Shown: positions 1 to 64,000 of the stretch, piece after piece | How positions within the stretch are numbered: the first letter of the stretch is position 1 | Layout of the letters: each line of letters begins with the position of its first letter | Assembly (NCBI GenBank): GCA_965262115.1 | Contig: OZ253496.1 | Coordinates: 512,001 to 576,000, forward strand | Direction: 5' to 3' | Source of the DNA: Nitrospinales bacterium | GTDB taxonomy: Bacteria; Nitrospinota; Nitrospinia; Nitrospinales; VA-1 | DNA: 64,000 nt | Notes under the pieces: model-generated | The model's database searches: none | The model's input: the letters and a program-made list of their open reading frames with translations, nothing else | What the model was told of the DNA's origin: nothing | Position numbers and translations under genes: made by a program

Positions 1-320
1 AGAACAATGGGGCTTTTCTGATGCGCAAGAGTCGACCCTGTTTGCAATTGCCGGGCTGAGTTTTCTGTATCGAACGATTTGGTACAGACCAGATAAAAGT
101 CAAAAGTCTCCCTGCCTGTTTCAGCAAGATTTGACGAAGCCGTCAATTGTTGTGGGGAAAAACAGGCCTGACCAAATATACCCTGCCGCTTCAAACCATT
201 TTTCCTCAAAGCCACAACCGTTTCTTCTTTTCCCACAAGATGGACACGATGACCCTCCTGCATCAAAAAACTGGAAAGCCCCAGCCCCACTGCACCTGCA
301 CCAAAAACCAATACTTTCAC
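1..320 (-). CDS. panE: 2-dehydropantoate 2-reductase (ketopantoate reductase), N-terminal part; runs off the window edge
   Basis: Not in the ORF track. Read manually from GTG at 320: VKVLVFGAGAVGLGLSSFLMQEGHRVHLVG...FDFYLVCTKSFDTE, which has a Rossmann GxGxxG and the ApbA-type xxxxTKSxD motif. Confidence 0.85.
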   Translation of the reverse strand, partial: MKVLVFGAGAVGLGLSSFLMQEGHRVHLVGKEETVVALRKNGLKRQGIFGQACFSPQQLTASSNLAETGRETFDFYLVCTKSFDTENSARQLQTGSTLAHQKSPIV

Positions 321-501
321 TATTTCCTATCCGTCAGAATATTCGTAAAACAACAACCTAGCACAGCCGAAGAGAACCACCAAACTGCAGGATCAACCAT
401 TGATAAAATGATCAAAGAGAGATAAAATGCTATCGCTATTTAATTAACCCTCTTTCCAGAAAATCATCACCTCTTCGGAATCCCCGAAAGGAGAAAATGT
501 T

Positions 502-1044
502 ATGAATATGGAAAATCAGCAAGCACAGTTTAACCATGAAGACTGGCTCGCACATCTTTACCGTTTTATAGAAACGGCTCGCCAGTTTTGCAATGAACTC
601 TTCAGAGGATTAAGAACCCTGTCACAAAAAGGTTTGTTAGAAACCTGGAAAGATATTCGTTCTGCGGTTTCCCGGCTCACGCCCCAGGATTTTATCGTTA
701 CATCATTGATAACCATTACCGGAGTGTTTGGCGTAATGACCTTTATGATCGGACTCGGACTTTTCGGTTATCAGACCATACTCTGGTTGCAGAATGGTAT
801 CTGGACCGAATTCCCACTTTTTGTGGTTTTCAACTTCCTGTTTGAGAATACAGTTCTTCATCAATGGATGGTTCACCCGGAGTCCTGGCTGGGCCTGCAA
901 CAAGTGTTTTCGTGGTTGTTGAAATCAGTTCCTTTATCCATAGCGTTAATGATTCCCGGATTTTCCATTGCCCTGTTCATGGCAGGGACTCTGGGGATGG
1001 CCCTGGTCTATCGTTTTTATCAATTAAGAAACAGGAATGACTGA
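502..1044 (+). CDS. Hypothetical membrane protein (2-3 predicted TM segments)
   Basis: 180-aa ORF with AGGAG RBS, hydrophobic segments, and overlap with the start of the next gene. Confidence 0.75.
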   Translation: MNMENQQAQFNHEDWLAHLYRFIETARQFCNELFRGLRTLSQKGLLETWKDIRSAVSRLTPQDFIVTSLITITGVFGVMTFMIGLGLFGYQTILWLQNGIWTEFPLFVVFNFLFENTVLHQWMVHPESWLGLQQVFSWLLKSVPLSIALMIPGFSIALFMAGTLGMALVYRFYQLRNRND

Positions 1045-1765
1045 AGACACCCCATCGCTAAAGAAAAAACTGGAGGGTTCCAAAAAATTCCTTCAAAACG
1101 CTGATCTTAAAGGAGCCGACCTGGAAGGAGCCGATCTTCAAGGGGCGGAGTTGGGTGGCGCCGATATGCGAGGAGCCAACTTAAAAAAGATATTCCTCAG
1201 CGAAGCCAAAATCTCCAAAGCCAATCTATCCGAGGCAGACCTGTCCAACGCCAACCTCAGTGGAGCCGATTTAAATAAATCAAACCTGGGTGGAGCCAAC
1301 CTTCAACACGCTTATATCCGGCGTGCCGACCTGCGTGGCGCTAATTTGAGCGGAACCAACCTGATCAAAGCTAATCTTAGGGAATGTGCGCTATTTAAAA
1401 CCTGGATCAAAAAGGCCGATTGCAGTGAGGCCAATATGCAAAATATTAAAGGCGCACAAATGCAAATGCAGGAATCGGTGCTCAAGGGAACCAAGCTGGA
1501 AGGAGCAGACCTTTCTGGAGCCCGGCTGGATGGCGTCAACTTTGAAGACGCCGGTCTGCAGACAGCAAACCTGAGTCGGGCCAACTTAAAAGGAGCCAAC
1601 TTCAACCGGGCCGATCTACGTGGAGCAAATTTGCGTTATGTAGTGGGATTGACCCGGAAACAGATCGAGCTTGCCCTGATTGATAAAAGAACCCTTTTAC
1701 CCAGCTATCTAAAAATCAAATGGGCCTCCGAAACCCAATTTGAAATTACTGACAATAAAAGTTAA
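1037..1765 (+). CDS. Pentapeptide repeat protein
   Basis: Continuous A(D/N)LxG repeats over about 190 aa. Confidence 0.93.
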   Translation: MTEDTPSLKKKLEGSKKFLQNADLKGADLEGADLQGAELGGADMRGANLKKIFLSEAKISKANLSEADLSNANLSGADLNKSNLGGANLQHAYIRRADLRGANLSGTNLIKANLRECALFKTWIKKADCSEANMQNIKGAQMQMQESVLKGTKLEGADLSGARLDGVNFEDAGLQTANLSRANLKGANFNRADLRGANLRYVVGLTRKQIELALIDKRTLLPSYLKIKWASETQFEITDNKS

Positions 1766-2244
1766 CCCATCTGATTTCTCCGGTCAATTTCGCCCAGCAG
1801 TTCTCCCACCGTTTGAATATTAACCAGATCCCGATGGCCTGAAACCATACCAATAATTCCCACACTAAGAGGAAACGGCTCGTCCCGGTCACGCAGAATA
1901 ATCGTCCCTGTTATATCCTTCTCGTTAAAATTGGGAATCTGCTCTACCTTTAGGGGAAGTTTTGCAACCTCCACCTCGATCGTGAATGAATATTGTTTCT
2001 CCAGATACAATTTCAGCTCGTCCACTTCCTCTTGCGATAAAATATAGTTAGCCCGACGTTGTATCCATAACTTCTGCTTGCCGGTTTTCGGCAAATCCTC
2101 GAAGTTCTCAATCAACTGGTCGTAGGGAATCAGCGGTTCATCACGCAAATAGCAGACCCAATCCACCTTCACGAAGTTTTCAGGATTATCACCCGATAAT
2201 AGCCGGGATGAATCTATCAATGAAAAGGCATAATACAGTGTCAC
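1762..2244 (-). CDS. Hypothetical protein
   Basis: 160-aa ORF with globular composition, convergent with the pentapeptide gene. Confidence 0.65.
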   Translation of the reverse strand: MTLYYAFSLIDSSRLLSGDNPENFVKVDWVCYLRDEPLIPYDQLIENFEDLPKTGKQKLWIQRRANYILSQEEVDELKLYLEKQYSFTIEVEVAKLPLKVEQIPNFNEKDITGTIILRDRDEPFPLSVGIIGMVSGHRDLVNIQTVGELLGEIDRRNQMG

Positions 2245-2379
2245 TCTTAATATCTCCCGTCGATCCGGAATTCAAAATAATACCCATCTGGAAAATTTTT
2301 ATGTACCCCCATGTCGGCAAAGGGTATGATGAGAATCGTTTAATTTTAACCGACACTCGCACTTTTTCCATGGAGAAAA

Positions 2380-2610
2380 ATGGACAACGATAGAAAACTA
2401 ATCAGATTCTCTGCCTCAACAGCATTTTCCGTGGTTTTAGAGTTTGGTAATACTGAAGAAATGAAAGAATACGTAGAAAAAATCAAGAATGCCGGCCTAC
2501 AATGCGAAATCATAGCCGACTTTAATTTAAACTTCGACCAGGCCGACCTGTTCATGGATATGAGAAGCCGGGAATGCCGGGAACAATTTGACCTCGACGA
2601 TTGGATCTAA
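2380..2610 (+). CDS. Small acidic hypothetical protein
   Basis: 76 aa with GGAGA RBS 5-6 nt upstream of ATG. Confidence 0.6.
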   Translation: MDNDRKLIRFSASTAFSVVLEFGNTEEMKEYVEKIKNAGLQCEIIADFNLNFDQADLFMDMRSRECREQFDLDDWI

Positions 2611-2613
2611 CCA

Positions 2614-2787
2614 CTCGGCGTACCCCTTTCGGGGCATGAAGACTGATGAGGGATCATAACATGCTGCCAATGAGCAATAGCGTTCTTGGGCAACAGGGAA
2701 TCTAGTCGGCATAAAGAGGCCTTTGCTATTTTCCCCTTGGGGTTCCTTGGTAGCGCAGACAATTAGACAGGAACTCGTAACGCCGAG
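2614..2787. ncRNA. Candidate structured non-coding RNA (about 175 nt, rod-like nested helices)
   Basis: Nested complementary pairs 2614-2621/2780-2787, 2662-2670/2747-2755 and 2676-2681/2725-2730, plus local hairpins at 2623-2634 and 2733-2742. Family not recognised. Confidence 0.4.
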
Positions 2788-2810
2788 ACAAATTTCGCTC
2801 GCAGTAAAAG

Positions 2811-3341
2811 CTATTGCCCAGTTGCCTCCCCTGCTAAAGGGCGCAATGTATGCAGTCTGTCGGTCAGGGTCTGAGGTTTTTCCTTGCGGTCTTGTAAAAG
2901 GCGGGTGAACCAGTCCAATCCTTCCCCCAGCTTCGGGTCCATTTTTATGGCCCTGTCATAATCAGCAATGGCTTGAGGGTAAAGTCCCATCCGATCCTGT
3001 AAAATACCCCGATTGGCAAAAGAAACGGCAGAATCGGGGTCGCGCTCCAGTACTTCGTTAAACGCCTCCAAAGCGTCCCGATCACGGCCCAACTGCACCA
3101 GCGTCCGGGCTCTTCCCCTTTTGGCATGGATGAAATCCGGATTCTCCCGGATGCTGGTTTCATAGTCCTGCAGGGCCTCTTCATATTTTCCATCGGTATA
3201 AAATCCTACCGCACGACTAAAAGATGGTCCACCAGAGTGAGTTCCCGGTCCTGTCCCTTTATAAAAAGCCCAAGCCAATGAGACGAAGATAAGCGCCACG
3301 CCGATATAACGGATTCCCCTGTCAATCGTGTCGGTTTTCAT
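2811..3341 (-). CDS. Membrane-anchored TPR repeat protein
   Basis: N-terminal hydrophobic helix followed by three TPR motifs (YEEALQDY, AFNEVLERDP, YPQAIADYDRAIKMDP). Confidence 0.85.
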   Translation of the reverse strand: MKTDTIDRGIRYIGVALIFVSLAWAFYKGTGPGTHSGGPSFSRAVGFYTDGKYEEALQDYETSIRENPDFIHAKRGRARTLVQLGRDRDALEAFNEVLERDPDSAVSFANRGILQDRMGLYPQAIADYDRAIKMDPKLGEGLDWFTRLLQDRKEKPQTLTDRLHTLRPLAGEATGQ

Positions 3342-3407
3342 GGTAAAGGCCGCCCTGGAACTTCCAGGCGTGGCAGAACCGTACGGCTCCGGGGAAGGAA
3401 CAACACA

Positions 3408-3923
3408 TTAATCCTGAAGTTTCCAATGGGCGAGGCGGATGCCCCCTTTCTGGGACCTACGGGCGAATCTTTCGACTCCTTCCGCAATGATTTTTTCATC
3501 ACTATAAACCGCGTTGACGAATCTGGCGACAAGTTCAGGATGACCCTCACCAAATTTAGGAATTTTTTTTCCTACCCAGTCGAAGGTAGATTCATCGGCC
3601 GTATAAAACTTTAAAAAAGTCGAAAGATGTAAAATCAAACTATTGCGCTCCACATTTTGTGGTTTGCGTTTAGAACTTCTTTTTAAGGCGGAGACAGGAA
3701 GCTGAAGACCCCCTATTCTCCTGCGGGAATCCATCCGGTCTTTTTGGGGAAGGTATTTTGCAGCAAGAAAGCATGTAGACAGCACACTGCTTTCCAGGTT
3801 CCCATAGGGAAACTCATTATCGCCCTGTCGCAGTTTCTTCATTCTCTCTATCGCCAATTTGCCCTTCGGCGAATAACAAAAATGGGCACGCCATACTTTA
3901 AATTCTTTAACCGTCTTAATCAT
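3408..3923 (-). CDS. Hypothetical basic protein
   Basis: 171-aa ORF directly downstream of hspQ; no motif recognised. Confidence 0.5.
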   Translation of the reverse strand: MIKTVKEFKVWRAHFCYSPKGKLAIERMKKLRQGDNEFPYGNLESSVLSTCFLAAKYLPQKDRMDSRRRIGGLQLPVSALKRSSKRKPQNVERNSLILHLSTFLKFYTADESTFDWVGKKIPKFGEGHPELVARFVNAVYSDEKIIAEGVERFARRSQKGGIRLAHWKLQD

Positions 3924-3940
3924 CGAAAAATGACCTTCTG

Positions 3941-4183
3941 TTAATTTTTACTGGCGGGGTCCGTTTCCAGGTTTTGTTCTTCCACATAGGTTTGGCTGCC
4001 TCTCTGGTGAACCATAACATGGTACCAGGGTTTGTCTTTAGGGGGCTTGCTCCGGGCCATATCGTCATACCATTCGTCTGACTGCTTGAACTCCATGTCG
4101 ACGCCTAAAATGATTCCTCGGTAATCAAACAGTTTATGGCAAATAAGTTGCCCGATACAGAACTTTTCTTTTGTAGTGCTCAT
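3941..4183 (-). CDS. hspQ: Heat shock protein HspQ / YccV-like protein
   Basis: KFCIGQLICHKLFDYRGIILGVD...PWYHVMV...TYVEEQNL matches the YccV/HspQ pattern. Confidence 0.88.
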   Translation of the reverse strand: MSTTKEKFCIGQLICHKLFDYRGIILGVDMEFKQSDEWYDDMARSKPPKDKPWYHVMVHQRGSQTYVEEQNLETDPASKN

Positions 4184-4259
4184 ATCATATTCTATAATTT
4201 AGATGTTTTTGTTTTTATAGCCCGCTTCCTCTTACTGGCCAAAACTTTATAGAGCATCT

Positions 4260-5111
4260 TTAAACTTTTTTCCTGCACTCATAGGTATCTTCAGAGGTCC
4301 ATTTCACTTCAATATAATCCGGAACCTGGGTTTTATGGTCTATCTTAGCCAATTCTAATTCTTCAGAGGAAATATTTTTTACCTTCCTGAGGTCCACGCC
4401 TTGAAATTTTGCCTCAATGAGCTCTGCCCCGGAAAAATCAGAATCCGTCAAGTCCGCGCCCCGAAAATCTGCATCTCCCAGTTTTGAGTTTACAAAACAG
4501 GTGGAAATCAGGCAAGCCTGCTTTAAACTGGCTTCACTCAAATTGGCTCCCGAGAAGTCCACTTCACGGCAATCGGTTTCATTCAATTCTGCAGCGACCA
4601 AATTAGCTCGGACCATTTTCGCGCCGACCAGTTTTCCCTTGCCCAGGTTGGCGCCACGGCTGAAATAGCCTTCCCGCTGGTACCGCCCCGAAAGTTTGGC
4701 CTCGGTCAAATCTGCACCCGACAAATCTGCTTCAAGAAGACTGGCTTCCACCAGGCTGGTGCGTATCAGGTCGCTTCCGGTCAATATAGCTTGTGAAAGA
4801 TTGGCCCCCATCAGGTCTGCGGAGTTCAAGTTCGCCCCCTCGAAGTTTGCCCGGGTGAGATTGGCTTTTTGTAAATTAGCCCCCGAAAGGTTGGTGTTTT
4901 TAAAGTTCACCCGCATGGCTTTTGCAGAGAAAAAATTGCCTCCCGAAAAATCCGAATCACTCAGATTTGCCGATACCAGATTGGCAGACATGAGATTGGC
5001 ATTTTTCAAGTCCGTGCAGGACAAATCCAGACCCTTCAGGTTTGCACCTTCAAGATTTTTTTTAGACTGCTTAACTTTTTCTTTATCCCAAGTCTCGATA
5101 GGGGAACCCAC
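4260..5111 (-). CDS. Pentapeptide repeat protein
   Basis: Long run of A(N/D)L(S/T)G repeats; C-terminal cap resembles that of 1037-1765. Confidence 0.93.
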   Translation of the reverse strand: MGSPIETWDKEKVKQSKKNLEGANLKGLDLSCTDLKNANLMSANLVSANLSDSDFSGGNFFSAKAMRVNFKNTNLSGANLQKANLTRANFEGANLNSADLMGANLSQAILTGSDLIRTSLVEASLLEADLSGADLTEAKLSGRYQREGYFSRGANLGKGKLVGAKMVRANLVAAELNETDCREVDFSGANLSEASLKQACLISTCFVNSKLGDADFRGADLTDSDFSGAELIEAKFQGVDLRKVKNISSEELELAKIDHKTQVPDYIEVKWTSEDTYECRKKV

Positions 5112-5272
5112 TGAATGTTAAAATATTTAATGAAAATCCAATCCTCTTGAGATCGGAGCAAAGAGTACTAATCTATTCATCTCCCAATCCAAAGTCAAAT
5201 AGTTCCTTCAAGAACCTGAAAAATCAGCAAAGCAGGTTAAACGGGGCAGAATAAATATGGAAACAGGGAAAA

Positions 5273-5440
5273 ATGAGGAATTCGATAGCCAATCAGAGCA
5301 GTTTCACTTTGGTAAAGCTGTTAATCGTTACGGCTATTATAGGCATTCTCGCCAGGATCTCCATCCCCGGTATGGGTAGTTTAAGAAAACCAATCTCTCA
5401 TCCTTTTGTAACCTTTGCAATGCACTTATGTATGTGTTGA
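5273..5440 (+). pseudogene. Degenerate type IV prepilin N-terminus (remnant)
   Basis: Manual translation MRNSIANQSS-FTLVKLLIVTAIIGILARISIP; class III signal with G-1 changed to S and E5 changed to K, then no pilin body. Confidence 0.65.
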
Positions 5441-5799
5441 TTTATTTCATGCTCCCAAAAGCGGATCACCTTCCAACCGAGGGACTTTAAAGCTAGGTTA
5501 TTCTTTTTATCTCTCTCCCTATTTTTTCTGAATTTCTCTTCCCAATACTTGGAATTAGATTTTGGCGTTTGACCACATTTAAAGCACCCATGCCAAAAGC
5601 ACCCATCTAAAAAGATCGCCAATTTCTTCTTTGTAAATACTATATCCGGTTTTCCAAGAAGGTTTTTATAATTCTTTCTCCAACCTCTTATTCCTTTTTC
5701 CCAAAGTTCACGCCGGAATCTCAACTCAATCCCTGTATCAGCTCCTCTAATGGAACTCATTATCTCGGAGCACCGCTCTGAAGAGACCTTATCTACCAT
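5398..5799 (-). CDS. vsr: Very short patch repair endonuclease
   Basis: RxxxMSxI...T.IE...GKPDIV...AIFLDGCFWHGC...W..K...NRERD...GWKVIRFWEHE. Confidence 0.93.
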   Translation of the reverse strand: MVDKVSSERCSEIMSSIRGADTGIELRFRRELWEKGIRGWRKNYKNLLGKPDIVFTKKKLAIFLDGCFWHGCFKCGQTPKSNSKYWEEKFRKNRERDKKNNLALKSLGWKVIRFWEHEINQHIHKCIAKVTKG

Positions 5800-5853
5800 G
5801 ATCTTTTAAATATAGGAGGTTAATTAAAACTTTTTCAAATGGTTTCGCTGTGG

Positions 5854-5889
5854 ATGCTAATCATAGTCTGTAGAACAATAGTATGCCAT
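5854..5889 (+). promoter_or_regulatory. Putative C-box (controller-protein operator)
   Basis: ATGCTAATCATAGTCTGTAGAACAATAGTATGCCAT: two xATAGT half-boxes around a central GT, 20 bp upstream of the controller gene, as in C.AhdI/C.Esp1396I-type systems. Confidence 0.55.
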
Positions 5890-5908
5890 TTTCTAGAGTG
5901 CAAAAGCG

Positions 5909-6115
5909 ATGAAAAAGAAAACGTTGGTTCAATTTGGACAAAAAGCAAGAAAGGAAAGGCTGAAGTTGGGTCTTTCCCAAGAAAAACTTGCTGAAAAAGC
6001 AGGACTTCATCGCACCTACGTCGGAATGATAGAAAGAGCCGAAAAAAATATCACTTTAACAAACATAGAAAAAATTTCAAAAGCCTTGGGCCTTCGCCTC
6101 TCTGATTTAGTTTGA
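5909..6115 (+). CDS. XRE-family HTH protein, restriction-modification controller (C protein)-like
   Basis: LSQEKLAEKAGLHRTYVGMIERAEKNITL; lies between vsr and an REase/MTase remnant. Confidence 0.85.
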   Translation: MKKKTLVQFGQKARKERLKLGLSQEKLAEKAGLHRTYVGMIERAEKNITLTNIEKISKALGLRLSDLV

Positions 6116-6118
6116 AAA

Positions 6119-6423
6119 ATGGACCTCGTTGAAATACAAAAACTTTTAAAAAATAAAAACATAAAAGCTATGAACATAAGAGTTCACGGGGATGCAGTCG
6201 AAAAATATATAGATGTAGAGTTCTCCTATCCCGCCATAAGTAAGAAGTGGGAAGGGACGATTCCTTTTCATTACAAATATTCAGGGCTCCTCCTTCAAAA
6301 GCCAAAAGAAGTTGCAGATTTTTAGAGGATGCCTACGGCAAATTATCTCCAGAAAAAAGAGCTGAATGGGCACAACAACAACGTTCAATATGGAATAGCG
6401 AACATTCAAGGAGGGTTGTTACT
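6119..6423 (+). pseudogene. Truncated, frameshifted gene after the controller (probable restriction endonuclease remnant)
   Basis: ORF 6119-6325 continues in another frame after the T-run near 6320 (FLEDAYGKL...), then runs into antisense MTase sequence near 6423. The REase call is positional only. Confidence 0.5.
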
Positions 6424-6853
6424 GATGAAGTTCAGCGGCCGTTATTTCTTCAATGGGTTTTTCAATATGGACGCTTTGGGAAAAATTCTTTCTAATCGTG
6501 TCAGAGGCATATTTATTAATTTCTATACTTAATAATTTATTGAATCCTGCGTCTACAAAACCTTTGGACATTCCCCTTGCCCCAGAAAACAGATCAACAA
6601 AATTGTAATTAGCTTTTGATGACGTTATTTTGGCTGTGTCAATTTTTTCCCAATTTTGATTTGTTAAATCCTGGTCTAATTTACCCATCAAATTAGAATA
6701 ACTGCTGATGGCATTTTTAGCTCTGCTCTTGCTAAAACCTTTGAGGTTGGCAGATTTATTCATATCATTGTTGCGATTGCTCCCATAACGTTGTTCCTTA
6801 GGAACAAACTCACTAACATCAAAAAGGGCAACTTGTTTTTCAATCTTTTTCAT
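6419..6853 (-). pseudogene. C5 DNA cytosine methyltransferase, N-terminal fragment
   Basis: Motif I VDLFSGARGMSKGF (FxGxGG altered to FxGxRG), motif II IEIN, and motif III region. Stops before catalytic motif IV (PC). Confidence 0.85.
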
Positions 6854-7201
6854 ATTCTTGGAAAATTTCAGAACAACATTAGAACAACAAGCGAGTTTGC
6901 CCCCGCAAATATACAGCATCTATGAGAATGATCAATAAAAAAACGGGGCTGTCCTAAAGCGTTGAGAATATGAGCAAAGAAATGATAAGAATAATATAAT
7001 CCAAGGTGTAAAGAGGCACAATCACATACATAAGTTCTGCCTTCAACCTTTACAAGTTCCGCATTTCCATGCTACTCCCCCTTCCATACTTTGCAAGTAC
7101 ATCTGAAATGCTCATGACGTTGCTCTCTTTAGGTTGTAATTTTCACCCAATAAAGAAAAATGGCCTACAGCATTTTATCTGTCCATAGACCATTATTTTT
7201 A

Positions 7202-7278
<77 letters not shown>

Positions 7279-7464
7279 TTATTTGTTTACAATGATTTAT
7301 AATCCAAACAATTTCGGAAAGACAAACTTGTAGACTGCTTTCGGAATATTCACCAAAAAAGGAGAACGGCACGAGCATAGCAAATTTTTTCGTTAATATG
7401 GATCAAAAAAACAGAATATAATAAATCGAAATTAAGGGAAACTGTCCTTAGAGGGATTAGGGCA

Positions 7465-7642
7465 GTTTCGGAAGGGATGAGACGCATGACACTTAAGGCT
7501 GTGACAGATTTCCCGCAACCGGATTCACCCACCAGCACCAGGGTCTCGCCCTTGTGGAGGGTCAGGTCCATATTGTGCGCGGGGCTTTAACGATGTTTTC
7601 TTCGGTGTGAAAAAACGTGCTCAGGTCTTCAATTTCGAGCAT
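7465..7642 (-). pseudogene. Peptide/nickel ABC transporter ATP-binding subunit (DppD/OppD type), 5' remnant
   Basis: [20 protein letters not shown], a frameshift, then [32 protein letters not shown] (Walker A), then loss of homology. Confidence 0.85.
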
Positions 7643-7676
7643 GTTATCTTTGAAGGGGAAAAGGTGCCGGACCGGT

Positions 7677-8576
7677 TCAGGGATGGTCATGACCTTCGTG
7701 GTCGTCGTGCCCATCGTCTTCATCGAGGATATCTTCATAGCGGTATTCATCGTCCTCATCAATGTCGTAGCGGTTCAGCCTGGTATCAATTTTTTCCGAC
7801 CACAGATCAATGCCACCTTCCAGACACTTCATGTTGGTGAATCCTTTCTGGGTCAGCCATTTCTGAAAGCTGGGACTGCGATCCTGTTTCCAGTCGATCA
7901 AAACTATTTCGCGATCCTTTTCAAAGGTTCCCAGAATATGCTCATTATTTTCGGCATTGATGATGTGCGAACCCTCGATCCTGGAAATATCTCTTTCCCA
8001 GCTTTCGCGAATGTCCAGCAGGACGGGCTTGTTGCCGGAATAAATTTTTTGCTTCAGTTCCTCACAGGTCATGACGGCAATGTTTTTGTCTGCATGCTCC
8101 CTGTTCAGGCAGTTGATGACCTCTTGTATGTTTTTCCCATGGGTCTGGCATAGAGAGGCCAAGGTTTCGTCTTTATTATATGGAGTCATTGGCATACCAA
8201 TATGAAATTCCTTGAAGAGCACTGTATGAACCTCCGGAAAAATCTGGTTGGCCGATTCCATAGACAGCTCTGCATTGAACTCGCCTCCTGTTTTTTCCAC
8301 TTCAATTTCAGAAATTTTAAGGATGTGATAACCATATTGGGAATGAACCGGGCCGATAATATTTCCTGAATCAGCTTCAGAAAATTCCTGTCCCATAATG
8401 GATTGCAGATTGCCTTCTGGCATCCATCCCAAGTCACCAGAGTTTTCTTTGGAGGGGCAGGTGCTGAAGTTTGTCACCACCTCTTCAAAAGGAGTGCCGC
8501 TATCTAACTGTTTTTTTGCTGCAACGACATCTTCCATGGAATGGGTGAAAATCTGGCTCGCTCGAACCCGGATCAT
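7677..8576 (-). CDS. Parvulin (PpiC) PPIase + small helical domain + rhodanese-like domain fusion with Asp/His-rich tail
   Basis: FSTCPSKENSGDLGW...GPVHSQYGYHILKI (parvulin); LLDIRESWE...LEGGIDLWS (rhodanese fold); tail DDGHDDHEGHDHP. Confidence 0.85.
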   Translation of the reverse strand: MIRVRASQIFTHSMEDVVAAKKQLDSGTPFEEVVTNFSTCPSKENSGDLGWMPEGNLQSIMGQEFSEADSGNIIGPVHSQYGYHILKISEIEVEKTGGEFNAELSMESANQIFPEVHTVLFKEFHIGMPMTPYNKDETLASLCQTHGKNIQEVINCLNREHADKNIAVMTCEELKQKIYSGNKPVLLDIRESWERDISRIEGSHIINAENNEHILGTFEKDREIVLIDWKQDRSPSFQKWLTQKGFTNMKCLEGGIDLWSEKIDTRLNRYDIDEDDEYRYEDILDEDDGHDDHEGHDHP

Positions 8577-8894
8577 AGGCTTGTCTCCTGAGTGCTTGAT
8601 TTGTAGAGGGATATGATAGTATGTTAACTATTTGATGTCAAAAGTCAGTTCAAGGGAGCAAAATAACCGCTGGCACTCAAAACGATTGAAGTTTCAGGTC
8701 TTAAATATCATTTTGTCTAAGGGTTTGGTGGTATTGCGGAAAAACAGCGCAAACCCGGAACCATTAAAGACTAAGAAGTCTTATTATGGGAACGTTTTTT
8801 TAAGTTTGGTGATGATAGAAGAACTGACAGCCCTGCCAATGATATGGTGGGAAGGCACAGGCAAACCAAGCCTTTCGCTTTTCAAAGTAAGATT

Positions 8895-9317
8895 TTATTT
8901 ATACAACGCACTCAAATTCCGTTTAGCTTTAGCTTCCCCATTTTTATCCCTGTTCCTACGGAAAAGCCTTGCCGCAAACCTGGTATGAGCAATTGCATTT
9001 GCTTTGTCATCAACCAAACCAAATGCCTTACCAATATTCAAATGGGCATACGCATACTTCGGGTTAACTTTCAGGGCTTTTTTAAATTGACCCAAGGCTT
9101 CTGGAAAACGCTTTGCTCCCCAGAAAGCTTCTCCAAGCCTATTTAAATTAATTTCATCATCAGGCTTGATTTTTAGCTCACGTTGGTATGCCTGGACAGC
9201 ACCGTTAAAATTACCAAATTGTTGGTATACATCCCCTATATCTATATAGGCCTTGTAGTCTTTCGGGTTTTGCCGGATTCGATTTTTAAGAGTTTCCACC
9301 CTTTTCTCAGGTCGCAT
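8895..9317 (-). CDS. TPR repeat protein
   Basis: Three to four TPR motifs (AYIDIGDVY, LNRLGEAF, AHLNIGKAF). Confidence 0.85.
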   Translation of the reverse strand: MRPEKRVETLKNRIRQNPKDYKAYIDIGDVYQQFGNFNGAVQAYQRELKIKPDDEINLNRLGEAFWGAKRFPEALGQFKKALKVNPKYAYAHLNIGKAFGLVDDKANAIAHTRFAARLFRRNRDKNGEAKAKRNLSALYK

Positions 9318-9372
9318 AACATGGTTTATTTCACGGCTAATAAACGTAGACTTCAGAGATAACTGTCAATAT

Positions 9373-10260
9373 CTAATGCCCTGCCACCTTTCTTTTCATC
9401 TTTTCCTGGCTAACTGTAACTTCACGAACTGGGAATTCAAAACCCAAATCTAATACCTGCCCATTGGTCAACTCTATTTCTTTCTCAATAATATGCGGCT
9501 CATCATAAACCGGTCGTTTGTCTGCCGCAAACTCCTTTATGTTGTAACCCTCATGCCATGCTATCAGTTTATATTTTCCTGGAGGTATGTCTTTAATTTC
9601 AAAAGCTCCATTTTTATCTGAAATACTGAAGTATGGATGCGGCAATCCAAGCATCCATCCATTCATATGTATATGAGTATCACATTGATATCGATTGATT
9701 CCTCTCACTCTCTTAAGCTTTTTCCTGGTCATCCGATTCCGGTCCGGGAGTGGCGTATTAAACAAGGTAGCCCCATTTGATCCGAATGCGTGGGGATTAT
9801 GCAAAAGATTTTCCATATTATATAAACCAACATTTCTAGTATATACAAAACCAAAAACATGCTCTTCAAAGTTACATAATTGGCTCTCAGGGCGCTGGTT
9901 TTTATCAAGACCGGCATGAAGCACTTCTGGACTATTAACTTTAATCTTTGCTTTTTTATCTGCAAGCGGTTTACCTTCTGGTACCGCTTCAAGATAGACA
10001 GCTGTGAACTTGACACCTCTATTAGTCGGGTTAACCACCAGAGCAGGGTTGAAAACCTCCTGGCCACATTTATCCATATGTTTAAAAACGGTTATCGGTG
10101 GTAGTGCCGGTATATCCCCTTTCCATTTAGCGACACCCCTGATTGTCGCCCCATTTCCAACCTCTATTTCTTTATATTTGATTTTGGCTGCAATAGCAGA
10201 GCCTGCACCAAAATTCATGATCATAGTGGCAAATGCCATAACAAACACTATCTTCTTCAT
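9373..10260 (-). CDS. Exported cupredoxin-like / carboxypeptidase-regulatory-like domain protein
   Basis: Sec signal (AIA-A); LHNPH and C-x2-H-x2-M (YQCDTHIHM); GAFEIKDIPPGKYKLIAWHE beta-sandwich motif. Confidence 0.8.
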   Translation of the reverse strand: MKKIVFVMAFATMIMNFGAGSAIAAKIKYKEIEVGNGATIRGVAKWKGDIPALPPITVFKHMDKCGQEVFNPALVVNPTNRGVKFTAVYLEAVPEGKPLADKKAKIKVNSPEVLHAGLDKNQRPESQLCNFEEHVFGFVYTRNVGLYNMENLLHNPHAFGSNGATLFNTPLPDRNRMTRKKLKRVRGINRYQCDTHIHMNGWMLGLPHPYFSISDKNGAFEIKDIPPGKYKLIAWHEGYNIKEFAADKRPVYDEPHIIEKEIELTNGQVLDLGFEFPVREVTVSQEKMKRKVAGH

Positions 10261-10281
10261 AGTTTGTTCCTCAAATTATAA

Positions 10282-10452
10282 TTACGAAACCTCGTTGCAG
10301 TCGCCATCTTCCAATACGCAAACAAAGGGTAGCATCTCTCGCCACCACCCACAACAAAGACCATACAACAGACCAGCAGGTCCTATAGGCGATGCCAACC
10401 ACTTCCCCATCCCACCTTGCCGTTTGGCTTTTTCTAATGCGCCAAACGGCAT
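10282..10452 (-). CDS. Unannotated 56-aa Cys/Trp-rich peptide
   Basis: MPFGALEKAKRQGGMGKWLASPIGPAGLLYGLCCGWWREMLPFVCVLEDGDCNEVS*. GGGGTGAG RBS; fills the gap between 10466 and 10260 with 13-bp and 21-bp spacers. Confidence 0.7.
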   Translation of the reverse strand: MPFGALEKAKRQGGMGKWLASPIGPAGLLYGLCCGWWREMLPFVCVLEDGDCNEVS

Positions 10453-10465
10453 ATCTCACCCCCGT

Positions 10466-13400
10466 TTAATTATTTGAATAACCTCGATGCGTTACAACTT
10501 TTGCACTTTGGTCAGAAACAGCCTCAGAAGGCTGATCGGAAATGCCGCCTGGGCTCTTGGAATCAGCAACCTCGGTCGCATCACCACCAAGTAACTCAAC
10601 AGGTTTCCGGGCATAAAAAACTTGTGTTTCATTGTTATATGAGAGCGTAAGGCTAAAGTTGTCTTCTGGCCACCCAGTTGCTACTTTTATTTGTCCTTTT
10701 GCTCCACCACTTTTTTCAGCTTCAATTAATTTTTGAATAATATTAATTGGCTTACCAGTCTTTGCAACATCTCTTTGCAAATTCATTATTAAAGCAATAT
10801 CTTCCCTTGTCGCGGGCTTCTTCTTCCCCCGAACATAAGATCTTGAGATAAAGAAATACGGGTCTTTAGGCGGGAACTGAGGAAACGCATAACCATTTTG
10901 TACATCCACAAAAATCTTTTTAAACTCATCACTTTGAATGTAATCAACGATCTTGTATATTTCCTCTTTTGTCAAAACTGATCCCATCCCATCACGATTT
11001 CCGATCCCCCACTCTGGCATTAGTCTTGTAAAACGTCCATTGTGAGGAACTTCAAACATATCATCACGGGTCCTGACAAGTGAATCTGCCTCATAAGAGA
11101 TCCCCGTGATTCCTTCCCCGGTATAACCGTGACAATGCGCACAGTTCATCTCGAAAATTTGCCGTCCTGTCAAAGTAGAACCTCGTTTAAATGGTTTTGC
11201 AGGCGGCAAAGTTTGAACCGTTCCATCCCAACGCAAAAGCTCCCCTCTTTGCTCCCAACCTTTTTCATCAACCATAACTTCATAGTCGATTTTGACTGGC
11301 AGTTTCATTTCTTCAGAAGCTTTCTCCTGGGATAGAGCTTTGTATGCGTAACGGATATCTCCTCCATACATTTCAGCCCAGTGCTTTTGTCCTTTCAAAT
11401 TGTTAAAAGCCTTGTTTTCTCCAGGATTGGCTATATTTACAGCCACTTCAAGTGCCAGCGTTGGAGCAATCCCAAATTCCCCATCGCCACTACCAAGCCA
11501 AGGAACGCCATCGTTATCCCAGTCCCTTGACCCAACACCAATCGCTAACTCACCACTTCTGTTTTCTTCTGACTGTATCATTCCTGTCATCATCAAAGTC
11601 TGCACTGACCAACGGGAAAACTTGCTTACCAATGGTTTGGTCATATGTATAGGAGTAGCAAACATCATTTCCCGATACGCGCGCAACTGAGCCGAAATAT
11701 CTAAAGAATGAATCCTCACAGTATCATCGCCCAAACGACTCCTGAACAGACCAGTTGGTTCGTGCCAAAAATTTTCCCAAATATAATTCCAGGTTTGTCT
11801 TGCCCCTTCAACATATTCAAGATCATCCGTAAGTTTATATGCTTCAAGCAAAGCAAAAACTCCCGTAAAATTTGGGCGGCCTAAATCACATGCGCCAGTT
11901 GGTTTTGAGGAAGTAACATCATAAGAAACACAAAACTCCCCATTTTCTCCCTGAACACCCAACAGGAAGTCGGCATTCTTTTTGAGTAACTCCGTAGCCA
12001 GCTTTGTCAATTCTGGTTCCAGGTCATCCTTGTCAGGTGTTGCAAGAAGTGCCTGGGGATCTCGCATGCGGTCTACATACTCTTTTAACCCGATAAATGT
12101 CAATCCCATGTCTGTAATCTTTATTTCATTACCTACTCCAGGATTTTTAAGTTTCTTTCCAATCCACCAGCTGGTTTTTTTGGGTTCCCATGTCGAAACA
12201 AGAATACCGTTCCTGGTATGCATCGCTACGATATTCCTCAGGACCATATTTGCCAGATAATGCGGTACCGCGCCAAGACTTTTCTCAAGTATCCCTCCGT
12301 CTACAGGCGGATTGTCTGTAAACATGTCTGTCATCCTGTATGTTGTCTGAAAGAAGTGTGAGTTTCCCCAAAGTAACGCGCCTTGATCAAAAAGCAAACT
12401 TCGCGGATCATCTACCTCAAAGCCCCACTGGCGCTCTGGAAGATCACCGGCAAGAAGCAAGTTAGGCCAAATTCTGTGCGGAAAATATCTCAGCCCATTT
12501 TTGGGGTCATAAGTCGCGGGATTGATTCCACCCAATTCACCATCCTCGTTGGCGACCAACTGGGCTTTTAACGCCAAAACCTGATTAGCTCTTGTCGTAG
12601 CCAAGGCCATACCCCTGAACCCTTCCTCAGCGTCATTTCCAGCCAAGACAATTCTCTTGGCCTGGTTGCTGGGAGACTCACCTGTATGAGTAGCTTTCCA
12701 CATATAGTCCACCCACATACTAGCCCTTTTAAGCATAATTCCAACGCCACCCATATCTATGTACTTAACCATTTTGTCGCGATCCCATCTCCACTGCCTG
12801 TTACTGAAAAAGTATTTAGGCACCCCCCATTTTCCATTCTTCCCGCTTTGGGGGTCAACAAAGTTATCAGCAACGGGAGTTGGGGCAACAAAATGCGGAT
12901 CACCCGATTCAAACTCCAGGTATGCGGGTTGGCCATCATCTGGAAACCTCGGAATCCCAACACGTTTCCAAACTAGTGGAAAGTACCACTGAAGCATCAC
13001 GTCTTTATTAGATAAGGTGCGCTCCCCGCGATCTCTCTCAAGACGATTATATGAGGATAATTCTAATGCCTTCATGGTGAAATAAGGGCCATTCACCATA
13101 TTTATTCCGGCGTGGCTTGCAGCAAAACCAAAACCCAGGTTATTTCGAGCACTCCAATACATTTGTTGATTGGTCATCCAAATGAAAGCCGCGTTGTGCT
13201 CCAATGGCAGGGCTGCCCGGACCATATTTGATAAACCTGTTTGACTGATTTCAAACTCTTCATTAGCCGCCCATTGTTGGTACTTGGGTTTAAAGGTCCT
13301 ATCAAGGATTTTTACTTCTGGAAGTTTGCTCCTGTAGGGGCTTAAGTCAGGCTGAAATGTTCCTTCTTTGAGAATAACCATTCTGCCATCAGGTGTGTTT

Positions 13401-13516
13401 ATGTAGTAGTCCGCGTTTGCCGTGGATGACATGAGAAAAACCAAAAAAAGAGAAAAACATATACCATGTGCTTGTCTAAAAAGTGCTTGTCTAAAAACCG
13501 TATTTAAATTATTCAT
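10466..13516 (-). CDS. Large exported protein with C-terminal monoheme cytochrome c domain and a probable (alpha/alpha) barrel segment
   Basis: Signal peptide ending ANA; a single CAHCH with downstream LMPEW (candidate axial Met); ALLEAYKLTDDLEYVEGARQTWNYIWENFW helical-barrel-like motif; DWDNDG Ca-binding-like motif. Confidence 0.85.
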   Translation of the reverse strand: MNNLNTVFRQALFRQAHGICFSLFLVFLMSSTANADYYINTPDGRMVILKEGTFQPDLSPYRSKLPEVKILDRTFKPKYQQWAANEEFEISQTGLSNMVRAALPLEHNAAFIWMTNQQMYWSARNNLGFGFAASHAGINMVNGPYFTMKALELSSYNRLERDRGERTLSNKDVMLQWYFPLVWKRVGIPRFPDDGQPAYLEFESGDPHFVAPTPVADNFVDPQSGKNGKWGVPKYFFSNRQWRWDRDKMVKYIDMGGVGIMLKRASMWVDYMWKATHTGESPSNQAKRIVLAGNDAEEGFRGMALATTRANQVLALKAQLVANEDGELGGINPATYDPKNGLRYFPHRIWPNLLLAGDLPERQWGFEVDDPRSLLFDQGALLWGNSHFFQTTYRMTDMFTDNPPVDGGILEKSLGAVPHYLANMVLRNIVAMHTRNGILVSTWEPKKTSWWIGKKLKNPGVGNEIKITDMGLTFIGLKEYVDRMRDPQALLATPDKDDLEPELTKLATELLKKNADFLLGVQGENGEFCVSYDVTSSKPTGACDLGRPNFTGVFALLEAYKLTDDLEYVEGARQTWNYIWENFWHEPTGLFRSRLGDDTVRIHSLDISAQLRAYREMMFATPIHMTKPLVSKFSRWSVQTLMMTGMIQSEENRSGELAIGVGSRDWDNDGVPWLGSGDGEFGIAPTLALEVAVNIANPGENKAFNNLKGQKHWAEMYGGDIRYAYKALSQEKASEEMKLPVKIDYEVMVDEKGWEQRGELLRWDGTVQTLPPAKPFKRGSTLTGRQIFEMNCAHCHGYTGEGITGISYEADSLVRTRDDMFEVPHNGRFTRLMPEWGIGNRDGMGSVLTKEEIYKIVDYIQSDEFKKIFVDVQNGYAFPQFPPKDPYFFISRSYVRGKKKPATREDIALIMNLQRDVAKTGKPINIIQKLIEAEKSGGAKGQIKVATGWPEDNFSLTLSYNNETQVFYARKPVELLGGDATEVADSKSPGGISDQPSEAVSDQSAKVVTHRGYSNN
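13468..13497. repeat. 15-bp perfect tandem duplication (GTGCTTGTCTAAAAA x2) in the signal-peptide region
   Basis: Visible directly; in-frame, gives FRQALFRQAH. Confidence 0.9.
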
Positions 13517-13553
13517 TTAATTTACCTGACTTGAAAGGTTCGGTTAAATTGAT

Positions 13554-14873
13554 TTAGAAAGTTACTGACATACCCAGATTCGCCACATAAGGCGGACTTG
13601 GACCCTTGTGAGGTTGCACAACTCTACCCAAGAGAGTTGCCGTAAACCTGACCAAAGGGTCTGGGCTAAAAATAATACTTGGACCGACAAGGCTGAGCCA
13701 ACCACCACGAAAATTGGGTCGATCCTTGGTATCCTCACTATTAGGAAATCGAAACTTACCTCCGTAAGTATCTTGTTCTTGCCAGTTTGATATGCTGGAC
13801 AATTGAACGGAAAAGTAGTCCTTATAGACAGGTATAACTATTGAACCAAAAATAGTCGCCAGATCTCCCCGGTTTACGCCATCATGCTCCGCGTTAAATC
13901 TATAAGCTCCGCCCCAGTGGATTGCGGCGCGATCAAAAGGCGTTCCTGCCAGAAAATCCGGGAGGTCACCAGGCAGAAACTGACGAGTAAAAAACGTAGC
14001 AACCTTGTATGACATTTCACCTGTACCCAATTGCCTTCCTGCTGGAAGCGTTCCGTCATTCGTAAATCTTTTGAATACTGGCCGCCCACCCTTTTGCCCA
14101 CCTTTGGGAGTAACAGAAATCACACCATTGTCTCCCGCCCTTTTATTCGTTGATCCGTTGGGGAAATAGACCCCTGCGGCTACCGCCCACCCAACAGGCG
14201 CATTACCCTGATCCCAGATTTTCTTTTTAAACATCAAATTAACATCCTGAATCCCTTCTGACGCTCCTCCATTAAAAACACTTTTAGCCCCATTGCCAAT
14301 ATGAGGCAACTGCACTGGCCCACGGCTGGTAGAGTTCTCATAAGTAACGTTCAGCACGGCTGTAAAACTATGAAAAAACTTCTTGTCCAGATCAAATCCA
14401 TAGCGCAGGGAAGTCGTTAAAAACCTTCTCTGAGCGGTATTATCGACATGAATCAGATCAATCTCTCCATCTTTCGTAAAGTCTTCGCCTTCGACGTTCA
14501 CAAACTTGAAACTTGTAGCTACTTGAAAAAGGCCAGGCGGGAGAACAAACGCGTGGCCGCCAACAGCAGGTACCAGCAAAGGCGGTATGAAGTTCTTTAC
14601 CTGAACCTTGATAAGGTCACGTTCTAATATCGTGAATTTTTCATCAACACCAAGATTTAAAAAACGATCCTCAAATCTTCGGCCCTGCAAATAATCACTA
14701 TCATGTACTTCAGCCGGAGCAACGACTGGAGAGGGCAGTTGATCTTTTTTGTCAATCCTACTGTCAGCCGCCAAAAAAAGGGGGGGGGTGGCACAAAAAA
14801 TTATTGATCCAACCAACAATATCAAGACCAACCTGTAAGGATAAAACTTAACCTTGGATAGCATGGGTAACAT
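13554..14873 (-). CDS. Putative outer-membrane beta-barrel transporter/porin (ORF extends to 14999; likely start 14873 or 14864)
   Basis: Signal-like hydrophobic N-terminus, alternating amphipathic strands, G-x-x-D-x-x-L-x-x-K motif (GIQDVNLMFK), and C-terminal Phe (LGMSVTF). Confidence 0.75.
   Translation of the reverse strand: MLPMLSKVKFYPYRLVLILLVGSIIFCATPPLFLAADSRIDKKDQLPSPVVAPAEVHDSDYLQGRRFEDRFLNLGVDEKFTILERDLIKVQVKNFIPPLLVPAVGGHAFVLPPGLFQVATSFKFVNVEGEDFTKDGEIDLIHVDNTAQRRFLTTSLRYGFDLDKKFFHSFTAVLNVTYENSTSRGPVQLPHIGNGAKSVFNGGASEGIQDVNLMFKKKIWDQGNAPVGWAVAAGVYFPNGSTNKRAGDNGVISVTPKGGQKGGRPVFKRFTNDGTLPAGRQLGTGEMSYKVATFFTRQFLPGDLPDFLAGTPFDRAAIHWGGAYRFNAEHDGVNRGDLATIFGSIVIPVYKDYFSVQLSSISNWQEQDTYGGKFRFPNSEDTKDRPNFRGGWLSLVGPSIIFSPDPLVRFTATLLGRVVQPHKGPSPPYVANLGMSVTF
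14773..14788 (-). repeat. C9-T7 homopolymer tract in the signal-peptide coding region of the beta-barrel gene
   Basis: A7G9 on the + strand, encoding T-P-P-L-F-L; currently in frame. Confidence 0.85.
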
Positions 14874-15013
14874 CAGTTCTTTCTTCAATTTAGGATTCCT
14901 AACAATTAAGGTTATGAAAATCAGGTGCGAAATTATGAACGACATAGTTGGAAAGGAGAAGCAGATGACTCTCTGGCCATTCCTCTGCATAATCCCCATG
15001 CCTTAACTGATTA

Positions 15014-15482
15014 AAGCGTATCACAAACTACAAGCTGAAGCGTATCACAAACTACAAGCTGAAGCGTATCACAAACTACAAGCTGAAGCGTATCACAAAC
15101 TACAAGCTGAAGCGTATCACAAACTACAAGCTGAAGCGTATCACAAACTACAAGCTGAAGCGTATCACAAACTACAAGCTGAAGCGTATCACAAACTACA
15201 AGCTGAAGCGTATCACAAACTACAAGCTGAAGCGTATCACAAACTACAAGCTGAAGCGTATCACAAACTACAAGCTGAAGCGTATCACAAACTACAAGCT
15301 GAAGCGTATCACAAACTACAAGCTGAAGCGTATCACAAACTACAAGCTGAAGCGTATCACAAACTACAAGCTGAAGCGTATCACAAACTACAAGCTGAAG
15401 CGTATCACAAACTACAAGCTGAAGCGTATCACAAACTACAAGCTGAAGCGTATCACAAACTACAAGCTGAAGCGTATCACAA
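15014..15482. repeat. Perfect tandem repeat of 24-bp unit AAGCGTATCACAAACTACAAGCTG, 19 full copies plus 13 bp
   Basis: Exact 24-bp periodicity with no spacers and no variant units seen. Confidence 0.97.
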
Positions 15483-15579
15483 GGGCCATGACTATCATGA
15501 CTGTAATGTAAGGTACCGCCTGATAGCAGAGTTTATTCTGACTACTGGAAAGGCATAATACATTGGATGTTTCGGATTT

Positions 15580-15709
15580 CAGACACTAACCAGACACTAA
15601 CTGGTGGTACAAAGCCGATGTTGCTTTGTGCTAAACTGTAAGGTGAACCGAAAGAAGGGGCAGTCTCTATGTCTATTAGACTATTACAGGTTACATAGAC
15701 TATTACAGG
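15580..15709. repeat. Short direct repeats: CAGACACTAAC x2 (15580-15601) and TAGACTATTACAGG x2 (15677-15709)
   Basis: Visible directly; periods of 11 bp and 19 bp. Confidence 0.85.
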
Positions 15710-15872
15710 AATTGTTTTTATTGTGATTAATTAGAGGTAGTGCTAATTCTCATGGGAACTAAAGTCGTTCCTCCAAAGTGAAAATCATGTTGTTGAACGA
15801 TTTGGGGAATACACGAAAACCATTTTCCGGTGATTCGAGGCGTTTTCGCAAAAACCATGCCTCATCGAAGAT

Positions 15873-16517
15873 ATGAGCATTGAAAACCCGGAAAATTTCT
15901 CCCCTTCTTTTTCTCAAGACTGGCACACGAAAGATCTGGAAATGATCAGCCATATTGAGGTATTTCAGAAGAAACCCGTCATACTTAAAAAGGTTGAAAG
16001 CCGTCTAAACAAACTTAAAGAAGCAATGGCTGTCGAGTTGCTGTCTTGTGTTCACCAATTACCACCAGGAACAGATATTGAAAAAGGACAAATTGCCAGA
16101 GGTGAGAATCATAACGAGTTCCCCTTTTTGTCTCTGGATATTCCACAGAACTTTTCCAAAACCGAGATGTACACCTATCGAACCCTCTTCTGGTGGGGGC
16201 ATTATCTTGGGTTTTCCCTGATCTTGAAAGGTGACAAGCTAAAAATCTATTTTCAACGCCTATCCACCGCCTGCAACGAACCGTCCTTTCAGGATGTCTA
16301 CATCTCTCTGGCCCTCACCCCGTGGGAATGGCGCCATGGCAAGAAATATTTCGCGCCAGTGAGCAACCAACAGGCCTGGACTGACCCATCAAACCTTTTA
16401 GATCATATGAAGATCATGCGGTTTTATTCTGTCGCTGATGAATCGTTTAAAGAGTTAGACTGGACAGAAGCCGGAATAAAGTTCTGGAAGGACATGGCCC
16501 CTGTTTGCCTGGGTTGA
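15873..16517 (+). CDS. Conserved-looking hypothetical protein
   Basis: 214 aa; motif-like IARGEN...PFLSLDIP...YRTLFWWG. Confidence 0.75.
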   Translation: MSIENPENFSPSFSQDWHTKDLEMISHIEVFQKKPVILKKVESRLNKLKEAMAVELLSCVHQLPPGTDIEKGQIARGENHNEFPFLSLDIPQNFSKTEMYTYRTLFWWGHYLGFSLILKGDKLKIYFQRLSTACNEPSFQDVYISLALTPWEWRHGKKYFAPVSNQQAWTDPSNLLDHMKIMRFYSVADESFKELDWTEAGIKFWKDMAPVCLG

Positions 16518-16549
16518 CCACACCCTCTGTAACAAATAATTCAACCTTG

Positions 16550-17059
16550 TCATTTTTGCACATATACCAATGGATGTTTCCAAAGGATTTTACTGGCGGG
16601 GATCACTCTCAGCTTTCCAGAGCTTGAAAAATCTTTAAAGAGCAAGACATGGTGCAGGGACGGGGCTATGGGGGAAATCCGGCTATCCGGAACATGCAGG
16701 GGAGTTGGAACCATGAACACTTTTCGTCTGCTGCCCGCGCTTTCTTCAGGAATTTCTTTTTGCATCCATTTCCCTAAAAATGGAAACTCCTCTTGAACCC
16801 CAACCGCATAAATATTTTCCAACGCAGTCCCATCCGTTTTTGAAAAAACAGCCAGACAGCCTGGCGGCAAAAATGGAGTGTGACAAGCGTCTTCGATTCT
16901 CACCCCGTAGCATGAATCCGGCAGTTCCATTGGCGGGGATATTCTGGTATAATTATTTGAAAGAAAAACCTTTTTCCCCCTCTCAGCACCGGGCTGCCTA
17001 CTTTCCCGGCTGGAGGAAAATGAGACCAGGGGAATGGAAATCTTGGAATCGTTCTTCAT
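16550..17059 (-). CDS. Hypothetical protein, possibly a degenerate S24/LexA C-terminal-like fold
   Basis: 169 aa; YGVRIEDACHTPFLPPGCLAVF loosely resembles F(A/G)LRVxGDSMxPxxxxGDxxxV but lacks the catalytic Ser. Confidence 0.55.
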   Translation of the reverse strand: MKNDSKISIPLVSFSSSRESRQPGAERGKKVFLSNNYTRISPPMELPDSCYGVRIEDACHTPFLPPGCLAVFSKTDGTALENIYAVGVQEEFPFLGKWMQKEIPEESAGSRRKVFMVPTPLHVPDSRISPIAPSLHHVLLFKDFSSSGKLRVIPASKILWKHPLVYVQK

Positions 17060-17232
17060 AGCTTTTTTCTGTTCCCTGACAAAACAGATTACAGAATTGA
17101 ATAGTTTTATATTGCTTAGGCACTTAATATTTACTGGACTATGCGTTTCATACTTTTTCCAGATGCCTTATTTTATTTGCAGAAGAGAGCATCCATAACT
17201 CTAATAAATTATTCCATACATTATAATTTTTC

Positions 17233-18564
17233 ATGAATGAATCCAATTATCAAGAGGCTCTAAACTACCTCTACAGTCTTACACAAAGCGGCATCAAACT
17301 TGGACTTAAAAATACCGCTCGGATTCTTCAACATTTCGGTGATCCTCAATTAAAAACGACCACCATTCATATCGGTGGCACCAATGGTAAAGGATCTACT
17401 GCGGCGATCACAGAATCCATTTTAAAAACATCGGGCTATAAAGTTGGGCTTTATACCTCTCCACATCTGTTGGATTTTCGCGAGCGCATACAGATTAACC
17501 GCAGAATGATCGAAAAACAGCAAACTACGGACCTGATCTTAAGAATTAAATTGGCTGTGGAAAGCCTGAAAATCCCCATCACATTTTTTGAGTTCGGAAC
17601 TATTTTAGCCTTTCTTCATTTTCGCGAACAAAATACCGATATAAACATTATTGAAGTCGGACTGGGGGGTCGGCTGGATGCCACCAATCTTTGCAAAGCC
17701 GAAATATCCATTATCACGTCCATATCCCTGGACCATACTCAATATCTTGGAGAAGATCTGAAACAAATCGCCTTTGAAAAGGCCTCAATTATAAAGGAAA
17801 ACGGTATAGTATTTGCCCATATCCCTGAAGAGGAACTGTTTCAAGTCGTCAAGAATTCGGCCAGAAAGTGTTCAGCAGACCTTTACCGGTCGGGAGTGGA
17901 TTTCCAGGTGACCCCTGAAGCCGGAAATGAAGAGAAAAACATCTTCAGCTACAAGTGGGGCTCCCGGGTTCTAAATAACCTGATTCTGTCCCTTAATGGC
18001 CATTTTCAAAGGAATAACGCAGGGTTGGCCCTGTCAGCTTGTTTGAAGTTAAATGAACGCGGGCTCAATATTGAAGAAAAACACATAAGGCAAGGCTTGG
18101 AAACGGTTACCTGGGAAGGCCGGTTGGAAACAGTTTTCTCGCACCCCACAGTGGTGTTGGATTGCGCCCACAATGGAGCCAGCGTCAGAAACATGACACT
18201 GGAATTGCGCAAAAACTTTAAGTTTTCCCGCTGTTTTATTGTTTTGGGACTCATGCAGGACAAAAAAATTGATGAAGTCATCAAAATTTTAAGTCAGTTT
18301 GGGGATCAGTTTTTCCTGGTATCGGTCAATCCTCCTCGGGGAGAAGCTCCAGAAAAACTGGCTGAGAAACTGAAAGTTCACAATAAACCGTCTCAGGTTT
18401 TCGGGACTGTTTTTGATGCGTTACAAGCTGTAAAACAAATCGCCAATCAGGACGACCTGATTTGTATCACGGGTTCCATTTTCCTGATTGGCGCAGCCAA
18501 AAAATGTTTTAACGATGAAAACACTTCTTTTAGTTCTGGGAATATTCTTCACTCTGACGAGTGA
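17233..18564 (+). CDS. folC: Folylpolyglutamate/dihydrofolate synthase
   Basis: IHIGGTNGKGST, YTSPHL, EVGLGGRLDATN, LDCAHN, TGS. Confidence 0.96.
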   Translation: MNESNYQEALNYLYSLTQSGIKLGLKNTARILQHFGDPQLKTTTIHIGGTNGKGSTAAITESILKTSGYKVGLYTSPHLLDFRERIQINRRMIEKQQTTDLILRIKLAVESLKIPITFFEFGTILAFLHFREQNTDINIIEVGLGGRLDATNLCKAEISIITSISLDHTQYLGEDLKQIAFEKASIIKENGIVFAHIPEEELFQVVKNSARKCSADLYRSGVDFQVTPEAGNEEKNIFSYKWGSRVLNNLILSLNGHFQRNNAGLALSACLKLNERGLNIEEKHIRQGLETVTWEGRLETVFSHPTVVLDCAHNGASVRNMTLELRKNFKFSRCFIVLGLMQDKKIDEVIKILSQFGDQFFLVSVNPPRGEAPEKLAEKLKVHNKPSQVFGTVFDALQAVKQIANQDDLICITGSIFLIGAAKKCFNDENTSFSSGNILHSDE

Positions 18565-20941
18565 ATCTTTTTCCATTGGCAAAGAGGGGATGCGCTCCTA
18601 CCAGTCCAGCCAGGAAAAAGCTCTCAAGCTCCCTGAATTAGACAAGGGGGAATCAGGCACTCCTGATTGGCAGTGGGGAAAAGATGAGAGACCACTTCCA
18701 CCCTCGGAATTGCAGTATTTGGAAGCTGAAGAGGAAGCTCCTGCGGCAGATTGGTTTTGGGCAAATGGAAATCCGTTGACAACAAATGAAAGTTTGGCCA
18801 TGCCCCGGTCACTAACCTTCCCAAACTGGATCCAGAATGGTGACGACCCCATCAACCGTTCGCCAGAAGAAACAAAATCTCAACCCGCCGGACAAGAAGT
18901 TTTTCTAACCGCCGACCACATGACGCATGATAATAACCGCAATCTCCTCTGGGCATGGGGAAAAGTGATTATCCGGTTGGATGACAGAGTTATTCGGGCA
19001 GATAAAGTCAAGGTGAACAATAAGACAGGAAACGGTAAGGCCACCGGCCATGTCATCATCACTCAAGATGACGGAACCCGTCTCAAATCCAAAAAAGCCC
19101 TGTTTAATATCAATAACCAGCAAGGCAAACTTTTTGAAACCCGAGGCAGGCTTGGTGAAAAGTATTATATCGAGGGAAAGGAAATCACCCGGTACTCTAA
19201 AAATCATTATAAAGTTCAGAAAGGACATCTCACAACCTGTGAAGGTAAGCTTCCGGATTGGCTTTTTGAAGCGGAATCGATGGACATTGTAATGGGTGAC
19301 CGGGTTCTTTTTACCAATGGGGTCTTTAAGATAAGAGATGTCCCCATCCTTTACATCCCGATAGGCTACCTGCCCATCGATCAGGAACGTAAAAGTGGAC
19401 TTCTAATTCCTTATTTTGGAAGCGGTAGTGTTGGGGGAGCCTCCTTTAACAATGCCTATTATTGGGCCATCAATGGGCACTCCGACGCGACATTCGGCTT
19501 GGATTATTCGGAGCAGCGCGGCTTCAAACCTTCAATTGAGTACAGGTACACCCCCAATAGTCATACTACGGGCTCCTTCAATGCTTCTTTTATTGATGAC
19601 AAGGCTACTGACTCTACATTCTGGAAAGTGGATGCCATCCACAAACAAACTCTCCCTCATGGTTTCAAGTTTAGTGGAAAACTTGACTTGGAAAGTGAGG
19701 AATTCAATAGAAACTTCAACGATAGCACCAGCCAAAGGGCCCGCCGCAATTCAGACTCCTACGCTACCATCACAAAAAACTGGGGAAGCAGTTCCTTGGA
19801 TATTCTGACCCGATATCAGGACAGTTCTGAATCAGACAGCGACCAAACCTTTGCGCAACTGCCTCAAATAACCCACAAGACACAAAGGCACTCCATTGGG
19901 GACACAGATTTTTTCTTCAGCCAGGATTCCAGCTTCACATCGTTTCTTACGGATCTGAATCAAAGCCCGGATGTAGACGACAATTTTTCCGTACAGCGCT
20001 TCGATTTTCATCCTAGAATCTCCTACACGACGAAAATCGCCCCGTGGCTTACTCTCACTCCTACCCTTGGGCTTAGAGAAACCATTTACAGTAAAGGGTT
20101 GGACACAACAGATAATAAAAATAAACGCCTGGGCTTTTTCACCCGGGAATCCTTCGATGTCAGCGCCAGTCTCCAGGGCCCAAGATTTGAAAAGATTTTC
20201 GACCTCAAAAATAAATACATCCCCAAGGTCAAACATTTAATAGAACCCCGCATCACCTATAATTACATTCCCGCCATGGATGAAACCGATCGTAGAAAAA
20301 TAAAAGTATTTGATAGCATCGATACCGTGAACCAACAAAGCACGATCACTTATTCGTTAACCCAAAGGATATTACAAAAGGAACGGGAGAAAGGTGACAA
20401 CTTTAATACCCGCGAAGTCCTTCGCTTTGATATCAGCCAAACGATTGATCTGATCGAGGCCACCGGATCGGAAACATCCGATAACAAGCGCCCATTTTCT
20501 GACCTTCGTTTTGACCTGGATAGCCGATTGTATGACAATTTGGAACTCAATTTCGACTCGACTTTTGACGTCCATGAAAATGTTCTCAAAACCTTTAACG
20601 TTGAGTTAGGGGTCAAACCCATTGACTCCCTATATCTTTTTTTTGAAAGGCGTTTTACCATAAATCAGGAAACCTTTCTCGTGGGTACCGTGGACTGGAC
20701 CTTCGGCGAAGGCTGGAGAATCCAAGGCACAACCCGCTTTGACGAAAAAGAAAAAGTATTTCAGGAAAACAACTTCAGCTTGCTATACGATAACCCCTGC
20801 AAATGCTGGGGTTTCAAATTTGATATAGTTGAAAGAAATAACCTTGCGCGAGGACTGGGGAGTGACAGGGAGGTCAAATATCTTTTGGGTATTACACTGA
20901 GAGGCCTCGGCTCTCTGAGCACGGGAAACAAAAAAAATTAA
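18515..20941 (+). CDS. lptD: LPS assembly protein LptD
   Basis: OstA-like N-domain (LTADHM, TTCEGKLPDW), RKSGLLIP, beta-barrel, and CKCWGF near the C-terminus; follows folC. Confidence 0.9.
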   Translation: MKTLLLVLGIFFTLTSESFSIGKEGMRSYQSSQEKALKLPELDKGESGTPDWQWGKDERPLPPSELQYLEAEEEAPAADWFWANGNPLTTNESLAMPRSLTFPNWIQNGDDPINRSPEETKSQPAGQEVFLTADHMTHDNNRNLLWAWGKVIIRLDDRVIRADKVKVNNKTGNGKATGHVIITQDDGTRLKSKKALFNINNQQGKLFETRGRLGEKYYIEGKEITRYSKNHYKVQKGHLTTCEGKLPDWLFEAESMDIVMGDRVLFTNGVFKIRDVPILYIPIGYLPIDQERKSGLLIPYFGSGSVGGASFNNAYYWAINGHSDATFGLDYSEQRGFKPSIEYRYTPNSHTTGSFNASFIDDKATDSTFWKVDAIHKQTLPHGFKFSGKLDLESEEFNRNFNDSTSQRARRNSDSYATITKNWGSSSLDILTRYQDSSESDSDQTFAQLPQITHKTQRHSIGDTDFFFSQDSSFTSFLTDLNQSPDVDDNFSVQRFDFHPRISYTTKIAPWLTLTPTLGLRETIYSKGLDTTDNKNKRLGFFTRESFDVSASLQGPRFEKIFDLKNKYIPKVKHLIEPRITYNYIPAMDETDRRKIKVFDSIDTVNQQSTITYSLTQRILQKEREKGDNFNTREVLRFDISQTIDLIEATGSETSDNKRPFSDLRFDLDSRLYDNLELNFDSTFDVHENVLKTFNVELGVKPIDSLYLFFERRFTINQETFLVGTVDWTFGEGWRIQGTTRFDEKEKVFQENNFSLLYDNPCKCWGFKFDIVERNNLARGLGSDREVKYLLGITLRGLGSLSTGNKKN

Positions 20942-20966
20942 TCCACCGCGAGTTTAAATCGATAAA

Positions 20967-21608
20967 ATGAGCATTGCAGAGAATATTGCCCAGGTGGCGT
21001 TAGAAATCGGCGCAATCCAAATCAATGCCCGCGAGCCTTTCACTTGGGCTTCCGGTTATAAAATGCCCCTCTATAATGACAACCGCCTGCTTCTGGGAAA
21101 CGCCGAACACCGTGCCCTGATTGCAAAAGGCTTTCAAGACCTGTTAAAAAAATGTGCGGCTGAAGTAGAAGTCATAGCCGGCACCGCGACCGCCGGGATC
21201 CCCCATGCCACCACTCTGGCTGACCTGCTTCAGATTCCCTTGGTTTATGTCAGGTCTACGGCCAAATCCCATGGCATGGGCAACAAAATTGAAGGGGTTC
21301 TAAAACAAAATCAGCGGGTATTAGTCATTGAGGATCTGGTTTCAACAGGGGCGAGTGCGGTCAACGCCGTGACAGCCATCCGGAAAGCCGGGGGCATTGT
21401 CGACCATTGTTGCAGTATTTTCAGCTATGGGTTCCCCGAGGCTACAGAAAAGTTTAAAAGCATCTCCTGCCAAATCCATTCTATCCTAATTTTTTCCGAA
21501 CTGCTGCAGGTAGCCCAATTCACCCAAAATCTCCCTCAAAATGATATTGAAACACTGCGCTCCTGGCAGGAAGCCCCCTTCAAGTGGGCAGAAAATAAGG
21601 GGCTTTAA
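20967..21608 (+). CDS. pyrE: Orotate phosphoribosyltransferase
   Basis: FTWASG..MPLYNDNR, GTATAGIPHA, VIEDLVSTGAS (PRPP loop). Confidence 0.95.
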   Translation: MSIAENIAQVALEIGAIQINAREPFTWASGYKMPLYNDNRLLLGNAEHRALIAKGFQDLLKKCAAEVEVIAGTATAGIPHATTLADLLQIPLVYVRSTAKSHGMGNKIEGVLKQNQRVLVIEDLVSTGASAVNAVTAIRKAGGIVDHCCSIFSYGFPEATEKFKSISCQIHSILIFSELLQVAQFTQNLPQNDIETLRSWQEAPFKWAENKGL

Positions 21609-21810
21609 GCTACTATAGCGTACCTTTAAGTCTGCGTTGCTCTGGGCTCGACTAGCAATAACTTTCTTTAGTGAGCAAAGAATCGTATCGGCTCAATAAG
21701 CTCTTGTCCAGATTCCGACTCACTTGTTTGCAGCTTCGAGTACCGTGTCCATTTCCTCTATATTTCAAATCAGAATAAGTATGCTCATGGGCAAACCCCT
21801 TAATAATTTA

Positions 21811-21853
21811 TTGACATATGAAATCTATTTCGTGTATTATATTTCTTGTATTA
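21811..21853 (+). promoter_or_regulatory. Sigma70-like promoter with overlapping operator-like repeats
   Basis: TTGACA-N18-TATTAT; imperfect palindrome ATGAAAT-CT-ATTTCGT in the spacer; 14-bp tandem TATTTC(G/T)TGTATTA x2. Confidence 0.6.
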
Positions 21854-21907
21854 ATCATGGCATAAGTTAAGCTTTGGAAGTATTGTCTGTTCCAAATAGG
21901 ATCTAGG

Positions 21908-22201
21908 ATGAGCGCAAGAAAAATAAATACTCCGTCGTGGACTTTTTTGACGAATCATGGACACGTTCTGTTGTGTCTGGCCAAAAATCCGTCTGAACGC
22001 ATTCGAGACATTGCATTGGAAGTTGGAATCACGGAACGTGCAGTTCAGCGCATTATCGTTGAGCTGGAGGCGGGCCGGTATTTGGACCACATCCGCGAAG
22101 GAAGGAGAAACGTGTACAAAGTGTTCAGCCGCAAGCCCCTGAGACATGGTATTGAGAAACATCGACAAGTACATGATCTGATCCAGCTAATTAATAAATG
22201 A
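21908..22201 (+). CDS. Winged-helix transcriptional regulator (MarR/AsnC-like)
   Basis: [15 protein letters not shown]...[24 protein letters not shown]...REGRRNVY. Confidence 0.9.
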
Positions 22202-22391
22202 CTTGAAGCAAATCATAATGCCCATATATCAACATCCTCGATGAAGCCGAAAATATACTTAATTACTTACGGAATACTCGAGCTAATTATTTGGAAAATA
22301 AAAATACGGGAAATAAAAGCGAACTGAGTGAAGCGTTCTCATTTATGGGGAGTACGCTGGAGATCTCTATGCAAGAGGTAAATCCTTCTAT

Positions 22392-25300
22392 ATGAGTACT
22401 ATTTCAGTGAAGCCCCTTTCCTCAGAAGATCGTGATCGGGTTCGGCAAATTGTATTGAACGCCAGTGAGCCAATTGCGCCGTTTTGGCCCATGCGGACCA
22501 TGATCGCGCAGAATCCCATTCATGGATTGGAATATCTGCCGTTTGATCAGGCTGTTCGAAAAGGCCAGGCCCTCCTTGGTGGAAATGGGTATCTTGCGAA
22601 TGAGGAGTATCGTCAATTTTACCGAAACGGCCGTATTACCAAAGAAAGTTTTAAGCGCGCTTTTTCCAGGGTTGGGCCTCGCCCCGATGGACAGGTTTTT
22701 ATTGAAGTTGGAAGTCGAAAGGTTACCCCAAAAGATGCTTGGCAATTACACATACTTTTTGGCTTCGAGGAATTGCCATTATCCCTCTTGGAATGGGAGT
22801 TAAGCGGTGGTGGAGCTACAAAACAGTTTCGGCAAGATCTTTCCGAGGAATCCCAGAAACAAATTATTGAGCAAACCATCAAAGAATGTGAACAGTGTCC
22901 GGTGTATCCAGAAGAGGCCTACCTGACGAATTTATGGAAGAGTGTGTTAGCCACCTTCGGGCTATCTGATTTTCATGCTTCATCTCAAATATCTGGGGAT
23001 TCGCATTCGCAAACTTCAGCACCCATTTCCTTGTCGCCTCAACAGACCATCAGCGATTGGGTTGATGGTTTGACTGAGGGTGGGGTGGTCGACCAAGTCA
23101 ATAATCAACTCATAGAATGGGTGGCGGCGTTTCTCGATGAAGGATTAGCCGGCTGGGAAATGCCTGGCCGAGAAGTAGGTTTCTACCAAGTATGGCGGAA
23201 CCTGGCGCAGAAAGATTTTTCGGGGCAGCTTCTCGGGATTACAGATTTCGCCCAAAAAGTTCATAGCCTTCCTGCAGCTCCAGAGGACGCGATCCGTTCC
23301 AGCTTGCACCAACTCGAAATTCCCCAAGAACAATGGGAAGATTATCTCTCAAGGCAACTATCATTATTACCAGGCTGGACGCGATACATACGGTGGCTTG
23401 GGGAACACCCAACCTACCATGCGCAACACAAACATCCCATTGACACCACACAATATCTGGCCGTGCGTTTATTCTATGAAATGGAGTTGACCAACATTAA
23501 GTGCCAGCAAGAATGGGGAATTGATGGGACCGTTTCTACCCTGACTGCATATTGGAATGATCGACCCAAAGAATACCACCAACAAAGTTGGCATGGAGTG
23601 CAATCTGGGAATCAAACTAAACAGATGAAATGTCGATATGCTTGGCGATTATTCCATTTGGCACAGTTTCTTGAGTTATCTCCAAGAGAAGTTCAAGATC
23701 TCTCGCTTACTAATGCCCAGATGTTGTTGCAATGGTTAGATCACTTTCCTGCTGATCAACATGGAAGGGTATGGATTGAGGCATACGAAGATTCCTTTCG
23801 AGAGAAGATGCTGAGAAATATTTCAGCGCATCGCGGAACGGTACCAGAATTGGAAACTCGTCCCCATGCACAACTAGCCTTTTGTATCGACGTACGTTCC
23901 GAATCATTTCGTCGCCATATTGAAGCCCAGGGTTCCTATGAAACGTTTGGGTTTGCAGGGTTTTTTGGCATTCCCATTAGCCATCAAGCTTTTGATAGTA
24001 ATCAACGTTACTCTTTATGTCCGGTATTATTGACTCCTAACCATGCGGTAACGGAATCACCTCGGTCGGGAGAGGGAGCGGCGTTAGAAAAATATTCTTC
24101 TGGTACTCGCTGGTACCAACTGGGGCACCATCTTTTTCACGACCTGAAACATCATCCTATTGGGTCGATGATGATGATTGATGTATTGGGATTCTTTTTT
24201 AGTCTGGGGTTGGTGGGCAAGACCTTGTTCCAAAAAAGATTTCGTGGAATGACCTCTACTATCCAGAGTTGGTTGACGCATAGGGTTCCAACCCAGATCT
24301 CAATTTCCACGCCATCTAATCCTCAAAATCCCAGGATCGGAGAAGTGAATGCGGAAGGGATTCCTGACAGGCTTTCTCGGGGGTTTTCTCTTTCGGAACG
24401 GGCGATATTTATCAAAAATGGTTTGCGTGCTATGGGGTTCACCAAAAATTTTGCTCGTTTGGTGTGCCTCTGTGGCCATGGGAGTGAGACCGACAACAAT
24501 CCCTACTATGGGGCGTTGGATTGCGGGGCTTGCGGGGGAGCACCGGGCGATGCAAATGCGCGAGTTTTTGCCGCGATGGCGAATGAACCTGAAGTTCGTC
24601 GCATTCTCAAGGAAATAGGGTTGCCGATTCCCGATGACACCTGGTTTCTTCCGGGGAAACATAACACGACGACTGATCGGGTCGAGTTTTACGATCTAGA
24701 GGAACTGCCTGATTCGCATAAAGAATATTTTCAGGCGTTGAAAAAGAATCTCGAAGAAGCTGGTGCGAAGCAGGCTCTTGAGCGATGCCATCGCATTCCC
24801 AGTGCTCCGACTGAAATTTCTCCAGAGCAGGCTTTTGCTCATGTAGACGAACGCAGTTGCGATTGGGCGAATACTCGACCGGAATGGGGATTAGCGGGCA
24901 ATGGCGCATTTCTCATTGGAAAACGAAAACTGACCAAAGGGTTAGATTTAGGCGGTCGGGTTTTCTTGCATTCTTATGATTCTGCTGATGATCCCCAGGG
25001 AGCCATCCTCGAAAATATCATGACTGCGCCATTAATTGTCGGCCAGTGGATTAGCACAGGCTATTATTTTTCTACGGTTGATCCGTGGGTGTATGGAAGT
25101 GGCAGCAAGGTGTTGCACAATGTCGTCGGGGGTGTTGGGATGATGCTGGGAAGCCAAAGTGATTTGCAAATGGGATTCCCCTTACAAACAGTTAATAACG
25201 GAGAAACTCATTATCATGAACCTATGCGACTCTTAGCTATCATCGAACAGACACCGAGTGTAATCTCATCTGTCATTCAAAAACACTCGATCCTTCAACA

Positions 25301-25406
25301 GTTGTTTCATAATCAATGGCTCAATCTTGTGGCCTTGGATCCCAATACGTTTGAGTTTCATCGGTACAATTCGAATGCTTCTTGGGAATCCATACGGCTG
25401 GGGTAA
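22392..25406 (+). CDS. dabA: DUF2309 inorganic carbon transporter subunit DabA (beta-carbonic-anhydrase-like)
   Basis: IAPFWP...AQNPIHGLE, FCIDVRSE, GFAGFFG, CGHGS, ALDCGACGG, HNTTTD, DWANTRPEWGL, FLHSYD, HEPMRL; the Zn-ligand C/D/H/C set is intact. Confidence 0.95.
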   Translation: MSTISVKPLSSEDRDRVRQIVLNASEPIAPFWPMRTMIAQNPIHGLEYLPFDQAVRKGQALLGGNGYLANEEYRQFYRNGRITKESFKRAFSRVGPRPDGQVFIEVGSRKVTPKDAWQLHILFGFEELPLSLLEWELSGGGATKQFRQDLSEESQKQIIEQTIKECEQCPVYPEEAYLTNLWKSVLATFGLSDFHASSQISGDSHSQTSAPISLSPQQTISDWVDGLTEGGVVDQVNNQLIEWVAAFLDEGLAGWEMPGREVGFYQVWRNLAQKDFSGQLLGITDFAQKVHSLPAAPEDAIRSSLHQLEIPQEQWEDYLSRQLSLLPGWTRYIRWLGEHPTYHAQHKHPIDTTQYLAVRLFYEMELTNIKCQQEWGIDGTVSTLTAYWNDRPKEYHQQSWHGVQSGNQTKQMKCRYAWRLFHLAQFLELSPREVQDLSLTNAQMLLQWLDHFPADQHGRVWIEAYEDSFREKMLRNISAHRGTVPELETRPHAQLAFCIDVRSESFRRHIEAQGSYETFGFAGFFGIPISHQAFDSNQRYSLCPVLLTPNHAVTESPRSGEGAALEKYSSGTRWYQLGHHLFHDLKHHPIGSMMMIDVLGFFFSLGLVGKTLFQKRFRGMTSTIQSWLTHRVPTQISISTPSNPQNPRIGEVNAEGIPDRLSRGFSLSERAIFIKNGLRAMGFTKNFARLVCLCGHGSETDNNPYYGALDCGACGGAPGDANARVFAAMANEPEVRRILKEIGLPIPDDTWFLPGKHNTTTDRVEFYDLEELPDSHKEYFQALKKNLEEAGAKQALERCHRIPSAPTEISPEQAFAHVDERSCDWANTRPEWGLAGNGAFLIGKRKLTKGLDLGGRVFLHSYDSADDPQGAILENIMTAPLIVGQWISTGYYFSTVDPWVYGSGSKVLHNVVGGVGMMLGSQSDLQMGFPLQTVNNGETHYHEPMRLLAIIEQTPSVISSVIQKHSILQQLFHNQWLNLVALDPNTFEFHRYNSNASWESIRLG

Positions 25407-25415
25407 AGCAGAGTT

Positions 25416-25898
25416 ATGTCACCAATAACACTCATTCTAAAAACTATCGGACTTTTCGGGCTTTGGGTCTTGTTATCCGGCAAGCTGGACGCGTTTCATC
25501 TCTCAATTGGATTTCTCGGTGCTGCTTTGATTGCTTGGGTGAACACCGAACCTCAACATTTAGATGAACCACCATTGCCTCACGTACGACTTATCCTTTA
25601 TTGGCCTTGGTTATTCTTGGAAATTGTCAAGAGCAGTCTAAATATTACGAAAATTATTCTTGATCCAAAGCTTCCTATCAATCCACGACTCATCCAATAT
25701 CCTACTAATCTTGGAAGTAATCCAGCGGTTGTATTGTTGGGAAATTCTATTACGTTAACCCCGGGGACTGTCACGATTGAGGTCTCCTCCAGTGAATTGG
25801 TGATTCATGCTCTGGATGACAAATCATCCAGCGGTCTGGAGTCGAGAGACATGGAACGAAAAATTGCCGAGGCTTTCCATTCGAGGGGGCAAACCTGA
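25416..25898 (+). CDS. mrpE: Na+/H+ antiporter subunit E (MrpE/MbhA-like)
   Basis: LGNSITLTPGTVTI...LVIHAL. Confidence 0.92.
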   Translation: MSPITLILKTIGLFGLWVLLSGKLDAFHLSIGFLGAALIAWVNTEPQHLDEPPLPHVRLILYWPWLFLEIVKSSLNITKIILDPKLPINPRLIQYPTNLGSNPAVVLLGNSITLTPGTVTIEVSSSELVIHALDDKSSSGLESRDMERKIAEAFHSRGQT

Positions 25899-26170
25899 TG
25901 TTTACTTCGTACCATTTTTTCTTTCTCATTCTCACCATACTTATCCTTGTTTATATGTATCGGGTGTTTCAGGGTCCTACAGTTTACGACCGGATTTTGG
26001 GCCTAAATGGGATTTCAACCAAGGCCATTCTTTTGTTGACCATTTTGGGAAGTCTGTATGGACGAATAGAAATGTTTGTTGATATCGCGTTGGGCTATGC
26101 CATGCTCAACATTATTGGTGGACTGGCGGTAGGAAAATATCTAGAACAAAAAGGGACTCGGGAATGTTAG
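25898..26170 (+). CDS. mrpF: Na+/H+ antiporter subunit F (MrpF/MbhB-like)
   Basis: RVFQGPTVYDRILGL...FVDIALGYAML. Confidence 0.92.
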   Translation: MFTSYHFFFLILTILILVYMYRVFQGPTVYDRILGLNGISTKAILLLTILGSLYGRIEMFVDIALGYAMLNIIGGLAVGKYLEQKGTREC

Positions 26171-26463
26171 CAGTCGATACCCTATTAATTTGTATTGGCC
26201 TCTTTTTTCTGACGGTTGCGGCTATTGGCATCGTTCGTTTACCTGATGTCTTTTCCAGATCTCATGCGTTAAGCATTACCGATACCCTTGGCACTTTTTT
26301 TGTCTTAACAGGCGTGGCTTTTTATCAAGGGCTTACCCTTGCTGATGTGAAAATAATGTTGATTCTTCTTGCCCTTTGGCATCTTAATCCAGTCATTTCC
26401 CATGTGATCCTTAGAGTAGCTCTCCGAAATGGTGTGCGCCCTTGGGTCAAGGAGAAAAAATGA
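26164..26463 (+). CDS. mrpG: Na+/H+ antiporter subunit G (MrpG/MbhC-like)
   Basis: IGIVRLPDVFSRSHA...DTLG...PVISH. Confidence 0.92.
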   Translation: MLAVDTLLICIGLFFLTVAAIGIVRLPDVFSRSHALSITDTLGTFFVLTGVAFYQGLTLADVKIMLILLALWHLNPVISHVILRVALRNGVRPWVKEKK

Positions 26464-26999
26464 CGCTATTTGACGACTATCTTCTTCTTCTTTTGGCGGT
26501 TGTGACGGCACTGGGTGCTGTCTTTGTTCGCGACCTCTTTAGTGGAGTGCTTACCTTGGCTGCTTACAGTTTTTTTCTGGCACTTCTCTGGGCTGGTCTC
26601 GGAGCTGTTGATGTGGCCTTTACCGAAGCTGTTGTGGGTGCTGGCTTGTCCACCTTGTTTTTTTTGGTGGCCTTGTATCTAACCTCTCATCAAGAAGAAG
26701 TTCGCAAACAGTTGCCGGTACGGATAATGGCATTGGGGGGCCTGGGGATTCTGGGTTTTCTACTATTATTTGGGTCCGTGGATCTACCGGTGGTCGGGGA
26801 CCCTAAATCGCTACCTAGTAAACATGTTTCTTCCCACTATTTAAGAAAGAGTCTGGAGGAAACAGATACCCCCAATGTGGTGACGGCGGTGTTGGCCGAC
26901 TATCGAGGCTTCGACACCCTGGGCGAGACCACTGTCATATTTACCGCAGGGATAGCCTGTTGGATGTTATTAAGGAGAAGAGATAATTCAGCCACTTGA
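26460..26999 (+). CDS. DUF4040 + MbhE-like fusion (equivalent to the MrpA C-terminus / MbhD-E)
   Basis: AVDVAFTEAVVGAG and TPNVVTAVLADYRGFDTLGE. Confidence 0.88.
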   Translation: MTLFDDYLLLLLAVVTALGAVFVRDLFSGVLTLAAYSFFLALLWAGLGAVDVAFTEAVVGAGLSTLFFLVALYLTSHQEEVRKQLPVRIMALGGLGILGFLLLFGSVDLPVVGDPKSLPSKHVSSHYLRKSLEETDTPNVVTAVLADYRGFDTLGETTVIFTAGIACWMLLRRRDNSAT

Positions 27000-27435
27000 C
27001 AGTGTAATAGTTCACACCCTGACCAGAGTTATTACACCCGTTATTCAACTCTTTGCATTGTATGTACTTATTCATGGACACGATAGTCCAGGTGGCGGGT
27101 TCCAGGCAGGAACGTTGTTTGCGGCTAGTGTCATTCTGCCAATCATTGCCTTCGGCATTCAAGGTTCTCTGAGCGTGCTTGAAAGGCGAGCGATTATTTT
27201 AGGCGGGATCGGCATTTTACTTTTTGCGGGAATCGGTCTACTTCCACTTATCCTTGGAGGGGAGTTTTTAAATTACGGAAAACTGCCTATCCCAGGTATG
27301 GAGGCTTCTGCCAGGCGGCACTGGGGGATTTTGGGAATTGAAATAGGCGTTACGATTACGGTCGCTGCTACAGCCGTTTCAATTTATTATAGTTTGAGAG
27401 AACGCGGAGAAGGAGAGGAAAAACAGCATGGCTGA
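26983..27435 (+). CDS. mrpB: Na+/H+ antiporter subunit B (MrpB/MbhF-like); probable non-ATG start at 26983
   Basis: HGHDSPGGGFQAG. The frame is open from ATA at 26983 (IIQPLDSVIVHTLTRVITPVIQLFALY), behind an AGGAG RBS. Confidence 0.88.
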   Translation: MIQPLDSVIVHTLTRVITPVIQLFALYVLIHGHDSPGGGFQAGTLFAASVILPIIAFGIQGSLSVLERRAIILGGIGILLFAGIGLLPLILGGEFLNYGKLPIPGMEASARRHWGILGIEIGVTITVAATAVSIYYSLRERGEGEEKQHG

Positions 27436-27796
27436 CATATTTCTCTATCGTCCCCACTTTGTCGCGTTTATCATCCTATTTCTTTTGGGCATATATATCA
27501 TGGTGGTGTGTCTCAACCTGGTCAAAAAACTCATCGGTATGTACATCATGCAAACCAGTATCATGTTATTCTTTATCACCCTGGCAGTGAAAGAGGACAG
27601 TACGATTCCCATTATTTTGCCTTCTGTGACGGCATTGGCTCCCGAAGCCTATGCGAACCCCCTTCCCCATGTGTTGATGCTCACGGCGATTGTAGTTGGA
27701 GTTAGCACTCTTGGCGTTTCGCTTGCCATGGTTATTGCTTTGTACAGAGAGTACAACACATTGGAAGAAGATCAGATACTTGAAAAGATGAAATGA
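27428..27796 (+). CDS. mrpC: Na+/H+ antiporter subunit C (MrpC/MbhG-like)
   Basis: NLVKKLIG...NPLPHVLMLTAIVVG...Y.TLEED. Confidence 0.93.
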   Translation: MADIFLYRPHFVAFIILFLLGIYIMVVCLNLVKKLIGMYIMQTSIMLFFITLAVKEDSTIPIILPSVTALAPEAYANPLPHVLMLTAIVVGVSTLGVSLAMVIALYREYNTLEEDQILEKMK

Positions 27797-29265
27797 CCTC
27801 AAGCCTACCAGGTTTTTTATTCGCCATTCCCTTTTTTGCCGCAATTGTAATACCAGTTGTCGGTTTCACTAATCAGAAACTTTGTCGCCCGATTGCTCTC
27901 GGTGCTTTGGTTTTCCTTAGCATTGTATCGGTCATTGGCTTGAGTGAGGCTATATCGCATGGTCCACTGTCTCATGAATTTGGGGGATGGGCACCGCCTA
28001 TTGGCATTGAGTGGGTGATCGATGGGTTGAGCGGACTCCTAATGGTAGCGATTAGTATCGTCTCGCTTATTGCGCTTGTGCATGCAGGCCCTCTGGTCGA
28101 AAAAGAATTATCCGGTCGAGTGATACCCTTTTATTCTCTTTCTCTTCTGTTAATTGCAGCCTTGGGTGGAATGGTATTGGCCGGAGACCTGTTTAACCTT
28201 TTTGTTTTTTTAGAAATCGGCTCGCTGGCTAGTTATGTTCTGGTCGGTGTGGCTGGAGGCCGTTCTCTTCTTTCTGCTTATCGCTATTTGATTCTCGGTA
28301 CCATCGGGGCATCCCTATACTTGTTAGGTGTGGGGTATTTTTATGCGGAAACCGGAACGCTCAACGTGGCAGATATGGCGCTACGACTTCCGGATGTTCT
28401 CGATTCTCGGGCGGTGCTAACAGGGTTGATATTCATTGTCTTGGGGTTGTCCATTAAGATGGGATTATTCCCATTGCATGGATGGTTGCCTGATGCATAT
28501 ACCTACGCACCGGACTCTTGCACTCCTTTACTAGCCTCGGTGGTGACGAAAGTTCCATTATATGCTTTCGTCCGTATTGCCTTTTGGGTTTTTGGTATGG
28601 CCACGGTGACCACACAAATCCCAATCTTGGTGGTGCTGGGCTGGGTCGGTGCTGTGGCTGCGATTGTTGGAGCTTACCGTGCAATTTGGCAAGAAAATTT
28701 CAAACGCATGTTGGCGTATTCTAGCGTTTCCTCTATGGGATTAATTATGTTGGGTTTCAGTCTGGGTACTGAAACAGGATTTGCGGGAGGACTGTTTTAC
28801 CTCTTGGCGGATACCTTGATGAAAGCCGCTCTCTTTGGCGTGGCTGGAGCCGCGAGCTGTCAATATGGCGCGAGTACAGTGACAGACCTTGCGCGATTGC
28901 GACGAAACATGCCCTGGGTGTTGGCTGCATTGGTTATCTCGGCATTGTCCATGGTGGGCATTCCTCCGACTGCTGGATTTTTCGGAAAATGGCACTTGGT
29001 CGTCGGTGCATTGGAGGCTGAGAAATACTTTGCTGTCGTTGCTATTTTGGTCACGAGTATGCTGACCGCCTTGTATTTCTTTCGAATGTTTCAACGTGTG
29101 TGGGCCGAAGAATCCCTTCCGCTAGTTGAGCCTCATGTTCTCGAGACGCCCTTTCCCATAAGGATGAGTTTAGGTGTTCTGACTTTCGGGATTATAGCGT
29201 TGGGGTTGGGAAGTGATCTTGTTATGGGGTTAATTTTTGAGTCGGTTATCCCGAAGGGATTTTAA
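27793..29265 (+). CDS. mrpD: Na+/H+ antiporter subunit D (MrpD/MbhH-like)
   Basis: GGWAPPIGIE, DLFNLFVFLEI, KMGLFPLHGWLPDAY, KRMLAYSS, GIPPTAGFFGKW. Confidence 0.92.
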   Translation: MTSSLPGFLFAIPFFAAIVIPVVGFTNQKLCRPIALGALVFLSIVSVIGLSEAISHGPLSHEFGGWAPPIGIEWVIDGLSGLLMVAISIVSLIALVHAGPLVEKELSGRVIPFYSLSLLLIAALGGMVLAGDLFNLFVFLEIGSLASYVLVGVAGGRSLLSAYRYLILGTIGASLYLLGVGYFYAETGTLNVADMALRLPDVLDSRAVLTGLIFIVLGLSIKMGLFPLHGWLPDAYTYAPDSCTPLLASVVTKVPLYAFVRIAFWVFGMATVTTQIPILVVLGWVGAVAAIVGAYRAIWQENFKRMLAYSSVSSMGLIMLGFSLGTETGFAGGLFYLLADTLMKAALFGVAGAASCQYGASTVTDLARLRRNMPWVLAALVISALSMVGIPPTAGFFGKWHLVVGALEAEKYFAVVAILVTSMLTALYFFRMFQRVWAEESLPLVEPHVLETPFPIRMSLGVLTFGIIALGLGSDLVMGLIFESVIPKGF

Positions 29266-29290
29266 TTTCTTTAACTAAAGTGAATGGGTT

Positions 29291-31231
29291 GTGATGGAAT
29301 TTGTGTATATCTTTATCCCGCTTCTCCCTTTATTGGCGTTTGTTGTACTTGCGTTGGGTGGTAGCCGGTTTCCAAGCGATAGTCATAAAATAGGGATCCC
29401 TGCAATTGCAGGCTCTTTTATATTGTCGATCCTTGCTTTTGTCCAGGTCTCGAAAAATGGCCCGATTGATGTGCCGCTTTATACTCTGCTGGAGTCTGGA
29501 AATTTAACGATTGACTTGGGTTTGCATATCGATCAGTTGACTGTGCTACTGCTTTTGGTAACTGGTGTCAGCGGTGTGGTTCATGTGTACTCCTCTAGAT
29601 ACATGATCGATGATCCTAAATACAATCGATTCTTCGCGGTGATTGCACTCTTTACTTTTTCCATGCTCATGGTGGTAATGAGTCGCAACCTGCTCATGCT
29701 TTATTTTTTTTGGGAGGTCATGGGGCTCTGTTCTTATCTGCTGATTTCTCATGCTGCAGATAGAAAGTCAGCTGGACAAGCTGCGACCAAAGCGTTTTTG
29801 GTCAATGCCGTAGCTGATGTAGGATTCGGTCTGGGTGTGATTCTTGCGTTCAGGACATTTGGTACACTCGATATTCCTCAGATTTTGGAACTAGCTCCAG
29901 CCATGGCTAATGATACAGTAAATGTCCTCGCGTGGATGGGTCTTGATCTTCATATTCGATCTGTCACACTTATTTCACTGCTTTTATTTACAGGTGTGAT
30001 GGGTAAATCCGCACAGATTCCATTTCATGTGTGGTTGCCGTTTGCTATGGAAGCTCCCACACCTGTGTCTGCATTAATCCATGCTGCAACCATGGTGAAT
30101 GCGGGTCCATTTTTGTTAGTGCGATTGAGTCCATTGATTATTCTTTCTCCGTTCGCCATGACGGTCATTTTCATTATTGGTGCCACTACCGCGGTATTTG
30201 CTGGGTTAGTTTCCTTGACTCAATCGGACATCAAAAAGATTTTGGCCTATTCCACAATGAGTCAAATCGGGTTCATGGTTATGGCATGTGGTTTGGGCGC
30301 GTTTGCAGTTGCGATTTTCCATCTTCTTGCCCATGGGTGCTACAAAGCGTTCTTTTTTCTATCTACCGGCAATGCGTTGCGATCAGTGGAACAGGGCCTT
30401 GGGCATGGTGACCATGAACACCCTGTCTCTGATGGCATGGGGGTCTTATATGGCGGGGCCTTGTTGTTGGCGTTACTCCCGCCGTTAGTGCTGTTTTCCG
30501 GATCGTATGAATATTTGTGGGGGGTCACGGGGTTTATTTCTGCCACGATCGGATTTAAAGTCATTGGCTTGGTTACGGTATTTGTGACTTCTCAATATCT
30601 TTTTAAAGGTGTCACCTCGCTTTTTGTTCACGGTCCAAAGACGTACTGGCCCGCTTCAGGACAGCATAGTTTGGAGACGCAATCTATTCGACCACAGCTT
30701 TTAAATAGCTCCATTTTAACTGGCCTTTTTCTGGCTACGTTTTTTGTAGGGGGGCTATTGACTCTGTTTTGGAGTTGGTTCGCCGACTTTCTTGCTCCGG
30801 CTTTGACCTTTCCAGGAGTCACGTTGGGCGAAGGTGCAGTTGAGCATGGCTTTCCTTTTTGGCTTGTGGTTTCTCTTGGTGTGGCAATTGCGGGATGGGT
30901 CTATGCATACTCAACACAAGTTCGATCTCAACATCAGGTCTCCAGAGCAAGTAGGATAAGCAATCGATGGTATGTCCTATTTTGGAATAAATTCTACGTC
31001 GATGAAATCTACGATATGTATATCGTAAATCCCATCATCCGGTTGGCCCAACGGTTCTCTCGATCGGCTGAGACGAGAGAAATGCGACAGAGTATGTGGA
31101 AGTTCGGTCTTCAGACTATGCCTTTGAGCGACATGTTAGTCTTTGCCAAACCACGCTTAATTGGGCACAACATTCTCTTTTTGATTTTTGGTTTTGTGTT
31201 TATCATGAGCCTTCTTTATATTTTGAGTTAA
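29291..31231 (+). CDS. dabB: NuoL/ND5-like proton-pumping subunit (probable DabB partner of DabA)
   Basis: FWEVMGLCSYLLI, GKSAQIPFHVWLPFAMEAPTPVSALIHAATMV, KKILAYSTMSQIG, HGCYKAFFFL; in the same operon as dabA. Confidence 0.82.
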   Translation: MMEFVYIFIPLLPLLAFVVLALGGSRFPSDSHKIGIPAIAGSFILSILAFVQVSKNGPIDVPLYTLLESGNLTIDLGLHIDQLTVLLLLVTGVSGVVHVYSSRYMIDDPKYNRFFAVIALFTFSMLMVVMSRNLLMLYFFWEVMGLCSYLLISHAADRKSAGQAATKAFLVNAVADVGFGLGVILAFRTFGTLDIPQILELAPAMANDTVNVLAWMGLDLHIRSVTLISLLLFTGVMGKSAQIPFHVWLPFAMEAPTPVSALIHAATMVNAGPFLLVRLSPLIILSPFAMTVIFIIGATTAVFAGLVSLTQSDIKKILAYSTMSQIGFMVMACGLGAFAVAIFHLLAHGCYKAFFFLSTGNALRSVEQGLGHGDHEHPVSDGMGVLYGGALLLALLPPLVLFSGSYEYLWGVTGFISATIGFKVIGLVTVFVTSQYLFKGVTSLFVHGPKTYWPASGQHSLETQSIRPQLLNSSILTGLFLATFFVGGLLTLFWSWFADFLAPALTFPGVTLGEGAVEHGFPFWLVVSLGVAIAGWVYAYSTQVRSQHQVSRASRISNRWYVLFWNKFYVDEIYDMYIVNPIIRLAQRFSRSAETREMRQSMWKFGLQTMPLSDMLVFAKPRLIGHNILFLIFGFVFIMSLLYILS

Positions 31232-31279
31232 ATGCGAGATTGTCGAAATTTTTATGGAACTTAAGGGTCTATTGATTCG

Positions 31280-32782
31280 ATGCTTTCAAATCACCTTCTG
31301 AGTTGGCTGCTTGTGCTTCCCTCCTTGGGAATTGGAGCCTTATGCTGTATACGAGACCGAGAAATGGTCAATCGCGTCGCCTTGGCCAGCACCCTTCTCA
31401 CCTTTGGCTTGTCGGTAATCATCTGGATGCAGTTCGATTTTGCAAAAGCCGATATGCAATTTGTTGAACGATTCGAATTAATGCCAACGCTAAAGGTTCA
31501 GTATGCCTTGGGTATTGACGGCATCAGCCTTATCATGGTCGTCCTGACTGCTTTGCTGACTCCCATTGCCGTTTTGTGCTCTTGGAACACTATCAAAACA
31601 AATCTGCATGTTTTTATGGTCCTCATTCTCTTGTTGGAGACAGCCACACTCGGCGTATTTCTTTCGCTAGATTTGGTATTCTTCTATATTTTTTGGGAAC
31701 TTACGATGGTGTGTGCGTACTTTTTGATGGTGGTATGGGGGGGACCGGGTCGAAGCTCTGCTGGATTAAAATTTGTCCTGTATAGCTTTGGCGGTGGCCT
31801 TCTTCTCTTATTGGCTATATTGGGCCTCTATGTTCAGGGTGGACAAACATTTGATCTAGTGACGTTATCAGATTATGCATTTAGCACTTCTACTCAATAC
31901 TGGTTATTTCTCGCATTTTTTCTGGCCTTTGCTATTAAGGTCCCCATGATTCCTTTTCATGCTTGGTTGCCGGGTGCTTATGCTGAATCACCCACTGCTG
32001 GCAGTGTTATTTTAGCTGGAGCATTATCCAAGATGGGAGCCTACGGATTGTTGCGTGTCTGCCTACCTCTTTTCCCTGAAGCTTCCATTTATTTTGCACC
32101 ATTCATTTTATGGCTGTCGATTGCAGCCATTATTTACGGTGGACTCATGGCTTTAGCACAGACTGATCTTAAAAAGCTCGTGGCCTATTCTTCAGTTTCC
32201 CACATGGGTTTTGTCACTCTCGGAATTTTTGTGTTCAATAGCCAAGGTATCCAGGGGGCCGTCTTGCAAATGTTTAATCACGGGATTATTACGGCAGCCT
32301 TATTTATTGCTGTTGGACAATTGTACGACCGCACTCACAGTCGAGCGATTTCTGACTACGGCGGCTTGCATAAACCCATGCCCAGATTTGTTGCATTGTT
32401 CTTTTTGTTTTCAGTCGCCGCCTTTGGGCTACCAGGCACCAGTAATTTCATTGGCGAATTTTTAGTCTTAGTAGGAACTTCTTATGTCAGCTTTGCCATG
32501 GTTATTATCTCTATGGGCGGTATTGTTTTAGCTGCCGCATATATGTTGTGGATGCTCCAAAGGGTGGTGTTGGGAGAGCCATCGACAGAAGCCGCCAAAG
32601 TGCTCCCAGATTTAGCGAATCGGGAATTGGCTACGCTGATTCCATTGGCTATCCTCGTATTGTGTATTGGATTGTATCCCGGACCATTGATGGAGATGAT
32701 GGATGCGAGTGTAACTCACCTCATCCACCAAACAACAGGGCTGCAAGTTGATGAAATATCTCAACTTCCGCTTAGGCCCTAA
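31280..32782 (+). CDS. nuoM: NuoM/ND4-like antiporter-like subunit
   Basis: LGIDGISL, FFYIFWE, KVPMIPFHAWLP, KMGAYG, KKLVAYSSVSHMG, LPGTSNFIGEF. Confidence 0.88.
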   Translation: MLSNHLLSWLLVLPSLGIGALCCIRDREMVNRVALASTLLTFGLSVIIWMQFDFAKADMQFVERFELMPTLKVQYALGIDGISLIMVVLTALLTPIAVLCSWNTIKTNLHVFMVLILLLETATLGVFLSLDLVFFYIFWELTMVCAYFLMVVWGGPGRSSAGLKFVLYSFGGGLLLLLAILGLYVQGGQTFDLVTLSDYAFSTSTQYWLFLAFFLAFAIKVPMIPFHAWLPGAYAESPTAGSVILAGALSKMGAYGLLRVCLPLFPEASIYFAPFILWLSIAAIIYGGLMALAQTDLKKLVAYSSVSHMGFVTLGIFVFNSQGIQGAVLQMFNHGIITAALFIAVGQLYDRTHSRAISDYGGLHKPMPRFVALFFLFSVAAFGLPGTSNFIGEFLVLVGTSYVSFAMVIISMGGIVLAAAYMLWMLQRVVLGEPSTEAAKVLPDLANRELATLIPLAILVLCIGLYPGPLMEMMDASVTHLIHQTTGLQVDEISQLPLRP

Positions 32783-32824
32783 ATAAATCTTTGTCCTTCC
32801 CGTTTTAACTGGACATGAATATCA

Positions 32825-32853
32825 TTGACAAACCCCTTATTTAATAATAGTGT
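32825..32853 (+). promoter_or_regulatory. Sigma70-like promoter upstream of the porD-like gene
   Basis: TTGACA-N17-TAGTGT. Confidence 0.55.
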
Positions 32854-33005
32854 GCCCGTTTCTTAATGGGGTTTGCCCAGTCCAAAAAAAAGCGATTGCC
32901 CGTTATAAATCAGGCTCTCGACTTTTATCGATTAAATTATTCCGTAACCCCTGTTTAGGGAAACCCAGTTTCAATTTGCAAAATATTCATTGGAGGTTTG
33001 TTTAG

Positions 33006-33725
33006 ATGCCCAAATTAGAGATAGGTCCTATCGGTTTACTCCCCCCTTCTGCCGCAGCAATGGGTATTTTCTCGCCTGACAAAGATTCAGGATTGGACTT
33101 GGTTGAAGGAGAGCAGGTTCCAACTGACGAAGCTATCAAAAAAGCCGCGCGCGAAATATTGACTCGTCGCAACCCGACCCTTTTTCCCGGGCCAATGATT
33201 GTTTGGGGGTGGACTAAGGAAACCGTACATAAGGCAGAGTTGGCAATGGAGCTGGTCAATGAGGTCCCCGGTATGAACATAATTACCATGCCCGACTACC
33301 GGCCCATTTATCCTAAAATTGATCCCGAATGGGTGATCAACCCCTGCCATCCAAACCTGACCATTCAGCATAATAAAATTGAGACTTGCATCCTTATCGG
33401 AGTGCATTGTCATTTCGCAAATATAACTCTGAAAATGATCCGCGCAAATACCAATTGCTACACCATGGCATTTTGTCAGTACGATGGTCATGAAGATGCG
33501 CTTATCTCTTTAAGAGATGTGGCTGATGTTAAACTGCAAAAGGTGACGGAAGCAATTCGCCAGGCTAAAAAGGATGGTGTAGAACCTTGGGGCCTGACTA
33601 AGGCAGGGAAAGATGAACTGGAAGATATCGCCGCTCGAAAAGCGGCTGCAAAGGCTCCCGCAAAAGCAGACACCACTCTGTTTATGGGAGAATTGGAGCA
33701 GGGACTGGACGAAAACGCAGAGTGA
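33006..33725 (+). CDS. porD: Delta subunit of five-subunit pyruvate/2-oxoglutarate:ferredoxin oxidoreductase (CODH beta-subunit-like family)
   Basis: GP.GLLPPSAAAMG...RNPTLFPGP...MPDYRPIYPKIDP..VINPCHPNLTI.HNKI..C..IGVHCHFAN..LKMIRA.TNC...GHEDA; GGAGGT RBS. Confidence 0.8.
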   Translation: MPKLEIGPIGLLPPSAAAMGIFSPDKDSGLDLVEGEQVPTDEAIKKAAREILTRRNPTLFPGPMIVWGWTKETVHKAELAMELVNEVPGMNIITMPDYRPIYPKIDPEWVINPCHPNLTIQHNKIETCILIGVHCHFANITLKMIRANTNCYTMAFCQYDGHEDALISLRDVADVKLQKVTEAIRQAKKDGVEPWGLTKAGKDELEDIAARKAAAKAPAKADTTLFMGELEQGLDENAE

Positions 33726-34184
33726 GCACAGCTTTAAACTAAATAGTTTTACAACCTCAAAAAGTCCGCCTAAATCAAGTGGCGCAGTTGAGAAAAGCGT
33801 TTACAGGGTACGACTTTTGAAAGTAAAAGAGTCTGTGTAGAATATCTTGTGTCGGGAGACCAACTGTACATGCAAATGTCAACTGCCGCATTGCTTTTGT
33901 CGTAGAAAGCAATTTTACAACAAACGGTGCGCCGCCATCTCAATCACCCTGTACACCAGAAATAACTATAACTCCTCACTCTTATTTTTCTCCGTCATAT
34001 CAAAAAACCTGATAATTACTGTCAAATTTGATTATAGCCCATTTAGAAAGAAAAATGAGGTAAATATGTTTATACAAGGCCTTTGAGCCAGAAATAGGCG
34101 AGTTCATTTAATTTGAATAACTTAAAACCACCCCCTCCGCTCAAAACTCTACCTACAATCAAACAAAAAAATCCTCCCTCCAGC

Positions 34185-34221
34185 TTGACATGACTGCTAG
34201 GGGGTCTTATTTAACTAGCAG
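34185..34221 (+). promoter_or_regulatory. Putative dnaK promoter with overlapping inverted repeat
   Basis: TTGACA-N17-TATTTA; CTGCTAG-N14-CTAGCAG spans the -10 box. Confidence 0.45.
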
Positions 34222-34296
34222 ATTTGCAAAGAGATATCACCCATTTACTCAACCCGGTAAATGGTATTTATAAAAACAAGGAAAGGATCAAAGCTC

Positions 34297-36210
34297 ATGG
34301 GAAAAATCGTAGGCATAGATTTGGGCACCACCAACTCCGTGGTCGCCGTTATGGAAGGAAGCGAACCTAAAGTTATCCTCAATGAGGAAGGAAGCCGGAC
34401 CACTCCTTCTGTAGTCGCATTCACGAAAGAAGGCGAGATACTGGTGGGGCAAGTGGCAAAAAGGCAGGCCATCGCTAACCCGGAAAACACGATTTTCTCC
34501 ATCAAACGATTCATGGGACGGGCTTTGAATGAAGTGTCGGAAGAAATGAAAATGGTTCCTTACGAAGTCATTCAAGGATCCAACAAGGAAGTTCGGATAA
34601 AAGCCGGCGACAAGTCTTACACCCCCCCCGAAATATCGGCCATGATTCTGCAAAAATTGAAGAAATCCGCAGAAGCCTATCTTGGCCAACCGGTCACCGA
34701 AGCTGTTATCACTGTACCGGCATACTTTAATGATGCCCAACGCCAGGCAACCAAAGATGCCGGAAAAATTGCGGGACTGGAAGTTAAACGGATTATCAAC
34801 GAGCCCACCGCCTCCGCGCTGGCTTATGGACTGGACAAGAAAAAAGACCACACCATTGCAGTTTATGACTTCGGTGGCGGTACTTTTGATATTTCAATCC
34901 TTGAAGTGGGCGACAATGTCGTCGAAGTTAAAGCCACAAACGGAGACACTCATTTGGGTGGCGACAATCTCGATCAGCGTGTCATCAACTGGCTGGTAGA
35001 CGAGTTTAAAAGGGAACAGGGCATTGATCTTTCCAAAGACAATATGGCTCTGCAAAGGCTTAAAGAAGCGGCTGAAAAAGCCAAAATGGAACTTTCAACC
35101 ACCAATGAAACCGACATCAACCTTCCCTTCATCACTGCGGACGCGGGAGGCCCCAAGCATCTCAACATCAAACTTTCCAGATCAAAATTTGAAAGCATGA
35201 TTGATGACCTAGTGGAAAAATCAAAGACTCCCTGTATCCAGGCATTAAAGGATGCCGGAGTGAAAGCAGATCAAGTTCATGAAGCGATTCTGGTCGGCGG
35301 ATCCACCCGGATCCCCAAAACACAGGAACTGGTTAAAACCCTTTTTGGCAAGGAACCTCATCGCGGTGTTAATCCGGACGAAGTCGTCGCACTGGGTGCG
35401 GCAGTTCAGGCAGGTGTCCTTTCCGGAGACGTGAAAGATATCCTTCTTCTTGATGTCACTCCACTTTCTCTTGGAATTGAAACGCTGGGCGGGGTTACCA
35501 CCAAACTTATTGAACGTAACACCACCATCCCCACTCGCAAGGCGGAGACCTTTTCGACGGCCGCAGACAACCAGCCTGCGGTAGAAATCAATGTCATCCA
35601 GGGTGAGCGCGAAATGGCAAATGATAACCGGTCTATCGGAAAATTCCATCTGGACGGAATTCCACCCGCACCCCGGGGCATGCCGCAAATTGAAGTGACC
35701 TTTGACATTGATGCCAATGGCATTTTACATGTAGGCGCTAAAGATAAGGGTACCGGCAAAGAACAAAAAATCACCATCACCGACTCAACCGGGTTGAAAG
35801 AAGACGAGATCGAGCAAATGGTCAAAGATGCTGAAGCCAATGCAGAAGTGGATAAGGAAAGACGAGAGAAAATTGATGTAAAAAACCAGCTTGATTCCGT
35901 CATTTACAGCACAGAAAAAACCATTAAGGAAAATAAAGAGAAGCTCAAAGAGGAAGATATCAAAGAAGCTGAGGAAGCTATAGAAGAAGCCAAGAAACAC
36001 CTTGAAGGCGAAGTACCGGCTATGAAAGAGCAGCTGGAAAAAGTTAATGAGGTGGCCCACAAACTGGCTCAATCCATGTATTCCCAATCCCAGGAACAGC
36101 AAGACAGCGACACACCCCCCGAGGGTGACGCGGATGCAGGCTCTGACAGCGAAAGCAAGTCGGACGATGACGTTGTCGATGCCGAGTTTGAGGATGTCGG
36201 GAAAAAATAA
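34297..36210 (+). CDS. dnaK: Chaperone DnaK
   Basis: [33 protein letters not shown]. Confidence 0.99.
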
Positions 36211-36281
36211 TAGTACCCAATCATGTGCCTCCGAGTTCTTCGGGGGCACGACTCTATTTCCTAACAAACACGAACAACTCC

Positions 36282-36887
36282 ATGGCCAAAAAAAAATCAG
36301 ATGCTGAACCCAAAGACGAACCCGTCATTAATATTGTTGACCGAAGATCTTCCCTTCTTGACGAAGAAACAGGTGACGAAGCGAGCGCGAACATTGACGA
36401 ACGCCTGCCCACCTATGTAGAACAACTCAAGCAGGAGGCAGAAGAAAAAGATAAACGCCTGCGCGAATACATTGCTGCCTACAAAGAAAAATCCGGGGAA
36501 AATGATGACTTTCGCAAGCGCCTGGAAAAAGATAACGACATTCGCCTGGATCAGTTCAAGGCCAATCTATTCGCACGCTTGATCCCGATTCTTGACAATT
36601 TGAACCGGGCCATTCAAACCACCGGTTCCAACAAGGAGGCCCTTCAGCAAGGCGTTGAATTGGTTGCCAAACAATACGCCCGAGAAATGAAGAACAACGG
36701 AGTGGAAAAAATCGACACTCAGAACAGAAAATTTAATCCTAACACTGACGAGGTCGTCATGGCGGAAGACACCACAGACCCGGAAAAGGATAATATGATT
36801 ATTGAAGAGCTGGAACCGGGCTATGTTTTTAAGGAAAAGTTGATCAAGGCCGCCAAAGTCAAAGTGGCCCATTTAAAAACCCCTTAG
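36282..36887 (+). CDS. grpE: Nucleotide exchange factor GrpE
   Basis: LIPILDNLNRA...KFNPN...GY....LIKAAKVKVA; lies between dnaK and dnaJ. Confidence 0.9.
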   Translation: MAKKKSDAEPKDEPVINIVDRRSSLLDEETGDEASANIDERLPTYVEQLKQEAEEKDKRLREYIAAYKEKSGENDDFRKRLEKDNDIRLDQFKANLFARLIPILDNLNRAIQTTGSNKEALQQGVELVAKQYAREMKNNGVEKIDTQNRKFNPNTDEVVMAEDTTDPEKDNMIIEELEPGYVFKEKLIKAAKVKVAHLKTP

Positions 36888-37000
36888 AAGGGGAGGCAAC
36901 TGGGCAAGGACTCATCAAGCCGAGCTATCACTTTGCTAGCAAATAAAGCGATTGCTAGCTGGCTCCACGCCTAGTGATTCTTTCTGGAAAATAACGACTC

Positions 37001-38089
37001 ATGAGCCAACGTGATTATTATGAAGTACTCGGCGTTTCTACAAGCGCCAATGAAAGCGAACTAAAAAAAGCCTACCGGCAACAAGCCCTCAAATACCATC
37101 CCGACAAAAACCCGGGCGATAAACAGGCAGAAGATAAGTTTAAGGAAGCTTCCGAGGCTTACGATATCCTGAAAGACCCGGAAAAAAGGCAAGTCTATGA
37201 CCAGTTCGGCCACGAAGGCCTTAAGGGTCGAGGCTTTGGCGGATTCAGCGGATTCGATGACATCTTCTCCCAGTTCGGAGATATTTTTGGTGATTTTTTT
37301 GGCGGAGGTGGCGGACAGGGAACCGGCTCGGACCTGCGCCTCGATATCTCCATCACCTTTCAGGAAGCAGTTTTTGGTACCGAAAAAGAAGTTGAAGTTA
37401 GCAAGCATAACCCTTGCGGAACCTGCAGAGGTTCTGGAGCAAAACCCGGTCACAGTCCCCAACCCTGCCGGACCTGTAGAGGGACCGGCCAGGTCATCCG
37501 TGCGCAAGGATTTTTTAGCGTCCAGTCTACCTGTCCCGATTGCCGGGGTGCAGGACAAACCATTACCCATCCCTGCACCGAATGCCATGGAGATGGGCGG
37601 GTACTTAAAAATAAAAAACTTTCCATCAATATTCCAGCAGGTGTCGACGATGGCTCCCGTCTTCGATTAAGAGAGGAGGGAGAACCGGGACCCCAAGGCC
37701 TTCCGTCCGGAGACCTTTATGTCATCATGCATGTCGCCGCACATGAGTCTTTTCATCGAGAAGGCCACGATATCCATTGCAGGTTGAAGCTGACATTTTC
37801 TCAGGCCGCTCTGGGATCTGATATCGAGGTTCCCCTTCTCGATGAAGGGAAGTCCCAGATTATATCTGTTCCTGCCGGTGTGCAAACGAATGAAAGCTAT
37901 CGAATTCCTGGTGCCGGGGTTCCACAATTACGCGGACACGGCAGAGGTGACCTGATGATTCATTTCATTGTAGAAACACCCAAAGGCCTGAACAAGAGAC
38001 AGAAGGAGCTGTTCAGGGAACTGTCCGAAATAGACGGCAGCCCCGTCAAAGAAACGTTAAAAGGATTTTTCCAAAAACTAAGAATGTAG
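37001..38089 (+). CDS. dnaJ: Chaperone DnaJ
   Basis: J domain with HPD, G/F-rich region, four CxxCxGxG repeats. Confidence 0.98.
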
Positions 38090-38172
38090 TCTTTTCATCC
38101 CGATTTGTTTCCAAATTTCATCGGCACTTAAAATACTCTGCACCCGGTAGAGTTCACCACCCTCTTCTAAAT

Positions 38173-38378
38173 GAGGCCTTTGCATAAGTCAAAAAAGCAG
38201 AAAAGCGAGATGCTTCGACATACCCCTCCGGGGCAAGAAAGCAATGGTTAAATATCACTAGCTCAGCATGACAAGAAAAAGTACTTTTGTCATTCTGAGG
38301 AGCAACATGAGGAAGACGTGATATTTTTCCTTAGCCTTCGTGCCCCAACGGGGTAATCCAAGGTTATGCAAAGCTCTC
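38173..38378. mobile_element. MITE-like non-autonomous element (206 bp)
   Basis: Terminal inverted repeats GAGGCCTTTGCATAA / TTATGCAAAGCTCTC (13/15 match); internal hairpin CTCAGCATGACAA...TTGTCATTCTGAG; no ORF. Confidence 0.65.
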
Positions 38379-38529
38379 CTTTTAAATTAAACAAATCTCA
38401 TTAAGTATTTTTAATTTCGAATTAATGGGCCTTTAACTTTCAGGTTTTATTATTATCCCAACAGCATTAATTATCAAAACCCGTGTTGTCACGGTTTCAA
38501 AAATTCAATCGAGTTGGAGGATTTCCATC

Positions 38530-39672
38530 ATGACTCAAAAATTAAAGTTCCCAATCGCCATTGTCCTGTTCACTCTGATGGTCCTTCCCCTTTCTTATGG
38601 AATGGGGACTCCGGTTTTTTCCACTGCCGATTCCGCATTTGGCCTTAGCACCAAAGCCAATCCTGTAGGCACTAACTTGATTGTGGAAATCGCAAAAAAG
38701 AAGAATCCTGCTGTCGTATTCGTCACATCCAAAACTAAAATTCAACCGGCAAAAGGAAATGGACCCTTCGGACAGTTCTCTCCGCCATCCAGAGGCAGAC
38801 CTTTTACACCTCCACCCGCACCGGGGAACGGCACCGGAACGGGATTTATCATTGACCATGAAGGGCATATTCTGACCAATAACCATGTTGTGGAAGGTGC
38901 CGACATCATAAAAGTGACCCTGCAAAACGAAAAGGAATATGAAGCCCGGCTTGTCGGATCAGACCCCAAGACCGACATTGCACTGATAAAAATCATCCAG
39001 AAAAAGGGAGAACATACATCATTTCCATTTTTGACCATGGGCGATTCAAAACAATTGGAAGTGGGAGAATGGGTGGTCGCTATTGGCAACCCGTTCGGCC
39101 TGTCCCATACCGTGACCACAGGCGTGGTCAGCGCTAAGGGTAGAAACATTGGTGCCGGTCCCTATGATGAGTTCATCCAGACGGATGCTTCGATCAATCC
39201 CGGCAACAGCGGTGGGCCGTTACTGAACATGAACGGAGATGTCATAGGCATCAACACTGCGATTTTTTCCGGCAGTGGCGGAAACGTGGGCATTGGTTTT
39301 GCCCTGCCTATCAATATGGCCAAAGGCATTCTTGACGATTTGAAACAGAAAGGCAAAGTCACGCGCGGCTGGTTGGGTGTCATGATTCAGAGAATCACGC
39401 CTGAGTTGCAAGAATCTTTCAAGCTCAAAAATCCAATGGGCACTCTGGTCAATGATATCGTTCCCAACGGCCCTGCCGATCGCGGTGGCATGAAGCGCGG
39501 CGATGTCATCACCCGGTTTGACGGCGTTGAAATCGCCTCGATGGAAACACTGCCGAAGCAGGTCGCATCAATCACACCGGGAAAATCCGTGAAGGTCGAA
39601 GTGATCCGCGAAGGCCAGGCAAAGACGCTTGAAATAAAGATTGAACCAATGAAGGAAGAAAAGCCAGCTTGA
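38530..39672 (+). CDS. degP: HtrA/DegP-family serine protease with one PDZ domain
   Basis: LTNNHVV, DIAL, QTDASINPGNSGGPL, RGWLGV PDZ domain. Confidence 0.93.
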   Translation: MTQKLKFPIAIVLFTLMVLPLSYGMGTPVFSTADSAFGLSTKANPVGTNLIVEIAKKKNPAVVFVTSKTKIQPAKGNGPFGQFSPPSRGRPFTPPPAPGNGTGTGFIIDHEGHILTNNHVVEGADIIKVTLQNEKEYEARLVGSDPKTDIALIKIIQKKGEHTSFPFLTMGDSKQLEVGEWVVAIGNPFGLSHTVTTGVVSAKGRNIGAGPYDEFIQTDASINPGNSGGPLLNMNGDVIGINTAIFSGSGGNVGIGFALPINMAKGILDDLKQKGKVTRGWLGVMIQRITPELQESFKLKNPMGTLVNDIVPNGPADRGGMKRGDVITRFDGVEIASMETLPKQVASITPGKSVKVEVIREGQAKTLEIKIEPMKEEKPA

Positions 39673-39700
39673 TCCCCTGGCCTGCAAGGGCCAACCTCCG

Positions 39701-39736
39701 GAAGGGGGACTGTTTTGTCAAGGGCAGTCCCCTTTC
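39701..39736. terminator. Bidirectional intrinsic terminator between degP and the glt operon
   Basis: GAAGGGGGACTGTTTT-GTCA-AGGGCAGTCCCCTTTC hairpin followed by T-rich sequence. Confidence 0.75.
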
Positions 39737-39755
39737 TAACTTTTTTCAAAATAAA

Positions 39756-39788
39756 TTATTTCAGGAACTCGCTGTGGGGAAGCTGAGT
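39756..39788 (-). other. Displaced duplicate of the gltD 3' end (TQLPHSEFLK*), synonymously different from the copy in use
   Basis: ACT CAG CTT CCC CAC AGC GAG TTC CTG AAA TAA versus gltD ACA CAA CTT CCT CAC AGT GAA TTT CTA AAG TAA. Confidence 0.9.
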
Positions 39789-39942
39789 TTTGTCTTTCAA
39801 AGATTAAATTAAAAATTCAAACCGATGGGGTGGTGTCCGTCACCTTTCTTTCCCTTTAGGTTCTATGCCTTTGACAACTGGAGGCAATGAAGCCTTAAGG
39901 GTGGCAAGCCTATCTTGCCAATTTTAGAGATGGAGGTGTGCT

Positions 39943-40047
39943 ATGGGCTGTAAACAAGTCAAACGCACCGTTCGGACTACAAGGAAACCTGGACCAAAAA
40001 CTGTTCCGGTTAAACCGCATACTCGGTCAAAACCAAAGCAGTGCTAG
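39943..40047 (+). CDS. 34-aa highly basic peptide
   Basis: MGCKQVKRTVRTTRKPGPKTVPVKPHTRSKPKQC*; strong GGAGGTG RBS; TTGACA at 39871. Confidence 0.65.
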   Translation: MGCKQVKRTVRTTRKPGPKTVPVKPHTRSKPKQC

Positions 40048-40110
40048 GCTAAAAAAGTAGAACCTGAACACCGACGGTCATCATCCCTTTATATTATTTA
40101 GAGAAAGATT

Positions 40111-41598
40111 TTACTTTAGAAATTCACTGTGAGGAAGTTGTGTCTCCCCCATAAGGTGAAGGTCTACTGATCTCGCGGCTTCACGGCCTTCAGCAATGGC
40201 CCAGACCACCAGCGACTGCCCCCGGGTCATATCCCCTGCGACAAAAACTCCATCCACGCTGGTCATTTTATTATCATCACAGGCTACGTTTCCACGCCCG
40301 TCCAGATCCATCCCCAGTTCTACCAGCATGCCTTCATGAATGGGATGAACAAAGCCCATGGCCAGCAGAACCAGCTCGACTTCCAATTCAAACTCAGATC
40401 CAGGTACTTCCCGCATTTGCGGACGGCCCGTTTTAGGATCGGGATCGCCAAATTCTATCTTTACACCATGAATTTTGGAAACCTTGCCGTCCTCGCCGGA
40501 AAACTTTTTAGTCGATACACAAAATTCCGTAATCTTTTTTTTTCCTTCACGCTCATTCGCTTCTGCATGGGAAGAAGAAACCCGAAATATTTTTGGCCAT
40601 TGTGGCCAAGGGTTGTTATCCGTTCTTTCCTGAGGAGGCTCGGGTAAAAGTTCAAACTGATAGACGTTTTTTGCGCCTTGCCTGAGTGAGGTTCCCAGGC
40701 AATCCGAACCGGTATCCCCACCACCGATGATCAAAATATTTTTATCTTTGGCCGTAATAGAAATTTCTTCAGGGATGGTATCTCCCTCATTACGTTTATT
40801 CTGTTGCGGGAGAAAGTCCATGGCAAAATGAATACCATCAAGATCGCGTCCTTCCACAGGAATATCGCGAGGTTTCTGCGAACCGCCGCAAAGAACCACC
40901 GCGTCAAACTCATTTTTTAATTCGTTGGCCGATTTATTGACCCCTACATTGATACCGGTCTTAAAAATTACACCGGATTCTTCCATCACCTTTATGCGGC
41001 GTTTAACAATTTTCTTATCCAGTTTAAAGTTAGGGATGCCATACATCAGCAGTCCGCCGACACGATCATCTTTTTCAAAAACGGTGACCTCATGGCCCAC
41101 CCCATTAAGCTGATCGGCACAAGCCAGCCCTGCGGGCCCCGACCCCACTACCGCTATTTTTTTTCCTGTCCGGGACTCGGGTTTGCGGGGCTTGATAAAC
41201 CCCATCTCAAACCCCTTTTCCGCAATCATCTCCTCGATTTTACAAATCGTAACCGCCGGTTCAGTGATACCCAGCACACAGGCCCCCTCGCAGGGAGCCG
41301 GACAAACACGCCCGGTGAATTCGGGGAAGTTATTGGTCTTCTGCATCAGTTCCACCGCCTCCCGGTACCGGCCTCGATATACCATATCGTTCCAGTCGGG
41401 AATCAAGTTTCCCAGCGGACACCCGGCTTCACTCTGGCAGAACGGAACTCCACAGTCCATACAGCGAGCTCCCTGCTCTTTATATTTTTCTTCCGGAAAA
41501 GGAGCGTAACACTCCTGCTGATCCTTGAGCCTTTCCTCAACCGGCCGGCCTGACGGTGTCTCCCGCTCATATTCCATGAATCCTTTTATCGCACCCAT
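40111..41598 (-). CDS. gltD: Glutamate synthase small subunit
   Basis: RCMDCGVPFC, GCPLGN.IP, TGRVCPAPCE, GSGPAG, GGGDTGSDC, RGQSLVVWAIAEGR. Confidence 0.97.
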   Translation of the reverse strand: MGAIKGFMEYERETPSGRPVEERLKDQQECYAPFPEEKYKEQGARCMDCGVPFCQSEAGCPLGNLIPDWNDMVYRGRYREAVELMQKTNNFPEFTGRVCPAPCEGACVLGITEPAVTICKIEEMIAEKGFEMGFIKPRKPESRTGKKIAVVGSGPAGLACADQLNGVGHEVTVFEKDDRVGGLLMYGIPNFKLDKKIVKRRIKVMEESGVIFKTGINVGVNKSANELKNEFDAVVLCGGSQKPRDIPVEGRDLDGIHFAMDFLPQQNKRNEGDTIPEEISITAKDKNILIIGGGDTGSDCLGTSLRQGAKNVYQFELLPEPPQERTDNNPWPQWPKIFRVSSSHAEANEREGKKKITEFCVSTKKFSGEDGKVSKIHGVKIEFGDPDPKTGRPQMREVPGSEFELEVELVLLAMGFVHPIHEGMLVELGMDLDGRGNVACDDNKMTSVDGVFVAGDMTRGQSLVVWAIAEGREAARSVDLHLMGETQLPHSEFLK

Positions 41599-41626
41599 TT
41601 ACGCGTTCTATATCCTTTCATTGCCT

Positions 41627-44600
41627 TCAGGCAACCAGCACTTCATCTTTTCTTTTACGTTCTTCCAAAACCCGACGGTAATCGGTTGGATAAACTTTGA
41701 CAAATTTTGGCAGGGTCTCCTCCCACTCATCAAGCACCCTTTTGGCAACACTGCTTTGTGTGCTATGAAAGTGTTCCTCAATCAATGCCTTTAGTTGTTG
41801 AACATCTTCGGGTTCTTCAACGGGAAGCAGATCAACAATGCTTTGATTGCAATGGATGGGGAACGAATTATCCCGATCCAGAACATACGCCAGCCCCCCA
41901 CTCATTCCCGCGGCAAAGTTTCTACCTGTGGAACCTAGAACCACAACGACTCCTCCTGTCATGTACTCGCAGCCATGGTCCCCTACCCCTTCTATCACTG
42001 CCTGGGCTCCACTGTTGCGCACCGCAAACCGCTCTCCCCCAACTCCTCGGAAAAATGCTTTGCCGGAAACGGCACCGTAGAGAACTGTGTTTCCTATTAA
42101 AATATTTTCTTCCGGAACAAGGGTGGAGTCCTTTGGCGGATAAATAATTAATCTGCCGCCAGACAAACCTTTCCCGACATAGTCATTGGCATCGCCGGCA
42201 AGACCAAAGGTCACTCCCGGCGCAAGAAAAGCCCCGAAGCTCTGACCCGCAGAGCCCGTAAAACCGAATTGGATCGTATCGGCTGGCAGCCCTTCTTCCC
42301 CGTGCAATTTAGAAATACGATAACTGAGCATCGCCCCGGTAGCCCGGTCCGTGTTAAGAATTGGGAGATCGCCATAAATCTGGGTTTTCTTTTCAAGGGC
42401 TAGCTGGCTCATTTCTATCAGCTTATGGTCCAGTGCATTGTCCAGATCTCCACTCAAATCCTGTGTGCAGATATTTCTCAACGCCACCTTTTCATCAACC
42501 TCGGGCTTAAATAAAATTTTACTCACATCCAGTCCACTTGCTTTCCAGTGGCCGACCGCTTCTTCTCCTTCGAGCAGCTCTACTTTGCCAATCAGATCAT
42601 TGAATTTTCTAATACCTAATTGCGCCATGATTTCCCTGACTTCTTCCGCAATGAAGCGAAAGAAATTGACGACATATTCTGCCTTGGCGTCAAACTTTTT
42701 CCTGAGGTCCGGGTTTTGTGTGGCAATCCCCACCGAACAGGTATTGAGATGACATTTTCTCATCAAAATGCAACCCATAGTAATAAGGGCTGTGGTGGAG
42801 AACCCAAATTCATCCGCGCCAAGGATTCCGCCGATCACAACATCACGTCCTGTTTTGAGTTGCCCGTCCACCTGAACGCGGATGCGCCCTCTGAGATCGT
42901 TGAGTATAAGAATCTGCTGTGTTTCAGAGAGCCCCAGTTCCCAGGGAAGCCCAGCGTGTTTGATAGAGGTCTGAGGCGAAGCTCCGGTTCCACCATCGTG
43001 TCCGGCGATCAGTACTCCCTCCGCACGCGCTTTGGAAACTCCCGCCGCAATAGTACCCACCCCCGCTTCCGCAACCAATTTCACACTCACCCTGGCATCA
43101 GGGTTGGCATTATGAAGATCAAAAATCAATTGTTGCAGATCTTCTATGGAGTAAATATCATGGTGGGGCGGAGGAGAAATCAAAGCTACACCCGGAGTAG
43201 AACTCCGGATTTTAGAGATGTACTCGCTAACCTTATGCCCTGGCAATTGCCCTCCTTCACCGGGTTTTGCGCCCTGGGCAATCTTGATTTGCATTTCATC
43301 GGCATTGGCCAGGTAATAACTGTTCACCCCGAATCGTCCTGAGGCAACTTGCTTGATTTTACTGCGACGGTCATCCCCGTTCACATCCAAGGTATAACGG
43401 GCCGAATCCTCGCCGCCTTCACCGGTATTACTTTTACCACCCAGCCTGTTCATAGCAATCGCCAGTGTCTCATGGGCTTCGCGGGAAATCGAACCAATAG
43501 ACATGGCACCGGTACAAAAACGTTTGGTGATCTCTTCTACAGGCTCCACCTCTTCAATGGGTATCGGCGTGGTCTCTTTAAAATTAAAAAGTCCCCTTAA
43601 AGTACACTGTCGAGTGCTTTCTTTATCGGCATGCTGGGAAAACTTTTTGAAGGTCGCATAATCATTGGAACGGGTGGCGTGTTGCAACAAGCCGATAGCA
43701 TGCGGGTTGAGCATATGTTTTTCTTCACCGCGGCGCCAATGGTAATCACCACCAAGATCCAGTTGCGAGAAAAGTTCATTACTGTAAGCCCTTTTATGCC
43801 TTGCCAGAGCCTCCTTAGCCAGGACATCAAGATTCGCTCCGCTCACTCTGGAAGGGGTACCGGTAAAAAAACGTTCGATCACATCTTCGTTTAATCCAAC
43901 GGCTTCAAAAATCTGGGCACCACGGTAGCTCTGGATCGTGGAGATTCCCATTTTTGCAATGATTTTGAACAGACCCTTTCTTGTTGCCTTGATAAAGTTA
44001 TCGACCGCTTTGTCCATGTCCAGTTCTTCGACATACACCGCCTCGCTTGCCATCTGCGCTACCGTTTCATAAGCAAGATATGGATAAATAGCACCCGCAC
44101 CATAGCCAATCAACAGGGCGAAGTGCATCATCTCCCGAGCTTCACCTGTTTCTACAGCCAGCCCTACACGAGTACGAGTCCTCTCACGCAAAAGGTGATG
44201 GTGCACCCCGGCGGTAGCCAGAAGACTGGGCAAAGCAGCTTGATCAGCATCGATTCCTTTATCAGATAGAACTAGAATGGTGGCACCTTCTTCGATAGCT
44301 TGCGAAGCTTTCTGACATAACGCATCCAAAGCCCGTTCCATACCCTTTTCTCCTTCAGAGACAGGAAACAAGGTTGAAAGTACAACGGTTTTGAAATATT
44401 CCTTATCGAGTTTGCGGATTTTCTCCATTTCTATCCCAGTAAGAATGGGATGCTCGACTTTTAACTTGCGGCAATGTTCAGGACTCTCATCCAGAAGGTT
44501 TCGTTCTTTTCCAAGTGTCACTTCCATAGACATAACAAGTTCTTCTCGAATAGAATCGATAGCCGGATTGGTCACTTGTGCAAAGAGTTGTTTAAAATAA

Positions 44601-46147
44601 TAGAACAACAGTTGTGGCCTTTGCGACAAAATCGCAAGCGGTGTGTCGTTACCCATCGATCCGGTAGCTTCCTGTGAGATTCCAATCATGGGAGCCATGA
44701 TAAACTTGATATCCTCGACGGTATATCCAAACGCGGTCTGACGGGTCAAAAGGGAATCATAATCCGGCTCGAACTTGTAATCTGTCTCAGGCAAATCCTT
44801 GAGGTCAACCTGATTTTCTGCCACCCATTTTTTATAGGGTTTTTGCGTTGTGATTTTTGCTTTCAATTCTTCATCAGAAATGATGCGACCTTCATTAATG
44901 TCGATGAGAAACATTTTTCCTGGCTGCAACCTTCCTTTGTAAACAATATTGGCTTCATCCACCGGAAGGACCCCCACTTCCGAAGCCATGATGACCAGCC
45001 CGTCTTTGGTCACATAATAACGGGACGGCCGCAAGCCATTTCGGTCTAGCACCGCACCACAGGTTTCCCCATCGGTGAAAGCAATGGAGGCAGGACCATC
45101 CCAGGGTTCCATCATGGAAGCGTGAAATTCATAAAATCCGCGCTTGTCTTCGTTCATCGTCTCGTGTCCGCTCCACGGCTCGGGAATCATCATCATCATG
45201 GAATGGGCTAAAGACCGGCCGGTCAGGAACAACATCTCCAATGCCTGGTCAAAATCCGCCGAATCACTGCCACCCGGAGCAATGACAGGAAGGATCATAT
45301 TGATGTCTTTAAATAAAGGCGATCCAAACATCGACTCACGGGCACGCATCCAGTTCTGGTTTCCCCGAACCGTATTGATTTCTCCATTGTGTGCGATGTA
45401 ACGGAAAGGTTGAGATCGTCCCCAGGAGGGAAAGGTATTGGTACTGTATCGGGAATGGGCTAACGCCAAAGCTGAAGTCATATTTGGGTCTTTAAGATCC
45501 AGATAATAGGTCTCCAATTGCGGAGCCATCAGTTGTCCTTTGTAAATGAGGGTCTTGCTGGAAAGACTGCATGCGTAAAAGTTTTCGTTATTGTCATTGA
45601 GTCCGGCCCGACGCACTCCCCACGCAGTACGTTTGCGAACACAATAAAGCCTTCTCTCAAAAACCAACTGGTCTGACACATCCGCTCCCGCACCGACAAA
45701 AATCTGCTTGATCACCGGCTCGACAGAACGCGCCGTTTTCCCAATCGTTGTGTTGTCGGCCGGAACATCCCGCCAACCGAGAAGCTCAAGGCCTTCCATC
45801 ACAACCGCACGCTCCATGATTTCCTGGCCCTGTTTGGTATCCTCGCCGGTAGGAAGAAAAATATTACCCACTGCATAACGCCCCGCCTCGGGCAGCTTGA
45901 TCGCTGCTTTTTCACATTGTTCCTGAAAAAACTTGTGGGGAATCTGGATGAGAATCCCAGCACCGTCTCCCGTAGCCGAATCAGAACCGCAGGCCCCGCG
46001 ATGTTCCAGTTTTTTGAGGATTCCCAGTCCCTGGGTAATGATTTCATGGGACTTCTCCCCCTTCATATTCATGACAAACCCCACCCCACAACTGTCTTTT
46101 TCTAAGGCGGGATCACAGAGACCCTGTTTTTTTGGAAAAGCGTACAT
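41627..46147 (-). CDS. gltB: Glutamate synthase large subunit
   Basis: DSCGVGF N-terminal Cys, HSRYSTNT, AHNGEINT, EPWDGPA, KIAQGAKPGEGGQLPG, GERFAVRNSG. Confidence 0.98.
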   Translation of the reverse strand: MYAFPKKQGLCDPALEKDSCGVGFVMNMKGEKSHEIITQGLGILKKLEHRGACGSDSATGDGAGILIQIPHKFFQEQCEKAAIKLPEAGRYAVGNIFLPTGEDTKQGQEIMERAVVMEGLELLGWRDVPADNTTIGKTARSVEPVIKQIFVGAGADVSDQLVFERRLYCVRKRTAWGVRRAGLNDNNENFYACSLSSKTLIYKGQLMAPQLETYYLDLKDPNMTSALALAHSRYSTNTFPSWGRSQPFRYIAHNGEINTVRGNQNWMRARESMFGSPLFKDINMILPVIAPGGSDSADFDQALEMLFLTGRSLAHSMMMMIPEPWSGHETMNEDKRGFYEFHASMMEPWDGPASIAFTDGETCGAVLDRNGLRPSRYYVTKDGLVIMASEVGVLPVDEANIVYKGRLQPGKMFLIDINEGRIISDEELKAKITTQKPYKKWVAENQVDLKDLPETDYKFEPDYDSLLTRQTAFGYTVEDIKFIMAPMIGISQEATGSMGNDTPLAILSQRPQLLFYYFKQLFAQVTNPAIDSIREELVMSMEVTLGKERNLLDESPEHCRKLKVEHPILTGIEMEKIRKLDKEYFKTVVLSTLFPVSEGEKGMERALDALCQKASQAIEEGATILVLSDKGIDADQAALPSLLATAGVHHHLLRERTRTRVGLAVETGEAREMMHFALLIGYGAGAIYPYLAYETVAQMASEAVYVEELDMDKAVDNFIKATRKGLFKIIAKMGISTIQSYRGAQIFEAVGLNEDVIERFFTGTPSRVSGANLDVLAKEALARHKRAYSNELFSQLDLGGDYHWRRGEEKHMLNPHAIGLLQHATRSNDYATFKKFSQHADKESTRQCTLRGLFNFKETTPIPIEEVEPVEEITKRFCTGAMSIGSISREAHETLAIAMNRLGGKSNTGEGGEDSARYTLDVNGDDRRSKIKQVASGRFGVNSYYLANADEMQIKIAQGAKPGEGGQLPGHKVSEYISKIRSSTPGVALISPPPHHDIYSIEDLQQLIFDLHNANPDARVSVKLVAEAGVGTIAAGVSKARAEGVLIAGHDGGTGASPQTSIKHAGLPWELGLSETQQILILNDLRGRIRVQVDGQLKTGRDVVIGGILGADEFGFSTTALITMGCILMRKCHLNTCSVGIATQNPDLRKKFDAKAEYVVNFFRFIAEEVREIMAQLGIRKFNDLIGKVELLEGEEAVGHWKASGLDVSKILFKPEVDEKVALRNICTQDLSGDLDNALDHKLIEMSQLALEKKTQIYGDLPILNTDRATGAMLSYRISKLHGEEGLPADTIQFGFTGSAGQSFGAFLAPGVTFGLAGDANDYVGKGLSGGRLIIYPPKDSTLVPEENILIGNTVLYGAVSGKAFFRGVGGERFAVRNSGAQAVIEGVGDHGCEYMTGGVVVVLGSTGRNFAAGMSGGLAYVLDRDNSFPIHCNQSIVDLLPVEEPEDVQQLKALIEEHFHSTQSSVAKRVLDEWEETLPKFVKVYPTDYRRVLEERKRKDEVLVA

Positions 46148-46236
46148 ATTCTATTTAACTCATTGAATTTAAAAAATGTTTAATTCCCCCCAAACATCGA
46201 AAATTCAAAGATTTTCAATGAGGAATGGGTATAAAG

Positions 46237-46252
46237 AGCAAGAGTCGTGCCT
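46237..46252 (-). promoter_or_regulatory. Sigma54 (-24/-12) promoter of gltBD
   Basis: AGGCACGACTCTTGCT (GG-N10-GC), about 90 bp upstream of the gltB ATG. Confidence 0.75.
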
Positions 46253-46741
46253 GAGGAAACCCCTTGATATTAAGAGGTTTAAAAGAAATATCCCAAAATT
46301 AGAGTAATTAATATACACAATTAAGCGTATATTTTATATAACTGTTGTAAAATTTTTTGTTTGTGGTGTAAAGTCTTAAGCTTTTACTACCCGGCACCCA
46401 AACCTCAGAGGATTTTTCACCGCCATTATAATTATAATTGAAAACTCCGATAAAGTGGCGGATTTCCTTCATACTGGCCGTAAAAGGAGGGTTCAGGCCT
46501 TTTTCGATCCGCAGAAATCGCAGTTTAATTAACTGTTTTCATTTCTCAAATTGGCGTTATAATGAGCAAGTTTCCTTTTTCCACCCGGATCACAAAGTAC
46601 CCTTTTTAAGCCGTGTTAAGGTAACCTTCCCCGGGTTGGAATTTTTGATTCCTTTAAATTTTAAGAACGGAAGCACCGTTTTCCTTCATATATATACTGG
46701 CAAATCGTTGTTTATTTTTTATCTATTGAATTGGGGCCGCA

Positions 46742-47381
46742 ATGATCGTTGATGAAATAATGACCCGCAAGGTCATCACCATTAAATCCAGGGACACCCT
46801 TTATTAAGGCGCAGGAATTGATGGTTAAGAATTCCATCCGCCATTTACCGGTCACCCAAAAAAAAGAACTTGAAGGGATCATCACGGAAAGCGATATTCG
46901 CGGAGCTTTCATTCAAAATAATATAGATTCATCAAGGGTAACAATTCTCGACCCGAAGGAAATGAAAGTTGAGGATTTCATGACCCGGAATCCTCAAACT
47001 GTAGGACCGGACACCAATGTAGAAGATGCGGCCCTCTTGATTTACAAAAATAAGATTGGGTCACTTCCGGTTTTAGATGGCGATAAGTTGGTGGGCATCA
47101 TCTCCATTCTCGATATGTTGGGATTGTTCATAGATTTAATGGGCATTATCCATTCAAGTTCCAGAGTGGATGTCATCATGGACAAGGGTCCCAAAAACTT
47201 TGAATCTGTTTCAAAAATCATCCACGACCAGGGTTTAAACATCATCAGTGTTGGTATGGCCCCCTATGCCAAAAATAAAAAGAAACAGGTCTATTTCTTT
47301 CGACTGGACCTATGCGAGACAGCCCCCCTGGTCAAAAAGATCGAAAAGACCGGGTTCAAGGTACTAAACGCCATCGACTGA
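46742..47381 (+). CDS. CBS-pair + ACT domain protein (AcuB-like) with a 1-bp frameshift near 46803
   Basis: MIVDEIMTRKVITIKSRDTLY (from 46742) joins KAQELMVKNSIRHLPV in another frame; the second CBS and the ACT domain follow. Confidence 0.85.
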
Positions 47382-47666
47382 GGTGCTCGCCGCAGGGACA
47401 ACTAGCAAGAACTCCTCGAACTAAAACCAGCTCTTTGCTCCCCAGACGCGATATTTTTCTCAAGCCTTTACCCTTGCAGGGCATGAAGGTAAATGAAGAA
47501 ATATCACACGTGCCCCGGAGGGGTAAATAGTTTTTGCTCGCTAGCCCCACTAGTAATCTCCGCAGAAGCAGGCAAGAGCCACTTAAGCCGAGATAATATT
47601 TTTTAACCAGAGCAAGTTATTGCTCAATAGCCCCACGCTTAGTGGGTGAAAGGAAATTTTTCAGCC

Positions 47667-49229
47667 ATGCAACCCGAAAAACTCATTATCTTCGACACCA
47701 CGTTGAGAGACGGAGAGCAATGCCCCGGCGCCAGCTTGAATATCAAGGAAAAACTTGAGATCGCGCGGCAACTGGCTCTGCTCAATGTGGATGTGATCGA
47801 AGCGGGTTTTCCGGTTGCTTCTCCAGGGGACTTCGAATCGGTCAAACAGATTGCGGAAGAAATCCGCGGCTCAATAATCGCCGGACTTTCACGCGCGTTG
47901 GAAAAGGACATCGAAGCAACGTCTCGTGCTTTGGAAAAAGCCGAATCACCGCGCATTCATATATTTTTGTCCACATCCAAGTTACATCGAGAACATATGG
48001 TCGAGAAAGCCAAGGAAGAAATAGTCGAAATGGGAGTGAAAGCTATTCAATTCGCACGCAAATATTGCGACGATGTGGAGTTCTCCCCCATGGACGCAAC
48101 CCGCACAGAAAAGGATTTTCTCGCCGAGGTCACCCAAGAGGTGATCGGCGCCGGGGCCACAACAGTCAATATTCCTGACACTGTGGGATACACCGTTCCA
48201 GAAGAGTTCGCCGAACTCATCCGGTACTTGAAGACGAATGTTTCCAATATTGACCAGGCGGTCATCAGCGTGCATTGCCATAACGACCTCGGGCTCGCGG
48301 TTTCCAATTCCCTTTCTGCGGTGCAAGCCGGAGCACGGCAGGTCGAGTGCACCATCAACGGCATTGGTGAACGAGCCGGAAACGCCGCCATGGAAGAAGT
48401 GGTCATGGCTATTAGAACCCGAAAGGATTTTTTTCACAACGTGTACACGGGAATCGAGACCAAACATATCCAGGCATGCAGCAAGCTGGTAAGCAGCTTG
48501 ACCGGGTTCTTCGTGCAACGCAATAAAGCCATCGTAGGAAAAAATGCTTTCGCACATGAGTCTGGCATCCATCAGCATGGGTTTCTCAAGCGCAAAGACA
48601 CTTTTGAGATTATGGACCCTAAGGATATCGGCGGTGACGAGTCAGAACTGGTGATGGGCAAACATTCTGGGCGAAGCGCACTCCTTCATAAGGTTCAGGA
48701 GTTGGGATACCACCTGGAACAGGATGAACTGGACAAGGTGTTCCAGGAGTTCAAAATTCTTGCGGATAAAAAAAAGGATATCTTCGAAGACGATATCCAC
48801 ACACTCTGCCAGAAACAGAAGTTTTCCGAGGACCAGCAGAACACCTACAAGTTAGGTTCTCTGCAATGCGGTTTTGAAACTGGGAAAATTCCCCATGCGA
48901 CTGTAGTCCTGGTTAGCCGTGATGGCAATGAACATTCTTCCAGCGCCAGCGGCGATGGCCCGGTGGACGCGATTTATAACGCCATCGATAAGATCACCGG
49001 CCTCAGATGCAAGCTTATCGATTACCAGGTGATGGCTAAAACCAAAGGACAGGATGCCCAGGGTGAAGTCACCGTTCGTGTTCAACATGAAAAGAGGGAA
49101 GTATTAGGGAAAGGCTCTGGAGTCAACACTATAGAAGCCAGCGGATTTGCGTATATCAACGCGATCAACAAACTTTTATTAAAGTCAAAGTCCGGCCCGG
49201 TTGAAGGCAGCGAACTACCAGGACCGTAA
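47667..49229 (+). CDS. leuA: 2-isopropylmalate synthase
   Basis: IFDTTLRDGEQ, HCHNDLG, GIGERAGN, AFAHESGIHQ, C-terminal regulatory domain. Confidence 0.96.
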   Translation: MQPEKLIIFDTTLRDGEQCPGASLNIKEKLEIARQLALLNVDVIEAGFPVASPGDFESVKQIAEEIRGSIIAGLSRALEKDIEATSRALEKAESPRIHIFLSTSKLHREHMVEKAKEEIVEMGVKAIQFARKYCDDVEFSPMDATRTEKDFLAEVTQEVIGAGATTVNIPDTVGYTVPEEFAELIRYLKTNVSNIDQAVISVHCHNDLGLAVSNSLSAVQAGARQVECTINGIGERAGNAAMEEVVMAIRTRKDFFHNVYTGIETKHIQACSKLVSSLTGFFVQRNKAIVGKNAFAHESGIHQHGFLKRKDTFEIMDPKDIGGDESELVMGKHSGRSALLHKVQELGYHLEQDELDKVFQEFKILADKKKDIFEDDIHTLCQKQKFSEDQQNTYKLGSLQCGFETGKIPHATVVLVSRDGNEHSSSASGDGPVDAIYNAIDKITGLRCKLIDYQVMAKTKGQDAQGEVTVRVQHEKREVLGKGSGVNTIEASGFAYINAINKLLLKSKSGPVEGSELPGP

Positions 49230-49239
49230 TCAGCCATAG

Positions 49240-49273
49240 TCCCCTTCCAGTTTTCCGGAGGGGATTTTCTTTT
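49240..49273 (+). terminator. Intrinsic terminator after leuA
   Basis: TCCCCTTCC...GGAGGGGA followed by TTTTCTTTT. Confidence 0.7.
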
Positions 49274-49297
49274 AAAAATTTTTGACTAGAGGATGCC

Positions 49298-50023
49298 ATC
49301 TCCAAGCGGGACACATTATTCAATCGGGATACTGCCAGCGAGCCTTTCGAGTTTGATGAGTCAGTGGCAAATGTATTCGAAGATATGCTGGAACGAAGTG
49401 TGCCGATGTATCAGGAATGTCAGTCGTTGGCGGTGCACTGGTGTGCCCAATTTGCCAAGGCAAACACTTCCGTCTACGACCTGGGTTGTTCCACCGGCAC
49501 CCTGCTTCTTAAACTGGCCCAAGCGATAGACAAAAATAAGAGGATCTCTTTGTATGGCGTCGACAACTCTTCAGCCATGTTGGAAAAGTCCAGCAAAACT
49601 CTGAGAGAATCACCGATCCCCTGCGAACTCTTTAAGGCAGACTTAAATCAGGGACTTTCCATCCAAAATGCGTCTGTGGTGGTGATGAACTATACCCTGC
49701 AGTTTGTCGTACCGGAACGCAGAATTCCCTTGTTAAAAAATATCTTTGAGGGTCTGGTTCCCGGAGGGTCCCTCGTCCTCATTGAAAAAATTAAAAGCGG
49801 CATTCCGGAGTTGGACCGGGCATTCATCGATTTTCACCATCAGTTTAAGCGGGACCGCGGGTATTCCAACTTGGAGATTTCCAGAAAACGCGAAGCTCTG
49901 GAAAATGTGCTTATCCCTTGGACCGTAGAGGAAAACCGATATCTCATCAAAAAGGCCGGCTTCCCGACGGTGGATCTGTTTTTCAAATGGAACAACTTTG
50001 CTGGGTTTATTGCTTTGAATTAG
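49298..50023 (+). CDS. cmoA: Carboxy-S-adenosyl-L-methionine synthase CmoA; apparent ATC start
   Basis: (I/M)SKRDTLF...FEFDESVANVFEDMLERSVPMY, YDLGCSTG, NYTLQF, EISRKREALENVL. Confidence 0.88.
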   Translation: MSKRDTLFNRDTASEPFEFDESVANVFEDMLERSVPMYQECQSLAVHWCAQFAKANTSVYDLGCSTGTLLLKLAQAIDKNKRISLYGVDNSSAMLEKSSKTLRESPIPCELFKADLNQGLSIQNASVVVMNYTLQFVVPERRIPLLKNIFEGLVPGGSLVLIEKIKSGIPELDRAFIDFHHQFKRDRGYSNLEISRKREALENVLIPWTVEENRYLIKKAGFPTVDLFFKWNNFAGFIALN

Positions 50024-50100
50024 AAACTATTGTATTCTTAGTAGCTTCATGAGAAACACCCATGTTTTTATGAAGTTTAGATGAATTGGAGAACTCGGTC

Positions 50101-50295
50101 ATGCCCCATTACGATCATACCTGCGAAAAATGTAAAAAAGATTTCGTGATCGAAATGAAGATGTCAGAAGTGGATAAAAAAAAGGTGTCTTGCCCTGAAT
50201 GTGGGTCTAAAAAAGTTTCGCGCAACGTGACCAACAACACATTTTGGAGCGAAAGCATAGACCGGTATAATTATTTAAAAACCAATAACGATTAA
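50101..50295 (+). CDS. FmdB-family zinc-ribbon protein
   Basis: MPHYDHTCEKC...CPECGS; GGAG RBS. Confidence 0.85.
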   Translation: MPHYDHTCEKCKKDFVIEMKMSEVDKKKVSCPECGSKKVSRNVTNNTFWSESIDRYNYLKTNND

Positions 50296-50316
50296 TTCCT
50301 GCGATATAACTAAATC

Positions 50317-51447
50317 ATGCTGACTCAGGTTCAACCCGGTACCCAAAAATTTCCCGGCCGCTTTGGCGACCTGGTCCAGTTTCCCCTGCAACGTATTCAT
50401 ATTGAGTTGACCAACGTCTGCAACTTTGACTGCACCTTTTGCCCCAAGCAGGAAATGACCCGCCATTATGAATATATGGAATTTGAAAGGGTCTGCGGAA
50501 TCATTGACGAGATCGCCGAATACAATATGGCGGAAAAAATCACCTTCCATGTGATGGGCGAACCATTCATGCACCCCCGCTTTTTCGAAATTCTTGAGTA
50601 TGCGGCGCAGTTAGGCGTGAAGACCGGCATCACCACCAATGGGACTTATCTCGATGACGAGATGGCCATCAAGCTGGAAAAAGTTACCGCCTCTCAAGTG
50701 AACATCTCCCTGCAAACTCCTGACGAGGAATCCTTTAAAACCCGGAAGTCCAGGCGGATGAAATTCGATGAATATCACAACCGCATTTTGCAATTCATTG
50801 AAGGCTGCCTGAAACAAGAAAAGCCCCCTAAGATAAAAGTCCACTTTTTGAACACATCGATCAAAACCGAAGTACCCGGTGACGACTGGACAGTGGGAAC
50901 GATGAGTGTCATCAACAACACCAAAGAATTACGAAAAACTTTTCGATATTGGGCCCGAGAGGTTCATAATATCTGTCCGCCCCTCAGCGAAGAACAGAAA
51001 GCCGCAGTGGAAAAGAAGATAGACAAACTCTCCTCCTTTAAATGGAACGTGGTGGAAGTGGCGCCAAATATTTTTTTTGAGACCTACATTCTCAATACAT
51101 GGGGTAACGCGTTTACCGAAGGTAGCCAGGTGGTCCCCTCCAAAACTGGTTATTGCAGTGCGCTGAGCGACCACTTTGCCATTCTGGTTAGCGGCGATTT
51201 GACATACTGCTGCGTCGACTTTGACGGAAAGACAGCAGCCGGGAACGTGTTCGAAAATTCGATCACACAAATCATGAACACCCAGCCGGTCATTGACGCG
51301 GTGGAAGGATTTCAAAAAAATAAAGTAGTCCACCCTCACTGCCAAAAATGTTTGGGAGGGAGCACCTGGTTTAAGTCGGTGCTGAATCGAGCAGGTTCAA
51401 TCATTATTTGGAAATACCTCAAAAAATTCTTTTACAAAACAAGCTAA
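50317..51447 (+). CDS. Radical SAM protein with SPASM/twitch-like C-terminal domain
   Basis: IELTNVCNFDCTFC, GEP, TTNG; C-terminal YC...CC.D...GN...CQKC. Confidence 0.9.
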   Translation: MLTQVQPGTQKFPGRFGDLVQFPLQRIHIELTNVCNFDCTFCPKQEMTRHYEYMEFERVCGIIDEIAEYNMAEKITFHVMGEPFMHPRFFEILEYAAQLGVKTGITTNGTYLDDEMAIKLEKVTASQVNISLQTPDEESFKTRKSRRMKFDEYHNRILQFIEGCLKQEKPPKIKVHFLNTSIKTEVPGDDWTVGTMSVINNTKELRKTFRYWAREVHNICPPLSEEQKAAVEKKIDKLSSFKWNVVEVAPNIFFETYILNTWGNAFTEGSQVVPSKTGYCSALSDHFAILVSGDLTYCCVDFDGKTAAGNVFENSITQIMNTQPVIDAVEGFQKNKVVHPHCQKCLGGSTWFKSVLNRAGSIIIWKYLKKFFYKTS

Positions 51448-51453
51448 AACAGT

Positions 51454-51530
51454 CGGGATGTAGCGCAGCCTGGTAGCGCACCTGCTTCGGGAGTAGGGGG
51501 TCGGAAGTTCAAATCTTCTCATCCCGACCA
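51454..51530 (+). tRNA. tRNA-Pro (anticodon CGG)
   Basis: CGGGATGTAGCGCAGCCTGGTAGCGCACCTGCTTCGGGAGTAGGGGGTCGGAAGTTCAAATCTTCTCATCCCGACCA. Confidence 0.97.
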
Positions 51531-51608
51531 GTTTTCTTTTCCTTCCTGATCCACTCACTCTTAAATTAAGAATTATTTTTTCCAACTCATTTATAAATTT
51601 AATCCCTA

Positions 51609-53204
51609 ATGATCATAGCTAGCAGTCTTGAAAAATCTTTTGGTCCTCAAATTCTTTTTGAGGATGTGTCTTTTCTTATCAATAAAGGCGAACGCATCGG
51701 GTTGGTCGGTAAAAATGGTACCGGGAAGTCCACCCTGTTCAGGATGATCCTGGGACAGGAGAGGCAGGACTCGGGATCCCTTTCAACGCCCAAAGGATAC
51801 AGGATCGGTGCTCTGGACCAGCATATCCGTTTCACCCAACCCACCGTTCTCAAGGAATGTATTGAAGCCCTGCCCGTTGAAAAACAATGGGATCATTACA
51901 AAGCTGAAATCATCCTTGCCGGTCTGGGTTTTTCCGACCATGATTTTCAAAAAGACCCCACCACCTTCAGTGGTGGTTTCCAGGTACGAATCAATCTTTG
52001 TAAAGCATTGTTGGCCGACCCCAATATGCTTTTGCTTGATGAACCCACCAACTATCTCGACATCATTTCACTCCGTTGGCTCAAGGACTATCTGAACAAA
52101 TGGCCCGGAGAAATGATTCTCATCACGCATGACCGGGATTTCATGGATAAAGTCGCCACTCACACATTGGGTCTGCATCGCAAACAGGCCCGAAAAGTCC
52201 GGGGTGGCACCATTAAATTCTACGAGCAAATGATCCAGGAAGAAGAGACCTACGAACTAACCCGCAAAAACCTGGAGAACAAACGAAAAGAAATGCAGTC
52301 CCTTATAGACCGGTTTCGCGCCAAGGCTTCCAAGGCAACAATGGCCCAATCCCGGATCAAGATGATGAAAAAAATGGGCACGATGGAAAAGCTCGACACC
52401 GATAAGAATCTGGGATTCAGATTCAACCATCGCCCCTGCCCGGGAAAAATAGTCATGAATATAAAGGATATTTCTTTCTCCTGCGACGGCAATCCTGAAA
52501 ACAATATTTTTACGGAACTATCATTCTCCATTGGGCGGAAGGACCGCATAGGAATCATCGGAGCCAACGGAAAAGGAAAATCGACTCTGTTAAACTGTCT
52601 GGCAGAGGAATTGACGCCCACTTCCGGTTCTATCATCCAGCACCCCTCTGCCTGTTTCGGCCATTTTGGTCAGACCAATATTGACAGGCTCGAACCCAAA
52701 AACAAGGTGCTGGATGAGATACTTCGCTCCAATCCCAACCTGTCCCTGCAAGCCGCCCACAGCATATGCGGTGCCATGATGTTTGATGGAGACTTGAGTA
52801 AGAAAAAGGTGAGCGTGTTATCCGGAGGAGAAAGAAGCCGCGTTCTGTTGGGAAAAATAATTTCTCATCCCACCAACCTCCTGCTTTTGGACGAACCTTC
52901 TCATCATCTGGATGTAGAATCTATTGAAGCCTTGATAGAAGAATTGAACGACTATGCCGGAGCTCTGGTGATTGTGACTCACTCCGAACTCATCCTTAAA
53001 ACCCTTGCTAAAAACCTGATTATTTTCCATCAGGGCCGGGCGGAATATTTTCATGGGAGGTACGAGGACTTCCTGGAAAAAGTGGGTTGGGAGGGAGAAC
53101 CCATCACAGAGAAAAAGGTAAAAACCAAAATGAACAAAAAGGAAGCCCGAAAATTACGGGCCTTGGAGCGCCAGAAAGCCCAGACTATTCAGGATTACAA
53201 ATAA
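51609..53204 (+). CDS. ABC-F family ATP-binding protein
   Basis: Two ABC domains (GKNGTGKS/FSGG/LLLDEPTN and GANGKGKS/LSGGE/LLLDEPS), linker, no TM segments. Confidence 0.93.
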   Translation: MIIASSLEKSFGPQILFEDVSFLINKGERIGLVGKNGTGKSTLFRMILGQERQDSGSLSTPKGYRIGALDQHIRFTQPTVLKECIEALPVEKQWDHYKAEIILAGLGFSDHDFQKDPTTFSGGFQVRINLCKALLADPNMLLLDEPTNYLDIISLRWLKDYLNKWPGEMILITHDRDFMDKVATHTLGLHRKQARKVRGGTIKFYEQMIQEEETYELTRKNLENKRKEMQSLIDRFRAKASKATMAQSRIKMMKKMGTMEKLDTDKNLGFRFNHRPCPGKIVMNIKDISFSCDGNPENNIFTELSFSIGRKDRIGIIGANGKGKSTLLNCLAEELTPTSGSIIQHPSACFGHFGQTNIDRLEPKNKVLDEILRSNPNLSLQAAHSICGAMMFDGDLSKKKVSVLSGGERSRVLLGKIISHPTNLLLLDEPSHHLDVESIEALIEELNDYAGALVIVTHSELILKTLAKNLIIFHQGRAEYFHGRYEDFLEKVGWEGEPITEKKVKTKMNKKEARKLRALERQKAQTIQDYK

Positions 53205-53366
53205 ATCCTTTTTTCGAGCCCGATAATGCTAAACCAATTCTTCAAAGTGACTGGCAGGGGTTTGGATAATATGCTAAAAATGTATTATCGCAATTTAGCA
53301 CACGAATTGGGCACAACCCTGATCCCTAAACCCGATCTCCATTAGATTTTCAACACATTTCAACTC

Positions 53367-55832
53367 ATGATTGACAAAATTAAACACGAACCAGGACAAA
53401 TCACCCGGGAATCGCTTAAGCTTTGGTTCAAACATCACCTGAAATACACCTTGGTGGACGACCAGTATTCTGCAACAAAAATGGACCATTTCATCAGCCT
53501 GGCTTTATCGGTCCGCGACCACCTGGTTAACAGATGGCTGCACACCCAGCAATCTTATTACGAGCACAACGTAAAAAGGGTTTACTACCTTTCCATGGAG
53601 TTTCTAATTGGCAGATTGCTGACCAATAACCTGATCAACCTTGGAATTTATGATGAATACAAACAAGCGCTGGGAGAGCTCGACCATGACATTCATGAAC
53701 TGGAAGAGCACGAGGTCGAGGCAGGGTTGGGCAATGGCGGTCTTGGACGTCTTGCGGCCTGTTTTCTCGACTCTATTTCCAGTCTGGGGATTCCCGGATA
53801 TGGTTACGGAATTCGTTACGAATTTGGAATCTTTTACCAAAAAATAGTCCGGGGCTATCAGGTGGAAAAGGCTGACAACTGGTTGCGAGTGGGGAATCCC
53901 TGGGAAATCCCCAGACCACGCTCCCTGTTTCCGGTTAAGTTTTATGGCCATGTACAATCCATTCAAAACGCAAAGGGTGAAAAGGAACATACGTGGGTCG
54001 ACACCCAGGATGTCATGGCCATGGCTTACGACATCCCTATTCCCGGTTATAAAAATGATACGGTCAACAATCTTCGTCTATGGAGTGCCCGGTCCAGCCG
54101 GGAGTTGGAACTGGAATATTTTCAGTCCGGTGATTATTTCCAAGCCGTGCAAAACAAACATGAAAGCGAAATAATTTCCAAAGTACTGTATCCGGCAGAC
54201 CATAATCAATCTGGAAAAGAACTCCGATTCAAGCAGGAATACTTTTTCGTGGCTGCCTCCCTGAGCGATATCATCCGGCGATACAAAAAATGCCATACCA
54301 CCTTTGATGAGTTCAGTGACAAGGTTGCCATCCAATTGAATGACACCCACCCCGCATTGGCCATTGCTGAATTAATGCGCATTTTGATTGATATTGAAAA
54401 AGTGCATTGGGCCAAAGCCTGGAAAGTAACCGTTAACACATTTGCCTTCACTAACCACACCATTCTTCCCGAAGCGATGGAAAAATGGTCACTGGAATTA
54501 TTTAGCAGAGTTTTACCCCGGCATCTCGACATCATTTTCCAAATCAACCAGAATTTTATGGATCAGGTACAGGAACGTTACCCTGGTGACCTGGATAAAA
54601 TGAATAGAATGTCCCTTATTGAGGAAAACCATACAAAATATATTCGCATGGCAAACCTCTCCATTATAGGCAGTCATTCCACCAATGGGGTTGCAAAACT
54701 ACATTCCAGCATACTCAAGGAAAAGGTATTTTCCGATTTTTATGAAATGTTTCCCGACCGTTTCAACAACATAACTAACGGCATTACCCCGCGCCGCTGG
54801 CTGAAAGCCTGTAATCCTGAACTATCAAAACTAATCACAGATTATATTGGAGATTCATGGGTCCGGGATTTATCAGAGATAAAAAACCTTCAAGATCATA
54901 TCAACGATCCCCAACTGATCGACCGCTGGAAAAAAATAAAAAGCGCTAATAAAAAACGGCTGGCAAACTATATTCAAGAGACTTTAAGTCTGGAAATTGA
55001 TCCAAACTCCCTATTTGATATTCAGGTCAAACGAATTCATGAATACAAAAGGCAGATATTAGGCGTTCTGCACTCCATCGCGCTTTATAACCGCATGCGT
55101 AGAAATCCCAAAGACATTAAAACTCCCCGAACCATTATGTTTTCCGGCAAAGCTGCCCCGGGTTATGCCATGGCAAAACTGATCATCAAGTTCATAAACA
55201 GCGTCGCCGACACCATCAATGCTGACTCCAGTTTACAGGGAAAACTCAAAATCGTATTTTTACCGAATTATTCCGTGACTCTTGCGGAAAGAATTATTCC
55301 CGCCGCTGATCTTTCCGTACAAATTTCCACAGCCGGGATGGAAGCTTCAGGCACCGGCAATATGAAACTGTCTCTCAATGGTGCTTTAACCGTGGGGACA
55401 CTCGATGGCGCAAATATTGAAATCATGGAGGAGGTTGGAAGTGAAAATATCTTCATATTCGGTTTGAATGCCGATGAAGTTATAGAGAAGAAACAAGCCG
55501 GTTATCAACCCAGGGAGATTTACAAGCAAAATCTAGAATTACGAGAAGTTCTGGACATGATTCAGAAAGGCTTTTTTTTCGGCCCACAACCCAATCTTTT
55601 TCAACCCATCCTGGAAAATCTGTTGGATCATGGTGACCCTTATATGATCCTGGCAGACTTTCAATCTTTCTGTGACACCCAGGAAAAGATCGGCAATGCC
55701 TATTTGGATATTGATGCCTGGACTAGAAAAGCCATCATTAATGTATCGCGGATGGGAAAGTTTTCCAGCGACCGCTCTATCAAAGAATATGCGAAAGAGA
55801 TTTGGAATGTCCCCGTTAACCCAAAACGCTAA
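53367..55832 (+). CDS. glgP: Glycogen/alpha-glucan phosphorylase
   Basis: GLGNGGLGRLAACF, QLNDTHP, KRIHEYKRQ, EASGTGNMK. Confidence 0.97.
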   Translation: MIDKIKHEPGQITRESLKLWFKHHLKYTLVDDQYSATKMDHFISLALSVRDHLVNRWLHTQQSYYEHNVKRVYYLSMEFLIGRLLTNNLINLGIYDEYKQALGELDHDIHELEEHEVEAGLGNGGLGRLAACFLDSISSLGIPGYGYGIRYEFGIFYQKIVRGYQVEKADNWLRVGNPWEIPRPRSLFPVKFYGHVQSIQNAKGEKEHTWVDTQDVMAMAYDIPIPGYKNDTVNNLRLWSARSSRELELEYFQSGDYFQAVQNKHESEIISKVLYPADHNQSGKELRFKQEYFFVAASLSDIIRRYKKCHTTFDEFSDKVAIQLNDTHPALAIAELMRILIDIEKVHWAKAWKVTVNTFAFTNHTILPEAMEKWSLELFSRVLPRHLDIIFQINQNFMDQVQERYPGDLDKMNRMSLIEENHTKYIRMANLSIIGSHSTNGVAKLHSSILKEKVFSDFYEMFPDRFNNITNGITPRRWLKACNPELSKLITDYIGDSWVRDLSEIKNLQDHINDPQLIDRWKKIKSANKKRLANYIQETLSLEIDPNSLFDIQVKRIHEYKRQILGVLHSIALYNRMRRNPKDIKTPRTIMFSGKAAPGYAMAKLIIKFINSVADTINADSSLQGKLKIVFLPNYSVTLAERIIPAADLSVQISTAGMEASGTGNMKLSLNGALTVGTLDGANIEIMEEVGSENIFIFGLNADEVIEKKQAGYQPREIYKQNLELREVLDMIQKGFFFGPQPNLFQPILENLLDHGDPYMILADFQSFCDTQEKIGNAYLDIDAWTRKAIINVSRMGKFSSDRSIKEYAKEIWNVPVNPKR

Positions 55833-55836
55833 ATTC

Positions 55837-57327
55837 TTAACCCCTGCCATAGGTTTTAGTCAACTCAGCAAGTTTTGCCACATCATCGGTTGACCATTGA
55901 CGCAACCTCCACTCCCAATTATTTTCAGCAGTTCCGGGGCAATTCATACGAGCGTTAGAACCCAGCCCCAACACGTCCTGCATGGGCAGAATAACTGTGT
56001 CTGCAATCGATCTCATTGCAAGAACCACCATTTCTTCAGCAACCGTAGCTGAATTCACTTTGTTCCCTATAATACTTTCTAGTTTCACTTTCGACTCATC
56101 ACTCATTTCTTCCTCATACCAGCCCCTAGTAGTATTACAATCATGCGTCCCGGTATACAAAATACAGTTCTTCACATGGTTAGCTGGAGCATAAGGATTT
56201 TGTAAAATTTCTCCATCAAAAGCAAAGATCAAAAGTTTCATTCCCGGAAACCCAAACCGTGCCATAGCGTCCTTAACATCCTGAGTAATAATACCCAAGT
56301 CTTCCGCGACAACGGGAATGGATTTGAATTCCTTGAATAGCCGGGAAAAGAATTCGACACCTGGACCTTCCTGCCAGCGCCCGTTTACAGCGGTCGAATC
56401 GCTGGCAGGTATCTCCCAGGCCGCCAGAAACCCGCGAAAATGATCAATCCGAACCAGATCAAACAGTTTCAGGCTATGCCTCATTCTCTTCAACCACCAG
56501 AGGTAATCATTTTCTTGAAGAATATTCCAGTCAAAGACAGGGTTTCCCCATTTTTGCCCCGTTTCGCTGAAATAGTCAGGAGGGACTCCCGCAACAACAA
56601 CAGGTCTCATTTCCTGATCGAGTTTAAAAAATTCCGGGTGGGCCCATACATCAGCGCTGTCATGATTCACATAGAGTGCCACATCACCAAAAATACGGAT
56701 CCTTTTATCGTGACAATACTTTTGCAATTTCTCCCATTGGCAAAACAGAACAAACTGAAAATATTTTTCCTGGTCGACAAGTTCTCCAAGCCTCTCAATA
56801 TATTTTTCCACCGTATTTCTTTTTTTTATATCCTCCGGCCATGCATTCCAAGATCTCCCATTAAAGTGGTTTTTTAGAACCGAGAAAACACAAAAATCCT
56901 CCAGCCAATAGGAGTGGTCAACACAAAACCTTTCATACTCGATTTTATTCACCCGCATCCTGAAGCGGGCGTAGCTTTTCGAAAGGAGTCTGATCTTAAA
57001 TTCTAAAACGGGAACATATTGCACCCGATGCGGGGAGCATTCGAGAGTGGGCTCCAAATCACTCTCGTCTAACAAGCCGTCACGAATCAAGAGTTCCGGG
57101 CTGACGAATAACGGACTGATTGCAAATGCTGAAGTACAGCTATAAGGCGAATTGCCGAATGAGGGCGGATTAATCGGAAGAATTTGCCAAAGAGTCTGAC
57201 CGGCCTGCTTTAATAAATCAGCAAACTCAAACGCAGAAGGGCCAAAATCTCCTACGCCAAACTTTGATGGCAGTGAAGTGATATGAAGAAGAATTCCACT
57301 GCATCGAGATCCCTGGTTCTGAGACAT
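55837..57327 (-). CDS. malQ: 4-alpha-glucanotransferase (GH77)
   Basis: GILLHITSLP, WQILP, RIDHFRGF, AEDLG, YTGTHD. Confidence 0.95.
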   Translation of the reverse strand: MSQNQGSRCSGILLHITSLPSKFGVGDFGPSAFEFADLLKQAGQTLWQILPINPPSFGNSPYSCTSAFAISPLFVSPELLIRDGLLDESDLEPTLECSPHRVQYVPVLEFKIRLLSKSYARFRMRVNKIEYERFCVDHSYWLEDFCVFSVLKNHFNGRSWNAWPEDIKKRNTVEKYIERLGELVDQEKYFQFVLFCQWEKLQKYCHDKRIRIFGDVALYVNHDSADVWAHPEFFKLDQEMRPVVVAGVPPDYFSETGQKWGNPVFDWNILQENDYLWWLKRMRHSLKLFDLVRIDHFRGFLAAWEIPASDSTAVNGRWQEGPGVEFFSRLFKEFKSIPVVAEDLGIITQDVKDAMARFGFPGMKLLIFAFDGEILQNPYAPANHVKNCILYTGTHDCNTTRGWYEEEMSDESKVKLESIIGNKVNSATVAEEMVVLAMRSIADTVILPMQDVLGLGSNARMNCPGTAENNWEWRLRQWSTDDVAKLAELTKTYGRG

Positions 57328-57357
57328 GTATATATTTATGACCTCTACGTTTAATGT

Positions 57358-58845
57358 TTAAGCTGGCAAATCCATTATGGCTTTTTTAACCACGCTTTTA
57401 TAAATCAGGGCACCGTTGCCTTTCTCTGGAACATTACTCGCTGCCAACTCGAGTAATTGCAAAAAATAAGGTTCCAATGCATCGCCAGAAAGTTCTTCAG
57501 CAAGTTGAATGGCTCTTCCTGCGTATAATAAAACCTGTTCCGTTTCAATCCCCGAGACATCATTAAAAAACCACCCGCAGCTGGTATACATAAGCATAGA
57601 ATTGCGCTGCAATTCTAGAAGTTTAAGCACAACAACTTTTTCGGTTTCGTCCAACCCGCGTCGGGATTCCTCTTCCAGAAAAGTATCTCTACCACATTGA
57701 TTCATAAGAATATTGATATAACGATTTCTCGCCTGCCAGGGATCCTTAATTAAAGGCTTGCTGATTTCCGTAAAAATAGTATCCGCGATGCCCTGAAGAC
57801 AATCCAGGGCATGCCTGAGAGGAGCCCTCCAATTTTGCTTCCATTCCGGGTGGCCCCCTGTTTTGCATCCGCAATGGATGCTCCAGCGTGCAATTCCATG
57901 AGAGCAGCTCCACGAAGTTCTTTCATTAATTTTAATCTCTTCTTTTGGAGGAAATTTTTCCAAATACTCCGCAAAATTTGTCAATCGCGCGTCACTATGG
58001 TTATCTATGTACTGCAATGCAAAAGCCAGTGCCATATCGCCAAACTTATGATGATGCCCATAGGTTTCTCCGTCAGTCGCCACACTGAGCAATTGCGGTT
58101 CATCGTTGACATCCATCTGCATTAATTTTTCAGCAAAAGATTTTCCATCCCGCAAAAGATTTTCAAACGCCATGGATTGAGACAAGGAACCGTTATAAAA
58201 GAAAACATTAATACTTCTATTTGCCTGCAACTTTATTCGATAGGGCCGATAAATATCCAACTCACTCTCCTGCCAAGTCTTCCCTTCAGGAGTTAATAGT
58301 TTGCCTGCCTGATGAGGGGCTAAAATTGTAAACTGAATGCCTGAGTCAGCCATTATGTCGAGGGTTTCCAAATCCACCGCCGTTTCCGGCAGCCACATTC
58401 CCTCCGGCAAGCGTTTAAAACGAGATTCAAAATCCCGGATTCCCCAATAAACCTGGGTGTATTTATCACGGGAGTTGGCCAGAGGCATGATCATATGCGA
58501 ATAGCATTGCGCCATCGCCGAACCATGTCCGGAAAACTTTTTCCGGCTGATTTGATCTGCATCCAGGACCGCCTGATATGTATCCGGAGCCTTGCTTTCC
58601 ATCCAGCTTAGTAGTGTGGGACCGAAGTCAAAACTGATTCTGGAATAATTATTAACCGTTTCGGTGACAACACCCTTTTCATCAAGAATTCGGGCCTGGG
58701 CGTTGGGGGCATAACATTCGGTGTGAATACGCTCGTTCCAATCATGAAAGGGGTATGCGGATTCCTGACAGGGAATGGCATCCAGCCATGGATTTTCCCT
58801 GGGCGGCTGGTAAAAATGTCCGTGTATGCAAACAAACCTGGTCAT
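57358..58845 (-). CDS. GH57-family glycoside hydrolase (DUF3536-type)
   Basis: IHGHFYQPPRENPW, GMWLPETAVD, ATDGETYGHH, SWSCSHG, MYTSCGWFF. Confidence 0.9.
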   Translation of the reverse strand: MTRFVCIHGHFYQPPRENPWLDAIPCQESAYPFHDWNERIHTECYAPNAQARILDEKGVVTETVNNYSRISFDFGPTLLSWMESKAPDTYQAVLDADQISRKKFSGHGSAMAQCYSHMIMPLANSRDKYTQVYWGIRDFESRFKRLPEGMWLPETAVDLETLDIMADSGIQFTILAPHQAGKLLTPEGKTWQESELDIYRPYRIKLQANRSINVFFYNGSLSQSMAFENLLRDGKSFAEKLMQMDVNDEPQLLSVATDGETYGHHHKFGDMALAFALQYIDNHSDARLTNFAEYLEKFPPKEEIKINERTSWSCSHGIARWSIHCGCKTGGHPEWKQNWRAPLRHALDCLQGIADTIFTEISKPLIKDPWQARNRYINILMNQCGRDTFLEEESRRGLDETEKVVVLKLLELQRNSMLMYTSCGWFFNDVSGIETEQVLLYAGRAIQLAEELSGDALEPYFLQLLELAASNVPEKGNGALIYKSVVKKAIMDLPA

Positions 58846-58892
58846 GAATTCAAAAATCTATTTTCTATTTTGCGCGGAAGAGCAAACAGTCA

Positions 58893-60830
58893 TCATCGGC
58901 ATTTCAAAAAGATCACAGCAAGGGGAGGCAAAACAAGATTAACCGAATAAGGTTGCCCGTGCCAGGTCATGGAAGAACTTTGAACAGGTTCTGGGTTGCC
59001 AATTCCTCCTCCGCCAAACTCTTCAGCATCACTGTTGAGAACTTCCTCCCAGGCTCCTTCACAAGGAACCCCAACACGGTAATCAAATCTTGGAACCGGA
59101 GTAAAGTTCAAGGCAACGATAATTTTATCATCAGGATCGCTCCCCTTCCGCATTAGAATGAGAGCGCATTGTTGCGAGTCACTGCAGTCGATCCATTCAA
59201 AGCCTTCATGAGAAAACTCATTCTCAAAAAGAGCCGACTCATTGACATAAAGATGATTGAGGCATTTAAGCCAAAGCTGCAGTCCTTTATGGTTGGGGTA
59301 TTCTAAAAGATGCCAGTCAAGACTCTTATCATGATTCCATTCTGCCCACTGGCCGAACTCTCCCCCCATGAAAAGAAGTTTTTTTCCGGGCTGGGCAAAC
59401 ATATGGCCGAATAGCAATCTCAAGTTGGCAAACTTTTGCCAATCATCGCCCGGCATACGGGCAATCAGGGAACCCTTTCCATGAACTACTTCATCATGAG
59501 ACAGAGGCAAAATAAAATTTTCATGGTAGGCATACAACATCCGAAAGGTTAGGTGGTCGTGATGAAATTTCCTGTGGATGGGATCTTTCTTCATATACTC
59601 CAGCGTGTCATGCATCCAGCCCATGTCCCACTTCATTCCGAATCCCAACCCACCCACATAGGTAGGTTTCGAGACCATGGGCCAATCCGTCGACTCCTCT
59701 GCCATGGTCTGGGCATGAGGATGTTTTTCGTACACCTGCTCATTAAATTTTCGCAAAAACCCAATAGCCTCCAGATTTTCCCGGCCACCATGAATATTGG
59801 GAATCCATTCTCCTTGTTTTCTTGAATAATCCAGGTAGAGCATGGATGCCACCGCATCGACCCGCAATCCATCAATGTGAAACACATCCAACCAATAAAG
59901 CGCATTGCTGATAAGAAAGCTGGATATTTCATTGCGGCCATAATTAAAAATATGCGATCCCCAGTCCGGATGAAATCCCTGCCGCTCATCGGCATGTTCA
60001 TAAATATGCGTCCCATCAAACAAACCCAAAGCAAATTTATCGGTAGCAAAATGGGAGGGCACCCAATCCAGTATCACACCAATATTGTTCTGATGGAGGT
60101 GCTCCACAAGATGCATGAATTCCTGTGGGGTTCCATAACGGCTCGTTGGAGCAAAATATCCCGTACACTGGTACCCCCATGACCCATAGAAAGGATGCTC
60201 CATAACAGGAAGGAACTCAACATGGGTGAACTCCATTTTCTTGAGGTATTCCGTTAAGAGTGGAGCCAACTCAAGATAGGTGAGTGGGGAATCATTAGGC
60301 TTACGCCTCCACGACCCAAGATGCATTTCATAAATGGAAACAGGACTATTATGAAAGTCATGTCTTTTGCGTCCCTGGTCCATCCAGTTTTGATCTCTCC
60401 ACGAATAATCCAGATCCCAGACAATGCTTCCAGTCCGGGGAGGCGTTTCGCAAAAGAATGCAAAGGGGTCGGCCTTCTCAACCTGGTATTTATTATGGTG
60501 AGATTGAATATAATATTTATAGATATCGCCTTTATTGACTCCTGGAAAGAATCCTTCCCAGATTCCAGACTCCTGTTTAGGGAGCAAGGGGTGCTGCCCT
60601 TTTTTCCATCCGTTGAAATCACCCACAACATGGACGCATTCCGCATTTGGAGCCCAAACTGAAAAGTAAGTCCCAGACACCCCATTTATCTCAACCCGAT
60701 GGGCCCCCATCTTTTCATAAAGACAAAAATGATTTCCTTCATTAAAAAGATGAAGGTCATCATTCGTCAAAAGGGGAAAGGATGCAGACTTCTCATCTTT
60801 TCTGGGAATTTTAGATACGCTTCGAGTCAT
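58893..60830 (-). CDS. glgB: 1,4-alpha-glucan branching enzyme
   Basis: FSVWAPNA, IYEMHLGSW, LDWVPSHF, RVDAVASMLY, AEEST, LSHDEVVHGK. Confidence 0.97.
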   Translation of the reverse strand: MTRSVSKIPRKDEKSASFPLLTNDDLHLFNEGNHFCLYEKMGAHRVEINGVSGTYFSVWAPNAECVHVVGDFNGWKKGQHPLLPKQESGIWEGFFPGVNKGDIYKYYIQSHHNKYQVEKADPFAFFCETPPRTGSIVWDLDYSWRDQNWMDQGRKRHDFHNSPVSIYEMHLGSWRRKPNDSPLTYLELAPLLTEYLKKMEFTHVEFLPVMEHPFYGSWGYQCTGYFAPTSRYGTPQEFMHLVEHLHQNNIGVILDWVPSHFATDKFALGLFDGTHIYEHADERQGFHPDWGSHIFNYGRNEISSFLISNALYWLDVFHIDGLRVDAVASMLYLDYSRKQGEWIPNIHGGRENLEAIGFLRKFNEQVYEKHPHAQTMAEESTDWPMVSKPTYVGGLGFGMKWDMGWMHDTLEYMKKDPIHRKFHHDHLTFRMLYAYHENFILPLSHDEVVHGKGSLIARMPGDDWQKFANLRLLFGHMFAQPGKKLLFMGGEFGQWAEWNHDKSLDWHLLEYPNHKGLQLWLKCLNHLYVNESALFENEFSHEGFEWIDCSDSQQCALILMRKGSDPDDKIIVALNFTPVPRFDYRVGVPCEGAWEEVLNSDAEEFGGGGIGNPEPVQSSSMTWHGQPYSVNLVLPPLAVIFLKCR

Positions 60831-60915
60831 ATATTCGGTACTATGGGTAATTAAACCTGTCTTTAAAAACGCAGGACTAGCTTGTAATCAATACATCATA
60901 GCATGGCGTCACACC

Positions 60916-61219
60916 ATGAACGATAAAGAAGACCAGCAAAAATTTCTGGATTTCGTCCGCCGTAAGTTGGAAGCAGGCACAAGTGATCTGGATGCCGACA
61001 CACGCGAAAAATTACTGCAAATGCGGCACCGGGCTCTAGAATCCTCTCTGGAAGAAGAAAGCAGTTTCCCCGACTGGGCTACCCTACCCATCATTGCATT
61101 CATTACCGCAAGATCTGGAAATTCTGTTATCTAATGATCCGATTGAATTTTATGAAAACCTGGAGTTGCTCCAAAAATGGAAAGACGAGAATATTACAAG
61201 TGAAAAAGAGAGCCATTAA
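60916..61219 (+). pseudogene. DUF3619-like anti-sigma protein with internal deletion/frameshift near 61109
   Basis: N-terminus LDADTREKLLQMRHRAL, a shortened TM helix, then DLEILLSNDPIEFYENLELL in another frame. Confidence 0.65.
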
Positions 61220-61625
61220 CATAGTTCTTTTTCTGGCCGTGCTGGTATTTTCAGTGGTCCCAAGTAGGGGCCAGGAAAACAGCATCAAATGGGATGACCT
61301 GGGGTCTGGAGAAAAACAGATCCTGGCCCCCCTTCAGAATGAATGGGATGGACTTTCGCCAGCAAAACAAAGCCGGTTGAACAAAGGGGCGAATACGTGG
61401 AACACAATGAGCCCGGAACAACAAAAAACCTTTAAGCAAAAACTTAACACATGGAAACAAAAGACCCCGGACGAAAAACTTCATATCCGTAACCAGATCG
61501 GACGATTCCAAAGTCTGCCAGAGACGGAAAAGCAAGCACTGCGCGATGCCTATGAAGATTTTAAACACTTATCCCCGGAAGAACAGAAATCCCTTTTAAG
61601 CCAGCATCACGAAAAAGAGAGTTAA
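61200..61625 (+). CDS. DUF3106-like exported helical protein
   Basis: Signal peptide from GTG at 61200; repeated W..LSP.Q motifs (WDDLGSGEKQILAPL, WDGLSPAKQ, WNTMSPEQQ). Confidence 0.8.
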   Translation: MKKRAINIVLFLAVLVFSVVPSRGQENSIKWDDLGSGEKQILAPLQNEWDGLSPAKQSRLNKGANTWNTMSPEQQKTFKQKLNTWKQKTPDEKLHIRNQIGRFQSLPETEKQALRDAYEDFKHLSPEEQKSLLSQHHEKES

Positions 61626-61694
61626 ACAAAAAGCCTCCGCCGGTAAATTGCAATAGCTTTAAATTGCTTTCAACCGATTACTCGGCCCAAAGAG

Positions 61695-62339
61695 TCATTG
61701 CTCGTTGCCCCCACGGCTAGTGGCACATCGGAATCCCACATAATGAAATTTATGAATGGGCAAGCTGTATATCCTGTGAGAAGATTTCAGACTTCCCACT
61801 CCATTACGCCATGAGCCTCCCCGAACCACCTTCCCGCTGAGTTCGTGATCACTTAGGGTCCACTCCCAGACATTTCCGGCCATATCATAGAGCCCCCATG
61901 AATTCGGTTCCTTTTGTCCCACAACATGGGTCTGCTTGTCAGCATTGCCCTTATGCCATGCGTAACGGTCCGGCTGGTTTCCTCCCCAATAATAAGGAGA
62001 GGTCGTGCCTGCCCGAAGGGCCCTTTCCCACTCCTGTTCCGTAGGCAAGCGCTTCCCGACCTTGTCACAAAAGGCAACGGCTTGGTTCCAGGTCACCTTT
62101 TCAGCAGGCCGATTCGTCCCTTGAAAATAAGAAGGATTGGTGAGCATGACCTTGGAATATTCCGCCTGTGTCACTTCATATTGATCCATATAAAATCCAT
62201 GCTCTTTTTCACCTGCGCCGTTTGCACAGGATTCATCAGGAGCAACATATACCATGCCAGAAGTATTGACTCCCGGATTTAGAACCAGCCATAAAACCAG
62301 GAAACCCGGCGTTATATGAAAGTTAAAGAATCTGTTCAC
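61695..62339 (-). CDS. Formylglycine-generating enzyme (FGE-sulfatase/SUMF1) domain protein
   Basis: YEVTQ, RLPTEQEWE, PNSWGLYDMAGNVWEW, VVRGGSW, GFRC. Confidence 0.92.
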   Translation of the reverse strand: MNRFFNFHITPGFLVLWLVLNPGVNTSGMVYVAPDESCANGAGEKEHGFYMDQYEVTQAEYSKVMLTNPSYFQGTNRPAEKVTWNQAVAFCDKVGKRLPTEQEWERALRAGTTSPYYWGGNQPDRYAWHKGNADKQTHVVGQKEPNSWGLYDMAGNVWEWTLSDHELSGKVVRGGSWRNGVGSLKSSHRIYSLPIHKFHYVGFRCATSRGGNEQ

Positions 62340-62345
62340 AATAAT

Positions 62346-63101
62346 TTAACGCGGTAAGTTTCTTCTCTCAATCGGGGCATGAACTTCTTTCCCGCAATGG
62401 GGGCATTGCAAGGGTCGCATTTTTTGCTTATGCAGTTCTTCGACAAACCCGTATGCGATGATTCCGACAGGCAGACCAAATGTTCCCAAACCCAGCATGG
62501 AAATGAAGCCCCCAAAAAAAATTTCCAAAGTGGTAATGGGATAAACATCCCCATAACCCACCGTCGTCATGGTGGAGACTGCCCACCACATCACCGCAGG
62601 AATACTCGAAAAAGCTTCTCTTTCAGAAATTCTTCCCCGGACCATCCCTCCTCCCAATTGGCCTTCCACGATTATTCCACCTTCTTTTTCCCCAGGATTG
62701 ATAACCACCCGGCCTGAATCACCGATGGGAATTTGGCCATTTATTCTCGCTTCCAGTTCATTCAATTGAGACCGCAGGCCTTGTTTCACCGTAATTCGTA
62801 AATTTTTGAGTTGGCCATCTATTTTTCCGAGAAGATTTTTAATCTCCCTCAATTTCCGGGGAGAAGCTCGCACAATGAGTTGCTGGCGCATTCCCGTGAC
62901 GGACTCATTTCGCCCCAACAACGGGCGAATGATGGGAATCACCTCCTCCATCATTCTATTTTTAAGGGGAAAGATCTTCAGCTTCTCCTGAGCCATCACC
63001 ACCGGAGCCGTGAGGAAAAAAATTAAAAAAGCGTATTTAAGGGATCTTGAAAACATAATAGGAATTACTGCAATGAAAAAAGAGCTTCCCAGGAATGACA
63101 T
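62346..63101 (-). CDS. Chimeric ORF: secretin-N/NolW-like N-terminus fused to a potassium-channel pore/C-terminus
   Basis: IFPLKNR..EEVIPIIRPLL...QLIVRA...LL.KID (secretin N), then EAFSSIPAVMWWAVSTMTTVGYGDVYP (K+ filter) and CPHCG. Confidence 0.75.
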   Translation of the reverse strand: MSFLGSSFFIAVIPIMFSRSLKYAFLIFFLTAPVVMAQEKLKIFPLKNRMMEEVIPIIRPLLGRNESVTGMRQQLIVRASPRKLREIKNLLGKIDGQLKNLRITVKQGLRSQLNELEARINGQIPIGDSGRVVINPGEKEGGIIVEGQLGGGMVRGRISEREAFSSIPAVMWWAVSTMTTVGYGDVYPITTLEIFFGGFISMLGLGTFGLPVGIIAYGFVEELHKQKMRPLQCPHCGKEVHAPIERRNLPR

Positions 63102-63139
63102 CCGGAAACGCCAAAATTGTATCAGACAGGAAAACCCGA

Positions 63140-63680
63140 TTAAAATCCGCGGGTCTTGATCTTCGGGACAGATTTGATGAAACCCTGAAACCCATTCAGG
63201 CCCTCCGCAACATAAACCTCGAACTCAGTCTCTTCCATATTGCTTTTAGAAACTACTTTGGGCCTGGGCCTTAACTTTCTGCCATATTTCAGAAATTTGG
63301 CAAAGTTTTCACGGCATTCATCCACAAACCGGTTGAAATCATGATCGACGGTCATTCGGGCAGAGTAAAAATGCTTATGGGTTTTCTGCCGCTGACAAAC
63401 AAGCTCAGCACTCTTAAAACGAATTTGGATCGCTTCCTTGCGTTTCAGGTGCTGTTCATAGGAAAGGTGCATTTGCTCATCGCGTAGAAAGTTTATAGGC
63501 AGCGGTGGAAAGAACGAAATACTGCTTTTCTTTATCTGTCGAATCTGTCACATCCGGGTGATATTTCCGGGCCAATTGCCAATAACGTCTTTTAATCTGC
63601 TCTCCGCTGGCATAATTCTCCAGGCCCAGGAGGCAATAAAGGTTGTAGGCTTTTAAAACCGAAGGGTATTTCATGCTCAT
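63140..63680 (-). pseudogene. DnaJ-domain protein split by a 1-bp frameshift near 63489
   Basis: LARKYHPD...AAYKL joins LRDEQMHLSYEQHL in another frame, completing the J-domain helix. Confidence 0.75.
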
Positions 63681-63776
63681 TATTATACAATGTCAAAAGA
63701 CAAGAGGGCCACTAAAACTGCCGAAACCATAATATTAGGTTATTAAAAGTGCCTATAAATATTATAAAATCGGCTT

Positions 63777-64000
63777 ATGATCGAATTGGCCTCAGTCCTA
63801 TTTATACTGCTTTTCTTCGTGTTCCCCCTGTCCGCTTTTGCTGCCAGTTTAGGATTGTTCACCACTTGCAGCCTTTACAAAAAATATGAGTCCTTTAGAA
63901 CCCAGTCCGCCGAAGGCAAGAAAAGCATGATTCCGGGCACGGTATTATTCCTGATAAATTTTATCTGCAGTATTTTTCTGGGAGCCGCCCGGGCGTTCGC
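63777..64000 (+). CDS. Hypothetical membrane protein, partial (runs off the window edge)
   Basis: MIELASVLFILLFFVFPLSAFAASLG... stays open to the window end. Confidence 0.55.
   Translation, partial: MIELASVLFILLFFVFPLSAFAASLGLFTTCSLYKKYESFRTQSAEGKKSMIPGTVLFLINFICSIFLGAARAF

Follow-up and report, generated by a model that had tools for sequence, protein, structure and literature searches.

Periplasmic dehydrogenase-to-cupredoxin chains, of which methylamine dehydrogenase-amicyanin-cytochrome c551i and quinohaemoprotein alcohol dehydrogenase or p-cresol methylhydroxylase with azurin are examples, combine an exported c-haem enzyme with a small blue-copper acceptor. A longer arrangement is encoded by the rus operon of Acidithiobacillus ferrooxidans (cyc2-cyc1-cup-coxBACD-rus), in which genes for an outer-membrane cytochrome-porin of Cyc2 type, a cytochrome c and a cupredoxin are combined with those of a terminal oxidase. 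According to PMC3578206, the NXR cluster of Nitrospina, Nitrospira and Kuenenia holds cupredoxin-like proteins, a bd-like OR-N oxidase and mono- and dihaem cytochromes c, and the Nitrospina module next to NXR is thought to accept electrons from a periplasmic oxidoreductase. For OR-N oxidases, cytochrome c is the presumed electron donor (PMC10839748; bioRxiv 10.1101/2021.01.16.426971), and expression is reported in a Mn-oxidising member of the Nitrospirota (bioRxiv 10.1101/2021.01.16.426971; PMC9040806). Outer-membrane channels of the COG4313 type are implicated by PMC4493636 in uptake of hydrophobic small molecules.

The window, i.e. the whole analysed DNA stretch of 64,000 nucleotides, contains five co-oriented minus-strand ORFs (Table 1). 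Re-reading of the sequence confirmed the layout described in an earlier note, with 13-55 bp gaps (37, 13, 21 and 55 bp from the channel gene to the TPR gene), one CxxCH and one DxDxDG motif in the 1016-aa protein and C-x2-H-x2-M in the 295-aa protein. Signal-peptide-like N-termini were assigned by eye to the channel, the 1016-aa and the 295-aa product, in line with the three signal peptides counted before. Other in-frame ATGs of the channel gene are located at 14864 and 14999.

Table 1. Genes, domains and motifs of the cassette, in positions of the window.
Feature	Positions	Strand	Details
Outer-membrane channel gene	13554..14873	-	439 aa from ATG at 14873
Six-hairpin/cytochrome c fusion gene	10466..13516	-	1016 aa, exported; signal peptide ...STANA|DYY
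(alpha/alpha)6 six-hairpin barrel domain (predicted)	11387..13309	-	residues ~70-710
DWDNDG loop	11507..11524	-	residues 665-670 of the 1016-aa protein
Class-I cytochrome c domain (predicted)	10931..11173	-	residues 782-862 of the 1016-aa protein
Haem motif CxxCH	11129-11143	-	residues 792-796; sole CxxCH in the protein
Cys/Trp-rich ORF	10282..10452	-	56 aa
Amicyanin-like cupredoxin gene (predicted)	9373..10260	-	295 aa, exported
C193-D-T-H196-I-H-M199	9664..9684	-	three of four putative type-1 copper ligands, 295-aa protein
H154	9799-9801	-	putative fourth copper ligand, 295-aa protein
TPR gene	8895..9317	-	140 aa, no signal peptide

The comparison set comprised 63 complete relatives within 78 loci from many phyla. 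In these 78 loci, tblastn (E<=1e-3) found no counterpart of the 56-aa ORF or of the TPR gene. Both are also missing from a 94%-identical relative (L002), which retains only the first ~35 nt of the TPR gene and has other sequence in place of the peptide region, and contigs of a third population (X6) skip the peptide region and the TPR stretch (skip 8774-9284). The five-gene operon of the earlier note was thus reduced to a conserved unit of three genes, which encode the channel, the large protein and the copper carrier. The TPR gene, whose product matched Pfam TPR families, is adjacent, strain-variable and outside the conserved module. The 56-aa ORF, which covers a 205-bp spacer and a terminator-like hairpin at 10327-10350, is probably not a conserved gene. 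That all five genes nevertheless act together, with a real Cys/Trp peptide (e.g. metal-binding or modified) and the TPR protein as assembly factor, is highly improbable. Such an operon would suit the tight spacing, the SD-like GGGGGTGAG upstream of the 56-aa ORF and the identical form of the locus in three runs of the host population (X1, X3, X4). A paralogue in the same genome (L087:1126-2505) also joins a TPR region to a domain like that of the 295-aa protein, though the TPR similarity is generic (25% identity). Against it stand, besides the missing counterparts, the spacing in other Nitrospinota loci, where just 62-97 bp separate the large gene from the cupredoxin gene, the position of the hairpin inside the peptide ORF, the lack of a signal peptide on the TPR protein and the lack of any peptide-modifying enzyme encoded nearby.

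Behind its signal peptide, the channel protein has a conserved periplasmic/plug segment in the N-terminal part and a predicted 12-stranded beta-barrel, with ...VTF at the C-terminus. Its AF2 model (pLDDT 79.2) is closest to the COG4313 channel Pput2725 (4rl8; VIA Z 24.1, rmsd 2.8, 258/267 residues aligned) and to FapF (VIA Z 22.7; Foldseek E 1.5e-12). No family was matched in Pfam and NCBIfam, including PF13557 at E<=0.1. An Atlas feature search returned clusters with PF13557 on 21-26% of members, which serves as a lead only. The protein shares just 13-16% identity with COG4313 channels (Pput2725, TcpY, SphA) and FapF, carries ~60 extra conserved N-terminal periplasmic residues and is coupled to a predicted redox enzyme, whereas those channels belong to catabolic operons or an amyloid system. 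Since CxxCH is absent from the window's channel, it is not of the fused-haem Cyc2 type; a single haem and a barrel of only 12 strands likewise separate the locus from the MtrAB/PCC porin-cytochrome type.

Of the 1016-aa protein, Pfam and NCBIfam recognised the cytochrome c part (residues 782-862) alone, in agreement with the largely unrecognised bulk reported before, and none of its 72 homologue clusters is functionally named. In the AF2 model (pLDDT 87.5, pTM 0.89), the segment previously called helical-barrel-like is an (alpha/alpha)6 barrel of six-hairpin type, with a predicted class-I cytochrome c fused to it. Structural comparison of the barrel with VIA gave Z 18-22 over 300-350 aligned residues for GH105, YteR, mannose isomerase, cellobiose 2-epimerase and the DsbH-linked barrel 7tkv; Foldseek returned cellobiose 2-epimerase (probability 1.00, E 3e-5). 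The family profile (A4) also matched cellobiose 2-epimerase in the PDB with E 6.6e-8, in an alignment confined to the generic helical-hairpin repeat and to three hairpins of one enzyme. The Pfam family PF07221 (GlcNAc_2-epim) was not matched by the window protein at E<=0.1, and one relative (P0033) carries a precomputed match to it. The fold is thus shared with the AGE superfamily and six-hairpin glycosidases (cellobiose 2-epimerase, N-acylglucosamine 2-epimerase, YihS-type isomerases, GH105/GH88, YteR), at 8-13% identity. Unlike these, the window protein is exported, is fused to a cytochrome c and has ~300 more insert residues, including two beta-hairpin inserts and the DxDxDG loop.

Residues conserved family-wide in the six-hairpin domain are Y344, H347, D370, S373, D377, W383, H433, R615 and E650. 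The DWDNDG loop, which we take to be of calcium-binding type, is invariant at D665, D667, D669 and G670 in 39/39 sequences and is absent from giant relatives. These are haem-less proteins of 1.2-5.7 kaa with DUF11/CARDB/SdrD_B surface repeats that retain the core six-hairpin residues. The site would therefore have no intrinsic need of an electron partner, and its occurrence in these sequences weakens a purely redox reading.

The cytochrome c domain was matched by PF13442 (29.7 bits, cut-off 27) and PF00034 (28.9 bits, cut-off 21.3). C792, C795, H796 and M833 are at least 90% conserved, and the near-invariant M833 is the likely distal haem ligand. With CxxCH, a predicted distal Met and scores above the curated cut-offs, the domain classifies as a class-I cytochrome c. 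By profile it is most similar to CcoP (profile A1, E 8.4e-13), bc1 cytochrome c and c6 carriers.

In the 295-aa protein, an N-terminal region precedes a cupredoxin domain (about residues 125-205). The C-terminal beta-sandwich is prealbumin/CarboxypepD_reg-like, with a weak Pfam match to CarboxypepD_reg at residues 213-268. The family profile (A3) matched amicyanin (1sf3/1aac) with E 3e-9 to 1e-8 over chain residues 20-104, nearly the whole chain, and the putative ligands were aligned with amicyanin PHNVH and C-x2-H-x2-M. H154, C193, H196 and M199 are at least 90% conserved (28 sequences). The type-1-copper-like ligand set noted earlier is thereby confirmed as the complete predicted set of an amicyanin-like cupredoxin, which makes a haem-to-copper electron path plausible. 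Four paralogues are encoded in the same genome, and a trihaem cytochrome c-EB_dh protein adjoins one of these.

In 48 of the 63 complete relatives, the gene immediately upstream of the large one encodes a channel homologue, as expected of the dedicated outer-membrane channel that had been proposed; an adjacent barrel is lacking in 15. In 59/63, a haem or copper carrier is fused or encoded close by, and four have none nearby. The haem is fused in 36 relatives, homologues of the 295-aa protein lie near the large gene in 21, and a cupredoxin or CxxCH protein is encoded within 3 kb of 23 of the 27 haem-less forms (raw count). Other carriers are found as well: the channel itself bears an N-terminal class-I (monohaem) cytochrome c domain in 8 loci, P0259 is fused to a different cytochrome type (PSCyt1), and a separate 120-131-aa cytochrome c directly follows the large gene in Sericytochromatia loci. 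In 8 loci the pair belongs to operons that also encode up to three cupredoxin paralogues, an OR-N-like CydA, cytochromes c and cytochrome c-EB_dh fusions. These operons run from outer-membrane barrel through to oxidase, a layout like that of the rus operon.

The window pair parallels the dehydrogenase-to-cupredoxin chains in its predicted layout. The copper protein has the same C-x2-H-x2-M spacing as amicyanin (profile E 3e-9), and MauG/CCP-like dihaem peroxidases, reminiscent of methylamine dehydrogenase-type chains, adjoin the pair in 5 loci (L005, L013, L029, L045, L049). Those chains use a beta-propeller or flavoprotein, whereas the catalytic candidate here is an (alpha/alpha)6 barrel; no TTQ, PQQ or FAD signature was found. 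The cupredoxin of the window differs by the extra N-terminal region and the C-terminal prealbumin-like domain, and the unit includes a dedicated outer-membrane channel. Similarity to the rus operon lies in outer-membrane barrel, cytochrome c, cupredoxin and terminal oxidase within one operon at L004, L007, L008 and other loci, and in the 8 barrel-cytochrome fusions. However, the window barrel is haem-less, 12-stranded in the model and COG4313/FapF-like, the oxidase of the family loci is OR-N bd-like, and nothing in the rus system corresponds to the central 700-aa six-hairpin domain. Parts like those of the NXR-cluster module, compared by kind only, lie beside the pair in Gemmatimonadota and Alphaproteobacteria loci, with six-hairpin/haem protein and outer-membrane channel in place of the molybdenum enzyme.

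The cassette is accessory, as had been suspected, because it is present in 6/120 Nitrospinota genomes, adjoins tRNA-Arg and is inverted relative to the close (94%-identical) relative. Its placement between housekeeping genes was correct for one flank; the other consists of Vsr and methylase remnants and the tRNA. GC content (0.40-0.47) is the same as in the flanks. The genome has two OR-N 'bd-like' oxidases, with CydA-like genes far from the cassette, and no oxidase gene adjoins the cassette in the window.

The reading that we prefer, with slightly less than even confidence, is a channel-fed periplasmic redox chain of channel, six-hairpin/haem enzyme, copper carrier and terminal oxidase. It builds on the observed folds, ligand sets, conserved neighbourhood and accessory status. 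The 12-stranded COG4313/FapF-type channel would admit a small molecule or ion, which the 1016-aa protein would hold in its barrel pocket at the invariant Tyr/His/Asp/Ser/Asp/Trp/His/Arg/Glu cluster, probably with a metal or other cofactor. Electrons would move through the fused haem c, with His/Met ligation, and the amicyanin-like copper protein (type 1) to a cytochrome-c-oxidising terminal oxidase, possibly one of the two OR-N oxidases encoded elsewhere. We infer that the barrel domain is catalytic, that the proteins dock and that flow runs from substrate to oxygen; the substrate class is likewise deduced. Carriers in 59/63 relatives, the barrel in 48/63 and the 8 OR-N operons argue for the chain. 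The structural neighbours, which in VIA are all sugar hydrolases, isomerases, lyases or terpene cyclases, argue against it; to our knowledge, no redox enzyme is built on the six-hairpin fold. No redox cofactor is assignable to this domain, which also counts against the chain, as do the missing adjoining oxidase in the window, the four relatives that lack a carrier nearby, the 15 that lack an adjacent barrel and the presence of channel and enzyme only, in unrelated contexts, in Shewanella hanedai and Pseudocolwellia agarivorans.

Haem c and cupredoxin could instead feed respiratory-chain electrons to a six-hairpin metal site where substrate is reduced or oxygenated. We consider this quite unlikely, be it a periplasmic reductase or an O2/H2O2-activating enzyme akin in logic to LPMOs with cytochrome donors. 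The conserved His/His/Tyr/Asp cluster is a possible metal site, the dihaem peroxidases of 5 loci would fit, and the haem-less extracellular giants that retain the site could use small-molecule reductants; however, a co-operonic OR-N oxidase with multiple cytochromes c (8 loci) is the usual donor chain ending at oxygen, and the analysis identified neither a histidine brace nor another known oxygen-activating motif. The operon order of barrel, cytochrome c, cupredoxin and oxidase also resembles Cyc2-Cyc1-cupredoxin-oxidase, as in Fe(II) or Mn(II) oxidation at the outer membrane. Here the acidic six-hairpin pocket, with its invariant carboxylates and His, would bind the cation, and the barrel would admit it or export the product. 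Although the barrel-cytochrome c fusions and the OR-N oxidases of the Mn-oxidising Nitrospirota are in keeping with it, such a chain is distinctly improbable: the fused cytochromes are ordinary periplasmic class-I domains with no in-barrel haem, many carriers of the family are heterotrophs not known as metal oxidisers, and the haem-less window barrel is of the COG4313 type, linked in PMC4493636 to hydrophobic molecules rather than ions.

A hydrolase, lyase, epimerase or isomerase acting without redox chemistry on a channel-imported compound would explain the structural matches (GH105/GH88, YteR, cellobiose 2-epimerase, mannose isomerase, GH76; Z 17-22), the profile match to cellobiose 2-epimerase, an invariant Asp/Glu/His/Arg/Trp/Tyr set typical of sugar sites and the sharing of the domain with giant haem-less surface proteins. 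Cytochrome c domain and cupredoxin would then be accessory, with roles e.g. in sensing or docking, or would process the product. To this explanation we assign a low probability. The epimerase match is restricted to the generic hairpin repeat with GlcNAc_2-epim unmatched, and no conserved sugar transporters or kinases were found near the family loci. Carriers were moreover acquired on repeated, independent occasions, as class-I or PSCyt1 fusion, separate cytochrome c, cupredoxin or barrel cytochrome, which is hard to reconcile with a non-redox enzyme.

No published description of the three-gene set was found in the literature, and the view of an exported, redox-linked and undescribed system is upheld, while metal acquisition, also raised in the earlier note, gained no specific support. 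As the set recurs across many bacterial phyla and was never studied, it probably represents an undescribed respiratory enzyme. It is a tentative and on balance unlikely extension of the redox chain that the six-hairpin domain acts as catalytic subunit in a new class of respiratory enzyme, with a metal or protein-derived cofactor at the Tyr/His/Asp/Trp cluster, and oxidises a so far unrecognised, channel-delivered electron donor. If true, the family would count among the natural donors to the enigmatic OR-N 'bd-like' oxidases and would open an unrecognised source of energy to methanotrophs, to many marine heterotrophs and to nitrite oxidisers, to whose marine members the host of the cassette is related.

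The five ORFs of the cassette (see table) are separated by gaps of 37, 13, 21 and 55 bp. Signal-peptide-like N-termini were recognized by eye in the barrel protein, the large protein and the 295-aa protein; none was seen in the TPR protein. The 1016-aa product contains a single CxxCH (residue 792) and a single DxDxDG motif (residue 665), the 295-aa product carries the motif H154...C193-x2-H196-x2-M199, and the barrel protein ends in ...VTF. The earlier note had described these features (ORFs, gaps, CxxCH, DxDxDG, copper-type ligand motif, three signal-peptide-like N-termini) accurately. Pfam and NCBIfam matches comprised a cytochrome c domain at residues 782-862 of the large protein, a weak CarboxypepD_reg match in the 295-aa protein, and TPR repeats. 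The barrel and the 56-aa peptide belonged to no Pfam or NCBIfam family, and the 295-aa protein was also without an NCBIfam family. An Atlas feature search returned clusters named 'hypothetical', 'transporter' or CarboxypepD_reg, nothing else. An Rfam search of positions 8000-17500 gave no match at E<=1, and promoter and terminator scans returned no more sites than in shuffled sequences.

Positions of the cassette ORFs in the window
Feature	Position	Strand	Basis
Channel ORF	13554-14999, probable start 14873	minus	sequence
1016-aa large-protein ORF	10466-13516	minus	sequence
56-aa Cys/Trp ORF	10282-10452	minus	sequence
295-aa protein ORF	9373-10260	minus	sequence
TPR ORF	8895-9317	minus	sequence

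For comparison with relatives, one genome per GTDB species was scanned for stretches coding for a relative, and the best 80 of 97 such stretches yielded 78 distinct loci. These came from Nitrospinota, Gemmatimonadota, Planctomycetota, Acidobacteriota, Alpha-, Gamma- and Deltaproteobacteria, Methylomirabilota, Verrucomicrobiota, Bacteroidota, Sericytochromatia and others, and included Shewanella hanedai (JCM 20706) and Pseudocolwellia agarivorans (QM50), both in culture. Locus ORFs were called and clustered, and removal of fragments <600 aa and contig-end ORFs left 63 complete large-protein homologues. Within this set, drawn from the best 80 of 97 stretches, a barrel homologue lay directly upstream on the same strand in 48 of 63 and was not adjacent in 15. 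A homologue of the 295-aa protein was found within 3 kb in 21 of 63.

The 56-aa ORF and the TPR protein were matched in none of the 78 loci (tblastn, E<=1e-3). At the corresponding locus of the 94%-identical relative (L002), the TPR gene has shrunk to its first ~35 nt. In the spacer (L002 11050-11139), the 56-aa ORF region has given way to ~80 nt that partly duplicate the start of the cupredoxin (295-aa protein) gene. Contigs of a third population (X6) skip both stretches, and in other Nitrospinota loci the large gene and the cupredoxin gene are spaced by just 62-97 bp. The 56-aa ORF contains a terminator-like hairpin, and its Cys/Trp-rich part is the translation of the G-rich stem. A RiPP or copper-peptide reading of this ORF was rejected, as neither a modifying enzyme nor conservation was found. 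The proposed five-gene operon was therefore not upheld: since peptide and TPR genes are unmatched in the 78 loci and missing in L002 and X6, the conserved unit, judged by sequence comparison, comprises three genes (channel, large protein, 295-aa copper protein).

Two loci showed additional arrangements. In a Methylococcales MAG (L042, 4278-7938), the channel gene upstream of the large gene is split in two by an oppositely oriented IS66-family transposase gene. In a Nitrospinaceae MAG (L003, 12398-14575), a Cache/HAMP/PAS histidine kinase and LuxR-type regulators precede the three-gene module, and after it come a Tll0287-like protein bearing two CxxCH motifs and a protein with an FGE-sulfatase domain.

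The large protein was modelled with AlphaFold2 using 39 homologues (pLDDT 87.5, pTM 0.89). In the model, an (alpha/alpha)6 barrel with inserted beta-hairpins spans residues ~70-710. Foldseek gave cellobiose 2-epimerases as best matches (E 3e-5), which bears out the helical-barrel-like segment suspected in the earlier note. VIA-align returned GH105, YteR, mannose isomerase, cellobiose 2-epimerase and the barrel of a DsbH-thioredoxin protein at Z 18-22 and 8-10% identity, none standing out as a single family. A profile built from just the six-hairpin domain matched cellobiose 2-epimerase at E 6.6e-8, but via the generic hairpin repeat (three hairpins, one enzyme). Residues 782-862 form a class-I cytochrome c domain in which a Met is conserved and which is nearest by profile to CcoP, bc1 cytochrome c subunits and cytochrome c6; a single-sequence PDB search with the large protein gave cytochrome c matches only. 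The 39-sequence alignment has 54 invariant columns, among them D665, D667, D669 and G670. A PF07221 search of 120 Nitrospinota genomes gave only weak partial matches, in ~735-aa proteins. The domain family has neither a Pfam model nor a characterised member, and the literature searched did not describe it.

For the 295-aa protein (p295) family, 28 members were compared. H154, C193, H196 and M199 are each conserved in 90% or more of them, and N148 in all. The family profile matched amicyanin at E 3e-9 over a near-full amicyanin chain with PHNVH and C-x2-H-x2-M aligned, and matched a NOMO/CarboxypepD_reg-type beta-sandwich in the C-terminal part; a single-sequence PDB search gave nothing meaningful. 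Given the amicyanin match and the ligand conservation, the earlier cupredoxin assignment was right. Some distant members are labelled 'plastocyanin' at JGI. Elsewhere, the host genome encodes four p295 paralogues and two CydA-like genes. In a second redox cluster (L088, G000:C1:697001-709000), two paralogues flank a 673-aa trihaem cytochrome c-EB_dh fusion, and the cluster adjoins a multicopper-oxidase-like gene. In a further paralogue (L087:1126-2505), the Met ligand position is changed and an exported TPR region is fused at the N-terminal side.

The channel was modelled as a 12-stranded barrel (pLDDT 79.2). It superimposed on the COG4313 channel Pput2725 with Z 24.1 and rmsd 2.8 over 258 of 267 residues, including the N-terminal lumen segment, and on FapF with Z 22.7 (Foldseek E 1.5e-12); PF13557 did not match the window channel. 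COG4313 channels are implicated in hydrophobic small-molecule uptake (PMC4493636). Two other roles were weighed and dismissed. Secretion of the large protein in the manner of FapF would require a folded, haem-loaded protein to traverse a 12-stranded barrel, which it presumably cannot. A synthase-dependent exopolysaccharide system (barrel, six-hairpin hydrolase and TPR protein) was discarded because a synthase is missing and the TPR gene is not conserved.

The six-hairpin protein is accompanied by electron carriers of several independent kinds. Some carrier was present in 59 of 63 complete relatives (a raw count with no chance baseline), 36 having a fused haem motif; the other four had no nearby carrier of any kind. 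Among haem-less forms, 23 of 27 had a cupredoxin or CxxCH protein within 3 kb (likewise a raw count with no chance baseline); most haem-less forms had a cupredoxin gene upstream. One homologue (P0259) carries a fused PSCyt1 cytochrome, five Sericytochromatia loci have a separate 120-131-aa cytochrome c gene immediately downstream, and in 8 loci the barrel protein itself bears a full N-terminal class-I cytochrome c domain. In 8 loci (L004, L007, L008, L011, L016, L019, L035, L074), the barrel/large-protein pair lies beside a ~610-710-aa CydA-like 'bd-like' protein, together with several cytochromes c, cytochrome c-EB_dh fusions and up to 3 cupredoxin paralogues. MauG/CCP-like dihaem proteins adjoin the pair in 5 loci, and two-component systems of the sigma-54 or LuxR type are often encoded nearby. 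In a Phycisphaerales MAG (L029, 12020-17809), the pair and two MauG/CCP-like dihaem genes are followed by an arsenite-oxidase-like large subunit with Rieske_3 and Molybdopterin domains. A carrier module of this kind has been described from the NXR clusters of Nitrospina, Nitrospira and Kuenenia (PMC3578206), and oxidases of the CydA-like OR-N group are thought to be fed by cytochrome c (PMC10839748; bioRxiv 10.1101/2021.01.16.426971).

The likeliest reading of the three-gene unit is a periplasmic redox enzyme fed by the channel, with the substrate as electron donor. A compound or ion would enter via the COG4313-type channel and would be bound and transformed in the conserved six-hairpin pocket. 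Electrons would move between this site and the fused haem, and then via the amicyanin-like copper protein to the cytochrome-c-dependent part of the respiratory chain. The analysis establishes the folds, the ligand sets, the synteny and the accessory status; catalysis, docking, direction of electron flow and the substrate are proposals of this reading, which as a whole is put forward tentatively, at slightly less than an even chance. The oxidative direction is favoured by operons that end in an oxidase.

The six-hairpin enzyme may instead be non-redox or electron-consuming, and both alternatives are kept alive by the wider domain family. Out of 1.84 billion representatives, the six-hairpin profile matched 1062 at E<=1e-3; with the stricter cut-offs E<=1e-10 and E<=1e-30, 384 and 138 were left. 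The best 150 included proteins of 1.2-5.7 kaa. When 19 of these 150 were scanned with Pfam, 11 had cell-surface-type repeats (DUF11; some with CARDB, SdrD_B or bMG-type), one had PSCyt1, one FlgD_ig and six no Pfam domain. Giants such as P0170, P0172, P0175 and P0176, which have DUF11, CARDB, SdrD_B or bMG repeats, hold one or two six-hairpin copies each with core residues intact, but lack the DxDxDG loop and haem motifs. Across 18 domain copies from 15 proteins >1200 aa, Y344 and D377 were kept in all 18, S373 in 17, H433 in 16, D370 in 15, H347 and W383 in 14, and R615 and E650 in 13. The DxDxDG loop was gapped in 14-15 of 18 copies, with a lone Asp at two of the three positions (one copy each), and CxxCH was found in one of the 15 proteins (P0263). 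Since haem-less giants keep the core residues, the conserved site is older and more general than haem coupling; a metal site and a sugar-type site are both candidates.

The proposed substrate-oxidising route resembles, in its logic, dehydrogenase-amicyanin/azurin chains and the rus operon, but differs from both in its catalytic fold, its type of channel and its composite cupredoxin. The literature searched did not describe a six-hairpin/cytochrome c protein paired with a channel of the COG4313 kind; a supplement on OR-N operon context, outside that coverage, may bear on this point. The new points are the match to amicyanin, the assignment of the barrel to a fold family, its fusions to cytochromes, the OR-N context, the haem-less giants among the relatives, and the finding that the peptide and TPR genes do not belong to the module.

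The host genome is a 2.68-Mb single contig; its closest public record is the Nitrospinales MAG chromosome of L002 (94% protein identity; ~93-95% identical to the window genome). Counting the host genome, the large gene is present in only 6 of 120 Nitrospinota genomes; among those of high quality the count is 5 of 57, and within the same genus 3 of 23. The segment 7474-14900 (PPIase-rhodanese gene and cassette) is inverted relative to L002 6615-13391, with collinear flanks. A tRNA-Arg(CCT) at 7202-7278 adjoins the segment, and one flank holds a Vsr endonuclease and a truncated C5-methylase gene. Sparse distribution, inversion and these neighbours mark the cassette as accessory, as had been supposed; its GC is not distinct from the flanks. 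A position between housekeeping genes holds on the side of the Mur-ligase/FolC-like gene and LptD, but not on the Vsr/methylase/tRNA side.

The junctions of the inverted segment hold differing extra genes, in the window Vsr and the truncated methylase (5398-6919). One end is marked by a 24-bp tandem repeat (unit AAGCGTATCACAAACTACAAGCTG, 19.5 copies, 100% identical, 15014-15482) directly upstream of the channel gene. It is unique within the genome, and short-read contigs break off there; promoter spacing, phase variation or a recombination site are candidate roles. A parvulin-type PPIase-rhodanese fusion (7677-8576, minus strand, no signal peptide) accompanies the cassette in both the window genome and L002; its Asp/His-rich C-terminal tail (...DEDDGHDDHEGHDHP) has a metal-binding look. 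A few kb from the cassette, a 1004-aa DabA homologue (22392-25406, plus strand, Pfam E 1.4e-265) is a probable inorganic-carbon transporter subunit.

The core module is conserved across Nitrospinota, Gemmatimonadota, Planctomycetota, Acidobacteriota, Proteobacteria, Methylomirabilota and Sericytochromatia, and S. hanedai JCM 20706 and P. agarivorans QM50 bring it within experimental reach. If it is a glycan enzyme with an attached haem, the architecture would still be unusual and the interest narrower. If it is substrate-oxidising, it would add a new catalytic fold to the respiratory dehydrogenases and offer a concrete, testable electron donor for the OR-N oxidases, a functional puzzle in nitrifier bioenergetics.

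Follow-up and report, generated by a model that had tools for sequence, protein, structure and literature searches.

Two DAB complexes are the closest described relatives of the catalytic part of the locus presented here. DAB1, known from the cryo-EM analysis of the Thermocrinis albus complex, is described as consisting of three subunits, DabA, DabB and DabC (PMC13684180), which corrects the view in a preliminary description of this DNA that characterised DABs are essentially two-subunit pumps. DAB2 from Halothiobacillus neapolitanus is reported as a DabA2-DabB2 complex (PDB 9rd0, 9rd8 and 9rd9; preprint 10.64898/2026.03.13.711513). In the solved DAB complexes a finger of DabA stands in for the TM12 Lys/Asp of DabB. 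For the membrane part, the stand-alone group 3 Mrp of P. furiosus, encoded by mrpEFGBB'CD, provides a reference (Haja and Adams 2021, PMC8415708). Here we describe a dabA gene with a nine-gene membrane arm from a marine nitrite-oxidiser, which together probably encode a large machine, driven by ions and not described so far, that takes up inorganic carbon. In the literature we found no paper describing such a unit of dabA with nine Mrp/NuoL/NuoM genes.

The analysed stretch of 64,000 nucleotides (the window) harbours the locus at 21908-32782. ORFs combined with Pfam and NCBIfam profile searches identify 11 genes, every one on the + strand (Table 1), in the order wHTH gene, dabA, mrpE-F-G, fused MbhD/E, mrpB-C-D, NuoL-like and NuoM-like. 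This agrees with the gene content and with the Mbh/P. furiosus-type order E-F-G-(D/E)-B-C-D given in the preliminary description. In the nomenclature used for P. furiosus Mrp (PMC8415708) the fused MbhD/E is the equivalent of 'MrpB' in the stand-alone complex, and it also matches the C-terminal domain of MrpA. Intergenic distances within the membrane block range from -22 to +58 nt; dabA and mrpE are separated by 9 nt, and the wHTH gene and dabA by 190 nt. The locus is flanked by PRTase and LptD genes upstream and by genes for a PF02552 protein and DnaK downstream, based on a Pfam scan.

Table 1. Genes of the locus, their positions in the window and the supporting profile matches.
Feature	Position	Strand	Profile match
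Small winged-HTH-like protein, 97 aa	21908..22201	+	HTH_24, 20.2 bits (below the 21.9 cut-off)
dabA, beta-carbonic-anhydrase-like catalytic subunit, 1004 aa, 'long' Mrp-linked clade	22392..25406	+	PF10070, 883.9 bits (cut-off 25)
mrpE (MbhA-like)	25416..25898	+	PF01899, 114 bits
mrpF (MbhB-like)	25898..26170	+	PF04066, 49 bits
mrpG (MbhC-like)	26164..26463	+	PF03334, 78 bits; TIGR01300 above cut-off
Fused MbhD+MbhE / DUF4040	26442..26999	+	PF13244 and PF20501; NF009159, 177 bits, above cut-off
mrpB (MbhF-like; P. furiosus MrpB')	27058..27435	+	PF04039, 76 bits
mrpC (NuoK/MbhG-like)	27428..27796	+	PF00420, 70 bits
mrpD, antiporter-like pump subunit, Mrp/MBS type	27793..29265	+	PF00361
NuoL-like pump subunit, 646 aa, full lateral helix and TM16	29291..31231	+	TIGR01974, 463.5 bits, above cut-off
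NuoM-like pump subunit	31280..32782	+	TIGR01972, 588.6 bits, above cut-off

The locus is not a canonical operon with dabA beside dabB, i.e. beside a PF00361 gene that encodes about 550 aa and no long lateral helix: the gene after dabA is mrpE, and the NuoL-like gene is the eighth after dabA. Nor does it belong to complex I, MBH or MBS, which are defined by NuoH/MbhM and the NuoB/C/D/I catalytic module. A profile scan of the 16 locus and flank proteins and the 34 other ORFs of the window detected no NuoH, NuoB/C/D/I or hydrogenase family, and the redox arm is thus missing, as had been noted before. The window contains no rTCA gene. Elsewhere in the genome there are two complete nuoL/M/N sets (at about 801-806 kb and 978-981 kb), while dabA is the only PF10070 gene and a genome-wide search revealed no second mrp set, SulP, SbtA, alpha-CA or beta-CA.

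The DabA protein matches DabA2 of PDB 9rd0 (9rd0_A) with an E value of 1.3e-115. The zinc ligands are intact, in agreement with the preliminary description: C498, D500, H696 and C711 align with C351, D353, H524 and C539 of DabA2, and these ligands of the beta-CA type are invariant across the 42 rows of our alignment. The DAB-specific motifs, namely the lid GI(A/G)GFFG, NNPYxxALDCGACGG, DW(xxx)RPEWGL and a membrane finger that bears an acidic residue, are present as GFAGFFG (residues 520-526), NNPYYGALDCGACGG (702-716), DWANTRPEWGL (824-834) and a finger at residues 589-613. The finger contains an invariant D597, which aligns with a Glu of DAB1-type DabA; a PDB sequence search with the finger alone gave no match. 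Together with the further coupling residues N910/G920, every DabA-DabB coupling motif of the solved DAB complexes is retained by the long DabA. Energy-coupled CO2 hydration is the predicted function.

The NuoL-like subunit carries PF00361 and PF00662, and in the PDB it is most similar to NuoL/ND5 of complex I and to NdhF1 (262-268 bits, with 268 bits for NuoL/ND5), compared to 131 bits for DabB2, 129 for NdhF3 and 118-124 for MrpA. It belongs to the NuoL lineage and lacks the TM12 Lys, as does DabB: the position is G404 in LFSGSYEYLW, whereas both complex I NuoLs of the same genome have FSK(D/E). Among the pump subunits of this locus the loss is restricted to the NuoL-like protein; the charge is kept in MrpD (K399) and the NuoM-like protein (E393), and also in both complex I NuoLs and in all seven extra pumps of DabA-less relatives. 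The equivalent of R175 is lost as well, which breaks the same ion pair as the TM5 Glu replacement of DabB by another route. In contrast to DabB, which has a mere stub of the lateral helix (HL) and no TM16, the NuoL-like subunit has both in full, and its TM5 Glu (E142), at the interface to the neighbouring subunit, is invariant; it thus departs from a DabB with short HL, replaced TM5 Glu and closest similarity to DabB/NdhF3-4. The HL varies among loci from 0 to 3 repeats of 27 aa while the gene content is unchanged.

The NuoM-like subunit is closest in the PDB to NuoM/ND4 (394 bits), with E140, K220, K251 and E393 invariant. A DabC-like protein of the related locus L008 matches its residues 279-437 (E 1e-4), and the NuoM-like subunit looks like a full-size counterpart of DabC. 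MrpD is most similar to MbsH (6u8y_H, 212 bits) and MrpD (7qru_D, 197 bits). None of its channel residues E141, K222, K253 and K399 varies across 24 rows. Na+/H+ antiport by the Mrp module is predicted.

Of 50 related loci whose downstream DNA extends for 9.5 kb or more, 44 have all nine membrane genes in the same order, and a 45th (L024) has six of the nine before it ends. The linkage for which a neighbourhood survey had been proposed is therefore conserved. By record title these loci come from Nitrospinota, Nitrospirales, Acidobacteriota (Acidobacteriota/Bryobacterales) and one 'Deltaproteobacteria' MAG. The occurrence in Acidobacteriota/Bryobacterales-titled records argues that the unit is not tied to rTCA autotrophy, the physiological role that the preliminary description had assigned to it. 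Its emphasis on tight coupling of the genes holds for the 9-nt spacing of dabA and mrpE at this locus, which is however special to it. In the 45 loci the gap between dabA and the block is below 100 nt in 9, 115-614 nt in 24 and 1.5-7.4 kb in 12, so that the distance amounts to 115 nt to 7.4 kb in 36 of them, and the widest gaps contain other genes, such as HtrA, a helicase or a DAB1-type cassette. Spacers of the type-2 Nitrospina loci contain a hairpin and a T-run, and dabA need not be co-transcribed with the block. MpsC-like genes stand beside dabA in 19 of 65 relatives.

Thirteen of 65 related loci encode a homologue of the 97-aa wHTH protein upstream of dabA, and the homologue of L050 reaches 35.3 bits with HTH_24. 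The wHTH protein is a possible candidate regulator of the dabA operon. A promoter-like site at 21811-21840 matches 11 of 12 positions, in a scan that gave 13 sites compared to 17.3 in shuffled sequences, i.e. fewer than shuffled.

Surveys of two phyla demonstrate joint presence and loss. Among 120 Nitrospinota genomes an orthologue of the block marker occurs in 38, and in 37 of these a long dabA lies alongside on the same contig, while the contig of the 38th ends inside the block. Three 98% complete Nitrospinota genomes without dabA (G072-G074) lack the marker too. Of 401 sampled Nitrospirota genomes, 30 have both dabA and the block, 29 of them within 11 kb and one (G244) with a distance of 262 kb, and in eight genomes the long dabA is broken or truncated and the marker absent. 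Block orthologues were never seen without dabA in these 120 and 401 genomes. In all five of the 50 loci without the block the long dabA is broken, and these loci occupy at least two places in the DabA tree. Three of them (L063-L065) lack dabA residues ~485-951. In L063-L066 a canonical set of DabB, DabC-like and DabA genes persists, evidently without rescuing the long dabA. L053 and L066 have merely one and two dabA frameshifts, respectively, in long-read assemblies; these could be assembly errors, in which case dabA would be intact despite the missing block. Conversely, the dabA frame is interrupted despite an intact block in three loci (L013, L023 and L045). The earlier proposal that DabA works with the membrane block and not alone is supported.

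A further link between DabA and particular membrane segments comes from a mosaic. The Mrp genes, NuoL-like residues 1-250, the helix HL and NuoM-like residues 1-200 are foreign 'type 1' parts, while dabA, NuoL-like residues 261-560 (the TM8-15 region) and NuoM-like residues 401-485 are native. The native parts of the window are 87-94% identical to the Nitrospina rows compared to 59-68% to the type-1 locus L036, and those of L036 are 81-89% identical to L047. A foreign block variant has been acquired in two phyla, with the TM8-15 region of the NuoL-like subunit and the C-terminal part of the NuoM-like one remaining native, like dabA. The native parts correspond to those that touch DabA in DAB1 (DabB TM11-15 and DabC). 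Against a docking interpretation, the N-terminal half of the NuoL-like subunit, expected under DabA too, is foreign. Recombination at conserved stretches could also produce the pattern.

From the gene content, its conservation, the joint presence and loss, the conserved motifs and the mosaic we infer that dabA and the nine genes that follow it, up to the NuoM-like one, specify a single membrane machine, a DAB-type vectorial carbonic anhydrase with a complex-I-like arm in place of the lone DabB partner. That this is one DAB-like supercomplex with DabA docked at the NuoL-like end of the arm appears reasonably likely to us. The membrane subunits would be ordered NuoL-like, NuoM-like, MrpD, MrpC/MbhDE/MrpB and MrpF/G/E, with neighbouring subunits clamped by the lateral helix of the NuoL-like protein. 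DabA would sit on the cytoplasmic face of the NuoL-like subunit, the proposed docking subunit, and reach the NuoM-like one, its hydrophobic finger with D597 being inserted into the TM12-15 region and restoring the charged residue lost there, as in DAB2. Cations would move down the membrane gradient, H+ through the three antiporter-like channels, with H+ being exchanged against Na+ at the MrpEFG end, so that both Na+ and H+ may be coupled. Ion flow would drive a conformational cycle in which DabA converts CO2 to HCO3- in the cytoplasm and the back reaction is blocked. The overall similarity of the NuoL-like subunit to complex I NuoL rather than DabB counts against one machine, as do the HL repeat variation, which a fixed arm length does not explain, and the wide gaps between dabA and the block, including that in G244.

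Alternatively, common selection may maintain two machines. One would be a DAB1-like trimer in which the NuoL-like protein takes the role of DabB and the NuoM-like protein that of DabC beside DabA, the other a separate P. furiosus-type Mrp (EFG-DE-B-C-D). The latter would export Na+, e.g. Na+ imported by the SulP/BicA-type transporters beside dabA in relatives; 30 of 65 loci have SulP genes on the upstream side of dabA, and a cooperation of Mrp with BicA has been proposed (Daebeler et al. 2020, PMC7784846). The Mrp part could stand alone, since in P. furiosus an identically ordered set of these seven genes is reported to act without an MrpA/NuoL subunit (PMC8415708). The DabC-like protein is a degenerate C-terminal half of NuoM, and the evidence on the DabA side, motifs and socket, is equally compatible with a trimer. 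However, the Mrp genes would then split the DAB genes, and the full or extended HL with TM16 goes far beyond the need for one NuoM; DabB has a stub. The DabA-less relatives, with two pump genes behind an unchanged E-F-G-DE-B-C-D, argue that the membrane block is a unit in its own right. Moreover, NuoL-like 1-250, HL and NuoM-like 1-200 moved with the Mrp genes in two phyla, and neither half occurs without the other in any surveyed genome. We consider two machines unlikely.

Very unlikely is the geometry envisaged in the preliminary description, one complex in which DabA substitutes for the redox module at the Mrp end, i.e. at the MbhM/NuoH and hydrogenase site of MBH. In MBH and MBS the catalytic module is joined to the Mrp-type module, their structures (6cfw, 6u8y) are among the mrpD matches, and dabA immediately precedes mrpE. 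Nothing else places DabA there, though: the scanned window proteins include no NuoH/MbhM homologue that could anchor a peripheral module, and the TM8-15 region of the NuoL-like subunit co-travels with dabA whereas the Mrp genes do not. As the finger and motifs suit a NuoL-type TM11/TM12 region and the matching TM12 Lys is lost in the NuoL-like subunit alone, DabA is more likely located at the distal NuoL-like end. Finally, a free cytoplasmic carbonic anhydrase without membrane partner beside an ordinary salt-tolerance antiporter would fit the reading of orphan DAC subunits of Nitrospira (FEMS Microbes 2026, PMC13147460), the Mnh/Mrp assignment in the N. gracilis genome paper (PMC3578206) and the distance in G244, but is hardly credible given the membrane-inserting finger and complete coupling motifs, the reported inactivity of characterised DabA without DabB (PMC13147460; preprint 10.64898/2026.03.13.711513), the decay of dabA where the block is lost and block orthologues never found without dabA in the two surveys.

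The proposed supercomplex shares with DAB1, DAB2 and MpsAB(C) of Staphylococcus aureus the catalytic family with its Zn site, lid and finger, both motifs for coupling to DabB, and a membrane partner of the NuoL lineage without the TM12 Lys/Asp. Where those systems have one or two membrane genes, it has nine; its NuoL is full-length, including the lateral helix, TM16 and TM5 Glu, a complete Mrp Na+/H+ module is attached, and dabA is separated from the gene of its presumed partner. The NuoM-derived neighbour, DabC in DAB1, is here a full NuoM with all the channel residues that DabC has lost. With P. furiosus Mrp the locus has the same seven subunit types in the same order (PMC8415708), and its MrpD is of the Mrp/MBS type as in the solved Mrp antiporters (6z16, 7qru and 7d3u), but here the module precedes a complex-I-type NuoL and NuoM and is evolutionarily bound to dabA. 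Canonical mrpA(B)CDEFG operons are separate in other Nitrospinota (L069, L070; 30-38% identity).

The DabA-less three-pump Mrp blocks of other Nitrospirota (L072-L080, and L083 on the minus strand) have the first seven genes in the same order, followed by two more PF00361 pump genes, at 27-49% identity. Their extra pumps are not complex-I-type NuoL/NuoM and keep the TM12 Lys, and neither dabA nor a carbonic anhydrase is nearby. MBH and MBS of P. furiosus and complex I likewise combine a Mrp-type module with antiporter-like pumps clamped by a lateral helix, with three pumps in complex I as here. Yet our locus lacks NuoH/MbhM, NuoB/C/D/I and any cofactor-binding subunit, and its catalytic partner would perform hydration rather than redox chemistry. 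In cyanobacterial NDH-1MS (6tjv), which is driven by its redox arm, NdhF3/NdhD3 at the distal, NuoL-type end carry CupA, a protein with no relationship to DabA. The NuoL-like subunit is nearer to NdhF1/NuoL than to NdhF3. If the docking model holds, both complexes carry a CO2-hydrating protein at the distal NuoL-type end of the arm, with the driver here being an ion gradient acting through the Mrp module.

DabA and the nine membrane genes downstream of it (mrpE-F-G, a fused mbhD/mbhE, mrpB-C-D and genes for NuoL-like and NuoM-like proteins, together called the block) are a genuine and conserved unit, a large variant of the DAB pump that seems not to have been described before. The ten genes probably encode one complex, with DabA at the NuoL-like end of an Mrp/complex-I-like arm. 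Within the block the genes overlap or are spaced by at most 58 nt, and mrpE follows dabA after 9 nt. Open reading frames, profile matches and an alignment with DabA2 (PDB 9rd0), whose Zn ligands align with C498, D500, H696 and C711, bear out the gene content given in the preliminary description, i.e. a DabA with intact Zn ligands next to Mrp, NuoL and NuoM genes. The lack of a redox arm, also claimed there, was confirmed in that no NuoH, NuoB/C/D/I or hydrogenase family was found among the 50 window proteins scanned by profile. The genome of the window (G000; a single contig of 2.68 Mb, 93.9% complete) has a single dabA and two further nuoL/M/N sets elsewhere; a second mrp set was not found in it. 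Family searches of this genome detected no gene for SulP, SbtA, alpha-CA or beta-CA; of the systems for inorganic-carbon uptake or hydration that were looked for, only the dabA block was found. Of the genome's two complex-I NuoL paralogues, one carries Ala at the TM5 Glu position (WALVG vs WEGVG).

Promoter-like sites were fewer in our scan than in shuffled sequence, terminator-like matches fall within the T-rich membrane genes, and an Rfam search returned two tRNAs only, with no RNA element close to the operon. Contigs from RNA libraries of four marine runs (three studies) cover 28-30 of 30 operon bins at 90-99% likeness and span the dabA/mrpE, mrpD/nuoL and nuoL/nuoM joints. They stem from relatives, with DNA carry-over possible, and give a weak hint that the operon is expressed; a single transcript is not thereby proven. 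The NuoM-like gene is followed by a PF02552 gene only here and in L002 (L numbers denote loci of DabA relatives), and a paralogue lies elsewhere in the genome. Also in the window, a Vsr mismatch endonuclease gene adjoins an ORF, perhaps a remnant, whose match to the profile of C-5 cytosine methylases covers no more than the first 54 positions, and a 1016-aa protein has one cytochrome c domain (about residues 782-862) as its sole family match.

Location of the features discussed (G000, genome of the window; C1, contig; the window is G000:C1:512001-576000; L, loci of DabA relatives)
Feature	Location	Strand	Evidence or remark
wHTH-like protein, 97 aa	window 21908-22201	+	weak profile matches, below cut-off
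DabA	window 22392-25406	+	PF10070, 883.9 bits
MrpE, MrpF, MrpG, fused MbhD/MbhE (DUF4040), MrpB, MrpC, MrpD	after dabA, in that order	+	ORFs and profiles
NuoL	after mrpD	+	TIGR01974, 463.5 bits
NuoM	last of block	+	TIGR01972, 588.6 bits
PF02552 gene	window 33006-33725		CO dehydrogenase beta / ACS epsilon family
PF02552 paralogue	~2.005 Mb of G000		52% identical
Complex-I NuoL paralogue with Ala in TM5	G000:C1 ~979.9-981.7 kb, outside window
Vsr gene	window 5398-5799	-
166-aa ORF beside Vsr gene	window 6419-6919	-	partial C-5 cytosine methylase match
1016-aa protein	window 10466-13516	-	cytochrome c domain
ORFs flanking the 1016-aa protein	window 9373-10260, 13554-14999		no family match
NuoL-like gene with stepped tail, example	L004:17051-19240
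Helicase gene between dabA and mrpE	L043:13091-16771		1226 aa, DEAD-helicase/DUF559
MpsC-family genes, examples	L024:9485-9940; L083:7533-7916 and 19059-19418; 17 further loci		PF10057
Canonical cassettes	L008:2855-9444; L010:245-6864; L023; L024:13038-19664; L049; L063-L066

A representative search, made irrespective of genomic context, gave 1857 DabA relatives at E<=1e-30, few of them close and full-length, and served to gauge family size only. We scanned one genome per species, yielding 65 loci with DabA proteins that are 52-99% identical, in records titled Nitrospinota, Nitrospirales/Nitrospirota, one 'Deltaproteobacteria' MAG (L050) and Acidobacteriota/Bryobacterales (L051, L057-59). The nearest named record is L002 (titled Nitrospina sp. 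LS_NOB), with a DabA 99% identical to that of the window. The survey of DUF2309 neighbourhoods called for in the preliminary description bears out the linkage: 44 of the 50 loci that extend downstream of dabA for 9.5 kb or more hold the full nine-gene block in unchanged order, one (L024) shows six block genes, following an inserted cassette, up to the end of the locus, and five have no block gene. The remaining 15 loci are cut off earlier by the end of the contig, and the genes that fit before its end are present and in order.

Spacing is more variable. Of the 45 loci with mrpE, 9 have it less than 100 nt from dabA, 24 at 115-614 nt and 12 at 1.5-7.4 kb, and the tight joint is special to the locus of the window. 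The long gaps contain an HtrA-like protease, a helicase or a canonical DAB cassette; in L043 the insert is a DEAD-helicase gene with a restriction-endonuclease-like DUF559. Nitrospina loci with the more common membrane block (type 2; L003, L004, L005, L007, L011, L016, L018, L020 and others) have dabA-mrpE spacers of 117-213 nt in which a conserved hairpin precedes a T-run. This element may act between dabA and the membrane genes as a terminator or attenuator, and no such spacer is present in the window. SulP genes lie just upstream of dabA in 30 of the 65 loci, and MpsC-family genes directly beside it, mostly divergent, in 19, the locus of the window not among them. Nine of the 65 have a canonical cassette next to the long-dabA unit (long dabA being the Mrp-linked clade that includes the 1004-aa DabA of the window), comprising DabB (~565 aa), a 378-437-aa membrane protein, DabA (~1082 aa) and P-II. 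The 378-437-aa protein has no Pfam match and is weakly similar to the C-terminal half of NuoM-like (residues 279-437, E 1e-4), the TM12 Glu being absent; this fits the published resemblance of DabC to the NuoM helices adjoining NuoL (PMC13684180).

With the MbhD/E fusion as marker of the block, and in counts drawn from related and thus non-independent genomes, an orthologue was found in 38 of 120 Nitrospinota genomes; long dabA adjoins it on the same contig in 37, and in the 38th (G030) the block is cut by the contig end. Three near-complete genomes of the same genus that are without dabA (G072-G074) also lack the marker. Among 401 Nitrospirota genomes, dabA and marker are both present in 30 and at most 11 kb apart in 29, eight lack the marker and have just a long dabA that is broken or truncated, and nine carry a distant DabA-less block. 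In one Nitrospirota genome (G244:C1; L081, L082) dabA is separated from the nine-gene block by 262 kb, both being intact. All candidates for an orthologous block without dabA were ruled out: G030 and G046 by contig ends, G483 by a diverged dabA, and nine other Nitrospirota cases as the distant DabA-less type. The five block-less loci occupy at least two separate places in the DabA tree. L063-65 have lost DabA residues ~485-951, the catalytic core, and dabA has two frameshifts in L066 and one in L053, although single frameshifts in such long-read assemblies may be errors; L063-66 retain the neighbouring canonical cassette of DabB, DabC-like protein, DabA and P-II. Counter-evidence comes from three loci (L013, L023, L045) in which the dabA frame is interrupted despite an intact block. 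The single complex remains our preferred reading, and we regard the main rival, in which a DAB1-like trimer and a separate Mrp form two machines, as unlikely.

Comparison with solved chains assigns MrpD to the Mrp/MBS type (MbsH 212 bits, MrpD 197 bits) and the NuoL-like (NuoL/ND5 268 bits vs DabB2 131 and MrpA 118-124) and NuoM-like proteins (NuoM/ND4 394 bits) to the complex-I type. All three pump subunits retain channel residues in 24-row alignments (E141, K222, K253 and K399 in MrpD; E140, K220, K251 and E393 in NuoM-like). In content and order the first seven membrane genes equal mrpEFGBB'CD, a stand-alone set of Pyrococcus furiosus without MrpA (PMC8415708).

DabB is a NuoL relative that binds DabA on its cytoplasmic face; a two-helix finger of DabA is wedged into TM12-15 of DabB, and a conserved finger Glu replaces NuoL Lys399/Asp400 (PMC13684180; preprint 10.64898/2026.03.13.711513). 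The DabA of the window keeps the lid motif GFAGFFG, the NNPY..ALDCGACGG and DWxxxRPEWGL loops, N910 and G920. Its only strongly hydrophobic stretch, residues 590-608 within the finger (589-613), contains the invariant D597, which aligns with the Glu of DAB1-type DabA. Because the finger region alone gave no DabA2 match against PDB sequences, the D597/E444 equivalence rests on the DAB1-type alignment and the text of the paper. On the membrane side, TM12 of the NuoL-like protein reads LFSGSYEYLW where both complex-I NuoLs of the genome have FSK(D/E). This Lys is also absent from DabB and is kept by all seven extra pump subunits of DabA-less blocks, and MrpD (K399) and NuoM-like (E393) keep the TM12 charge. 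As in DabB2 the R175/E144-type ion pair is disrupted, here through loss of the Arg. Unlike DabB, the NuoL-like protein retains the interface TM5 Glu and the full lateral helix with TM16. Thus it is DabB-like at the presumed DabA site and NuoL-like at the presumed pump-neighbour site. The loop after TM11 shows no residue-level match to DabB H328/R331; it has R364/E367 and is variable. In the preliminary description DabA replaces the redox module, which would put it at the Mrp end; with the DabB-like features lying on the NuoL-like protein, we consider that geometry quite improbable.

The membrane block of the window belongs to the rarer type 1 (window, L002, G080, L034, L036, L038, L049). In 24-row trees, compared for groups named after trees or identity tables had been viewed, DabA of the window falls inside Nitrospina (window+L036 clade rejected, p 8e-47), and the seven Mrp genes and NuoM group with Nitrospirales L036 (native placement rejected, p 3e-7 and p 0.004, respectively). 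The NuoL tree is undecided (p 0.098) because the NuoL-like protein is itself a mosaic. Its residues 1-250 are closest to L036 (80%; none of the 36 type-2 rows exceeds 77%) and residues 261-560 to L016, L003 and L004 (87-89% vs 68%), which are also the loci with the closest DabA. This is further supported by 42-row trees, in which the N-terminal part unites the six type-1 rows (support 98; native placement rejected, p 0.004) and the middle part places the window with 15 Nitrospinota rows (support 100; type-1 clade rejected, p 7e-6). Likewise, NuoM-like 1-200 is type 1 (71% vs at most 55%) and 401-485 native (94% vs 59%). The same boundaries are found in L036, whose native relative is L047 (DabA 81%, NuoL middle 81%, NuoM end 89%). 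Thus dabA, NuoL TM8-15 and the NuoM C-terminal part were kept together in two phyla, and the Mrp genes, the N-terminal halves of NuoL and NuoM and the lateral helix arrived together. Under the more tentative, redox-free reading given below, the replicated mosaic would be a natural domain swap that outlines a DabA footprint on NuoL TM8-15 and the C-terminal part of NuoM. Alternatively, it may have arisen from crossovers at conserved stretches, and it speaks against the footprint that the NuoL N-terminal half, expected under DabA too, is foreign.

The C-terminal tail of the NuoL-like protein (lateral-helix start to end) varies in 27-residue steps across L003-L062. It measures 79-81 aa in type 1, including L002 (81 aa), 107-108 aa in 5 loci, 134-136 aa in 27 and 162-163 aa in 5. 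The steps are tandem amphipathic WLWRxxDxxxID-type repeats in the lateral helix, and gene content is constant. In the Nitrospira '2M' complex I, a 26-aa NuoL insert is linked to one extra pump subunit (PMC9040806).

In the Nitrospina genome the block was read as an eight-subunit Mnh antiporter for salt tolerance (Lücker 2013, PMC3578206), and in a haloalkalitolerant Nitrospira Mrp genes were described with nuoM/nuoL-like genes (extra mrpA/D-like) and bicA, dabA not being noted (Daebeler 2020, PMC7784846). COGNAT found ybcC/DUF2309 genes upstream of a nuoL homologue, often with SulP and NuoM genes nearby, and its main text has no mention of Mrp genes (2017, PMC5700660). A full-text literature search found no paper joining DabA and the Mrp block, and supplements may show mrp beside ybcC/dabA uncommented. 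Scott and co-workers regard Nitrospira DabA as an orphan that probably works without membrane subunits (2026 survey, PMC13147460); we consider a free DabA very improbable. A single dabA-Mrp unit would account for all three published readings (PMC3578206, PMC7784846, PMC13147460).

In the single complex, the arm would run NuoL-NuoM-MrpD-(MrpC, MbhDE, MrpB)-MrpFGE with DabA at the NuoL-like end. Cations flowing downhill through the arm would gate the buried active site of DabA, the gating would make CO2 hydration one-way, and the Mrp module would contribute a path for Na+. Which ions flow, how many and in which direction is our inference; DAB2 has been reported to be Na+-independent, and MpsAB has been argued to use Na+ (preprint 10.64898/2026.03.13.711513). 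More tentatively, the arm could be a redox-free complex-I-like machine doing chemistry, in which the Mrp sodium module serves as energy input instead of a quinone or hydrogenase module and the distal NuoL-type subunit drives DabA. Most of the nitrite oxidation in the ocean and much of the carbon fixation in its dark part are the work of Nitrospina and marine Nitrospirales. If this redox-free reading is true, CO2 capture in these main nitrite oxidisers of the ocean could draw on both the Na+ gradient of the sea and the proton motive force. The proposed unit would lend itself to tests of how complex-I-type arms couple over long range. It would also constitute a third route to a vectorial carbonic anhydrase, after the redox-driven (CupA) and single-proton-channel (DabB) routes, and the redox-free DabA arm would be the chemolithotroph's counterpart of cyanobacterial NDH-1MS/CupA.
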